Source: Ginglymostoma cirratum (lineage: Eukaryota). From it: a DNA stretch of 50,369 nucleotides. Below the pieces are notes generated by a model that saw only the letters and a list, made by a program, of their open reading frames with translations, made no database searches and was not told the DNA's origin. The stretch is taken from positions 1,009,367 through 1,059,735 of the forward strand of contig JAHRHZ010000166.1 of assembly GCA_024137785.1 (NCBI GenBank), in the 5' to 3' direction. Positions 1 through 50,369 of the stretch are shown here, in pieces. Position numbers and translations under genes: made by a program. How positions within the stretch are numbered: position 1 is the stretch's first letter; every line of letters starts with the position of its first letter.

Positions 1-99
1 GTCAAGGTGAATGCGTACCAATTCTGCTTATTTACTGTCACATACGTCTCAGTGAATTTCCCAGCCAGATCATTAATTTGTCCTCAAGGCTATGCACTT

Positions 100-660
100 T
101 TAACTTGGCTAAAAGTACTTTTCTAAAAAAAAACTAATAAAAATATTATTAAATATCTTCCTGAAGTCCTTATAAACAATATCCATAGTCATTACACTGA
201 ACACTACCTCAAACATTTCTTGAAAATTTTCGATGAGGTCTGAGAGTGATACATCAGTTTTGGTCCCATGCTGGCTATTCTGAATAACTGACATTTTTCC
301 TTTAGTTATCGCATCTCTAATTATAGACTCCAATAATTTGCTCACCACAGATGTTAGGCAAACTAGTCCTTAATTCCTTGTACTTTTTTCTCTTTTCCCT
401 TCATTATAAGCAGAATAACATGTGCAATTTCCGTTCCAGACAATGACCTGTGCAATTTTTCATTCCAGCTTGATGACTTCTGTATGTAACGAACTCTGAA
501 AATTATACTACAATGTGATCCGTTAGTTCCTTTTACACCCTTGAATGAAAAATAAGAGAACCTGGAGATTTGTCACTCTTTAATTCCATTAACTTCTTCG
601 TTACCACCTTTTTACTTAAGTTAGTGTTATTCAGTCTCTGTCTGGGATCCATTGTTAATT
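100..660 (-). mobile_element. Old CR1 LINE ORF2 (RT) fragment
   Basis: ORF 109..348 SKLLESIIRD...QHG...DIVYKDFRK matches degenerate CR1 RT motifs. Confidence 0.7.
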
Positions 661-1399
661 TCTTCGCGCTGGAGGCTAATCACAAGCTCCATACTTATGC
701 GAATATCTTTTGCACACTGCGTACTAACATCCAGCATGCACATTTATGGCTGAGCACAAATCAATGCTGTTTCTCATCCTACCATTAGAAGAACTTCAAA
801 TTATAAGCGATGTCACCTTTTTAACCATTAATTGGAAGTAGTGGAGTGCATTGCTACTTTCATATTCAGCTCGTCTGTTGTTTTAATGCCATCAACAATT
901 TTAATTGTTTTATGTATGACCCATACGAATTAATCTTCAACTGATTAATTTATATCAATGAGTGATAACAAGAATGAATTGTGCATGCATATCATCCTTT
1001 TGTTCTGGTTCCAGAAACCTAGCCAATAGCCTACTATGTAGTCGTTCCTACTTTCTCCGACTGTCCATTATGTGAAACACTCACACAACTCTTGTAAGTC
1101 CATAAAATATTGCACATAGTCTTTCCCTTCTATCAATATTATTGCTATTGTAGCATTCCTGATCAAGAAGTCACCCACATTTAGGAGCTATTAAATATGC
1201 ATTACAAATCTATGCCCCAAAGTGGATTTACGACCTTCCCATCAAGATCACTGAAAAAGGTAACAAATTTCATATGCCTTCAAGATAACGAAGATTTTTT
1301 TTTTTTAATCAGCCAGTTCAGATGAGCTATGACACACCTCCAGAACAGGTGAGACTAGAATGGCAGTAACAATATTACCACTGTGCCAATAAGCCTTTA

Positions 1400-1880
1400 C
1401 AAAGTAATTGCATTCTTGATGATTCTGTTGATAACATGAGGGTGGATAGGAGAATAACTTTCAAATGTTGCAAGGAATGCACAAATCGATGTGGTTAGAA
1501 CGGATAAATGAACATAAATTTGACAGATGCAGCATAGTACAAGTAAAAATGGGAACGTGTCCACATTGGTAGGATGTATAGTAAAGCAATTTAATGGAAG
1601 GAGTTTTCAGACTTCAGAGGGATGTCAGTGTACTGGTACATAAATCAATCAAATTTATTCTGAAGGTTCAGCAAGTCGTTGGATAGGCAAATGGATTGTT
1701 GATCTTCACTGCAAGTAGCGTGTTGTCCAAAAGTAGAGACTTTTTTTTGCAGTTTTACAGGCTATGTGTAAAACACATCTAAAGGACTCTGTCCAGATTT
1801 CTTCTCATTATTTATGAAATTATATACCTGAATTGGAGCAATTCAGTGAAGGCTCACTTGACTGATTACTGGGGTAACCT
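1400..1880 (+). mobile_element. Old CR1 LINE ORF2 C-terminal fragment
   Basis: Degenerate nucleotide similarity to better preserved CR1 copies in the window (RDLGVLV / KAN.MLAFI.RG / LQLY-type region). Confidence 0.55.
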
Positions 1881-2759
1881 GTTTCTCTGGTCATGCCCAT
1901 TTGGTCTGCGTCCACTGAGTAAAGACAATATCATTTCACTTCTTCAGTATATTTGAATGTGGACTTGGGCAAGTAGCTCATTGGTGTTCTCATTATGTTC
2001 TTCCATGACGTCGACATTTACAGTACATGTCTACATCTATGTATAAAAGGGAAGTTGGTTGTCCCTAATAGAAGAAGAAAAATATTTCTAATCAGGGTTT
2101 AGTCTGTTTTAACTAATACAGTTATAAGGCAAATGTATGAATTATGCATCTATGTTTAGAATTTTGTTATTTAAAATAATGAGCAATTCTTGTTGAGCAA
2201 ATAGAAATCCTAGCCCATGTGTTTCTTTTTAAATTGTAGGCCAAGAAGACAGTTATGTTGGACAGTTCATACCAGATGGTTTAAGTAACAGAGAGGAAAA
2301 ACAAACTCAACTTAATGTAGCCTATATACCGTTAACAAAAGCAGTGAAATGAAACTAATGACAACACATATACGATAACATTTACCCGTCCAGAACACCA
2401 AATGCACACTGGCTGAACTAAGGTGCAGGAACATCAACAAAAAAAAACAAAAAATGAACAAGCTGGTTCAGGATAATCAAATGTTAAATTAATTACGGAG
2501 TTCAGAAATCCAACTCATAACGTCCAGCCTTTCTGAACATTTTGTTTCTTTTTGTGATGACTTTATGCTGTAGTCTGTGGGTGACAGCTATTTTTTTAAT
2601 TTGATGACTGGTTAGGTGAAGTTACATTTGTAATATGCATATTTATTCCTCTAACTTGTAAATAGTTTTCTTTTTAACTGTTAATTACACACTGGAAAAC
2701 ATATTGCATCAAACCATGAAAACGATTTAAGAACTTGCAGTTTAAGAAATTGCAGTTTG

Positions 2760-3058
2760 GTTGGCCAGACAGCATTTATTGCCCATTCCTAATTTCCCAC
2801 AGGGCAGTTAAGAGTCAACCACATTGCTGTGGGTCTGGAGTCACGTGTAGTCCAAACCAGGCAAGGAGGGCAATTTCTTTCCCTAAAGGGCATTAGTGAA
2901 CCAGATGGGTTTTCCGACATTCCACAGTAGATTCATGGTCATCATCAGATTCTTAATTCCAGATATTTTTTAATTGAATTCAAATTCCACCATCTGCCGT
3001 ACTGGGATTCAAACCTACGTCCCCAGAACGTTAACTGGATCTCTGGATTAACAGTCCC
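2760..3058 (-). mobile_element. tRNA-derived SINE with LINE-like 3' tail
   Basis: B-box-like GGTTTGAATCCC on minus strand. The tail GGCAATAAATGCTG resembles the 3' end of the LINE at 16450-17990. A degenerate second copy lies near 3640-3885. Confidence 0.65.
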
Positions 3059-3148
3059 TCTGCTTAAACCTCCCTTTAAATTTTTATCAATACTTGAGAT
3101 TTTGATATTATTAAGTTGACTACAAAGGAGCTGAATTTTCCACTGGCT

Positions 3149-3470
3149 ATAGAATCCGTACAGTATTGAAACAGGCCCTTTGGCCCAACAAAGTCCACAC
3201 TGACAAATTGGCACATCCCACTCAGACCCATCACCCTGTAACCCACCTAATCTACACATCCCTGAACACTATGGGCAATTTAGCATGACAAATCCACCTG
3301 ACCTGCACATCTTTGGACTGTGGGAGGAAACCGGAGCACCCAAAGAAAACCCATGCAGACATGGGGAGAATGTACAAACTCCACACAGACAGTCGCCTGA
3401 AGATGGAATCGAACGCAGGTCCCTAATGCTGTGAGTCATCATTGTTAATCATTGAGCCACCATGCCACCC
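3149..3470 (-). mobile_element. HE1-like V-SINE
   Basis: tRNA head (GGTGGCTCA...GTTCGATTCC), V-domain core GTGTGGAGTTTG...CTCCGGTTTCCTCCCACAGTCCAAAGA, CR1-like tail GGGCCAAAGGGCCTGTTTC; homologous to copies at 25095 and 46683. Confidence 0.85.
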
Positions 3471-3919
3471 AGAAAATTATAGCAGAGGATGATTTTATGG
3501 GTGGCACATGAGCTCAATGTTGATTCCTCATTTGGAGGTCTGTGACGTTATTTCCAATTTCTCATCAAAATATCATCTTTAATCCGTTAACCACTTGCGA
3601 TTTTTCCATCATCAACATCAGTGTGATCTTCCTGTATTAGCTAGCAGAATCAAACATTTTGCTCTGGACATGGTGTCAAATGTGGACCAGGCAAGGCAAC
3701 GAAGGCCGTTGTCCTTCTCAAAAGGGGCTTCAATGAACCAGGTGGATTCTTACATCAATATGCATTAATTACACAGTCATTACATTGCAACCTGTGATGA
3801 TGGGATTAGATCTCATGCCCTCAGACAATTAGCCTCGAATCCTGGATCACTAGTTCTGTGATGTTATCACGATATCACTACTATTTCCATATTTAATTAA
3901 ATTTTAATTCAATTCAGGA

Positions 3920-3925
3920 TTTATT
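3920..3925 (-). promoter_or_regulatory. Candidate polyadenylation signal (AATAAA) of the VJ-C1 gene
   Basis: TTTATT on + strand; first AATAAA I found downstream of the predicted stop. The region is AT-rich, so a chance match is possible. Confidence 0.45.
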
Positions 3926-4193
3926 TAAGAATAAAAAAATGAAGAAACATGATACAAAAGATTAAATTTAAATTCATGAATTCTGACTGTGTGTCTATTC
4001 TTCTGGTTTTCTACATTCACATTTCAGACTAACGAGTATCAAGCTACGTCAGCACAAAATAACATTGATGTATATTTGCTTGAGATATCGCTTAATATTG
4101 TCCCTTACTGTTTGCTGAATGAAAAATTAAAACAGCAGTGTGAATGAACTTCCGTATCTTGCTTTGTTCGATGACTCAGCGTTTCATTTCCCA

Positions 4194-4232
4194 TCAGAGT
4201 TCTGCTGTAAATGCAAGGTGAGCATAAAGAGT
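4194..4232 (-). CDS. Exon 6: terminal exon [12 protein letters not shown] with TxYxxL (ITSM/ITIM-like) motif
   Basis: Strong acceptor attttctcccttag|, phase 0 matching exon 5, TGA at 4196-4194, AATAAA about 270 nt downstream. Confidence 0.7.
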   Translation of the reverse strand, partial: TLYAHLAFTAEL

Positions 4233-7200
4233 CTAAGGGAGAAAATATATGATATCAATAACCAATGAAAAATAGGAAATATCACTTAATTTCACCCCTC
4301 GTCTGGATCCGTCGACACATTAATTAATGGGGCCCGTGTTGAAGTTATAATATCAGTGCCTCTGGGCCTGAAAATCTGTTTTCAGGCCCCATATACACCA
4401 GATATGTGTCTGAACTCATTGTTTTAAATAACCAATAAGAAATTCACTAATTCCTCTGAACCAAATCGTTGAGTGACCGTGCTATGGAGCACAGAAATAA
4501 GGCCTTTCTGCCCATCAGTTTTATGCAAGTAAAAAATAAGCACTTCCAATTATTATAGCTCCATTTACCAAACTTTACCTCCAGGACTTATATACCTTTT
4601 AACAACAAGTGCACATCTAAACACTTCTCAGAATTTGCGAGGATTTCTATCTCCTCCACACTTACAGGCAACGGACTTGAGATTATCACCATACTCTAGG
4701 TGGAAAAGGTAAAGTCCTCAACCCTCCTCGAAACCACCTGCCTCTTATCTGAAATCTATGCCGCTCGTCATTTCTTCCTCCATGAAGGGAAGAAAAAAGT
4801 ATATTCCTGTCCACACTGTTTATGTCCCTTGTAACACTACATATTTTAATCATGCCCCTCCTTAAAAAAACTGTTTAAAGGAAAATAACCCCATCCTACC
4901 AAATCTGTCATCATAATCGAAGTGAAAGTTTTACTTCTGAACATGAAATATGAGTAAAATGCTTCAAATTCAATTTCCATCATCCTCAAACAACATATTT
5001 GAAAGGGTTCATATAAAATATCCGTAAACACAATGCTATGGAATTGAAAGCTAAACTTTCATCATTTAATGTAATGCCCAACTACAAATGTCTGTCACTT
5101 TCTCTTTGTAACAGATCAAAGATTATAAACATCCTAATCACAATTAACGCTTCTATTTTCCAGCGTTACACACAGGTACATTATTCAGAGCGATGTCAAT
5201 TTCCTCAAAGTTACTGATGTTGAGAATCCATAAAAATGTTCTCATATCTAGTCAGTTTGGCCAAAAATTTACACAACGTTGCTTTGGGTCATTCATCGTG
5301 GTTTTCTTTTAGACCCCTTATCATCAACAACAATCTGCCTTAAATAAAAACCAAAGGAACTTCGGATGCTGCAAATCAGAAACATGAACACAAGTTGCTG
5401 TAATAGCTCAGCAGATCTGGCAGAAAATGTGAAGAGCAATCAATGTTAGCATTTTGGGTTTGGTGAACCTTTCTCACAAATGGTGGTAGCAGGGAACATT
5501 GCGGTTTACATGCTGCAGGTAGGGTGCGGGGATCAGGTAAGGAGTCAATGATAGGTGGGAATAGAGCCCAAAGAGAGACAAAAGCATGTGGACAGACAAA
5601 GGCATAATAACGATCTGGCTACGAGGGTGAATTGCTGTTAATGGGTAACAATAGGTTCTGTGGAATGACAGAGCATGTGATAACAAGGCGCGGTATTTGG
5701 ACAAGGGAGTCAGAACATTGGAGAGTTCAGGCCCTAAAATTATTGAACTCGATCTTGTTTCTGGAGGGCTGCATTCCCCCAAAAGAAATTGAGATGCTAT
5801 TCTTCCAGCTTGCACCAAGGTTCTCGGGAACACTGTAGCAGGCCTGAGACAGGGATGTTAGAAGGAACAGGGTGGCGTGTTAAAGCAGACGTCAACTGGG
5901 AGGAAGTTCAGGGTCATTTTTGCAGGCAGGATGTAAATGTTTGGTGAAGCGGTCACGCACCCTCCGCTGCGTTTCCCCAATATAGAAGAGAGCACATTGT
6001 GAGCAGTAAATGTGGTAGACTGAGATAAAAGGTACTGCAGATGCTGGAGAATCCGAAGATAACAAAGTGTGGGGCTGGATGAACACAGCAGGCCAAGCAG
6101 CATCATAGGAGCAGGAAAACTTGACGTTTGGGGTCTAGACCCTTCATCAGAAATGGGGGAGGGGAAGAGGGTTCTGAAATAAATAGGGAGATGGGGGAGC
6201 CGGATAGAAGATGGATAGAGGAGAGGATAGGTGGAGGGGAGGCAGACAAGTCAAAGAGGCGGAGAGGGAGCCAGTAAAGGTGAGTGTAGGTGGGGGGTAG
6301 GGAGGAGATAGGTCAGTCCAGAGAGGACGGACGGGTCAAGGGGGCGGGATGATGTTAGTAGATCGGGGATGGGGGTGGGACTTGAGGTGGGAGGAAGGGA
6401 TAGGTGAGAGGAAGGACAGGTTAGGGAGGCGGGGTCAATTGGGCTGGTTTTGGGATGCGGTTGGGGGAGGGGAGATTTTGAAGCTTGTGAAATCCACATT
6501 GATACCATTGGGCTGCAGGGTTCCCAGGCTGAATATGATTTGCTGTTCCTGCAGCCTTCGGGTGGCATCACTGTGGCATTGCAGGAGGCCCAGGATGGAC
6601 ATGTCATCTGAGGAATGGGAGGGGGAGTTGAAATGGTTCGCGACTGGGAGGTGCAGTTGTTTGTTGCGAACTGAGCGCAGGTGTTCTGCAAAGCGGTCCC
6701 CAAGCCTCCGCTTGGTTTCCCCAATGTAGGGGAGGCCACAACGGGTACAGCGGATGCAGTATACCACATTGGCAGATGTGCAGGTGAACATCTGCTTGAT
6801 GTTAAAAGTCTTCTTGGGGCCTGGGATGTGGGTGAGGGAGGAGGTGTAGGGGCAGGTGTAGCACTTCCTGCGGTTGCAGGGAAAAGTACCGGGTGTGGTG
6901 GGACTGGAGGGGAGTGTGGAGCGGACAAGGGAGTCACGGAGAGAGTGGTCCCTCCGGAAAGCAGACAAGGGTGGGGAGGCAAAAATGTCTTTGGTGGTGG
7001 GGTGGGATTGCAGTTGGCGGAAGTGTCGGAGGATCATGCGTTGGATCCGAAGGTTGGTGGGGTGGTCCGTAGACTAGATTGTGTGAAGTGCAGGTGAAGT
7101 TTCTTCACTACCAGCAGTTCTGATGAAGGGTCACCGGACTCGAGATATTAGCTTTTATTTCTCTTCACTGACGCTGCCAAGACCTTCTGAACTTTTCAAG

Positions 7201-10200
7201 AAACTTTTGTTTTTGTTTCTGTCTTAAATTCTTACCCGAAATCTAACAATAATGACAATCTCTCTGCACTCACCTCCTTTTCTTTGTCACGATGTCTCGA
7301 ATCTGAGAAATTATATTTCTTGGCTCTATCAGCTAATACAAAGGGAAACATAAACATTTGCAGTTTCCACAATGAAATTTTGTTGATTATCGTATAAACA
7401 ACCACAGCAAAATAAAATCCAACAGCAATGTGATTAATTTTGACTAAAAACACAGGGACATCACGTCTTACCTGCGTTTTGGTTCCTGCAGCTCCATCTA
7501 ACAACTACAGTGGAAACTGCAAGGAGGAAAATCATCAGAATGGAACTTCCATAAAGCAAGAAAGGGCAAATCTGACCCCCTGGTTCTGAAAAAGTAGAAA
7601 TGTTACCATTAAAATTTTCATCACCCGAGATATCACAGTAATGCAGAAAGTTTAGGGAGAGGCATGAGCATTATTTCGAAACAATGATGGATTAGAACTT
7701 AACGTCTCACTGGAGGATTCCTCCTTAAGGTTCTTAAGACAAATTATGAAATGTTTTCTGCAACAATTGCAGTTGCCGCAAGACTTTAATTATCCAATTG
7801 AATGGTTTAGCAAAACATGATACTATCCACTGGACGTGTTTTAAACTGTCAAGAAATGTCATTAATTTTCCATCATTTAAGTTTACCAATAATCAAAACT
7901 CTCTTTTCAAACTTGGTTTAAAAACATTGAGCTCCAAAGCGTGAATGTCGAAAGTTTGTATGACTATTCAAGAGTTAATTACTTCTCTGTTTGAGAAGTT
8001 CTCAAAGGTCGAAACACCTTTACAATGCAGGTTTAAGGTAATCAGACACAGGCCATAGTTTAAATCAATGGAAGAAACAGTGATTTCAATGTCTGAGTTC
8101 ACAAATTAATAAATACATTTATGTCATTTTAGGTAGGTTGGACTAGCAATCAGTGACTTCCAGTTGGAAAACTTTAGAATTGCATAGAGTAGAAGCTACT
8201 GAGCACATCAGGAATGCACGGCTTAACTTAGAAGTTGGCTACAGGAAGAGAGTTCAGATTAAAATGTTAAATGGATGAAAAAAAGTAAAAGACAGATTTC
8301 AGTTAAGGAAAAACATACTTTATGAGAATACTGCTTCCGAGCGAATAATGTCAGCAGGAAACTGTGTCAAAAACAATGGTGTCAAACATTGCATGAAGGT
8401 CTGGAATACAGACAATGTTTAGAGACAGGGAATTGACAGACTCAGTTAGAAATGTTAGCAAACGTTATGCAAATAGTCCTTAATTAAACGAATCACATTT
8501 CGTCAGCCTTCCTGCACCTATGATGCTTACTGGCCTGCTGTGTTCATCAAGCTCTACACTTTATTATCTCGTATTCTCCAGCATCTGCAGTTCCTATTAT
8601 CTCTGAGGCTTTTGAAAATATTGGATTTTCCTGCCATTAATCAGAATCTGTCATGTTAGGTATCGAATGCATTTCCTATGTTTATGCTGTTAGAAGTACC
8701 TATATCATTTAGTGCTGCTAGCAGTACTCTTGGCTGAAGCTATTGAAATGCCACTGCAAAACGTGAGTACAGCTTATTTATTACCATAGATAGTGCATGA
8801 GGCTGACAAAAGGAGTAGGTCAGCATCAAAGTATTCGAAAGAGCAATGAGCATAGGAAGTGTTGAGAAGAGAAGAGTAGATAAAGAATACTCGGTGTCTG
8901 TAGAATTCACACAGAAGATAGAACATCGAACATAGAACATCACAGCACAGTACAGGCCATTTGGCCCTCGATGTTGCGCCGACCTGTGAAACCAATCTGA
9001 AGTCCATCGAAACTACACTATTCCATTATTATCCATATGTTTATCCAACGACCATTTAAATGCTCTTAAAGTTGGCGAATCTACAACTGCTGCAGGCAAA
9101 GCATTCCATGCCCGTACTACTCTCTGAGTAAAGAATCTTCCTCTGACATCTGTCCTATATCTATCACCCCTCAATTTAAAGCTATGTCCCCTCGTGCTAA
9201 ATGTCACCATCCGAGGAAATAGGTGTATGGCAGGGAGATTTACCAGGATGGTGGCTGGAGTGGAGGGCAGATTTGATGAGGAAACGTCAAGGGAGCTAGG
9301 GCTTTTGTCATTGGAGTGCAGAAGGATGAGAATTGAGTTAATCGAGGTGTACAAGATGATGAGAGGCATAGACAGAGCGGAGAGCCGGAGTTTTTTTTCC
9401 CCCAGGGTGGAAACGAGTATTATGAGGGGGCACAATTTTACTGTGATAGGAGGAAAGTGTAGGGGAGATGTTGGAGATAAGTTCTTTACACAGCGAGTGG
9501 TGGGTGCGTGGACTACGCTGCTGGTGGAGGAGTGGAATTAGATACAAGTGGAGTTAGGAATATTTAAACAACTCTTGGATATGCACATGGATGATGGGAA
9601 AATGTAGGGTTTGCAGGGGAGTTCGATCTTAAAATAGGATAATAGGTCGCACAACATAGTGGGAAAAGGGCCTGTACTGTGCTGTACAATTCTATGTTCT
9701 ATCTATGTTCTTTTGAGCTAAATCAGTGTTGCTTCTATTCACGCAGGGGATGCAGTAAAGGCACACACTAGTGATAACTATGAAATAATGAAATGAAATA
9801 ATTAAAATGCAGTTAGGAAATGGATAGAGGAGGAACAGAAGGATATAACTTGATTGGTTTTGGTGTGCTTCATTACAAATTTAATTGCAGAACAACTATC
9901 AAAATAACTGAGAGAATGTTAAATGAGACCACATAGTGTCTTGAAAAATAAGAAGTATAAAAAGGTGATAATAATTATCACCACATTATATTTGCAATTG
10001 TGCAGATAAAACCATGCTAAAAAAGAAGATACAATTGTTAGTGGATGTTAATTATTACGGTGAAAACAAATGTTTATTCAGGGATGTTAGAAGAAAGAAC
10101 TTTTGAATTTGTGAGAAATCAAGTACCCATCCACCTAACGACTTGCAACTGCATTAGAATGTGGATGGTTGGTAGTTTAACAAAAATGTTAGGAACATCG

Positions 10201-13200
10201 GTATCAGGAGCTGAATTCCGTGGGTGTCCTCAAAATCATTAACGTAGATAAGTCCCCAAGGTCAGATAATATCTATCCCAGGGTGCTGAAGAAGGCAAGA
10301 GAGGAGTTTGCCGAAGCCTTGACAGAGATCTTTGTAGCCCTTTTATCCATAAGCAATGCTAGAGAGGAACTTTGAATAGCTTGGGTTAATCCTTTGCTGA
10401 AGAAGGGACACAAGTATAATCCAGGAAAACATTGTCTGACAAGCCTTATAACATTGGAAGGAGAATTATTAAGGAAGATTGTTAGAGAGAGGGATTGATG
10501 TCAATTGGAGAAAAAAGGGAATTTGTTTGGGAAAGGCAGGATGGTGTTAGGCAGTCGTGCTGACAACACAGTATGGAGCTGGAGCAACACAGCAGGACAG
10601 GCAGCATCATAGGAGCAATAAAGTTGACGTTTAGGGTCGTGACCCTTCTTCAGAAATGGGGAGGTTGGAGGGAGCTTGGAAATAAATAAAGAGGAGGGGT
10701 GGGGCTGGAGAACCTAGGTGTGATGGTGAAAGGTGAGTGCAGGGAGGGAGTGTTGGAGATTGGTATGTGGGATAGGTAGGGCAGATTGGTGGAGTGTCCA
10801 TCTTCTCCCCCACCCAGGGAGATCAGAACACGGGAAAGGGGTATTTGGAAGGGTATGTGCACTCAGCACACGAGTCAAGACTTGGGAGTGTGAGCGACCC
10901 ATATCTGAATCTCCCTCTCTGATTCTCTATTCGCTTCCCGATTCTGTGCTCCTCTACGATTCGCTCTGTGTTTAACTTCTCTCCCACCAACTGCTGATTC
11001 TCTCCCCATCTATTTCTTTCTCCCTCTCTGATTCTCTCTTGTGTTTCCAATTTGGACCCCTCATATCCTGATTCTCTGCCGCTGAACTCCATTTTAAAAG
11101 TGCACTTCAATGCACAATTGGGTTTCTGCTCATGGAAATTTCTCCCTATGACATCGCACGAAAATGCTTCACCTTGACATAGTGTCTGGAACCCGCCGCC
11201 TTTGTGTTTTTGGTTCAGCACGCATCCGTAGCTGTGGGTGTCAACAAACATAGACTTAAATCTTAAAGACTTATGATCATTGTCATAAAAATGTACGGCA
11301 GCAGACATTTGCTACTCGCCTGGCTTCATTCTCTCAAAGATAGTAGGAACTGCAGATGCTGGAGAATCTGAGGTAACAAGGTGGCAAGCTGGATGGACAC
11401 AGCAGGCCAAGCAGCATCATAGGAGCAGGTAAGCTGACGTTTCGGGCCTAGACCCTTCTTCAAAAATTTTCTGAAGGGTTTACGCCTGAAACGTCAGCTT
11501 TCCTGCTGTTATGATGCTGCTTGGCCTGCTGTGTTCATCCAGCTCGCCACCTTGTTATCTCTCTTCTTTCTCTCAAACCAGCTTCTACTTGATCTCCTGT
11601 CTTGTGAGAATTTTTGTGTGCTCGCTGAAAAAAAAATCTCTCTTCAACATATATGAAGAACTTAGCTTGCTTTAAGAATTTCTCCATCCCTGTCAACATC
11701 TCATCATTTCCAATCATTTTAGCTCTATACCTCTGAGATTTTGTCTTAATATCTGTATGTGCATCGCTCCCTCACTTCTTGGATTTCTACACACCCCAAA
11801 CAAGGTGATTGTCACTTTTGCTTTAAGTTTTATGCATACGACCTCTTTTGAGGAAGTTTCCAAGGTATCACCCATCCTTTTTGGAGTTATTTATTCCTTG
11901 ATCAAAATAGCGAGATTACCTTTTCTTGTGTAGATCTCTCTTCACCCCATCTCGCCTGAATTGTCTATAATCTGGCATATTATGCCAATTTGCATATGCC
12001 TCCTTCAAACAAGTTCTGTCATAGAATTAACATCACATTCCCTTGCATTAATGAACAAACTCTATTCATATGATGGACACATGAAACTATTGTATCAAAT
12101 TAATGGCACTGAACATTGCCACGCTCCCTTCATTTTTTTTTAACTCGACTACATCCACACTGCCTTCTAGATTGACTTTGCTCATCTTGCAAGTTTGTTT
12201 TTACATTAGCCATTCCAGTACAGGCAATACATATCCCACTTAATAAAATTAGTTGAAGTCTCAACCAACCACAAGAGCAACCACCTTGCCACCTCACAAG
12301 TATGCGATTGGTTCCATTCAGCACATTTTGCTGTTGTTTCAGATTTCCAGCAAAGAACAGAGAACAATGAAAATTACAGCATACCAACAGATCCTTTGGC
12401 CCTCCAAACCTGCATAGACATGCTGCCCATCACAACTAAAACCCCTACCCTTCCGGGGACCGTACCCCTCTATTCCCATCCTATTCATTTATTTGTCAAA
12501 ACGCCCTTTAAACGTCAGCATTGCATCTATTTCCACTACTTCCCCTGGCAGCGAGTTCCAGGTACCCACCACCCTCGGTACAAACAAAAACTTACCAGGT
12601 ACATCACCTTTAAACCTTGTCCCTCGCACTTTAAACTTTTGGCCCCTGGTAACTGACTCTTGCACCCTGGGAAAAAAGCTTCTGACTGTCCACTCTCTCC
12701 ATGCCCTTCATAATCTTGTAAACCTCTATCAGGTCTCCCCTCAACCTCCGTCATTGCAGTGACAACAACCATTTTTCTCCATATTCTCCTCATAGTTAAT
12801 GCTCTCCCTACCGGGGAACATCCAGACAAATGTTTTCTGTACCCTCTCCAAGGCTACCACATCCTTATGTTGCCTTGTTAATGACGTTCTCCACCTGCAT
12901 TGCCACTTTCAGTTACCTGTGTACCTGTACACCCAAATCCCTCTGCAGATCAGTGCTCTTACGTGTTCTGCCATTTGTGTATATTTTCTGTCTGGATTAG
13001 ATCTTCCAAAGTACATCGCCTCATATTTTTCCAGATTAAACTCCATTTTCCATCTCTCTGCCCAAGTCACCTACCGATCTATATCCAGCTGTAACCTTTG
13101 AAGGTCCTCAACACTATCTGCTACCAACCTTTGTTCCATCAGCAAACTTACTAATCAGACCAGTAACATTTTCCTCCAAATCATTTATATATATTACAAA

Positions 13201-16200
13201 TAGCAAAGGCCCCAACACTGATCCCTGAGGAATGCCACTAGTCACAGCCGTCCATTCAAAAACATACATTTCCACTGCTACCCTCTGTCTTCTATGACCA
13301 AGCCAGTATTTTGTATCCATCTTGAAAGCTCACCTCTGACCCCATGCGACTTTACCTTTTGCATCAACTTGCCATGAGGGACTTTGTCAAAGGTCTTTGC
13401 TGAAGTCCATGTAGACAGCATCTACTGCCCCACCCTCATTGATAATCTTCATACCTTCTCAAAAAATTCAACCAAGTTAGCAAGACATGATCGCCCCCTC
13501 ACAAAACCATGACGCCTCTCGCTAATATGCCCACTTATTTCCAAGTTGGAGCAAATACTTTCTGGAAGAATCTGCACCAATAATTTCACTACCACTGACA
13601 TAAGGCTCACCGGACTGTAATGAGCTGGATTATCCTTGCAACCTTCTGTACCATAACCTATACTCCAATCCTTTGAGACCTCCCCTGCAGCCAGTCAGGA
13701 TACAAAGATTTCCCTCAAGGCCCCTGAAATTGCCACTCTGGCCTCTTTCAGTATTTTGGGATATATTCCATCAGGCCCTGGGAACTTGTCTACATCAATG
13801 TTTTTTTCAAGACGCCCAACACCTCCTCCCTTTTGATCTCAACATGACCCCAACCTATCTACCCACGAATCCCCAAACTTATCATACACAAAGTCCTTCT
13901 CTTTGGTGAATACTGACACAAAGTACTCATTCAATACATCGCCCATTTTTCTGGCTCCACACATAAATTCCCTTCCTTGTCCTTGAGTCTGCCATGCCTC
14001 TTCATGGCTAACCCCTGCTCTTTGTATATGTATATAAAGCCCTGGAGTTTTCCTTAACCTTGTTGGCCAATGACTTTTCATCACCCCTTTTAGTCTTTCT
14101 CACTCCTTACTTAAGTTTATCCTGACTTTCCTTGTGTTCTACCCTGGCTTTGGGAGTTCCCAGCCTCCTAGCCTTGTGAAATGCATCCTTTTTCTTTTTG
14201 ATTAGACTCACAATATCTCTCGTTATCCAAGGTTACCTAAACGTTCCATAATTAACCTTCATCCTTACAGAAATGTGCTGTTCTCGAGTTCCTCGCAAAT
14301 TATTCTTGAAAGCCTCCCACATACTGGATTTTGATTTTCCCTCAAACGTCTGCCACCAATCTACATTCTTCAGTTCCTGTCTAATATTGTTGCAATTAGC
14401 CTTCCCCTAATTTAGCAGTTTCACCTCACAACTGTATCTATCTTTATCCATCAGTACCTTAAAGCTTAGTGAATTGTGATCACTCTTCCCAAGCTGCTCC
14501 CCTACTGAAACGTCGACCATCTGGCCGGGCTCATTCCCCTGTATTAGTTCCAGTACAGCTCCTTTCTTCATAGGGCTACCTACAGAAGGAGCTGTGGGTA
14601 TGGGGTTGTTGGGAAGATCACTGGGAATTACCCACAAACAAATTTCTGGAAGCAGTGACTGCACTGATGCAGATCTTCCCAAGGTCAGCCAACCAGCATC
14701 ACCACTCTGCTGCCCTCTTCCAGGTGGGTTGTCAGTTCTTTGTTAATTTTCGTCGAGTTAGTATATTCAAATTATCCCGGATGAGTGGTTAGCTTAATTG
14801 CCTAGACCGCTGAATTTCCATATTGGCTGAGGTAACCATGAATGTCCCATCTTTTCAAATTTCCATCGACTAAGTTATGATGACTGCCATGTTTACTGAC
14901 CACCAGTAATCTCTCTCTCTATTAAGAGAAAAGCTCTATTTTCCTCTAGGGCTGTGGTAACTTTACAATACCTAGTATTCTTAGTGCTGCATTAGATGGA
15001 TGTAAAATATAAGCCACCCTAGCATTTTACACACATTTGAAAGTCATAATAGAATAGTTAAGATTGAATTTAACATCACACTTGAGATTTTATGTGCAGG
15101 AAACAAAACTCATGGCGCCTACATGGATAGTAGAAGACATTGTATTAACAGGTGACGTGTTCTGATATGGGAAAAGCCAATCCTGTTCTTTGTTCATATT
15201 GTACCCTGACTATTGTGTGGAGGATATAGTCTCCTTCATTGGGAAATGATATACTTGCCATAAAGACATGGAGTGATACTGGAGTGAGTAGTAATCTCAC
15301 ACATGGAGAGATTATTCAGACTGAACCTGTATTGACTAAGTTGAGAAGAATGACAGTGCTCTGAATGAAACATAAAGAAGTCTAAGACCCCTAGGCAGAC
15401 TTGATGAAGTAAGGGTGCTTCTCTCGTTCGTTTAAATCTACAACAGGACTCAAAGTCCATGATTAGGGTATAGGATATTTACGGCTGAGATGAGGAAACA
15501 TTTCTTCTTTAAGTTGGCCAACATGTTCAGTTCTCTACCATAGATGACTGTGAGAGCTGGATCAGTATAATGTTTCATAAAGAGGTTTTCTTTTAAATAT
15601 TCAAAGCATCAAGTTGTACAGAGAGAATGTGGGAAAATAATGAAGAGACAAATGAATATCCCTCGATAATCTGAGTTGTAGAACAGAATCACGGGAGCCA
15701 GAAACATTAGGATCTTAAACTGGATATCAGGCCAGTACCGACAAATGATCGAGTGTTAAGTGAAAAGATAACACCATCACATTGGCTATCCATGGGCCTA
15801 AAGAAAAAGCTAATTGCCTGATCGTTACAGTGAGTAAAATTGACAAGTCTAAAGAGAAAAGAAAAAGATGATCAGACTTCAATTACACTACCTGAACTGT
15901 ATTTGTCCTACATGATTTTTACCATCTTATGGGACAATGTCAACAATAATCTATAAATAATTGGCATGATTGAAACATTCCAGAAATCCTGTAGAACCAG
16001 GTGGATCTGTAGACAGGGAAGTGAAAGGCAGTGATAAGGAATGGGGACAATAAAAGATGTCAGAATTAAGATAGAAATTGGGTAATTAGATATCCATGTG
16101 ACAAACGATTACATAAAGATACTGTCTTTTATTGCATTCCTCAGATATTATTTTTGGTTAAGAGTAGTGTGCACTGTCACTGCATTTCCTTGATTAAATG

Positions 16201-19200
16201 ATCAAAACCTGCACTTGAGGCTCCTTTGTTAGATTATTCGAAACAACCTCAACAAGTGCGATGATCACGTCGGGTTTTTATGTTAATAATGAATAAAGAT
16301 GCACTCGTGAATGTGGAAAATATTTTACTTGATGACAATGGGTATGAAATGTTTTGCATATAAAAACAATTGTTAGACTGGGATTTTTATTTTCTTTCCA
16401 GGATTGAAAACTTTTTTGTGATTTTGGCAGAATCCTATAGATTATATTTTTTTCTATGCCTTTGTAGGATGTGGGCAATGCTGGCTTGCCAGCATTTCTT
16501 TCCCAAACCTAGTTGCCCTTGAGAAGGTGGTGGTGAACTGCCTTCTTGAACTGCTGCAGCCTACCTGTTATAGACTGACCTACAATGCCATTAGAGGGTT
16601 TTCCAGGATTGTGATCCAGCAACAGTGTAGGACCAGTGATATATTTCCAAGTAAGGATTTTGAGTGGCTTGGAGGGGAACTTGAAGATGGTAGTGTTCCC
16701 CTATGTTTTGTGCCCTGTGCTGCTCGATGGAAGTGACCCTGAGGTTGGAATGTGTTATCTGACGATGTTTGGTAAATTTATGCAGTGTATATTGTAGATA
16801 GTGCACACTACTGTTACTGAGCTTTGGATGGTAGAATGAGTGGATACTTGTGGATGTAATGCCAACCCAGCGGGATGTTTTGTTCTGGAAGCTGTCAACC
16901 TTCTTGCGTGTTGCTGGGGCTGCACTCATCCAGGCAAGTGAGGAGTATTCCATCACAGTCCTGATTTGTGCCTCGTAGATAGCGGACAGGCTTTGAGGAA
17001 TAAGGAGGTGAGTTACTCGCCACAGTATTTCTAGCTTCTGACCTTGTCTTGTAGTCCCTGTGGTGAGTCCAGCTGAGTTTCTGGGCAATGATAACCCCCC
17101 CCCCCAGGATGTTGATAGTGGGGAATTCAGTGACGGTAAAACCATTGAATATCAAGGGTGGTGGTTAGATTGTTTCTAATTGGTGATGGTCATACACTGG
17201 CATCTTTGTGATGTGGGTGTCACTTGCCACTTGTCAGCCAAAGGCTGCATATTGTCCACATCTTGTTGCATTTGAACACAGACATCTTCAGTATCCGAGG
17301 AGTCACGAATGGTGCTGAACATTGTGCAATCATCAGTGAACATCCTCACTTCTGACCTTATGATAGAGAGAAGTTCATTGATGAAGCAGCGGAAGATGGT
17401 TGGGCCGAGGGCACTGCACTGGGGAACTCCTACCTAGATGTCCTGGAGATGAGATGATTGATCTCCAACAACCACAACTATCTTTCCATTGTGTCAGTTA
17501 TTACTCCAATACTATTTTGCCCACTGATGCCCATTGTTTCCAGTTTGGCTAGGGTTCCTTGATGCCACACTCAAGTCGATCGCAGCCTTGATGCCAAGGG
17601 CTGTCACTCTCACCTCACCTGTGGAATTTAGTTCTTTTGCCCATGTTTGAACCAAGGCTGTAATAAGGTCAGGAGCTGAGTAGCCCTGTTGGAACCCAAA
17701 CTGGGCGTCACTGAGCAGGTTATTGCTGAGCACGTCCAGGTTGATAGTACTGTTGATGACATCTTCCATCACTTTACTGTTGATTGAGACTAGACTGGTG
17801 GGGCAGCAATTAGCTGGACTGGATTTGCCCTGCTTTTTGTGTACAAGACATACTTGAGAAATTTTCCACATTGCCGGGTAGATACCAGTGTTGTAACTGT
17901 ATTGGTACAGCTTGGCTAGGGGAGGGGCAAGTTCTGGAGCACAATTAGTCAATACTATTGCCAGAATGTTGCCAGGACCAGTAGCGTGAATTGAATAGGA
18001 ACTAATGAAGAAAGGCCTTTCCACATCTGAATCAGCCCAAACCCAGACCTTCAATGCATTTACGTCAGTTTCAAAGGGGACCATTAGGGATCTTCGCAGA
18101 AAATGCCTTTACGCAGATGTTGCTTAACAAGCCCAAGTGTCTAGAACGAACATTAATTACGATAACGAGCACTGATGCACCAACAAGTAATGCAAACGGA
18201 TAAAAAGGAAAGTAGTTGAAAAGTACTTGTTGATCGTGGAGATAATGACAACATATTTTTTGGAAATACAACAGAACAGAAACACCAGAATTTACCTCTT
18301 CATTGAAATCCTTTGTTTCAGATTTATAGATACATTGTAATATTCAAAGCTACATAGGTGAAGGGTGAACAAATGTTGTGAGCATAAATTCTAATTTAAT
18401 ATTTGAAAGTACAAACGTGCCTCCAACTGTGCACGTATTTCCTAGATAGATAAATGGATAATCCTATTCAGAAATAAAGATAAATGCTACAACAAGGCGA
18501 GAAAGTAAAGGAGGTGGTAGTTGATCAGAAACATTGAAAGAAAACGATTTATGGGAAATAAGCAGCTGATACAAACACTGAGTGTCCCATCGGAATTAAA
18601 TATAAAATATACTAACAATATGAATTGTTACCTGTCCGGTATGAATAGTTTTCACTGATAAGATTTGTTGTTGAGTTGATTTGAATTGAGCAAGTGCAAA
18701 CAAACCAGTTGCTATGCTTGTTTCCTTCGACTCCGATTTGACTGCTGACACTGTATACACCGTCACGGATTATTGTTTCTGTATCAGTCCATTCCTCCTT
18801 AGCCCGTGACGAACAATTCCAGCGAATGGTAAGGTAATTAGTGGCTGCACTGCTCACGAAGCACATCAATGGGATATTTTGCAGTGAAAGAATTTCATCT
18901 GATGGTGAGTGTAAGAGTGTTATTGTCGGGGAACCTGCAGAGTAGGTAAGACGTATTTAAAATCTAACATAACTTTGTGGGTATTTATTGTGAACTGATA
19001 AGCAACGACATTCATTCTTACCGGCAACGAATAATTCAGATCCTTTTCCGAATTTGAAGGATGATCCACTAAATTTCTTAGCAGCGCAGTAGTACATGCC
19101 TGAGTCATTTCTTTGCGTATCATCAATAACAAGAGTATAAATAGTCCCTTCTTCGTTAACCTCTCCTGAAAATTTTCCGTTTGGATGCATATGTTTTATA

Positions 19201-19821
19201 ACGGTGAAAACGAGTTGTATGTGTTTTTGCTGCTGGTGTTTATGCCAGAGAACAGCTCCAGCTGCGAGCCATCCCGTGTGGCAATGCATCTTGCATTTAC
19301 TTCCAATTGAGGCAGTTTGAACTGTTGGAGTCTGCGGGTACACTGCCTGAGAGACAACAACTGAAGAACAGCATGAATTACATTAATTTCTTGCGTAGTA
19401 GGAAATTAAGAAAAAATATAGATCAAAACCTTCCAGACAATGAAAACTGTCTCCTGTGTAGTTCATCTTTTATTCTTGGAAAAGTGGTGGTCCCCTGTTC
19501 ACACTTCAAGATCCCACACATAAAATGAAGACAAAAGAATCAGCTAATCTGTTGTACTGAAAGATGTTTTTGTCTTTGGGCGGAGTAGTGAATTCCCCTG
19601 CTCGATTAACGTGCCTGTTATATTAGAACATTGGCCTTTTGTAATAGACCAATAACAACTCAAATTCTTAAAGCAACATTAATATTAAAGACTGCCAGTT
19701 TGAACTTGCCTCATGAATCATCTTTTAAGTGATTTTACACTCATAATTAAGCCATAAATTTATGAAAGATAACCTTACCTGGCAACAAATGAAAAAGCGC
19801 CAGCAGAGTCAAGAGGATCAT
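4194..19821 (-). CDS. Spliced gene, join(19821-19779,19360-19022,18934-18632,7585-7472,7302-7274,4232-4194): non-rearranging VJ-C1 Ig-superfamily type I membrane receptor, 288 aa (PRARP/VJC1-like architecture)
   Basis: Exon lengths 43+339+303+114+29+39=867 nt. All introns are GT-AG, with phases 1,1,1,1,0, and there is no internal stop. Protein: [26 protein letters not shown]...[14 protein letters not shown]...[36 protein letters not shown]...LMCFVSS...IRWN...YSVSSQI...FVCTC...[64 protein letters not shown]. The family name is inferred from domain order; additional small exons in the long introns cannot be excluded. Confidence 0.8.
4480..4900 (-). mobile_element. Old CR1 3' end
   Basis: Degenerate similarity to the CR1 3' ends at 8919 and 12360. 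Confidence 0.5.
5345..7225 (-). mobile_element. Older Penelope-like element (GIY-YIG remnant) with inverted terminus, interrupted by a younger PLE
   Basis: [18 protein letters not shown] in ORF 5892..6086. The body resumes at 7076 after the nested insert; 7111-7225 is an inverted copy of the 5345-5475 terminus. Confidence 0.75.
6022..7068 (-). mobile_element. Young 5'-truncated Penelope-like element, open GIY-YIG endonuclease frame (6435..7037)
   Basis: [10 protein letters not shown] Cys linker and [29 protein letters not shown]...[17 protein letters not shown]. Flanked by 7-bp direct repeat GTAGACT (6015-6021, 7069-7075). Confidence 0.92.
7274..7302 (-). CDS. Exon 5: short cytoplasmic exon ([10 protein letters not shown])
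   Basis: Acceptor aatttctcag|, donor GAG|GTGAGT, phase 1 to 0, 169 nt downstream of the TM exon. Confidence 0.7.
7472..7585 (-). CDS. Exon 4: connecting peptide plus transmembrane helix
   Basis: Strong acceptor ttctactttttcag|, donor G|GTAAGA, phase 1 to 1. Encodes [38 protein letters not shown]: about 21 uncharged residues followed by a basic stop-transfer. Confidence 0.85.
8500..8606 (+). mobile_element. Solo PLE terminal fragment
   Basis: CGTCAGCCTTCCTGCACC...CCAGCATCTGCAGTTCCTATTATCTC matches the terminus of the other PLE copies. Confidence 0.75.
8919..9222 (-). mobile_element. CR1 3' end
   Basis: [34 protein letters not shown] and GTTCTAT-type tail repeats. Confidence 0.85.
9223..9710 (+). 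mobile_element. CR1 3' end (opposite orientation)
   Basis: [26 protein letters not shown]...[11 protein letters not shown]; TTCTATG tail repeats. Confidence 0.85.
9800..10560 (+). mobile_element. Old CR1 ORF2 fragment
   Basis: Degenerate DKSP...IYPRVLK...PLLKKG...NPG region at 10240-10500. Confidence 0.55.
10565..10790 (-). mobile_element. PLE terminal fragment
   Basis: Homologous to the PLE terminus at 6060-6300; hammerhead core degenerate (GAAA>TAAA). Confidence 0.7.
11338..11563. mobile_element. Fold-back (head-to-head) pair of PLE termini
   Basis: About 90-bp inverted arms (11369-11458 vs 11473-11561) meeting at the hammerhead core. Confidence 0.85.
12360..14585 (-). mobile_element. 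CR1 LINE, 5'-truncated ORF2, frameshifted
   Basis: GNEPGQ...SDHNSL; [20 protein letters not shown]...SKFADGTK; 3' end near 12360. Confidence 0.9.
15270..15710 (+). mobile_element. Old CR1 3' end
   Basis: Degenerate TTTACGGCTGAGATGAGGAAACATTTCTTC (F..EMRK.FF) region. Confidence 0.5.
16450..17990 (-). mobile_element. CR1/L2-group LINE (second family), RT and 3' end
   Basis: [12 protein letters not shown]...[18 protein letters not shown]...[19 protein letters not shown]; [20 protein letters not shown]. Confidence 0.85.
18632..18934 (-). CDS. Exon 3: C1-set Ig constant domain
   Basis: Follows an 87-nt intron; acceptor ctctgcag|, donor G|GTAACA. Motifs [31 protein letters not shown]; sequons NCS, NST, NYS (ORF 18612..18869). 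Confidence 0.92.
19022..19360 (-). CDS. Exon 2: V-set Ig domain with fused J segment
   Basis: Acceptor ttcttcag|, donor G|GTAAGA. Contains B-strand Cys (MHC), C-strand Trp (VLWH), YTLVI, DSGMYYC and the J motif FGKGSELFV in one exon (ORF 18957..19343). Confidence 0.95.
19779..19821 (-). CDS. Exon 1: signal peptide ([14 protein letters not shown])
   Basis: acaATG start, 14 hydrophobic codons plus 1 nt, then donor G|GTAAGG. Typical short phase-1 Ig/TCR-type leader exon. Confidence 0.85.
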
Positions 19822-19899
19822 TGTCTGCGATGAACTTATTACTTCAAATTTCACACTGAGGTTTTGTTTTTCCGCTTTATTGTTTGCACGATCCAGAAC

Positions 19900-20010
19900 A
19901 GAACATTTATGTAAGATAGCGTTTAAGAAATTGCTACGTTGTCAGGAAAAGAAGACATGTGGAAAATGTAACGTGATGGAAATGATATTTGTGGGTTTCC
20001 TGTTTACACA
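19900..20010 (-). promoter_or_regulatory. Candidate proximal promoter of the VJ-C1 gene
   Basis: TATA-like CATAAAT about 85 nt upstream of the ATG. Clustered TGTGGG (RUNX-like, 19990), TTCCTG (ETS, 19997) and TGTTTAC (forkhead, 20001). Motif matches only. Confidence 0.3.
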
Positions 20011-21271
20011 TTAACTGCGTGCAAAGAAATGACCATCGAAAGGGCATTTGGTTAAAATTTGGTTTGATAATGCAGTAAAAGGAAATGTGCCGTCCCCGAT
20101 TAAAAAAAGGATGTTACAAATTAATAACATATCAATGGTGTTGTTATTTTGAGTGCTGATCTTTATATTAGCCTTCATCTTAACCAAAAACTTTAAAAGA
20201 ATACAAACTACACGAGTTCAATTGAAACTGATTTATATGTTCATGCACTGTTCCAGCAATATGTGAATTTCTCACACCCGTTTGGTTTTTGAAAGAGCTC
20301 TTTTTCTTTTTCTGTGTTAGCTCTCGCTGAGGAGGCCACCATGAACCTTACTGTACATCATATCATAACGTAATGGCCCAAAGTAGGGATATGAATTCCA
20401 TCTTCAAGATGTTTTCAGTGCCTGCACTGGAGTAATACTGCACTACTGGAGTCGTACTCCTATATCTGAGAGACTAAGATGAGATGCCAGCACGTCCTAT
20501 CAGAAAAGAGATAGCGTATCTGTCCAGTTAAGTTCACTAGCCACCCTCTCGCGCATAGATCCACAAGTAGACAAGGGCAGAGACAGTGCATGCAGGAAAG
20601 TAATCTCTCCACCCCAAATTATCCTAAGAAAACAGCAGTAATTTTTTAAATAAAAAAAATTAAGGTAAGTTATCCGATCTATTTCAAGATACTCACTTGG
20701 AATGGCTGCATAACTGACGTCCTCCACTGTGTGCAGTGGTCACCCCATGAAGGAACCTCTGCCAGCTTCAAAATTGAGCAAAATTCTCTACAGATTTCAG
20801 TGCAGATCAAATTCCAGGCACAATGTATAAACAAATCAAAGAGGAAACTTTTTTTCTGTATTAAGTCAGAATTGTATTGAAAGTTTCCCGACGTGGATTC
20901 AACTGATATCAAATCAAATTGATCCGAACAGTAAGTACACCAAATGCAGTTCCTGGGCTACCTCGACGGGAAATTGGAACAGTTGCATTGACGAAATTTC
21001 ATGCTCATCTGAATCCCCACTCAAACTAAAAAAAAAACCAGAATTGTGACAACAAACTTTCAGAGTTAGTGATATAAATAACAAGTTGTGAATGCACTGA
21101 ACTGAATTGCATACTTATACAGAAATCCTTAATATAAAGATTATAAGTAGAATTGATCCCTTTTCCCATTAATGGTCCTTCTGCCATTTACTTCAATCAT
21201 GGTTGGTAGATTGTCCACAATTACACCTTCCTATTTTTATTTTCCACATAACCAATGATTAAAAATCTGAA

Positions 21272-22154
21272 ATAACAAGCATGGGGCTGGATGAACACAG
21301 CAGGTCAAGCAGCATCATAGGAGCAGGAAAACTTGACGTTTCGGGCCTAAACCCTTCATCAGAAATCTGCTTGATGAGGGTTTCGGTGGAGGGGGATTGG
21401 TCCGTTCTGCGGGACAGGAAGAAGCGGAGGGCCTTTAGGCCATCAGCATGGGGAATACAGGTATATAGGGACTGGATGTCCATAGTAAAAATGAGGTGTT
21501 GGGGACCTGGGAATTGGAAGTTCTGGAGGAGGTGGAGGGCGTGGGTGGTGTCACGGACGTAGGTAGGGAGTTCCTGGACCAAGGGGGTGAAAATGGAGTC
21601 GAGGTAGGTGGAGATGAGTTCGGTGGGGCAGGAGCAGGCGGAGACAATGGGTCGACCAGGGCATTCAGGTTTGTGGATTTTGGGGAGGAGATAGAAGCGG
21701 GCGGTGTGGGGTTGGGGAACGATGAGGGTGGAGGCGGTGGGTGGGAGGTCACCTGAGGTAATGAGGTTGTGGATGGTTTGGGAGATGATGGTTTGGTGCT
21801 CGGGGGTGGGGTCATGCTCCAGGGGGCGGTAGGAGGAGGTGTCAGAGAGTTGGCGCCTGGCCTCAGCAATGTAGAGGTCAGTGCGCCATACTACGACTGC
21901 CCCTCCCATGTCTGCGGGTTTTATGGTGAGGTTTGGATTGGAGCGGAGGGTGTGGAGGGCTGCACGTTCTGCGGGGGAGAGGTTGGAGTGTTTGAGAGGG
22001 GTAGAGAGGTTGAGACGATTGATGTCTCGACGGCAGTTGGAGATGAAGAGGTCGAGGGAGGGTAGGAGGCCTTGGGGTGGTGTCCAGGAGGAGGGCGTGT
22101 GTTGGAGGCGGGAGAAGGGGTCAGCAGAGGGAGGGTTAGATCTGAATATCTGAA
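21272..22154 (-). mobile_element. Young PLE insertion: open RT N-terminal fragment fused directly to the hammerhead terminus
   Basis: ORF 21259..22191: IKPADMGGAVV, FYLLPKIHK..CPGRPIVS, TMDIQSLYTCIPH. Flanked by 12-bp direct repeat TAAAAATCTGAA (21260-21271, 22155-22166). Confidence 0.92.
21331..21366 (-). ncRNA. Minimal type I hammerhead ribozyme motif (PLE)
   Basis: AUUU-CUGAUGA-A-GGG-UUUAGG-CCC-GAAA-CGUC-AAGU: intact core, stem II, GUC site, 4-bp stem I, palindromic ACGU stem III. Confidence 0.8.
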
Positions 22155-22399
22155 TAAAAATCTGAATATGTCTCCTTTGAAAATACTTCACTACACAGCC
22201 TTGACAACACTCTACAGTTGAAAAAAATCCACGGCTTCACTTCTTTCTGAGCAAAAACAAAACTCCTCATCTCTGTCTTAAATTCGTGAGCATTTATTCT
22301 AACATTATGCCATAGACATAGATTTTATTTTTGTTAATGGCATTGGGAAAATAATCCAGAAAAACTGGGGAAAATGCGTCCTACTGAGTTTTGGCTCAC

Positions 22400-23580
22400 C
22401 AAGGTTTCTGTTCCCCAAAAGCGCAATGATTCTTGCCTTTGTTAGCCAAGACATAGAGATTAAGATCAGGGAGGGGATGCTGCAACTGTAAAACACATTG
22501 GTTAGGCCACTATTACAGTACTGTGTTCACTTCTAGAAGCCACATTATTGGAAGAATTTTACAGGAGAGGATGACCGAAGATTTATCTCAAGAGTGTCAG
22601 TCATGGAGAGAAATTAGGCAGCTGGAGCTGTTTTACTTACAACAGAAGAAATTGCAAGGGGGCGTGATTTAGTGTATAAAATTATGAGGCACATAAACTG
22701 GGTAGACAGGAAGAAACTTTTTTTTTCATTGTTGGTATGAACAATTTCTGAGGAGGCAGATTTATAGAAGAAGCAATATATTTTGAGGAGTTGTGAGAGA
22801 AAACATTTTCACACAGTAGATTGTGGGAATTTTGAACTCACTGTCTATAACAGTGACAGAGGCAGAAACCCATACAAAAAGTAATAAGTGTTTAGGTGTG
22901 CAGTTGTGAGAGTTTTTAATGTGCATATAACTTTGTAAGTTGCATCAAAGGTAGATAGGATGTTAACGAAGGCATTTGGCACACTTCGTTGGTCAGAGTG
23001 TTGAGTATAAGAGATGGGACGTCATGTTGCCGTTGTACAGGTCATTAGCGAGGCCAGTTTTGGAGTACTGCATACAGGTCTGGTCGTCCGTCTATAGGCA
23101 TGAAATTATTGAATTAGAAAGGGTGAAGAACAGATTTACAAGAACGTTACCGGGACGAGCATTTGAATTATAAGGAGAGGCTGGACAGGCTGGGGCTCTT
23201 TTATACTGGAGGTTAAGTAGTTGAAGGGTGACCTTATAGAGGTTTATAAATACATGAGGAGTATAAATAAGGTGAATAGCAAAGGTCATTTTTTCCCTTG
23301 TGTCGAGGTGTTTAAAGCTAGAAGGGATAAGTTTAATTTAAGAGGAGAAAGATTGTTAAGGGACCTGAGGGGTATTTTCTTTCACAGACAGACTTTTCTT
23401 TTGATTTGTGGAATAACTTTCCAGAATAAGTGATAGGTGCAAGTACAGGTGCAACCTTTGAAAGGCATTTGGACATGATTGAAAAGATTTCGAAAAATGC
23501 AATTTAGAATGTCAAATCTGGTAGGCATGTTGAGGATGGACCAAAGGGTCTGTTTTCATGCTCGAAGTCTCTATGACAGT
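22400..23580 (+). mobile_element. Two tandem CR1 3' fragments
   Basis: LYRSLARPVLEYCIQVWS...LERVKNRFTR; GDLIEVYK; an older copy of the same region lies at 22400-22910. Confidence 0.8.
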
Positions 23581-23729
23581 TTAAAATAGCACACTATCGT
23601 TTTTATAGATGATAACACTGCAAAATCCCACAAGATCTTCATTTTTCCCCAACTGTACACTTTCTAAAATGTCTAGTTCATTCATGCATATTGTTAAATT
23701 GAAACATTTGTGTGTGTGGAACCGCAGGT

Positions 23730-25745
23730 GTTGAGGGAGATACCAAACAGGTATTTTGCATGTGTGATTTCTGTGGAGAAGGAAATGGAAGACAGAGAAC
23801 GTTGGGAAATAAATAAGAACATCATTTTTAAAAATGTCCATTTTGCAGAGCAGGACGTGCTGAGCGTCTTAAAATGTATAAAGGTGGTTAAGTCCTGCAC
23901 CCGATCCGGTGTACCTGAGAGCTCTGTGGGAATCGAGGGAAGAGATTTCTGCGTTTCTTGTTGAGGTGGTTGTATCATCAGTAGACATAGGTGAGGTGCC
24001 GGAAAACTGTAGACTGGCTAAAGTTATGTCACTATTTGAAAAAGTTGTTCAGGAAAAGCCCGGGATCTGTAGAGCTGTGAGCTTGACATCAGTGGTGGGC
24101 AAGTTGTTGGAGGGAATCCTGAGGAACAGGATTTACATGTATTTTAGAAAGATAAGGACGTATTTGGAATAGTCAGCATGGCTTTGTGCATGGGAAATCG
24201 TGTCTCACTAACTTGATTGAATTTTTTGGAGAAGAAATGACGAGGATTGATGAGGCCAGAGCCATGGATATAGTCTTCAGTAAGACACTTGAAAAGGTTC
24301 CTCATGGTAGACTGGTTAACAAGGTAAGATAACGTGGAATACAGGGAGAACAGATTGTTTGGATACAGAATTGCTGAAAGGTAGAATAGAGAGTGAGATA
24401 GTGGAGCGTTGCTTTTCAGACTGGAGGCCTGTGACCAGTGATATGCCGCAAGGATCGGTGCTGGATCCACTGGTTTTTGTCATTTATGTAAATTATGTAA
24501 ATTATATGAACATAGCAGGGATGTAATTTCAGATTACACGGAAATCGGAGGTGTAGTGGATAGTGAAAATGGTTATCTCAGTGTAAAACGATACCTTGAT
24601 CAAATGGGCCAATTTGCCGATGAGTGAAGATGGAGTTTAATTTAGATAAATGTGTGGTGCTGCATTTCGGAAAGGCAAATCAGGGCCGGACTTATGCGCT
24701 TAATGATCAGGTCCTGGAGACTGTTGCTGAACGAAGGGACCTTGGAGTGCAGTTTCATAGCTCCTTGAAAGTGGAGTTGCATGCAGATAGGACAGTGAAG
24801 GAAGCGTTTCGTATGTTTGCTTTTATTGGACAGTGCATTGACTATAGGAATTGGGAAGTTATGTTGCTCCTGGGCAGGACATCGGTTCAGCCACTTCTGG
24901 AGTATTGTGCAATTCTGTTGTGAAACTAGAAATGGTTCAGAAAAGATTTATGAGGATATTGCTAGAGTTGGAGTGTTTGAGCTATAGGGAGAGGCGGAAT
25001 AGGCTGGGGCTATTTTCCATGGAACTTTGGGACTGGCTGGTGACCTTACAGAAGTTTATGAAATAATGAGGGGCATGGATAGGGTAAATCAGATAGGGCG
25101 GCACCGTAAATCAATGGTTAGCACTGGTGCCTCACAGTTAGAGGGACCCACGTTCGATTCCACCCGAGGGCAACAGTCTGTGCGGATTTTGTACAATTTC
25201 CCCGTGTCTGCCTGAGTTTCTTCAAAGTGCTCCAGTGTCCTCCCACAGTCGAAAGATATGCAGGCTAGGTGGATTGGCCACGCTAAATTGCTCATAGTGT
25301 TCAGGGATGTGTAGATTAGGTGGGTTATGGGGTGAAATGGGTCTGGGTGTGATGTATGCGGATCGGTGTGGATTTGTTGGGCCAAAGAGCCTGTTTCCAT
25401 ACTGTAAGGGTCCAATGAAATAGGCAAGGTATTTCCCTGGGGTGGGGGAACTAGACTGCGTGGGATTAAAGAGAGAGAGGAAAGATGTAAAACGGATCTA
25501 AGAGGCAACTTTTTCACACCGATGGTTGTGCGTATATAAAATGAGCTGCCAAAGGAAGTGGTGGAAATTTGCATGGTTACAACATTTGAAAGGCACCTGG
25601 AAGAGCATATGAATAGGATCTGTTTAGAGGGATATCGGACAAATGCTGGCAAATGGCCTAGATTTATAAAGGATATCTGGTCCGCATAGACAAATTGGAC
25701 CAAAGAATCTGTTTCTGTGTTGTGTATCTCTACAACTCTAATAAT
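23730..25745 (+). mobile_element. CR1 LINE ORF2/3' end, interrupted by HE1-like SINE
   Basis: RAVSLTSVVGKLLEGILR; FNLDKCVVLHFGKAN; RDLGVQ; 3' UTR near 25700. Confidence 0.9.
25095..25412 (+). mobile_element. HE1-like V-SINE nested in CR1
   Basis: GGGCGGCAC...GGTTAGCACTG...GTTCGATTCC head; same core and tail as the 3149 and 46683 copies. Confidence 0.85.
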
Positions 25746-26828
25746 TACCTCTAGAATGTTATGTTAACTTTTCCTTCAATCCGACAAACACAATTCTGGA
25801 CTAGTCTGTTTTCTGCCACACAGTGTATGTTGTATAATTGTTCATTTTGACTTTTTTTTTCTGCGACCTTGAATTTAGTTGACAAGCACATTGATTCCAC
25901 TATATCAAAAACATTTTCAAATCTCCATGTACAAAAGTATCAGAAACAATAAAGGAGCAATTGTGTTCCCTGTTGTACACCACTAGGCACAATGTTCAGT
26001 CAAACAAACATGCTGTCCCGCTATCTTCTTTCACCTGCAAATAAACTAAACCTGGATCAACTTGCCAGTCCTCTTGGATCTGTTTACCTTATTTAAACAT
26101 GTCCCATCTGGAAACTGGGCAGAGGCCTTGTTGATATCAAGAAAAAATGCATCAGGAATTATCTGCCTTTGACAAGACTTGTTGACTGTCTAGTGCTAAC
26201 TTATTCTCTCTAAGCGTCTATTAATTTTATTCCATAATGGGGCATCGATTGGTTTTCCCACTATTGATTTCAAGCTGACACACTTGTGGCTACCTGGGTT
26301 ACATTTGCCTCTTTCTTAAAGAAAGCCATCTCATTTTCAATACTCATATACCCACATAGTAATACTGTGTTCAGGGATGCCTGGAAGATTTCAGTCAACA
26401 GGTCCACATTTTCTCCCTAACTCTGTCAGCAACCAAGGAAGAGGTGCTTGGGGTTTCCATACCTAGAATCCTGCCAGTCTTTTTAGCACCTCTTTTAAAT
26501 GTATCACAATGTTGCTCAATTGCTCAACATTCATTTTTAAACGGCGTCGTTGTCACTGTTTTCGAAATTGGTAAAAGCATAAATAATCATTTAGTACTTC
26601 TGCCAAAGTATTTGATTCAGTCAGCAGCTACCTTGCTTTTTCCTTATTGGCTCCCTCTATCTTTCCCTAATCTTTTACAATTAAGCGGTTTGAATAATGT
26701 TTTACTTTTTGTTAGCAAGGAGTGCTATCGTTTCCTGATGCTTCCTCATATCTTCCCTTAGTAGAGCCGTAAAAACACTCTGCCGTGATTTCTTTTTGAT
26801 ATTGTTAATCTGACAAACATCATATCCA

Positions 26829-29240
26829 GAGACAGTAGGAACTGCAGATGCTGGAAAATCTGAGGTAACAATGTGTAGAACAGAGCAGGCCAAGCAACAT
26901 CAGAGGAGCAGGAAGGTTGATGTTTCGGGCCTAGACCCTTCTTCAGAAATGGGGGAGGGCAATGAGGTTCTGAAATAATTAGGGAGAGAGGGGGAGGCGG
27001 ATAGAAGATGGATAGAGGAGAAGACAGGTGTTGACGAGACGGACAGGTCAAAGAGGCGGGGATGGAGCCAGTAAAGTTGAGTGTAGGTGGGGAGTTAGGG
27101 AGGAGATAGGTCAGTCCAGGGAGAATGGACAGGTCAAGGGCGCGGGATAAGATTAGTAGGTAGGAGATGGGTGTGGGACTTGAGGTGGGAGGAGGGGATG
27201 GATGGGAGGGAAGGCAGGTTGGGAATGCGGGTACGAGCTGGGCTGGTTTTGGAATGCGGTAGTGGGAGGGGAGATTTTGAAGACTGTGAAGTCCACATTG
27301 ATACCATTGGGCTGCAGGGTTCCCAAGCGGAATATGAATTGCTGTTCCTGCAACCTTCGGGCGGCATTGTTGTGGCACTGCACGAGGCCCTGGATGGACA
27401 TGTTGTCTTAGGAATGGGAGGGGGAGTTGAAAGGGTTTGCGACTGGGAGGTGCAGTTGTTTCATGCCAACTGAGTGTAGGTGTTCCACAAAGTGGTCCCC
27501 AAGCCTCCGCTTGGTTTCCCCGATGTAGAGGAGGCCACAACGGGAACAGCGGATGCAGTATACCACATTAGCAGATGTGCAGGTGAACATCTGCTTGATG
27601 TGAAAAGTCTTCTTAGGGCCTGGGATGGGGATGAGGAGGGAGTTGTAGGTACAGGTGTAGCACTTCCTGCAGTTGCAGGGAGAAGTGCCGGGTGTGGTGG
27701 GCTGGAGGGGAGTGTGGAGCGGACAAGGGAGTCACGGAGAGAGTTATCCCTCCGGAAAGCAGATAAGGGTGGGGAGGGAAAAATGTCTTTGGTGGAGGGG
27801 TCGGATTGCAGATGGTGGAAGTGTCAGAGGATGATGCGTTGGATCCAGAGTTTGGTGGAGTGGTATGTGAGGACGAGGGGGATTCAGTTTTGATTAATGC
27901 AGAGAGGGAGCTTGAGGGATGGGTTGAGGGTAATGTGGGAGACACTGTCCAGGGCGTTGTCGACCACTGAGGGGGGGCAGTTACAGTCCTTGAAAAACGA
28001 GGACATCTGAGATGTACCGGAATGGAATGCCTCATGCTGGGAGCAAATGCAGCGAAGGCAAAGGAATTGGGAATAGGGGATTGCATTTTTGCAGGAAGGT
28101 GGGTGGAAGGAGGTGTATTTTAGGTAGCTGTCGGAGTCGATGGGTGTGAAATGGATATCAGTTTCTAGGTGGTTGCCAGAAATGGAAATGGAGAGGTCCA
28201 GGAAGGAAAGAGAGGTATTAGATATTGTCCAGCTGAACTTAAGGTTGGGGTGGAAGGTGTTGGTGAAGTGGATGAACTGGTCGATCTCCTCGTGGGAACA
28301 CGAGGCGGTGCTGATACAGTCATCGATGTAATGGAGGAAGAGGTGCAGTTTAGGGCCAGTGTAGCTACAGAAGCTGGATTGGTCCAAGTAACCTACACGT
28401 ACGCCTACACCTACTCAAGTACCCACTTGCTCCGTGACACCATTGTCTGCTCTGCACTCCCCTTCCGCCCCACCACAGCCGGCACTGTTCCCTGCAACCG
28501 CAGGAAGTGCTAAATCTTCCCTTACACCTCCCCCCTCACCACCATCCCAGGCACCAAGAAGAATGTCCACATCAAGCAGACGTTCATCTGCACATCTGCT
28601 AATGTGGGTATACTGCATCCGCTGTACCAGTTGTGGCCTCCTTTACATCGGGGAAAACAAGTGGAGGCTTGGGGAGCACTTTGCAGAACATCTACGCTCG
28701 GTTCGTACCAAACAACTGCACCTCCCAGTCACGAACCATTTCAAATCTCCTTCCCATTCCTCAAACGAGATGTCCATCTTGGGCCTCCTGCAGTGCCACA
28801 ACGATTCCACCCGAAGGTTGCAGAAACAGCAACTCATATTCCGCTTGGGAACCCTGCAGCTGAAAGGTATCAATGCGGACTTCACAAGCTTCAAAATCTC
28901 CCCTCCCCATACCGCATCCCAAAACCAACCCAGCTTGTCCCCGCCTCCCTAACCTGCCCTTCCTCCGACCTCTCCCCTCCTCTCACCTCAAGCCCCACCC
29001 CCATCTCCTACCCACTAACCTCATCCCGCCCCCTTGACCTGTCCGTTCTCCCTGGGCTGACCTATCTCCTCCCTAACTCCCCACCTACACTCAACTTTAC
29101 TGGCTCCATCCCCGCCTCTTTGACCTGTCCGTCTCGTCAACACCTGTCTTCTCCTCTATCCATCTTCTATCCGCCTCCCCCTCTCTCCCTAATTATTTCA
29201 GAACCTCATTGCCCTCCCCCATTTCTGAAGAAGGGTCGAG
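26829..29240. mobile_element. Penelope-like element with inverted arms (minus: RT C-terminus + GIY-YIG + terminus 26829-28387; plus: GIY-YIG + terminus 28430-29240)
   Basis: HYIDDCI...FHPNLKFSW...SFLDL (RT); [19 protein letters not shown] on minus and CIRCTSCGLLYIGE on plus; some stops and frameshifts. Confidence 0.92.
26917..26950 (-). ncRNA. Hammerhead motif variant (CUGAAGA...GAAACAUC)
   Basis: Core retained; stem III palindrome lost by a CpG-type change. Confidence 0.55.
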
Positions 29241-32200
29241 GCCAGGCACTTAGCACAGTCAGTTTAAAAATAAAACTTGCCTTTCAAATTCCCCTTAAAC
29301 TCTCCCTCTTTTACCTTAAACATATATCCCCTAGTGGTTGGTATTTTTTCCACTGGGCGAAAGTCTTTACCTATCCATTCTTTCCCCGCCTCTTATAATT
29401 TTGCAGAAGTTTACAATCGTTCCTCAGCCTCAAACTTTCAAATGAAAACATACTTAAGCTTGTGCAATTCAAACTCTAAACATTGCTACTGGGCTCTAAC
29501 AATGGAAACTTAGAACATAGAACAGTACAGCCCACGATATTGTACCAAACTTTTATCCTAATCCTATGGTCCATCTAACCTCCACCCCAAAACCTTATAC
29601 TATCATCCATATGGCTACCAACTAGCCGCTTAAATGCCCCACATGAGGCCGACTCCACTACCCTCTCCAGAAATGCATTCCACACCCCTACCACTCTCTG
29701 AGTAAAGAACCTATCTCTGATGTCTCCCCGATATCTACTTCCACTCACTTTAAAACTATGTCCCCTCGTAATAGCTACCTCCACACCAGGAAAAGCTCTC
29801 TGGCTGTCCACTCTATCTGTACCTCTGATCATTTTGACCTCTATCAAGTCACCTCTCATCCTTCATTGTTCTAAAGAGAAAAGTCCTAGCTCTCTCAACA
29901 TTTCCTCTTAAGACCTTCCCTCCATTCCAGGCAACATCCTGGTAAATCTCCTCTGCACCTTTTCCAATGCTTCCACATCTCTCCTGTAATGAGCTGACCA
30001 GAACTGGACACAGTACTCCAGATGTGGCAGAACCAGGCTTTTGTATAGCTGGAGCATAAGTTCATGGCTTTTGAACTCAATACCTCTATTAATGAAAGCT
30101 AACACACCATATGCCTTCTTAACAACTCATTCACCCTGGATGGCAGTTTTCAGGGAACTGTGAACATGAACCCCAAGATCCCTCTGCTCTTCCACACTGC
30201 CAAGAATCTTTCCGTTAACCCTTTATTATGCTTTCAAGTTTGTCCTTCCAAAGTGAATCACCTCTCACTTTTCAGGGTTAAACTCCATCTGCCACTTCTC
30301 AGCCCAGCTCTGCATCCTATCAATGTCCCTTTGTAACCTAGAAGAGCCCTCCGCACTATTCACAACGCGACCGCCTTCATATCGTCCGCGAACTTACTAA
30401 TCCACCCTTCCACTCCTTCATTCAAATCATTTACAAAAATCACAATTAGGAGAGTACCCAGGAAAGATCCTTGTGGTACACCACTCATAACTGACCACCA
30501 TTTTGAATATTTTCTGTCCACTACCACTTCTTGTCTTTGCAGCCAATTCTAAATCCAATCTGCCAAATTTTACCCTATCCCATGCCTCCTGACCTCCTGC
30601 ATGAGCCTATCTGGGGAACCTTATCAAACGACTTACTTATATCCATGTATACCATATCCACTGTTCAATAATCATCCACGTGTTTGGTCATCTCTTCAAA
30701 GAATTCAATAAGGTTTGTGAGGCGTGATCTACCCCTCACAAATCCATGCTGACTGTCACGAATCAAACTGTGTCTTTCCAAGTGATCATAAATCCTATCT
30801 TTCAAAGCCCTTTCCAATAATTTGCCCACCGCTGAAGTAAGACTAACTGGCCTGTAATTTCCAGGGTTATCCCTATTCTCTTTTTTGAACACTGGAATGA
30901 CGTTTGCCTCTCTCCAATCTTCCGGCACTAAACCCGTGGACAGTGGATGAAAAGATCATCGCCAAAGGCCCTGCGATCCCTTCCCTCTGTTCCCATAGAA
31001 TACTTGGATAAATCCCATCAGGCCCAGGGGCCTTATCTATCACCAACCTCCTCAAAATTCCGAGCACATCTTCCTTACTAACATCAACCTCCTTTCGCCT
31101 AACAGCCTGTTTCACACTGTCCCCCTCTACAACTAGGTCCATCTGAGTTGTGAGTACCGAAGAAAAGTATTCATTAGGGACCTCTCCTATCTCTTTAGGC
31201 TCCATGCACAAATTCCCTTTACAATCCCTGATTGGCCCTACCCTTTCTCTGGTCATTCTCTTATTCCTCATGTACGTGTGAAAAGCCTTGGAGTTTTCCT
31301 TGATCCTTTCTGCCAAGGTTTTCTCATGCCCCCTTATATCTCTCCTAAGCCCTTTCTTCTGCTCCTTCCTGGATAACTTGTATCTGTCTAGAGCCTGCTC
31401 AGTTCCTTGTTCCCTAAACCTTACATAAGCATCCTTCATCCTCTTAACCAGTCGTTCGACATCTCTTGAGAGCCAAGGCTCCCTCACTCGACCGCATCTT
31501 CCCTGCCTGCTAGGGACAAACATATCGAGCGCACGCTGTATGCATTTCTTAAACAATCTCCACATTTCAGCAGTGCTCTTCACTGACAGCATCTGTTCCA
31601 AATTTATGTTACCCAGTTCTTGCCTAACAGAGTTGTAATTACCCTTCCCCCAACTATAAACCTTACCCTGCTGTATGTACCTATCCTTTTCAATGACTAT
31701 TGTAAAAGTAATAGAGTTATGGTCGTTACCACCAAAATGCTCTCCTACCAACAGGTCTAACACTTGGCCTGGTTCATTGCCAAGCACCAAATCCAAAGTG
31801 GCCTCTCCTTATGTTGGTCGATCTACATACTGTGTCAGGAATCCATCCTGAATGCAATGGACAAAATCCGCTCCATCTAAACTATTACAACCAAAATGTT
31901 TCCAATCAATATTTGGAAAGTTGAAGTCACCCATGACTATAAACCTGTGACTTCTGTACCTTTCCAGCATCTGCCTCCCAATCCACTCCTCTACTTCTCT
32001 GCAACTATGAGGGGGTCTGTAAAAAACCAGCAACAAAGTGACTGCTCCTTTCTTCTTCCGGACCTTAACCCAAACTGACTCTGTAGACGTATCATTCTCT
32101 AACTGCCTTCCAGTAGCTGCTTTACTTGCCCTGACGAGAAATGTCAGGCCCCAGCCTCGTTTTCCACCCTCCCTATTTCTTTTAAAGCATCTAAATCCCG

Positions 32201-33475
32201 GAACTTCCAACAACTATTCCTCTTCCTGAGTTACCAAGTTTCTGTAATGGCCACAACATCGTAGTTCCAAGTACCCACCCATGCTCTACGTTCATCCGAC
32301 TTATTTCTGATACTTGTAGCATTGAAGTATACACACCTCAAACCATCTCTGTGTCCACAATTATGGTAAATCAACCACATTTCTTTATTAACAATCTCAC
32401 TCCCTGTTTTGTCTGTAGGAAGTTTGAATGCCTCATTCTCTGAATTATAAATCCGGTTCCCCACCCCCTGCCAAACTGGTTTAAACCATCCCGTACAGCT
32501 CGAGCAAACCTCCCCCCCCCCCAGGATATTTGTGCCCTTCTGGTTCAGGTGAAACAGTCTTCACTGTATAGGTCCCACCTTCCCCAGAATGTGCTCCAAT
32601 TATCCACATAGTGGAAGCCGTCACCCCCACACCAGCCCTGTAGCCACGTGTTTAGCTGCACTCTCTCCCTATTTCTTACCACGTTATCACGTGGCACTGG
32701 CAGTAATCCAGAGATAACTATCCTGTTGGTCCTGGACTTCAGCTTCCAACCTAACTCCCTGTACTTGTTTTTCACATTCTATGTCCCTTTTCTACCTATA
32801 TCATTGGTACCGATGTCTACCATGACTACTGGTTGCTCACCCTCCCCCTTAAGGATCTTGAAGACACGATCTGAAACATCACAGTCCCTAGCATCCGGGA
32901 GGCAACATACCATACGTTCATCTTGTTCGTGTCCACAGAGCCACCTGTCTGTGCCTCTTACTATCGAATCCCTCATTACAATTGCTCTCCTATTGTCCCC
33001 CCCTTCCCTTCTGTGCCACAGGGCCAGGCTCAGTGCCAGAGACCTGTCCGCTATGGCCTTCCCCAGTAGCTCGTTCCGCGCCCCCCAACAGTATCCAAAA
33101 CGGTATCCTTATTATTGAGGGGAACGTCCACAGGGGATCCCTGCACTGACTGACTATTCTCTTTCCCCTTCCTGACAGTCACTCGGCTACCTTTTTCCTG
33201 TATCTCGAGTGTGACCACCTCCCTATAACTCCTCTCGATCGTCCCCTCAGTCTCCTGAATGATCCAGAATTCATCCAGCTCCAGTTCCCTGACGCGGTTT
33301 GAGAGGAGCCGAAGTTGGGTGCACTTCTTACAGTTGAAGTCGAAGTTGACGCCAGTAGTGACCCTTACCTCCTACATCCTGAAAGAGGAGCATGCGGCTG
33401 CCCTGGCTTCCATTCCCTCTACTCTAGATTTCCAGAAGGTTAAAAAAAGGCCTTACCTTACCAACCCTCCACACA

Positions 33476-33577
33476 TAGAGATAACAAGCATGGGGCTGGA
33501 TGAGCACAGCAGGTCAAGCAGCATCATAGGAGCAGGAAAACTTGACGTTTCGGGCCTAAACCCTTCATCAGAAAAAT
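33476..33577 (-). mobile_element. 102-bp solo PLE terminus inserted in the CR1 5'UTR
   Basis: Near-identical to 21272-21365 and 50082-50175; 14-bp direct repeat CAACCCTCCACACA at 33462-33475 and 33578-33591. Confidence 0.9.
33540..33575 (-). ncRNA. Minimal type I hammerhead ribozyme motif (PLE)
   Basis: Same intact core as 21331-21366. Confidence 0.78.
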
Positions 33578-33929
33578 CAACCCTCCACACAGTCTTTTTT
33601 TTTGTTGTTTAGAGGAGGAGGATGGGTGGGAGGCACTTCATGTGTATTCTCTTGGTTTAGCCAGAATATATCAGTTCCTTCCTGGATCATGCTGCTGGCG
33701 CTGAAAACAAGAGGGCCGCTACTGCCACGATGTAAGTTTTTATACTGGAGCAAAAAACAAACATAACTTCCCGTGGGCACCCTGGCTCGCGCTGCTGCCG
33801 CTGAAAATAAGAAACATCTTGGTAAATATTTTCCATGTGTTCGCCAAATCCACCAGACCCTTCAGTGTGTACGGTGTAACTCATATTATGTATAGCCACA
33901 ATATGATTTGTCAATTTTAATGCTTTATG

Positions 33930-36900
33930 AAGACCTGATGTGGAGGTGCTGGTATTGGACTGTGGTGGGCAAGGTCAGGAATCAGATGACGCCAGGTTAT
34001 AATCTAACATGTTTATTTGAAAACAGAAGCATTCTAAGCTCCGCTCCTTTTTCAGGCGTTATTGAGTGATATAGTATCGGACATAATTTATAAGTAAAAG
34101 ATCAAAGTGTCACATCACTGTTGAGGATGTATTAAACAATCCTAAGATGCTGTTAAATCTTTAATCAGTTAGAAGTTTTAATTGATTAATATCTATATAA
34201 ATTCCAGAATTTCATTCAAGTTATATTAACTTGAGGATATTTCCTGAGATAAAGAAAGGATTTATCAGTGTAAAGAAGAGCTGACATTTTAGCACAGACA
34301 ATACATATTAGGTATGAGGCCTTGTTTCGAATCTGTTTGTGTTTTGGTTTGGAGTCAGGCTAGCTTTATTTCTAAAATAAGAATGTATAAAACGCCACAT
34401 TGACTGTATAAATTGCGTGCTTTTCGAACAAAATGGAATATATCTGCAAATACAAATTCACCCCATAGATTTACGTGTTGTGTGTATATGTGTGTGTGGA
34501 GGAGGGGTGGGAGATAAAGTCGGTGTGTGCATGTGAGTGATGGGGAACAGAGACAGTGTGTGTGTAAGTGAGNNNNNNNNNNNNNNNNNNNNNNNNNNNN
34601 NNNNNNNNNNNNNNNNNNNNNNNNNNNNNNNNNNNNNNNNNNNNNNNNNNNNNNNNNNNNNNNNNNNNNNNNNNNNNNNNNNNNNNNNNNNNNNNNNNNN
34701 NNNNNNNNNNGGATCTATATGAAAGTGTTCCCTCCTCGTGGACTAACCCTTCAGTGGTCAAGGACATTCGGCCTCAGATCTATGTTTAAACATCCAAGGC
34801 AGACTTGAGGATACACAACAGTGCAGAGTTGCCAGGCAGAGGCTGATAGCAAAGTCTGGTACCGATTAGGATGGCTTAAACCAGTATCTTGGGTTCATGG
34901 CACACTACAGGAGATCCCACTGCAATATATAATCTCGCATACAATCTCACCACACATACACACATTCTCTCTCACTCAAACACATTCACATGCACACTCT
35001 CACAGATCCTCTCGCATATGCATTTTGTGTCACTCACACACACACATGTAAATGAGGTAAATTTGTATTTGCAGATACAATTCATTTTGATTTTTTTAAA
35101 AAAAATGTCCCCAATTTATAGGCAGTCAGTCAATGTGGCTTCATATAAATTCCTTCCTGCGAAATGAAACCAGTCTGATTCCAAGCCAAAACACAAGCAG
35201 GTTCTAAACAAGGCTTACACCTAACATGCATTGTCTGACCTCTTCTTGACATTGACAAAACGTTTATTTCACTCAGGTCAATGATTTTAAAGGAATTTAG
35301 GAATTTACCTATACATATTACTCAATTAAGACCTTTTAACTGATTAAAGATTTAACAGCATCTTAAGTTTGTTTAATACATCCTCGTCATTGATGTGACC
35401 CTTTGACATTTTACATATAAATTCTGTTTCTGATGCTGCATCACTCACTAACACCTGAACAAGGAACGAAGCTCCGACAGTTTGTGTTTTCAAAGAAACA
35501 TGTTAGATTGTAGACTGGTTTGGTGTGCTTTCTGACCTTGTCCACAAAAGTCCAACACGGGTACGCCCAAATCATGGCTACCATCGACAATACAAACCGC
35601 CAGCTCAACATGGACAAGATCTCCAAGAATTTTCTGCATATCAACACAGGCATAAATATTCTACAGAAATTCAAAAACGCACAAAAGATACCAAAAGGAG
35701 TCCAGATCATGAACCCACCCAATTCGACCTACAATATGGATTATGCTGAGAGATATTTTGTCATCACACCTCTTGCAAACTCCTGAATCGTCTTGTATGA
35801 AAACACTACAGCAAGTGCCACAACGTTGAAATCAAGGTAGAGTCTGTATTCTCATCTTGCACTTAAGATACAACAGTAGAGTTACGGGGCACTGCCAAAC
35901 AGATGAGGCAGCAGACGTGTACCAGCTATGTGCACGCCAAGAACAAGAAACCGGAAAAACTTAACATCACTGCCGCCAACAACCAAGTCTACCCAGTAAC
36001 ATAGTTGAAAACAGTACAACCATGGGAAAATCCATTCTCAATTCATCTCACCACATCCTTTGATGGGTTGAGATCGAGGCTCTCAGTCGAGGACTCAGTT
36101 TCCACCAGACCACCAAAGTGGCCCCGTTGATCTCACACTAGACACAGAGTAATTCATCAGACGGGTTATACTCCAGGAATTCTTCCAATGTATCAACAGC
36201 GAGCCCACTGTGACAGCCAATGAACTGGATCAGTCAAATGAGAGATCCATGGGGATCAGGCAAAGAATGAGTCGAATTGGACGCTTCTGGAGGGCTGTTG
36301 CCCACGTTTTGACAGGTTTGACACAGAATGCGTGAAAACCAGATTGTTTAGCTGCACTCACAAGGTAGTGCAAAATGTCACCCAGGCACAATGCAACGCC
36401 GTCCATGCTCACAAGACCAATTGTCACATTGTCATCAAACCAGCACACAATGAAGGAGCCAACATCATACAGAATATAACGGACTATTTCAAGGAAGTGT
36501 ACCGACAGCTAAACAACCAGGAAAACTACAGACAATTACCCGCAGATCTGACCAAAGAACGCACCCATTAACTGATCAGACAATTCTAATATCTTCCAAA
36601 GATACACAAACCAACAGATCGCTACATCCCATTGTATCAGTCATGGGACCTTATGTGAGATTCTCTCTGGCTACGTCGAGGGCATCTTGAAACCCATTGT
36701 ATGGGAAACCCCCAGCTTCTTTCGTTACCACACAGAATTCTTACAGAAACACATGGACCTGTGAACCAGGAACACTCCTCATCACAATAGATGTTTTTTG
36801 CACTCTACACCAAGATTACACACAATGAAAGCATCGCTGGATCAGCCTCAGTATTTAATACTAATTGCCAATTTCCAGATGCCATTCTACAACTTATGGG

Positions 36901-37620
36901 CTTCATCCTCGACTACAATATCTTCACCATCAACAGCCAGTTTTTCATCCAGACCCACAGAACAGTCATGGGAACAGCCAGGTTTCGTCCCCCAAATGCC
37001 AACATTTCTATACACAGGGTAGAACAAGGCTTCTTTGTTGCACAGAATCCCCTCAAGCGCTATACACTAGATACATTGATGACATTTTCTTCCTTTGAGC
37101 TCATGGTGAGGAATCACTGAAACAACTACATAGTTATTTCAACAAGTATTATCCTACTATCAGACTCACTATGAACTAGTCTTTAGAATCAGTCACATTC
37201 TTGATCACACGCATCTCCATTAGGGACAGACACCTCAAAGCTCACTCTAACACAGGCCTATGCATAGCCTCATGATACTGCACTTCTCTAGCTTCCACCC
37301 TAAACATATTAAAACAGCCATTCACCACGGACAAGCCCTATGCATACATAGGAACTAATCAAATGAGGAGAAATGCGATGGACACCTGAAGGTGTTGAAG
37401 GACATCATCATAGCAACAGGATATGAGGCTCAGCTCATCAAGCGCCAGTTCAGACGTGTCACAGTGGAAAACCGTAATAACGTCCTCAGAAGACAGACAC
37501 TAGGTATGTCCGATTGGGTGTCCTTCATTGCCCAATACATTCCAGGAGTGGAGAAACTACGCCGTTTTCTTCACAGCCTTCGACACATTATCGTTGACAA
37601 TGAGCTCTTTGCCAGCATGA
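33930..37620 (+). mobile_element. Second Penelope-like family: inverted pLTR + direct pLTR + decayed RT ORF
   Basis: 33930-34480 is an inverted copy of 35040-35560. (CA)n-rich tracts flank the gap. ORF remnants IVIKPAHNEGA, ALYTKITH, VMGT, YTRYIDDIFFL; degenerate hammerhead near 35455. Confidence 0.82.
34573..34710. other. Assembly gap (138 N)
   Basis: Run of n next to a GT/CA low-complexity tract at the centre of an inverted repeat. Confidence 1.
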
Positions 37621-37817
37621 ACGGGAATTCATGAGCACGTGAAGAACAAGCTCTGCTTGTTTGTCTGTTGCTGAGTTTCAATAGTTGAGAAAGAAGGGCT
37701 GCCTTTGTCTTTCCACCCAGGGGACAAGGTATGTCGTTGGTGAAGTAAGATGATTCATTGAACTGTAATGAAAGCTGCTTACAGAGTGAGAAGAGCAAGC
37801 AGGGAGAGAGTTATTTT

Positions 37818-38045
37818 AGAAATAATAGGAACTGCAGATGCTGGAGAATCTGAGATAACAAGGTGTAGAGCTGGATGAACACAGAAGGCCAAGCAGCATC
37901 AGAGGAGCAGGAAAGCTGACGTTTCGGGCCTAGATCCTTCTTCAAAAAATTTTGAAGTGTCTAGGCCCGAAACATCAGCTTTCCTGCTCCTCCGATGCTT
38001 CTTGGCCTGTTGCGTTCATCCAGCTCCACACCTTGTTATATCAGG
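37818..38045. mobile_element. Fold-back pair of PLE termini
   Basis: Same structure as 11338-11563; arms meet at CTTCTTCAAAAAATTTTGAAG. Confidence 0.85.
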
Positions 38046-38099
38046 GATTTATTTTATTTATTCTTCACCACAGTTGCCAGTTGTGATTCTGGTAAGTGT

Positions 38100-39815
38100 T
38101 CGTTGGGTATAGTGACAAAAGAATGGAATCCCGGAAAATGGGCGAGGTCCTCAATGAATATTTCTCCTTTGTGTTTACTGTGGAGAAAGACACGAAGGCT
38201 TGTGAACTTGAGGACGTTGGTGACAATATCTTGGGGACCGTCCATATCACAGTAGAGGAGGTGCTCAAATTATTAAAAGGTATGAAGGTGGGTAAATCTC
38301 CTGGTCCTGACAAGATATATCCAAGGAACCTGCAAGACGCTAAAGATGAAATTGCGGAGGCCCTGGCTGATATATTTGCTTCATCATTAGCCACGGGTGT
38401 AGTCCCAGAAGACTGAAGTGTCACAAATGTTGTGCCCTTATTCAAGACGGGCTGCAAAGAAAAAAAAAACTGGGAATTATTGACCAGTAAGCCTAACATC
38501 TGTGATAGATAAGTTAATTCAGAAGATTCTGAGATAAGATACACATTCACTGGAAAGACGGGATTTGATTCGGGATGGTGAGCATTGCTTGTGCGTGGGA
38601 TATCATGCCTCACAAATTTGTTCGAGTTCTTTGATGAAGTGACGAGGAAGGTTGATTAGGCCAGGGTGGTATATGTAGTCCATATGGATTTCAGTAAGGC
38701 CTTTGATAAGTTTCCACGTGGTAGGCTGCTCTGGACGGTTAATTCGCATGGGATCTCAGAAGAGAAGGAGGAATGGATACACAACTGGCTTGATGGTAGG
38801 AAGCGGACAGTAATAATGGAAAGATGCTTGTCAGACTGAAGGCCTGTGATTGGTCCTGGGCTCAGTGTTGTTTGTTACCGACGTCAATGATTTGGATAAG
38901 AATTTACAAGACATGATTAGTAAGTTTGCTGATGTCGCTAAAATAAGCAGTATCGTGGACAGTGAGGAAAGGTTATCAGAAATTGGAGCAGAATCTTGAT
39001 CAGCTGGGGAAGTTGGCCAAGAACCGGCAAGCCTAGTTCAAAATAGATGTGTGAGGTGTTGCATTTTGGGAAGTTAACCTAGGCCGAAGTTTTATGGTGA
39101 ATGGTAAGACCTTATGGACTGTAATTGAACAGATGCACCTTAGAGTACAGGTGCACGGTTCTCTGAAAGTGGACAGGGCAGTAAAGAACGTTTTTGGCTC
39201 AGTGGTCTTTATCAGCCATGGAGTTGATTATAGAAGTTGTGAAGTTATTTTGCAGTTGTACAGGACGTTGATGAGGCTGCACTTGGAGTATTGTGTTCAG
39301 TTTCAGTCATCTTGCTATAGGAAGGATGTTATTAAATTGGAAAGAGTACAGGTGAGAATAACAAGGATATTTCCAGGACTCAAGTGGCTGAGTGAAAAGA
39401 AGAGGTTGGGCAAGCTAGGACTTTTTTCTCTTCACAGCACTGAGAAGGGACCTTATAGAAGTATGTAAGATTTTTGGTGGCTTGGATAGGGTGAATACAC
39501 TCAGTGTTGTTCCCAGTATTTTGGAATCGAGGACTAGGATGCATCAGTTTAAAGCAAGAGGGGAAAGATTACATGGGAACCTGAGGGGCAACTTTTTTAG
39601 ACTGAGTGTGGCACTTATATGGGATGAGCTGCTAGCAGAAGTGGTTAGGATGGGCACATCAATAACATTTAGAACGCATTTGGATGAATACATGGATAGG
39701 AAAGTTTTAGGATATGGGCCAAGTGCAGGGAAAATGGGTTAGCATGGATGCCCATTTTAGGTGGCATGGTCTAGTTTGGGCTGAAGGGCCTGTTTCCATT
39801 TTGTAGGTCTCTAAG
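38100..39815 (+). mobile_element. CR1 LINE ORF2/3' end, decayed
   Basis: LNEYFSFVFTVE...KSPGPDKIYPR; LYRTLMRLHLEYCVQF; RGNFF. Confidence 0.9.
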
Positions 39816-40859
39816 GGAAATACCAAAGTACGGTAATTCAAGCATGCAGCATAGATACATATTTTCGAGGGGACAACATGCTTAGGGCTTTTATCACGAG
39901 ATGGATATTCAGTAATGAGAAGTTGTTTGTGGGCAAAAGTTGAAACGATTTTAGGAGATGATTAAAATAGCTAATTTGAAGAAGAGGATCGTTGAGAATG
40001 AAAGGAGAGATTGATCCCAAGTTTCATTTTAACATCATTTAGCATGGCAACCTAAAAGGGTATTGGAGAAACCAATCTGTTTCTGAGCTGTTTCCAATCA
40101 GAATCAACTTAGTAATTTCCCATGCCTGAAACAATAGAACGTGTTGAAGGAAAACAGCTTGTGTTGCAGAATTTATTGAGAGAGAAGTAGAATTACATTT
40201 TGAAGTTTGACATGACTAAAAGGAGAAAAGATAGTTTCAATTCAATGCTTCCTATGTTATTTCTCTTTCTACACATGCTTAAAGATCCACAGGGTATTTT
40301 CAGTATTTCCCTTTATTAAAGCAGATATCTAAATCTTTAGAATCTAATCAAAGTTGCTTAGCTCACGACCAGTGTGAAGCACAGCATTGGTTCTTCAATC
40401 CTGGGCATGACTTTCTACGCCATCCTGTTGGCTGTTTAGAATATGGCATCTATTAAACCTAAGCCATGCAACATAACTTCTCCAAGTATAACGGGATTAA
40501 GATGTAGCTGGCTGTCCAAAGTTTACTGGAGCTCAAATCAACAGATGATCACAAAGACAAAACAAGATGATTAACAACCAAAGTATGATCATTCCATAAA
40601 ATGCCTCATTTTATTTGATTAGAAAAATAAATCAGACCGAAAAGATATAATTTTCTGAGAATAGGATCACCTGAGATAGAGATGGAGGTGTGACTGTACT
40701 TTGAAATATATTCCAACAGAAATCAGTTTTAGTCATGTTCCTTCTTCTCTTCAACTTAAAAATGTTGCTGAGGCAAACTGTGCATAATCCTGTCACTGTC
40801 TGGTGTTTGGGTCTACTTATGGTATTTGTGATTATAAACTATAACACACGTGTGGCCTT

Positions 40860-42440
40860 CACTCATAGAGTCATAGATTTACAAAGCTGTAAAGCATGGA
40901 CGCAAGCCCTTCGGCCCAACTCGTCCTTGCTGAACAGATATTCTAAATTAATCTAGTCCCATTTGTCATCATTTGGCCCATAACACTTTAAACCCCCTTG
41001 ATTGTTATAATTGTACCAGTTGCCACCACTTCCTCTGGTACCTCATTCCATACACTGTAAAAATGTTGCCCCTTTGGTACATTTTAAATCTTTCCCCTCT
41101 CAATTTAAGCCGATTGTAGACACTTGGATATTTGCCCTACCTATGCCCTTCGTGGCTTTTTGACATCTATAACTTCATCCCTCAGCATTCAATGTTCTAT
41201 GGAAGATAGCCACAGCCTATTCAGTCTCTCCCTACCGCTTAAACCCTCCAACCCCGGCAACATCCTTGTCAGCCTTTACTTAAAAAAATCAAGTTTCATA
41301 ACTTCCTTTCTATGCAGGGAGACCAGAACTGAACGCAGTATTTGAAATGTCCCTTAACCAATATCCTGTACAGCCACAACATGACCTCCCAACTCCTATA
41401 CTCAATGCACTGACCAAAAAAGGCAAGCGTACCGAACACCATGTTCATTATCCTTTTGCAACTCCACTTTCAAGGAAATATGAACCTGTACTCCAAGGCC
41501 TCTTCATTCAGCAACACTCCTCAGGACCTTACCGTTAGATTGTATAAGTTCTGCCCTGATTTCTATTCCAAAATGCAATACCTCACATTCATCAAATCTG
41601 AACTCCATCTGCCACTTTTCATCCCATGGGCCCATCTGAACAATTTCCAGTTGAACTCTGAGGTAACCTTCATTTTCCATGATATTATCAATTTGGTGCC
41701 ATCTCCAAACTTAGTAACCATACCTCAGATGTTCGCATCCAAATCATTTAAATAAATGAAGAAAAGTAGTGAACCCAGTAGTGAGACTGATGGCACGTGA
41801 CAGGTAGCAGGCCTTCAGTCTGAAAAACATCCCTCCGCCATCACTTCTGTCTGCTACCTTTGAGCTAGTTCTGAACCCATGAGCTAGTTATGAACCCATG
41901 CACTTCTCTCTGCATTCATGCAAATTAAATTTGCTCGGCAGTGAACCATGAGGAATCTTGTCCAATGCCTTATGGAAGTCCATGGAGATCACATCCACCC
42001 TTATGCCCTCATCAGTCCTCTTCATTACACCTTCAAAAAACTCAACTAAGTCATCAAGACGTGATTTTCCACCCACAAAGCCATGTTGACTATCCGTAAT
42101 CAGTACTTGCCTTTCCAAATATATGTAAATCCTATCCCTCAGGATTCCCTCAAACAGCTCGCACACCACTGGTGTCAGGCTGGCCAGTCTATAGTGATCT
42201 GGATTTTCCGTACCACCAGACTTAAGCAGTTGCACTATGTTAGCCAACCTCCAGTCTTCTGGCACCTCACCTGTGGTGATCAATGACAGAGGTATGTAAG
42301 GAAGGGGCACAGGCAGCACTTCTCTAGCTTCCTACATAGTACTAGGGTATATCTCATAAGGTGTCTGAGATTTATCCAAGTTTATACATCTTAAGACGTC
42401 CAGCACCTTCGCCTTTGTAATATGCCATTTTCAAGACATC
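40860..42440 (-). mobile_element. CR1 LINE ORF2/3' end, decayed
   Basis: TGEVPEDWRLANI...SQHGFVGGKS...MDFHKALDKIPH; 3' tail near 40865. Confidence 0.88.
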
Positions 42441-44009
42441 AGCATTTATTTCCAATCAGTCGTTCTGCTTATTCACAAATGGAAAAAAACACTTTTGGAA
42501 TGAAAATTTTACGGTAGACCTGATCTGCCCCCTGAAATTAGATTGTCTTATACCATAATAAAATGTGTTTTTGCAGTTGCTTAAACTCTACCCATTAGCC
42601 CACATATTCAGAATCGTTGTAATTCTGCAGATATTTTACAGATGTATTAAAATATAAATAATCTATAGTGTGTACCGACGTTGGAAGTATGAAATTTCGA
42701 GATGTGCTGATGTGCAAATTCTTGGACTTCCTCCTGCTCTCCATCACTGGATCTCTGCAAGTCTCCCGTTTGATCTTAACAGTTTTGTATGGGCTCGACT
42801 GGCCATCTTTCTCCCTGTGAGAGTACTTAAACAAAAACACAATTAATACAAAAGGCAACAATAGAATTAAAATTCTATTAAACCGTGTCAACTCCACCTA
42901 TTCGTAACTTGCCTTAATGGCACTCATTGCTCATCAGCGGTCATCAATTGAGGGGTAAAGTTGAAATGAAAAGGGCATCTTTTAAGAAAAGCAGAATAAT
43001 GGTTGTTTCTGGGGGGAAAAAAGCCTTAGTTTTCTTCATGTAATACTTTATTCTTAATTTTGACATCAAACTGCCCAATTTTGCCTGTTAAGTTAAATAT
43101 TCCTCAAATGTTAAGGCCACTGTCTGCAACCCACTGACTGAATAGGCCCAAACAAATGAACATCATGGCATAGCAGGCTTCCTTATTGATTTGACTCACA
43201 CTGAAACGCACTTCCAACCCAATCTCATACACTCTGACTGTTAGATACCACACACTATAAAGAGTAGTATTGTTCCAGGGGTCAAACCAATCCACACGTG
43301 AAAGGCCGAAGCGCTATTCCACTGTTGGCCACTGTTTCGTGCAGTTTGATGGTGGCAGGGGTTTAGAGTCAGGAATGGTGGAAAAGCAAAATGTAATTAT
43401 CCGGTTCCTTGCTCTCACTCAAGTTAAATGCTTTGGTTATGTGCTGCATGTATGTACCTCACATCTAATTACCTATGTACTAGCATTGTCAAAACTGGAC
43501 CTTTTTCTAATCTTTCAATTTTATTGATTCGAATCTATTCAATGTTAGTGGAGTAAAATTTTAATCGAAATGCTTTAGTTGAGCAATTGAGCTTGTGTTC
43601 ATGTATTAACGCTGCAGATATGTTACTCATTGCACTGCTTGTTACACCACCCTCCAACTCTCCAAGTGACCCCTGATCCCACCAAACCTGGCATGACCTG
43701 AATTTTCCAATCCAAATTCTGGAAACAGCAGGACCCTGGCACAACTATTCTCCCATTGTGTCAGATACAAGCTAGTGTATCTGCTCAACTATTGGAAATT
43801 CGGTTACCTTTGTTCAGTGCAATGGAACTTTCCTGGTCTAAACCTCAATACATAACTTCCCTTGTGCTCTTCCTCCCCTTCCTCCAGCCAAACTTCTCCT
43901 CAGTTGCTAGTACTGTGCACCAATCGTGTGACGTCATTCTGTAGCAAATTTGATTTATTTCACATGGTAACAAGGAAACAAACAAAATAATACACCAATA
44001 TCGATTTCA

Positions 44010-44946
44010 AGCCTACTAACTCCCACAGCTACCCAGAATACATCTCCTCCCACCCACGCTTCAGACTCCCAACCAGCCCCGCCACCCCGGCACATTTCCC
44101 TGCAACCGGAGGAAATGCAATACCTTCCCCCTCACCCCCATCCCAGCCCCCAAGAAGACATTCCACATCAAACAGATGTTCACCTGCACATCTGCTAATG
44201 TGGTATACTGTATCCACTGTTTCCGATATGGCCTCCTCTACATCAAGGAAACCAAGCGGATGCTTGGGGACCGCTTTGTGGGACACTTATGCTCGGTTCG
44301 CAACAAACAACTACACCTCTCAGTCGCGAACCATTTCAACTCCTCCTGCCACTCCTCAGGTGACATGTCCATCCTAGGCCTCCTGCAGTACCACAATGAT
44401 GCCACCCAAAGATTGCAGGAACAGCACCTCATATTTTGATTGGGAAACCTGCAGCCCAATTGTATCAATGTGGTCTTCACAAGCTTCAAGACCTCCCCTC
44501 CCCCAACCACATCCCAAAACCTGCCCAGCATGTCCCTGCCTCCCTAACCTGTCATTCCTCCCACCTATACCCTCCTCCCACCCCAAGCCCCATCCCCATC
44601 TCGTACCTACCAGCATAATACCACCTCTTTGATCTGTCCACCCTAACTCGACTGACCTATACGCCACCCTAACTCCACACCTGCACTCACCTTTACTGGC
44701 TGCACCCCCACTTCTTTGACCTTTCTGTCTCCTCTCCACCTATCTTCTCCTCTATCCATCTTCTATTCACCTCCCCACTCCCTATTTATTTCAGAACCCC
44801 CTTGTAATACCCCATTTCTGAAGAAGGGTCTAGGCCCGAAACATCAGCTTTCCTGCTCCTCTGATACTGCTTGGCCTGCTGTTTTCATATAGCTTTACAC
44901 CTTGTTATCTCAGATTCTCCAGCATTTGCAGTTCCTACTATCTCTA
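44010..44946 (+). mobile_element. PLE GIY-YIG + terminus, decayed
   Basis: VVYCIHCFRYGLLYIKETKRMLGDRF; terminus with hammerhead motif at 44814-44850. Confidence 0.88.
44814..44850 (+). ncRNA. Hammerhead motif variant (CUGAAGA...GAAACAUC)
   Basis: ATTT-CTGAAGA-AGGGTCTAGGCCC-GAAACATC. Confidence 0.55.
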
Positions 44947-45434
44947 AAGTAATACACTTCCACTTTTCTGCTATTAACTACAGGAGCACCATTCCTGAAG
45001 GCACATTAGCCGTATACACAGCTCAAAATATGTAACTCCTCAAAAAAAAAAACAGGAAGAGTTTGTCAAAAGCAATTCTGGATTGAAAACAAATAAAAAG
45101 ATTCTAACCGCTTGTTTATTATAGTAGGTTTGTCTGTCCTATCCTTAAAGGCAACGCAGCATGCCACAATGCTCTCTGTTGAAAGTAGTATTCATGGTAA
45201 GTTTATGTATAATGGCTCTGAATCGAAGGCATGAATAGATGTCGCAATTCTTAGTAGGGTAACAAAATGATTGATTCTGCCATTTGTAGTGTCTTGTGTT
45301 CAGCACTCGTAAAAAGTAGATTTGCAACACTTTATTTGTCAGAGCATTAATGCCATATACCAGCCTTTAGCCTATATACGTTAATATGTTTTCCTAGTAA
45401 AAAATAACTTAGCTTAGATTTAGGAACTACCGAT

Positions 45435-46668
45435 CAGTAGGAACTACCGATGCTGGAGTCTGAGATAACAAGGGGTACAACTGGATGAACACAGCAGGCC
45501 AGGCAGCATCGGAGGAGCAGAAAAGCTAATGTTTTGGGTCTGGACCCTTCTTCAGAAATGGGGGATGGCAAGGGAACTCTGAAATAAATAGAAACAGGGA
45601 GAGGCGATGATGGAAGGTGGATAGAGGAGCAGATAGGTGGAGAGAAGATGGACAGGTCAAGGAGGCGAGGATGAGGCCAGCAAAGGTGAAGGTAGGTAGG
45701 AAGTTGGGATGGGGGTTGGTCAGCAGGGAGAGAGGAGCCGGTCTGTGGGAGAGAAGACAGACAGGTCAATGTGGAGCTCCACACTGCCCAACAGCCTTAG
45801 CCCTTTCCGTGCAACCGCAGGAAGTGCTACACCTACCCCTACACAACACAGTTGCCTCCATCCCAGGCCCCAAGATAACTTTCCACATTAAACAGATGTT
45901 CACCTGCACATCTGCTAATGTGGTATATTGTATCCGCTGTTCCTGATGTGGCCTCCTCTATTTGGGGGAAACCACGTGGAGGCTTGGAGACCGCTTTGTG
46001 GAATACCCACGCTCGGTTCGTGACAAGCGACTACACCTCCCAGTTGCGAAGCACTTCAACTCTCCCTCTCATTCCTTGGACAGCGTGTCCATACAGGGCC
46101 TCCTCCAGTGCCGCAACGATGCCACCTGAAGGCTGGAGGAACAGCACTTCATATTCCGCTTGGGAACCCTGCAGCCCAATCGTCTCAATGTGGACTTCAT
46201 AACCTTCAAAATCTCTCCTGCCCCGACCTCATCCCATGGCCAGTCCATCTCGTCCCTGCCTCCTTGACCTGTCCGTCTTTTCTCCTACCTATCTGCTCGT
46301 CCCACCTCACTAACCAAACCCCACCCCCAGTTCCTACCTACTAGCCTCATTTTGCCACCTTGACCTGTCCATCTTCCCTCCAAGCTACCAGCCCCTCCCT
46401 CCCTGCTGACCAACGCCCATCCCAACTCCCTACCTAACTCACGTTTACTGGCCTCATCCCTGAATTCTTGACCAGTCCGTCTTCTCTCTACCTATCTGTT
46501 CCTCTATCCACCTTCCATCATCGTCTCTCCCTCTCTCTATTTATTTGAGAGTCCCCTTCCCCTCCCCCATTTCTGAGGAAGGGCCCAGAACAGAAACGTT
46601 AGCTTTCCTGCTCCTCTGATGCTGCTTGGCCTGCTGTGTTCATCCAGCTCTACACCTTGTTATATCAG
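45435..46668. mobile_element. PLE with inverted terminus (minus 45435-45768; plus GIY-YIG + terminus 45770-46668)
   Basis: [20 protein letters not shown]; about 300-bp inverted arms. Confidence 0.88.
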
Positions 46669-46682
46669 AATAAGTTTGTACA

Positions 46683-46979
46683 ATCCTTACAGTGTGGAAA
46701 TAGGCCCTTCGGCCCAACGAGTTCACACTGAACGTCAGAGCATCCCACCCAGACACATTCCCCTCATCTACACATCCTTGAACACGACGGGCAATTTAGC
46801 ATTGCCAATCCTGCACACCTTTAGTGTGTGGGAGGAAACTGGAGCACCCACAGGAAACTCATGCAGTCACGGGTAGAATGTGCAAACCCCACACAGATAG
46901 TCGCCCGAGGCTGGAATCGAATATGGGTCCCTAGTGCTGTGAGGCAGCACTGCTAACCACTGAGCCACCGCGCCACCCT
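46683..46979 (-). mobile_element. HE1-like V-SINE
   Basis: GGGTGGCGCGGTGGCTCAGTGGTTAGCAGTGCTGCCTCACAGC head; shared core and tail. Confidence 0.87.
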
Positions 46980-47379
46980 ACTGAAACTGACAACTCATCC
47001 TACACCCATCGCAATCTGTGAAAGAGAGCTCTGAACCTCTTCCATATGTTGTGCATCTAAATGCTTCCTAACACCTTTTCCAAACGGTCTGGACCTAATT
47101 TTCATCTGGACCTAATGTCCCTTACAACTCGGCTCCCTAGTCACTGGAAATGGTTTATCTTTACATACCCTGTATTTTACTGTTAATATCTTGAAGTCTT
47201 CTATAAGATCCTAACTTAATCTTCTACGTTGTGCATAGCATAGATTTTCAGGGAAAAACCTGACCTATTATATCATGAAATGTGCATGAATATGCATACT
47301 CCATCCTAATGCCAATTTAGGTGAGCTGACACTCCAAGTACTATAGCAGTTGAAGGGCTCAGATCTCCACCATGTCTAT

Positions 47380-48110
47380 CAGGGCAAAATAGCTTATATA
47401 TTCACAGCAGTACGAACAGTCAACCCTGCATGAATCAAGTCTACTGTGTTCCCTGCTCAAAATGTGGCCTCCTCTACATTGAGGAAATGAGGTGAAGACT
47501 GGGCGACCACTTCACAGAACACCTACGTCTGTCCACAAGAAAAGACATTGAGCTTACGGCTGCCTGCCATTTCAATACACTACCATATTATATGCCTGAC
47601 ATCTCTGTCTCAGGCTTGCTGCAGTGCTCCAGTGCAACTCAGCGTATGGTGAATGAACAACATCTCATTTTCTGTTGTAATTCTCTACAGCCTTCTGGAC
47701 TGAATATGGAGTCCAACAATTGTAGAGCTGCAGACACCTTCTCCCCTGACCTTGTATAAGTCCCCACACACCAGTCCTTGTTGTTACATGGTCTGCCATT
47801 ACACAAAACCCATGATTAGCCACTAATTGTTCACTTATAAATATTCATTCTCCCAGGCTTACCATTATCCATGACCTTGTCCAACTCATCTTGTCTCTAT
47901 GTTTCCACCTATAATTTGCTCCTTACTCCCTCTCCCCCACCCTATCTTCAACTTTAAAAAAAAACTTTTTTTTTTCCTGACTGCCATCAATTCTGAGGAA
48001 GGATCACTATCTGAAATATTAACTCTGATTTACCCCCACGGATGTTGCTTGGCCTGCTGAGCCGTTCTAGCGATTTCTGTTTTTGTTTCCGATTTCCATC
48101 ATCTCACTAT
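47380..48110 (+). mobile_element. Older PLE GIY-YIG + terminus
   Basis: CSKCGLLYIEE...LGDHFTEHL at 47454-47525; terminus with hammerhead motif at 47989-48024. Confidence 0.75.
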
Positions 48111-48265
48111 TCTTTCAGGTTTTTTTTCAGAATATCGCTTTTATTTTTGTACAAAGGTTTTTTAAAAATTGCGAACTTGCAAAAAATGCTTCACAATAAT
48201 AACATTTTATTGAACCGGAAAGAGAAGGCCGTTATTAATTGAGGGCATGGAGTACTTGTCCCCAT

Positions 48266-48620
48266 GGAAGTGAGTTACCTCACTTCCGGTTTAATCTTCG
48301 ACAGTGGAGTGTGTGTGTATGTATGTATGTGTATATAGATATGTATGCACACACATATATATGGGGTCTATATAGACCCTATGTGTGTGTGTTTATGTGT
48401 GCATAGGGTCAATACAGACCCCATGAAATATATATGTATGTAGAGTATATACACAGACACCACTGCGGAGGTAAAACCAGAAGTGAGGTAACCCAGGTCA
48501 ACGGACACCAAAAAAACACAACAGCACTCAACGGAGGTTGTGCTGATGATGTTACCCAGCTGGGTAATGAAACGTCTGTGGAACAATGAACCAGCTTGGC
48601 AAGCCAACCAATCACAATAG
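48266..48620 (+). mobile_element. Third PLE-like family: inverted 3' fragments with AT/GT microsatellites and hammerhead motif
   Basis: Inverted repeat 48274-48492, followed by CTGATGA-T-GTTACCC-AGCT-GGGTAAT-GAAACGTC. Confidence 0.6.
48537..48582 (+). ncRNA. Hammerhead motif with extended stem II
   Basis: CTGATGA, 7-bp stem II GTTACCC/GGGTAAT, GAAACGTC; stem I is mostly G-U pairs. Confidence 0.6.
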
Positions 48621-49613
48621 AAAATGAACAGCTTTGTTTGTTTGGGAGACTAGACCTGGGTCCCTACTGTAGCCTAATTGTTCAATAAAAGGGACTCTAC
48701 GAACATAGTGACATGAGTAAGAGCATTGTGTTCAAACTGACAACAGCAGTTGGTCGTTAACAAGGTCAGTACCTGGGAATTGGCTCCAGTGAGGCTGGAA
48801 GAGACTTTGTATTCAAGAAGATATTAGGAGTTCAATGCTCTTTGAAACTTACGAAAAAGACAGTCTGTCAATCAGGGTGGATCCAGAATTGAAATTCTTT
48901 GTTTTGAACTGTGTCTTTTTTTTTTGTAGAGATGGGCATGGTGCTGGTAACATAGCTTAACGATTTGAAATCTCCCTGCCTAGACATCCACCCAAGCTCA
49001 TGAAAGCCTAAACAGTGGAAATCTGATTTAGAAGTATTATCACCTATACCTGAGTGAACAGGAAACACGACTGTGATCAACTTTTGAGAAATGCAGCCAT
49101 GATGCCTGCATTTGTGAAACAACGCATTTTAAATTGTTCACCACCTTATGTCTCCATTCGTGCCTTAACTAACAGTGTTTCTGTTCCTTTGGGCTCTGTC
49201 TCCACCTATTACTTATTCTTTTACCCAACCCCTTGTCCTAAGCATATATGTCACATTTCCCCAGCTAATACTAACCCTGAAATAGGGTCAGCAGTTCAGA
49301 AACATTAACATTGCTTTCTTTCCACATATGCTGCGAGACCTGTTGAGGTTCTCCAGTAAATTTTGCTTTTAATAAACTAAGCATTTTTAAATTGACACAT
49401 ACAGGCTTCAGGAGTTTATGATTCGCCAATTGTTATTCAAAAGCCTGGAATTAATACTGCAGGTCTTTGATGGCTTTAATTTTACTGTGTTGTAAACACA
49501 GAGGTAGAAAGTCTGTTTGGTCCACTATCCATCTCTGTATCATAGCAATAGGCCATGTATTTATGCAATTTCAAAGCTGGCAGGAGATTTGTTTGGGACG
49601 AATACCACAATCG

Positions 49614-49715
49614 ATGTGAGATTTATTCTTCTCAACATTTGTCTAATCCTTCACATAATAATCTATGTGAGATTTCTTCTTCTCAACATTGCTCTAATTC
49701 TTCACATAATGATTT
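49614..49715. repeat. Two-copy 51-bp tandem duplication
   Basis: ATGTGAGATTT.TTCTTCTCAACATT..TCTAAT.CTTCACATAAT repeated at 49614 and 49665 with about 6 mismatches. Confidence 0.9.
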
Positions 49716-50044
49716 AAGATGGAATTCGAAGTTGTTCCCATTTCTAATCAGGAAAATGAGCCATATTTATCTGTTAAAATAATACTTATGCCATTTAAAT
49801 CTCTCTTCATCTTCTTGAGTTCCAATAGAAACAATTACAGTCTGTCAGAACTTGCATCGTTGTTACAACTGATCACAACCACTTCTATGATTCAGCTTTG
49901 TACACCCTCCAGAGTGACGAACTTAATGTCGCAATGCGGAGAAAGATTTGTAAACAAAATTGTTGCTTTCATAGTGATTGCCAACACAGTGTGCCTGGAA
50001 ATGAATTTGAAGAGAAACTGACTGGAAACTAATAATTCACGAGA

Positions 50045-50369
50045 GGAGATAAAAGGTACTGCAGATGCTGAAGAATCCGAGATAACAAGCATGGGGCTGG
50101 ATGAACACAGCAGGTCAAGCAGCATCATAGGAGCAGGAAAACTTGACGTTTCGGGCCTAAACCCTTCATCAGAAATGGGGGAGGGGAAGAGGGTTCTGAA
50201 ATAAACAGGGAGAGAGGGGGAGGTGGATAGAGGAGGGAGAGAGGAGAGGATAGGTGGAGAGGAGGCAGACAAGTCGAAGAGGCGGGGATGGAGACAGTAA
50301 AGGTGAGTGTAGGTAGGGGGGAAGGGAGGAGATAGGTCAGTCCAGGGAGGACGGACAGCTCAAGGGGGC
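50045..50369 (-). mobile_element. Young PLE terminus, runs off the window edge
   Basis: Near-identical to 6022-6340 and to the 21272/33476 termini. Confidence 0.9.
50141..50176 (-). ncRNA. Minimal type I hammerhead ribozyme motif (PLE)
   Basis: Identical to 21331-21366. Confidence 0.8.

What the first reader, a model, noticed from the sequence alone, without database searches (positions are those of the whole stretch)
4194..7585. Signalling module unlike TCR/BCR: uncharged TM, juxtamembrane Cys, tail with TxYxxL
Seen: the TM ([21 protein letters not shown]) has no Lys/Arg/Asp, is preceded by a Cys (QICP), and is followed by a tail of about 31 aa ending [13 protein letters not shown]. Established: TCR chains use charged TM residues to recruit CD3 and have minimal tails; TxYxx(V/I) is the ITSM and (S/I/V/L)xYxx(I/V/L) the ITIM consensus. 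Inference: a possibly disulfide-linked dimer that signals on its own through SHP-1/2 or SAP-type adaptors, i.e. an inhibitory or switch receptor with an antigen-receptor-like ectodomain.
Basis: partly seen in the sequence, partly recalled or inferred. Interest (0 to 1): 0.7.

Follow-up and report, generated by a model that had tools for sequence, protein, structure and literature searches.

The report
Shark unshuffled TCR-shaped brake receptor
This shark gene is spliced into a message for a cell-surface protein shaped like one T-cell-receptor chain but fixed in the genome; its membrane-side cysteine and single tail tyrosine recur in relatives from sharks to birds and likely make it a two-chain immune brake, probably of a family already described in chickens.

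Summary
4194-7585 is the last three exons of an intact six-exon minus-strand gene: leader, germline-joined VJ, C1-like, Cys plus uncharged TM, two tail exons; 298 aa. RNA contigs (one study) join all six exons as modelled, so the last exon is real. One correction: the tail is 41 aa, not 31. The pre-TM Cys is present in 43 of 43 chosen full-length relatives (sharks, rays, sturgeon, lungfish, amphibians, reptiles, birds); 38 of 43 have exactly one tail Tyr motif. The gene sits in a 13-locus cluster with 8 open V exons, and none of the intact copies read has a mid-membrane charge. TLYAHL fits neither the strict ITIM nor the strict ITSM; the same TxYxxL form in human KIR2DL5 does not recruit SAP, so SHP-type inhibition is likelier than switching. 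Dimer formation, phosphorylation and phosphatase binding are inferred, not shown. The family is probably PRARP/VJC1 (primary papers not held; content recalled), for which a similar module was reported. Verdict: new member of a known kind; the expressed shark expansion was not found in ten paper searches.

The parts
19779..19821 (-). Exon 1, leader (ATG at 19821), phase-1 donor
   Evidence: sequence; joint to exon 2 in X3 record 10
19022..19360 (-). Exon 2, V-set domain with J-like FGKGS in the same exon; no RSS found in 18000-20500
   Evidence: Pfam V-set E 1.2e-11; RSS scan; RNA contigs
18632..18934 (-). Exon 3, C1-like domain
   Evidence: Pfam C1-set E 0.0047, below the curated cut-off; 29 of 43 relatives match C1-set; best PDB sequence hits are Ig constant domains
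7472..7585 (-). Exon 4: short stalk with Cys235, uncharged 21-aa TM, start of tail with Cys261
   Evidence: joints in X2, X3, X4; Cys in 43 of 43 aligned relatives
7274..7332 (-). Exon 5, 59 nt, charged tail spacer ending in Glu
   Evidence: joint 7332/7472 in three contigs and onward joint to 4232 in two
4194..4232 (-). Exon 6 coding part: TLYAHL motif and stop, after a phase-0 intron
   Evidence: same exon start in paralogues
3913..4193 (-). 3' untranslated region; AATAAA begins at 3925
   Evidence: X2 contig covers 3913-4232; hexamer scan; a contig end does not fix the RNA end

Best explanation
This is an intact, spliced gene for a 298-residue, non-rearranging VJ-C1 membrane protein that likely works as a disulfide-linked dimeric inhibitory receptor. 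Shown: gene structure, splicing, joined VJ, uncharged TM, conserved stalk Cys and single tail motif, multigene cluster under purifying selection. Inferred, step by step: (1) Cys235 at the outer end of the TM helix bonds to the same Cys of a second chain (itself, a cluster paralogue or the related B-type chain); (2) the V domain binds a fixed, unknown ligand, each paralogue a different one; (3) clustering lets a Src-family kinase phosphorylate the Tyr in E-T-L-Y-A-H-L; (4) because each chain has one motif, the dimer supplies the two phosphotyrosines for the tandem SH2 domains of SHP-2 or SHP-1, which damp activation signals. It does not use CD3-type adaptors.
For: Splicing of all six exons. Bamboo-shark orthologue XP_043550578 has the same layout, 224 of 300 columns identical, tail ETLYADLAF. 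Stalk Cys in 43 of 43 and the only invariant column outside the Ig domains; 9 of the 43 have four or fewer other ectodomain Cys in a complete V-C1, so it has no intrachain partner there. One Tyr motif in 38 of 43, none with two: 22 TxYxxL, 10 TxYxxV/I, 2 SxYxxL, 4 other. No charge in the TM core in 38 of 43 and in none of the intact cluster copies read here. Median dN/dS 0.33 among 8 open V exons. A PD-1 review writes the SHP-binding ITSM as TxYxxL (PMC5356790 passage). Recalled, not seen: chicken PRARP forms disulfide-linked homo- or heterodimers and carries an ITIM/ITSM-like motif.
Against: No binding, phosphorylation, cell-type or ligand data. The motif is not a canonical ITIM, and in KIR2DL5 the TxYxxL motif was not essential for inhibition. 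5 of 43 relatives lack the motif and 5 of 43 have a charged residue in the TM window, four of them at its outer edge. The window protein has extra Cys at 37, 168 and 207, and 26 of 43 have Cys207, so an intrachain bond to Cys235 is not excluded here. The 43 rows were chosen by eye as complete models with a TM. RNA support is from one study, tissue unknown; a polyA run (X5, about 24% read) gave V-exon depth 0.25 and none on exon 6.
Confidence: 0.55

Rival explanations
1. Obligate two-chain receptor: this A-type chain pairs with the related B-type VJ-C1 chain, like TCR alpha and beta. A would bring the ITSM-like motif, and B either a canonical ITIM (a PD-1-like ITIM+ITSM pair split over two chains) or a TM Arg that recruits an activating adaptor. 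This overlaps with the best explanation but denies 'signals on its own'.
For: B-type proteins carry (I/S)xYxxL in ray and turtle models and a Cys near the TM; A and B have consecutive accessions in Mobula and share a contig length in zebra shark and lungfish. This genome has one B gene, with Cys and an Arg early in the TM exon. Earlier AI notes on other genomes report A/B pairs.
Against: Only one B locus was found against 8 open A-type V exons, on another contig; an N stretch follows its TM exon, so its tail is unknown. No co-expression data.
Confidence: 0.22
2. Switch receptor: the Thr at -2 lets SAP or EAT-2 bind, so the receptor co-activates or inhibits depending on adaptor level, as SLAM receptors do.
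For: Thr at -2 in 34 of 43 aligned rows; 10 of 43 (tetrapod-type rows) have the strict TxYxxV/I form; consensus given as TxYxxV/I in PMC11599192.
Against: No shark or ray row has V/I at +3; the TxYxxL of KIR2DL5 does not recruit SAP. Presence of SAP in this genome was not tested.
Confidence: 0.1
3. The Tyr is mainly a YxxL sorting signal for AP-2 uptake, making the protein a ligand-capturing or decoy receptor rather than a phosphatase recruiter.
For: YAHL fits the Yxx-hydrophobic pattern (recalled); single motif; two relatives' models skip the TM exon and would be soluble (P0016, P0019).
Against: Conserved Glu/Gln at -3, Thr at -2 and Ala at +1 are more than a sorting signal needs and resemble kinase and SH2 sites (recalled).
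Confidence: 0.1
4. A germline-joined TCR or Ig chain, or a chance assembly of exons.
For: Best structural and sequence matches in the PDB are TCR and Ig chains, at 16-27% identity.
Against: Exons are joined in RNA; no charged TM residue; 41-aa tail; the family falls apart from the five IgL/TCR-like rows in the tree, 97/91; same layout in birds and turtles.
Confidence: 0.03

Closest known systems
PRARP (Fu et al. 2019, PMID 30770416) and Xenopus VJC1 genes (Ohta et al. 2019, PMID 31492741); only titles seen in reference lists, content recalled
   Same: Non-rearranging joined VJ, V-C1 layout, a pair of related gene types, one ITIM/ITSM-like motif, dimer Cys, relatives in bony fish, amphibians, reptiles and birds; the four complete-looking bird hits listed first carry no C1-set match, in line with the recalled degenerate avian C1.
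   Different: Here a 13-locus expansion in a shark; I recall no cartilaginous fish in the original species list. No chicken sequence was retrieved, so orthology is not shown. PMC10751288 names PRARP among VJ genes in the MHC, whereas none of 28 MHC class I matches lies on this contig.
TCR alpha/beta/gamma/delta chains
   Same: Split leader, V-J-C1-stalk Cys-TM order; top Foldseek hits are TCR chains.
   Different: V and J in one exon without RSS; no TM Lys/Arg; 41-aa tail with its own Tyr motif; Cys abuts the TM.
UrIg / UrIg2 (PMC12227049, abstract and results passages read)
   Same: Shark non-rearranging VJ-C1 genes; UrIg2 has a TM and forms disulfide-linked dimers.
   Different: UrIg2 has nine or more C1 domains and lies with IgH/TCR alpha-delta; this gene has one C1, a Tyr tail, many paralogues and relatives in tetrapods.
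PD-1 and KIR2DL5 tails (PMC5356790, PMC3443818 passages)
   Same: Tx-Y-xx-(I/L) motif in an uncharged-TM inhibitory receptor that recruits SHP-2.
   Different: Both have a canonical ITIM in front of that motif on the same chain; this protein has only the one motif.
SIRP-alpha, NITR, NKp30 (features recalled; SIRP clusters scored 0.95 in the Atlas)
   Same: VJ-type membrane-distal domain in a germline receptor; SIRP also has C1 domains.
   Different: SIRP-alpha has V-C1-C1 and four Tyr; NITRs have a V-I ectodomain; NKp30 has one V and a TM Arg.

Membership tests
PRARP / VJC1 | V and J-like segment in one exon, no RSS | tested here: met
PRARP / VJC1 | Single C1 domain after V | tested here: met
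   C1-set E 0.0047 (below cut-off) for the exon, 29 of 43 relatives match; Ig constant hits
PRARP / VJC1 | One ITIM/ITSM-like tail motif (feature recalled) | tested here: met
   38 of 43, none with two
PRARP / VJC1 | Disulfide-linked homo- or heterodimer (feature recalled) | not testable with these tools
   Cys conserved, bond not observed
PRARP / VJC1 | Two related gene types | tested here: met
   A and B types; adjacency in other species inferred only from accessions and contig lengths
PRARP / VJC1 | Orthology to the chicken PRARP sequences | tested here: inconclusive
   Bird relatives found but no chicken or PRARP-named record; shark A and bony-vertebrate A clades are each supported, their union is left open
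PRARP / VJC1 | MHC linkage, as stated in PMC10751288 | tested here: inconclusive
   0 of 28 MHC-I matches on C166 or C168; contigs are not chromosomes
TCR chain | Charged TM residues and minimal tail | tested here: not met
TCR chain | RAG-rearranged V and J with RSS | tested here: not met
ITIM (strict) | (S/I/V/L)xYxx(I/V/L) | tested here: not met
   T at -2; 2 of 43 relatives meet it
ITSM (strict) | TxYxx(V/I) | tested here: not met
   L at +3; 10 of 43 relatives meet it; one review accepts TxYxxL
UrIg / UrIg2 | Three or more C1 domains | tested here: not met
   C1 exon joins directly to the TM exon in RNA
SIRP-alpha | V-C1-C1 with four tail tyrosines (recalled) | tested here: not met
   one C1, two tail Tyr of which one is conserved
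NITR | V plus I-type domain and teleost synteny (recalled) | not tested
   no NITR sequence was compared; second domain looks C1-like

The most novel reading that the evidence does not exclude
Sharks keep a germline repertoire of TCR-shaped two-chain receptors in which many A chains supply ligand choice and an ITSM-like motif, while the B chain sets the sign: a canonical ITIM for braking or a TM Arg for activation. This would be a PD-1-like ITIM+ITSM pair split across a heterodimer, an NK-type self-recognition system, and a living model of how the pre-RAG antigen receptor signalled before CD3.
Probability: 0.2. Interest if true: 0.78.

Novelty: new member of a known kind. Interest (0 to 1): 0.5.

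Why it matters
Unsplit VJ-C1 genes are the proposed raw material of antibodies and T-cell receptors (PMC12227049 introduction passage). This one is an expressed, full membrane receptor whose dimer Cys and tail Tyr recur across jawed vertebrates, so it offers a direct test of whether a TCR-shaped chain signalled by its own tail before CD3. The shark cluster also supplies candidates for the poorly known inhibitory receptors of shark lymphocytes or NK-like cells. Databases mislabel these proteins as lachesin-like, Ig-like or even PD-1. The surprise is limited, because a similar module was probably reported for chicken PRARP.

Tried and rejected
Homodimer prediction of the bamboo-shark orthologue, residues 19-262: no verdict (score 0.01, mark 0.32, alignment not used), so no evidence either way; the A/B pair was not modelled. 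Primary papers on PRARP, VJC1, UrIg and the Dornburg-Yoder review are not held. Ten paper searches found no description of this shark cluster; the library lacks most subscription journals, so this is weak. Two searches of the PMC10751288 supplement found none of the terms, including the control word 'bamboo', so that blank means little. Neighbour-gene hunt: 150 of 420 non-repeat ORFs from about 270 kb of C166 and C168 gave only retroelement domains and one weak clathrin-repeat hit; synteny unresolved. The look-up of sequencing runs listed no holder on record as RNA; X6 laid 3 reads, on a repeat only; X1 gave no exon piece in 7150-7700. An extra exon in the 11-kb intron was excluded by the direct C1-TM joint. 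An activating A-type paralogue with a mid-TM Arg or Lys was sought among 10 other TM exons and not found. One-mismatch hits of the tail pattern are mostly chance (71 hits against 51 for the reversed control). The Atlas gave only generic Ig names. No tail exon was identified for the 981-kb, 777-kb and 1089-kb loci.
Full report
Observation. The finding covers the last three exons of a minus-strand gene. Upstream lie a 43-nt leader exon (19821-19779), a V exon (19360-19022) that ends in a J-like FGKGS stretch, and a C exon (18934-18632). With the TM exon (7585-7472), a 59-nt exon (7332-7274) and the last exon (4232-4194) they give an 897-nt frame, 298 aa, all introns GT-AG. The tail is 41 aa, not 31.

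Splicing is shown. Contigs of runs X2 (1138 nt) and X3 (838 nt) consist of pieces 4232, 7274-7332, 7472-7585, 18632-18932 and 19020 onward in order; another X3 contig joins 19360 to 19779; X4 shows the 7332/7472 joint. These runs are of unrecorded kind and from one study; the joints identify them as RNA. A polyA run read to 24% gave only thin V-exon depth and a fourth run nothing, so expression is low or tissue-bound. An AATAAA at 3925 lies near the end of the X2 contig at 3913.

Domains. The V exon matches V-set (E 1.2e-11); the C exon matches C1-set weakly (E 0.0047, under the cut-off), and 29 of 43 relatives match C1-set. No RSS was found in 18000-20500. An AlphaFold model of the bamboo-shark orthologue (mean pLDDT 74.7) shows two Ig domains, one helix from residue 234 and a disordered tail; its best matches are TCR and Ig chains at low identity. 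The Cys therefore sits at the very start of the TM helix.

Conservation. The closest named protein is Chiloscyllium XP_043550578, mislabelled lachesin-like, 224 of 300 columns identical, with the same exon breaks and ETLYADLAF. Of 16 shark proteins aligned first, 14 have TxYxxL and all 14 with a TM exon have the Cys. A whole-library search reached rays, sawshark, sturgeon, bichir, lungfish, coelacanth, amphibians, lizards, turtles and birds. I aligned 43 A-type models chosen by eye for having a TM; models without TM or C1, B-type and multi-domain hits were left out. The stalk Cys is in 43 of 43 and is the only invariant column outside the Ig domains. 38 have one Tyr motif, none has two, 5 have none. 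38 have no charged residue in the TM core; of the 5 others, four have it at the outer edge (that output was cut after the table used).

Cluster. The genome has 12 V loci on contig C166 between 635 and 1393 kb, plus an orphan TM-tail fragment at 70 kb (counts are lower bounds). Eight V exons are open, 45-81% identical, median dN/dS 0.33, with a fixed-length CDR3-like loop; four loci are broken. Ten other TM exons were read: all have a Cys at or near the outer end, and none of the intact ones has a charge in the core. So the module is a family trait and this cluster shows no activating A-type member.

A second chain type. A related B type has one locus here, on C168 among Ig light-chain clusters; its TM exon has a Cys and an early Arg, and an N stretch hides what follows. 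B models of rays and a turtle instead end in a canonical (I/S)xYxxL. In a tree of 58 ectodomains (5 rows skipped by my anchor; only 4 IgL-like and 1 TCR-like outgroup rows, labelled by my reading) shark/ray A (98/97), bony-vertebrate A (97/91) and B (91/82) are separate groups whose order is open, set apart from a further group and the IgL/TCR rows by 97/91.

Mechanism. Most likely a covalent dimer that is phosphorylated on the single Tyr and recruits SHP-2 or SHP-1, the two chains giving the two phosphotyrosines (inference; 0.55). TLYAHL is a hybrid of ITIM and ITSM. A PD-1 review writes the ITSM as TxYxxL (PMC5356790, passages), a CD28-family paper as TxYxxV/I (PMC11599192, passages). The nearest tested case, KIR2DL5, does not recruit SAP through TxYxxL and does not need it for inhibition (PMC3443818, passages). 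That counts against the switch reading and also warns that the brake may be weak unless a partner adds a canonical ITIM, which is the heterodimer rival (0.22). Extra cysteines at 37, 168 and 207 leave an intrachain use of Cys235 possible in this protein.

Relation to known systems. [quoted passage not shown] PMC12227049 (abstract, part of results, section 6, passages) describes UrIg2, a different multi-C1 gene, and does not use the word PRARP. Fu 2019, Ohta 2019, Flajnik 2023 and Dornburg-Yoder 2022 were seen only as titles; my account of PRARP is recalled, and their texts and supplements may already list shark members. By layout, taxonomic range and paired gene types this is probably the cartilaginous-fish branch of PRARP/VJC1 (about 0.7); direct orthology and synteny were not shown, and MHC class I is not on these contigs. 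Earlier AI notes on other genomes reach the same reading; they are leads, not independent support.

Verdict. New member of a known kind, interest 0.5.

Noticed in passing
G000:C168 36.5-40.4 kb (L048): Single B-type VJ-C1 gene with a Cys and an Arg early in its TM exon, a candidate activating partner; tail hidden by an N stretch.
   Followed up: partly
G000:C168 3-88 kb (L050-L057): Three Ig light-chain clusters around the B gene: one with unjoined V, one broken, one with V and J joined in the germline at 86.3 kb. Isotype not established; my notebook's 'lambda-like' is only a first guess, the long CDR2 recalls sigma-2.
   Followed up: no
G000:C166 802-805 kb (L044): Paralogue without a C1 exon (leader, V, short exon, TM, tail with GLYAQL), matching an unnamed relative P0035.
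   Followed up: partly
G000:C166 70-73.6 kb (L046): Orphan TM and tail exons with a stop in the TM exon, 560 kb from the main cluster; no V or C1 found in 68.5-108.5 kb.
   Followed up: partly
window 19244 and 18734: RNA contigs differ from the window: His to Tyr in the V C-strand (X2, X3) and Gly to Arg in C1 (X2 only); probably alleles.
   Followed up: no
P0016, P0019: Basking-shark and bamboo-shark models skip the TM exon in frame and would be soluble; the same skip is possible here (114 nt, phase 1-1) but was not seen in RNA.
   Followed up: no
window 7472-7500: Cytoplasmic Cys261 just inside the membrane, present in many shark relatives; a possible palmitoylation site.
   Followed up: no
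G000:C166 about 1,447-1,453 kb (L075): LTR-type retroelement with zinc knuckle, RT, RNase H and integrase matches.
   Followed up: no
P0072: A caecilian member of this family is annotated 'programmed cell death protein 1', probably a mislabel.
   Followed up: no
window 5500-7100, 8200-9700, 10300-14000, 21000-50369: Introns and the upstream 30 kb look dominated by retroelement fragments (RT-like open stretches, very high read depth); no second gene was recognised.
   Followed up: no

What the first reader, a model, noticed from the sequence alone, without database searches (positions are those of the whole stretch)
4194..19821. Hidden, intact non-rearranging antigen-receptor-like gene (L-VJ-C1-TM-cytoplasmic tail)
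Seen: six phase-compatible GT-AG exons splice to an uninterrupted 288-aa protein across 15.6 kb of TE-filled introns. V and J (YYC-11 aa-FGKG) sit in one exon, joined through an 87-nt intron to a C1-set domain. No RSS, D or separate J segments are near. Established: V(J)+C1 is the Ig/TCR chain layout, C1 domains are largely confined to jawed-vertebrate immune proteins, and germline VJ-C1 genes (PRARP/VJC1-type, shark UrIg) are discussed as resembling the receptor that predated RAG insertion. Inference: this is such a receptor in a cartilaginous fish, possibly an uncharacterised family member. Automated pipelines may mislabel it as an Ig light chain or TCR.
Basis: partly seen in the sequence, partly recalled or inferred. 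Interest (0 to 1): 0.9.

Follow-up and report, generated by a model that had tools for sequence, protein, structure and literature searches.

The report
Shark non-rearranging VJ-C1 inhibitory receptor
This is a real, intact and transcribed shark gene for a membrane receptor built like a single pre-joined antibody or T-cell-receptor chain with an inhibitory-type tail. It belongs to an old multigene family that annotation pipelines mislabel and that bears on how antigen receptors began.

Summary
Observation confirmed, with one correction. A minus-strand gene of six GT-AG exons spans 19821-4194. It has a split leader, a single-exon VJ (V-set 45 bits, YYC...FGKG), an 87-nt intron, a C1-type exon, a Cys-plus-uncharged-TM exon and two tail exons.

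Homology to a 300-aa Chiloscyllium plagiosum protein (61-91% identity per exon, collinear) puts exon 5 at 7332-7274 (59 nt). The product is therefore 298 aa, not 288.

A cDNA-like public contig joins exons 2-3 and carries the first 30 nt of the TM exon directly after exon 3. A second contig joins exons 1-2. One polyA RNA-seq read also crosses the 87-nt intron.

The C domain folds as C1. There is no RSS beyond chance.

The gene is not an IgL, TCR, UrIg/UrIg2 or three-domain SIRP. It belongs to a clustered VJ-C1-TM-[ST]xYAxL family found in sharks, rays, chimaera, coelacanth, lungfish, a frog, reptiles and birds. This is probably the PRARP lineage, but I could not verify that. Pipelines name the members Ig kappa-, lambda- or gamma-like, TCR-like or lachesin-like.

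The likely function, a disulfide-linked dimeric inhibitory receptor, is inferred. This scan has already found many members of the family elsewhere in the same genome. The gene is a new member of a known kind, of moderate interest.

The parts
19779..19821 (-). Exon 1: start codon and first part of the split leader ([14 protein letters not shown], phase 1). The 5'UTR runs upstream to at least 19973.
   Evidence: Sequence read directly. It is 86% identical to the P0053 leader. A contig in run X2 joins 19779 to 19360, and another contig covers 19779-19973.
19022..19360 (-). Exon 2: end of the leader plus a germline-joined VJ domain (…[28 protein letters not shown]).
   Evidence: Pfam V-set 45.2 bits, E 1.2e-11. 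The best PDB matches are Ig V-kappa and TCR V-alpha, E 4e-13. It is 76% identical to P0053. Both flanking introns are spliced out in X2 contigs.
18935..19021 (-). 87-nt intron between VJ and C1 (GTAAGA…CTGCAG).
   Evidence: The intron is skipped in an X2 contig of depth 26, and its range is also left uncovered by the single laid read of polyA RNA run X5.
18632..18934 (-). Exon 3: C1-type constant domain with the family's C-x-C motif (FVCTCSIQ).
   Evidence: Pfam C1-set is the only hit, at 17.7 bits, below the cutoff of 21. The AF2 model has pLDDT 76 and strands A to G. The top Foldseek hits are IgG CH3, IgNAR C, TCR C-beta and MHC-II beta2. It is 78% identical to P0053.
7472..7585 (-). Exon 4: short connecting peptide with a membrane-proximal Cys (EPGGQIC), an uncharged TM ([22 protein letters not shown]) and a stop-transfer stretch RWSCRNQNA.
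   Evidence: The loose end of the X2 contig at 18632 equals 7556-7585 and occurs once in the window, so the exon 3-exon 4 splice is shown.
7274..7332 (-). Exon 5 (59 nt): cytoplasmic (A)[19 protein letters not shown].
   Evidence: It is 74% identical to P0053 residues 268-286. The acceptor has a polypyrimidine tract and the donor is GTGAGT. No RNA was examined here.
4194..4232 (-). Exon 6: [12 protein letters not shown] and the stop codon. It holds the family's conserved [ST]xYAxL tyrosine motif (ITIM/ITSM type).
   Evidence: Ten of 11 residues (91%) are identical to the tails of P0001, P0053 and P0054. The motif is conserved across alignment A2.
3913..4193 (-). Probable 3'UTR, with AATAAA at 3925-3920.
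   Evidence: 493 nt of the X2 contig lie beyond exon 3. That equals 114+59+39+281 nt and would end about 12 nt past the AATAAA.
7586..18631 (-). 11,046-nt intron 3, carrying TE remains.
   Evidence: RVT_1 fragment at 13114-13320, E 1e-5. No Ig-type exon of this family lies inside it.

Best explanation
Window 19821-4194 (minus strand) is an intact, transcribed, non-rearranging gene. It encodes a type I membrane protein of about 298 aa made of these parts:
- a signal peptide;
- one V domain with a built-in J strand;
- one C1-type domain;
- a short stalk with a conserved cysteine;
- an uncharged transmembrane helix;
- a 45-residue tail ending in ETLYAHLAF.

It is the ortholog, or the closest paralogue, of Chiloscyllium plagiosum 'lachesin-like isoform X1'.

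It belongs to a clustered multigene family of VJ-C1-TM-[ST]xYAxL receptors. The family occurs in all elasmobranchs examined, with kin in chimaera, coelacanth, lungfish, a frog, reptiles and birds. From memory of Fu et al. 2019, this is the PRARP lineage, but that was not verified here.

Inferred mechanism:
- Two chains pair through the A-B-E-D faces of their C1 domains and are locked by the stalk cysteine, as homodimers or with a paralogue.
- The paired or single V domain binds a germline-encoded ligand.
- Phosphorylation of the tail tyrosine recruits SH2 phosphatases and damps the cell.

Shown: the gene structure, its intactness, its splicing and transcription, its domain types and its family membership. 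Inferred: dimerisation, ligand binding and inhibitory signalling.
For: Structure and intactness:
- The exons have canonical GT..AG sites, compatible phases and no stop or frameshift.
- All six exons are collinear with P0053. Identities are L 86%, V 76%, C 78%, TM 61%, exon 5 74% and exon 6 91%.
- The window keeps 16 of the 18 residues that are invariant in alignment A2, read by mapping the window exons residue by residue onto P0053.

Transcription:
- Run X2 covers exons only.
- A 1138-nt contig of depth 26 spans exon 2 and exon 3 without the 87-nt intron. It runs on into letters that match 7556-7585 uniquely.
- A second contig joins exon 1 to exon 2.
- PolyA RNA run X5 gives one read, and its coverage is split across the 87-nt intron. 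Its first mate lies on the + strand, as expected for a minus-strand RNA.

Domain types:
- V-set scores 45 bits.
- The C1 topology is supported by C1-only Foldseek hits.
- Pfam C1-set is hit in 26 of 29 family members.

Family:
- In separate V and C trees the window is sister to P0053, with SH-aLRT 99 and 100.

Dimer:
- Two copies of the C exon scored ipSAE 0.47, against 0.02 for the best of 3 controls.
- The runs agree in at least 94% of contacts and the partner's pLDDT is at least 70.
- The mark was reached by 21 of 30 proteins solved as pairs of one chain and by 0 of 23 solved as single chains (microbes).
- On eukaryotes it was reached by 17 of 29 (animals 7 of 16) and by 0 of 30 single chains.
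- The interface lies on strands A, B, D and E.
- The stalk Cys and the tail Y-A-x-L are nearly invariant in the family.
Against: - No function was tested. Tissue and cell type of expression are unknown, and run X2 is of unrecorded kind.
- The window's allele departs from the family at two invariant V positions. WYK is WHK here, although run X2 carries Y. GRFSG is GKFSG.
- It also has an extra Cys in the C strand (NCS), and its C exon falls below Pfam's C1-set cutoff.
- This sublineage sits on a long stem in the C tree (0.55).
- The homodimer pass may reflect the model's memory of solved Ig C1 dimers.
- T at position -2 with L at +3 is neither a textbook ITIM nor a textbook ITSM.
- The PRARP identity rests on my recollection of a paper I could not open.
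- No tree was built with shark IgL, TCR, UrIg or SIRP sequences.
Confidence: 0.75

Rival explanations
1. It is a proper member of the SIRP family. Earlier follow-ups of this scan labelled the family 'SIRP-like'. On this view it is an inhibitory myeloid-type receptor with V and C1 domains that works as SIRP-alpha does.
For: - It has a V domain with a J-like strand, a C1 domain, an uncharged TM and an inhibitory-type tyrosine tail.
- SIRP-gamma domain 2 matches the C model at Z 11.0.
- One turtle relative is named 'tyrosine-protein phosphatase non-receptor type substrate 1-like' by NCBI.
Against: - It has one C1 domain, not two, and one tail tyrosine motif, not four.
- The SIRP match is tied with Ig, TCR, MHC-II, B7/BTN and UrIg2 C domains, all at Z 10.2-11.7.
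- No SIRP appears among the top 60 PDB sequence matches of the V exon, the C exon or the family profile.
- No SIRP-named protein is among the looked-up clusters of the 40 exhaustive C-exon hits.
Confidence: 0.1
2. It is an expressed but functionally decaying copy. On this view it is a transcribed pseudogene in the making, inside a cluster that is known to hold dead copies.
For: - There are two changes at family-invariant V positions and an extra cysteine, read by mapping the window exons onto P0053 in alignment A2.
- The C exon is sub-threshold for C1-set.
- Both coding differences between the window and run X2 are non-synonymous.
- An earlier scan note reports a pseudogene 29 kb beyond the window.
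Against: - There is no stop, frameshift or broken splice site in 897 nt.
- The spliced RNA has depth 26.
- The divergent features, including the sub-threshold C1, are shared with the intact ortholog P0053, so they are lineage traits.
- The Y/H site is polymorphic, and R to K is a conservative change.
Confidence: 0.1
3. It is a germline-joined Ig light-chain gene, a TCR chain gene, or a direct derivative of one.
For: - The best solved sequence matches of V are Ig V-kappa and TCR V-alpha.
- The family profile aligns across V and C with light chains and Fab heavy chains.
- Sharks do have germline-joined IgL genes (established knowledge).
Against: - The C exon is spliced to a TM exon. Light chains have none.
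- The TM has no basic residue, unlike TCR chains.
- The tail bears an inhibitory-type motif.
- Family members score 120-160 bits on the C HMM, against 13-51 bits for the Ig C domains available.
- In the C tree the Ig C rows form a separate branch of moderate support (SH-aLRT 85), apart from one long-branch row.
- There is no RSS.
- The same architecture persists from sharks to reptiles.
Confidence: 0.03
4. It is a third paralogue of UrIg/UrIg2, the non-rearranging shark antibody-like genes.
For: It has the split leader, a single-exon VJ and C1-type domains, as UrIg and UrIg2 do. The UrIg2 C1 domain (9dmx_B) matches the model at Z 10.7.
Against: - UrIg has 3 C1 domains and is secreted. UrIg2 has 9-11 C domains. 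This gene has one.
- The structural match is a tie with every other C1 family.
- A possible batoid UrIg2-like protein (P0017/P0081) scores only 23-42 bits per domain on the family C HMM.
Confidence: 0.04

Closest known systems
[quoted passage not shown] 2019, J Immunol 202:1992, cited in PMC10751288; the paper is not held)
   Same: It is non-rearranging and has a single-exon VJ with a J motif, a V-C1 layout, a TM and a tail with an inhibitory-type tyrosine. Homologs that I found in turtles, crocodilians, lizards, a frog and birds share the C-x-C motif and the YAx[LV] tail. Bird C domains are degenerate, at 16-23 bits. As I recall, the paper reported the same for birds.
   Different: As I recall, PRARP was described from chicken and other bony vertebrates, not from cartilaginous fish. 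Here the family is a large tandem expansion. Direct comparison with the published chicken sequences was not possible.
Chiloscyllium plagiosum 'lachesin-like isoform X1' (P0053, 300 aa) and other pipeline-named elasmobranch proteins
   Same: P0053 has the same six-exon layout and is 61-91% identical per exon. It is sister to the window in both the V and C trees.
   Different: It comes from a different species. No protein closer than this is in the 15-billion-protein collection; the next hit to P0053 is 52% identical. The names given by pipelines (lachesin, Ig kappa, lambda or gamma, Mem5, TCR) are misleading.
UrIg / UrIg2 (PMC12227049)
   Same: They are non-rearranging shark genes with a split leader, a single-exon VJ and C1 domains, and are proposed relics of the pre-RAG receptor.
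   Different: They have 3 or 9-11 C domains, are secreted (UrIg) or very long (UrIg2), are expressed in liver and gill, and have no inhibitory tail reported. The paper does not mention this family.
SIRP-alpha and related paired receptors
   Same: They have a V domain with a J-like strand, C1 domains, an uncharged TM and an ITIM-type tail.
   Different: They have three Ig domains, four tail tyrosines and no stalk cysteine dimer. No specific sequence or fold preference for SIRP was seen here.
TCR and Ig light chains
   Same: They share the V(J)-C1 chain layout, the phase-1 exon junctions, the FGxG bulge, the predicted C1 pairing face (A, B, D, E) and a membrane-proximal cysteine.
   Different: This gene has no rearrangement signals, no basic TM residues and an inhibitory tail, and its binding site is encoded in the germline.

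Membership tests
Elasmobranch VJ-C1-TM-[ST]xYAxL family (unnamed; pipeline-annotated) | Leader, VJ with GRFSG…DSGxYYC…FGNGS, C1 with C-x-C, stalk Cys, uncharged TM, C-R-N-R-Q stop-transfer and an ETxYAxLAF tail, in collinear exons | tested here: met
   Alignment A2 and per-exon BLAST. 16 of 18 invariant residues are kept. The variants are GKFSG, WHK and FGKGS. In the trees the window sits inside a starred shark clade.
PRARP | Non-rearranging single-exon VJ with a canonical J-like motif | tested here: met
   YYC, then 11 residues, then FGKGSELFV, lie in one exon. RSS-like patterns are at chance level.
PRARP | V-C1-TM layout with an ITIM-type cytoplasmic tyrosine | tested here: met
   The motif here is TLYAHL (TxYxxL), a near-ITIM/ITSM.
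PRARP | Orthology or clade membership with the published chicken PRARP genes | tested here: inconclusive
   The paper and its sequences are not held. Sauropsid and bird homologs with the same layout and YAx[LV] tail were found, but none is named PRARP.
C1-set immunoglobulin domain (second domain) | Seven strands A-B-E-D / C-F-G without C'/C'', closest to Ig, TCR and MHC constant domains | tested here: met
   The AF2 model has strands A to G. The top 50 Foldseek hits are all C1 domains. VIA Z is 10-11.7, mostly C1 domains. Pfam C1-set scores 17.7 bits for this copy, below the cutoff of 21, but 26 of 29 relatives hit it.
UrIg / UrIg2 | VJ followed by three (UrIg) or nine to eleven (UrIg2) C1 domains | tested here: not met
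   There is only one C exon, and none is hidden in the 11-kb intron or elsewhere in the window.
UrIg / UrIg2 | Linkage to the MHC (UrIg) or to the IgH/TCR-alpha-delta complex (UrIg2) | not testable with these tools
SIRP | V plus two C1 domains, and a tail with four tyrosines in ITIMs | tested here: not met
   There is one C1 domain and one conserved tail motif.
Ig light chain | A V-J-C chain without a membrane anchor | tested here: not met
   Exon 3 is spliced to a TM exon in RNA.
TCR chain | Basic residue(s) in the TM for CD3 assembly, and RSS-flanked segments | tested here: not met
   The [24 protein letters not shown], has no charge. There is no RSS.

The most novel reading that the evidence does not exclude
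The family to which this gene belongs, rather than UrIg2 alone, may preserve the architecture of the receptor that the RAG transposon split. That architecture would be a membrane-bound, cysteine-linked dimer of VJ-C1 chains pairing through the same C1 face as Ig and TCR, but signalling through an inhibitory tyrosine. Within it, the fast-evolving window/P0053 sublineage may be a polymorphic, ligand-driven receptor. It has a long C stem, has lost the interface Gln of WYKQ, and shows two coding differences between individuals, both non-synonymous.
Probability: 0.15. Interest if true: 0.8.

Novelty: new member of a known kind. Interest (0 to 1): 0.45.

Why it matters
Non-rearranging genes with a single-exon VJ joined to a C1 domain are the material for reconstructing how Ig and TCR arose. 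Recent work puts forward UrIg and UrIg2 as the candidates (PMC12227049) and does not mention this family.

This gene shows that sharks also keep, and transcribe, short membrane-bound VJ-C1 chains. These chains have a TCR-like stalk cysteine, a predicted Ig-like C1 pairing face and an inhibitory tail. They occur as a clustered family with kin in lobe-finned fishes and sauropsids.

There are two practical points:
- Public annotation scatters the family under at least eight unrelated names.
- This copy's protein is absent from the large protein collection searched.

For the scan, this gene is one more intact, expressed member of a family already met many times in this genome. It is not a new kind of thing.

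Tried and rejected
The 29-nt version (7302-7274) is in frame, but homology and the acceptor context favour 7332.
- **Further family exons.** A search of the whole window found none.
- **RSS patterns.** One weak 12-spacer hit at 49462 is no more than chance, and there was no 23-spacer hit.
- **Rfam.** Nothing found.
- **Run X6.** No reads laid, so it is no test.
- **Fold comparison to pick a parent family.** VIA-align ties Ig, TCR, MHC-II, SIRP, B7/BTN, UrIg2 and even SYG-2 D4 at Z 10.2-11.7, so it shows only a C1-type fold.
- **Family profile against PDB.** The top 60 hits were multi-domain antibodies, which does not discriminate.
- **Papers.** The PRARP paper and the 2023 UrIg paper are not held. 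Full-text searches found no held paper describing this shark family.
- **Synteny.** No ortholog DNA, synteny or dN/dS could be obtained.
- **Reference sequences.** Shark IgL, TCR, UrIg, SIRP and chicken PRARP sequences could not be brought in by reference. The trees therefore carry only the Ig C domains that the searches happened to return.
- **Masked stretch.** The N run at 34573-34710 was left alone.

Full report
**What is there**

The finding lies on the minus strand. I read six exons with canonical splice sites directly from the sequence.

| Exon | Coordinates | Length | Content |
|---|---|---|---|
| 1 | 19821-19779 | 43 nt | [14 protein letters not shown], phase 1 |
| 2 | 19360-19022 | 339 nt | end of leader plus VJ |
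| 3 | 18934-18632 | 303 nt | constant-type Ig domain |
| 4 | 7585-7472 | 114 nt | stalk, TM, stop-transfer |
| 5 | 7332-7274 | 59 nt | cytoplasmic |
| 6 | 4232-4194 | 39 nt | [12 protein letters not shown] and stop |

- The introns are 418, 87, 11046, 139 and 3041 nt, and all are GT..AG.
- The coding sequence totals 897 nt, or 298 aa.
- The V exon ends …[31 protein letters not shown]3 and a J-type G strand are therefore fused in the germline.

- A 288-aa product needs a 29-nt exon 5. That fits 7302-7274, behind an internal AG.
- tblastn of family tails places the exon start at 7332. The window reads [20 protein letters not shown] where P0053 reads [20 protein letters not shown].
- The 7332 acceptor also has a good polypyrimidine tract.
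- Both versions are in frame, and I had no read-laying run left to decide between them.

**Is it more than chance?**

- The V exon scores 45.2 bits on Pfam V-set. Its best matches among solved structures are Ig V-kappa and TCR V-alpha, at E 4e-13.
- The C exon hits only C1-set in Pfam, at 17.7 bits, below the cutoff of 21.
- I folded the C exon with a 52-row family alignment. The model has pLDDT 76 and strands A to G, with the short helix after strand A.
- All top Foldseek hits are C1 domains: IgG CH3, IgNAR C1 and C2, TCR C-beta, MHC-II beta2 and IgM C-mu4.
- 26 of 29 relatives hit C1-set, the best at E 5e-11.
- RSS-like heptamer-nonamer patterns with 12 or 23 spacers occur at chance level, and none is near the gene.
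- No other V, C or TM exon of this kind lies in the window, including inside the 11-kb intron.
- The introns carry TE remains: a GIY-YIG ORF and an RVT_1 fragment.

**Transcription**

I laid four public runs of the same species label on 18450-20050.

- Run X2 is of unrecorded kind. It covers the three exons, the 5'UTR and, at lower depth, the unspliced first intron, but has zero depth in the 87-nt intron and below exon 3. I read it as cDNA.
- A 1138-nt contig of depth 26 covers exon 3, skips the 87-nt intron and covers exon 2.
- The first 30 letters of that contig's overhang at 18632 are GCAAGAAAGGGCAAATCTGACCCCCTGGTT. They occur once in the window, at 7556-7585, which is the start of exon 4.
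- 493 letters of the contig lie beyond exon 3. My model predicts exactly this length if the RNA ends about 12 nt after the AATAAA at 3925.
- Another contig joins 19779 to 19360.
- An unspliced intron-1 contig is also present, at depth 8.
- The bona fide polyA RNA run X5 gave one read. Its coverage is split across the 87-nt intron, and its first mate lies on the + strand.
- X2 differs from the window at two coding sites, and both changes are non-synonymous: V residue 39 H to Y, which restores the canonical WYK, and C residue 67 G to R.

**What family**

- An exhaustive phmmer of the C exon against 1.84 billion cluster representatives found only 40 proteins at E<1e-3.
- The best hits are 226-412-aa elasmobranch proteins. 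They come from Scyliorhinus, Heterodontus, Cetorhinus, Leucoraja, Mustelus, Mobula, Pristiophorus, Pristis and Chiloscyllium.
- Searching with one of them added Rhincodon, Hemiscyllium, Stegostoma and Hypanus.
- NCBI names them Ig kappa- or lambda-light-chain-like, Ig gamma-1-heavy-chain-like, Ig heavy chain Mem5-like, lachesin-like, TCR alpha MC.7.G5-like or uncharacterized.
- The alignment shows a fixed design:
  - a leader;
  - a V domain with GRFSG, DSGxYYC and FGNGS;
  - a C1 domain with a C-x-C motif;
  - a stalk Cys;
  - an uncharged TM;
  - a C-R-N-R-Q stop-transfer stretch;
  - a tail ending in ETxYAxLAF.
- The window keeps 16 of the 18 invariant residues.
- P0053 (C. plagiosum 'lachesin-like isoform X1', 300 aa) is collinear with all six exons. 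Identities are L 86%, V 76%, C 78%, TM 61%, exon 5 74% and exon 6 91%.
- P0053 is sister to the window in separate V and C trees, with SH-aLRT 99 and 100. Cetorhinus P0051 is next in both trees, so V and C evolved together.
- Nothing in the protein collection is closer to P0053 than 52% identity. This gene's own product is therefore not in the collection.
- Several paralogues of each species sit on one scaffold, judged by shared contig lengths. Earlier notes of this scan report further copies 27.6 kb before this window and 29 kb beyond it.

**Wider kin**

Scores on a C-domain HMM of the elasmobranch family:

| Group | Bits |
|---|---|
| Elasmobranch family | 120-160 |
| Neighbouring elasmobranch subfamily that lacks FGxG but keeps C-x-C and an [ILV]YASL tail | 74-100 |
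| Coelacanth | 88 |
| Lungfish | 90 |
| Callorhinchus | 70 |
| Turtles | 47-67 |
| Lizards | 24-45 |
| Crocodilians | 19-32 |
| Birds | 16-23 |
| Ig C domains returned by the searches | 13-51 |

- Turtle proteins have FGTGTRLIVT, C-x-C, a TM and a tail with TEYAAV or TEYATL.
- In the C tree the family's rows (60, plus one long-branch Ig domain that falls among them) are set apart from the other Ig C rows with moderate support (SH-aLRT 85). A sauropsid clade and a chondrichthyan-plus-sarcopterygian-fish clade lie within it.
- This distribution, and the degenerate bird C domain, match what I recall of PRARP (Fu et al. 2019). That paper is cited in PMC10751288 for VJ genes but is not held. I therefore treat PRARP membership as likely, not shown.
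- The gene is not UrIg or UrIg2, which have 3 or 9-11 C domains.
- It is not a SIRP proper, which has three Ig domains and four tail tyrosines.
- Structure cannot choose among the C1-bearing families. SIRP-gamma d2, UrIg2 C1, TCR, Ig, MHC-II and B7/BTN all tie at Z 10.2-11.7.

**How it probably works (inferred)**

- The TM is uncharged and the tail carries one conserved tyrosine motif of ITIM/ITSM type. This points to inhibitory or modulatory signalling, not to assembly with CD3-, DAP12- or FcR-gamma-type adaptors.
- The nearly invariant stalk cysteine suggests covalent dimers.
- Two copies of the C exon were predicted to pair with ipSAE 0.47, against 0.02 for the best of 3 controls. The runs agree in at least 94% of contacts and the partner's pLDDT is at least 70.
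- That mark was reached by 21 of 30 proteins solved as pairs of one chain and by 0 of 23 solved as single chains among microbes. On eukaryotes it was reached by 17 of 29 (animals 7 of 16) and by 0 of 30 single chains.
- The interface lies on strands A, B, D and E, the face used by CH3-CH3, CL-CH1 and TCR C-alpha/C-beta. Because such dimers are solved, the pass may be from memory. It shows likeness, not binding.
- The partner could equally be a paralogue.

**Limits**

- Reference IgL, TCR, UrIg, SIRP and PRARP sequences could not be brought in.
- Only one read-laying run was available.

**Verdict**

- The interpretation overstates how singular the gene is. It is one member of a large family that pipelines already predict and that this scan has met repeatedly in this genome.

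Noticed in passing
window 6435-7037 (-): A 200-aa ORF with a GIY-YIG endonuclease domain (24 bits, above the cutoff) lies inside intron 5 of the receptor gene. It is probably a Penelope-like element remnant.
   Followed up: partly
window 13114-13320 (-): A reverse-transcriptase fragment (RVT_1, E 1e-5, below the gathering score) lies in the 11-kb intron 3. Neighbouring short ORFs carry FADD/FTDD-type RT motifs.
   Followed up: partly
window 26928-27564 and 28607-29243: A 637-nt inverted repeat, 90% complementary, has arms 1 kb apart. Related arms occur at 44124-46669 and 50139-50369. Strong GC-skew blocks of opposite sign lie on either side (about 20-28 kb positive, 28-34 kb negative). It looks like head-to-head copies of one repeat family.
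   Followed up: no
window 34573-34710: A run of 138 N (assembly gap or masked stretch).
   Followed up: no
window 19244 and 18734: Run X2 differs from the window by two non-synonymous changes. V residue 39 goes from H to Y, restoring the family-invariant WYK. C residue 67 goes from G to R. No synonymous difference was seen in the 642 nt of exons 2 and 3 that the contig covers.
   Followed up: partly
proteins P0011, P0022, P0028, P0030, P0037, P0038 (other elasmobranchs): A second subfamily has a V domain without FGxG, but the same C-x-C C1 domain and an [ILV]YASL tail. Its NCBI accession numbers are adjacent to those of first-subfamily genes (for example XP_067878814/…816, XP_072346563/…564, XP_072139900/…901). 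This hints at neighbouring gene pairs that might encode heterodimer partners.
   Followed up: no
window 19361-19778: Run X2 also holds an unspliced intron-1 contig at depth 8, beside the spliced form at depth 32. This indicates intron retention or pre-mRNA.
   Followed up: no
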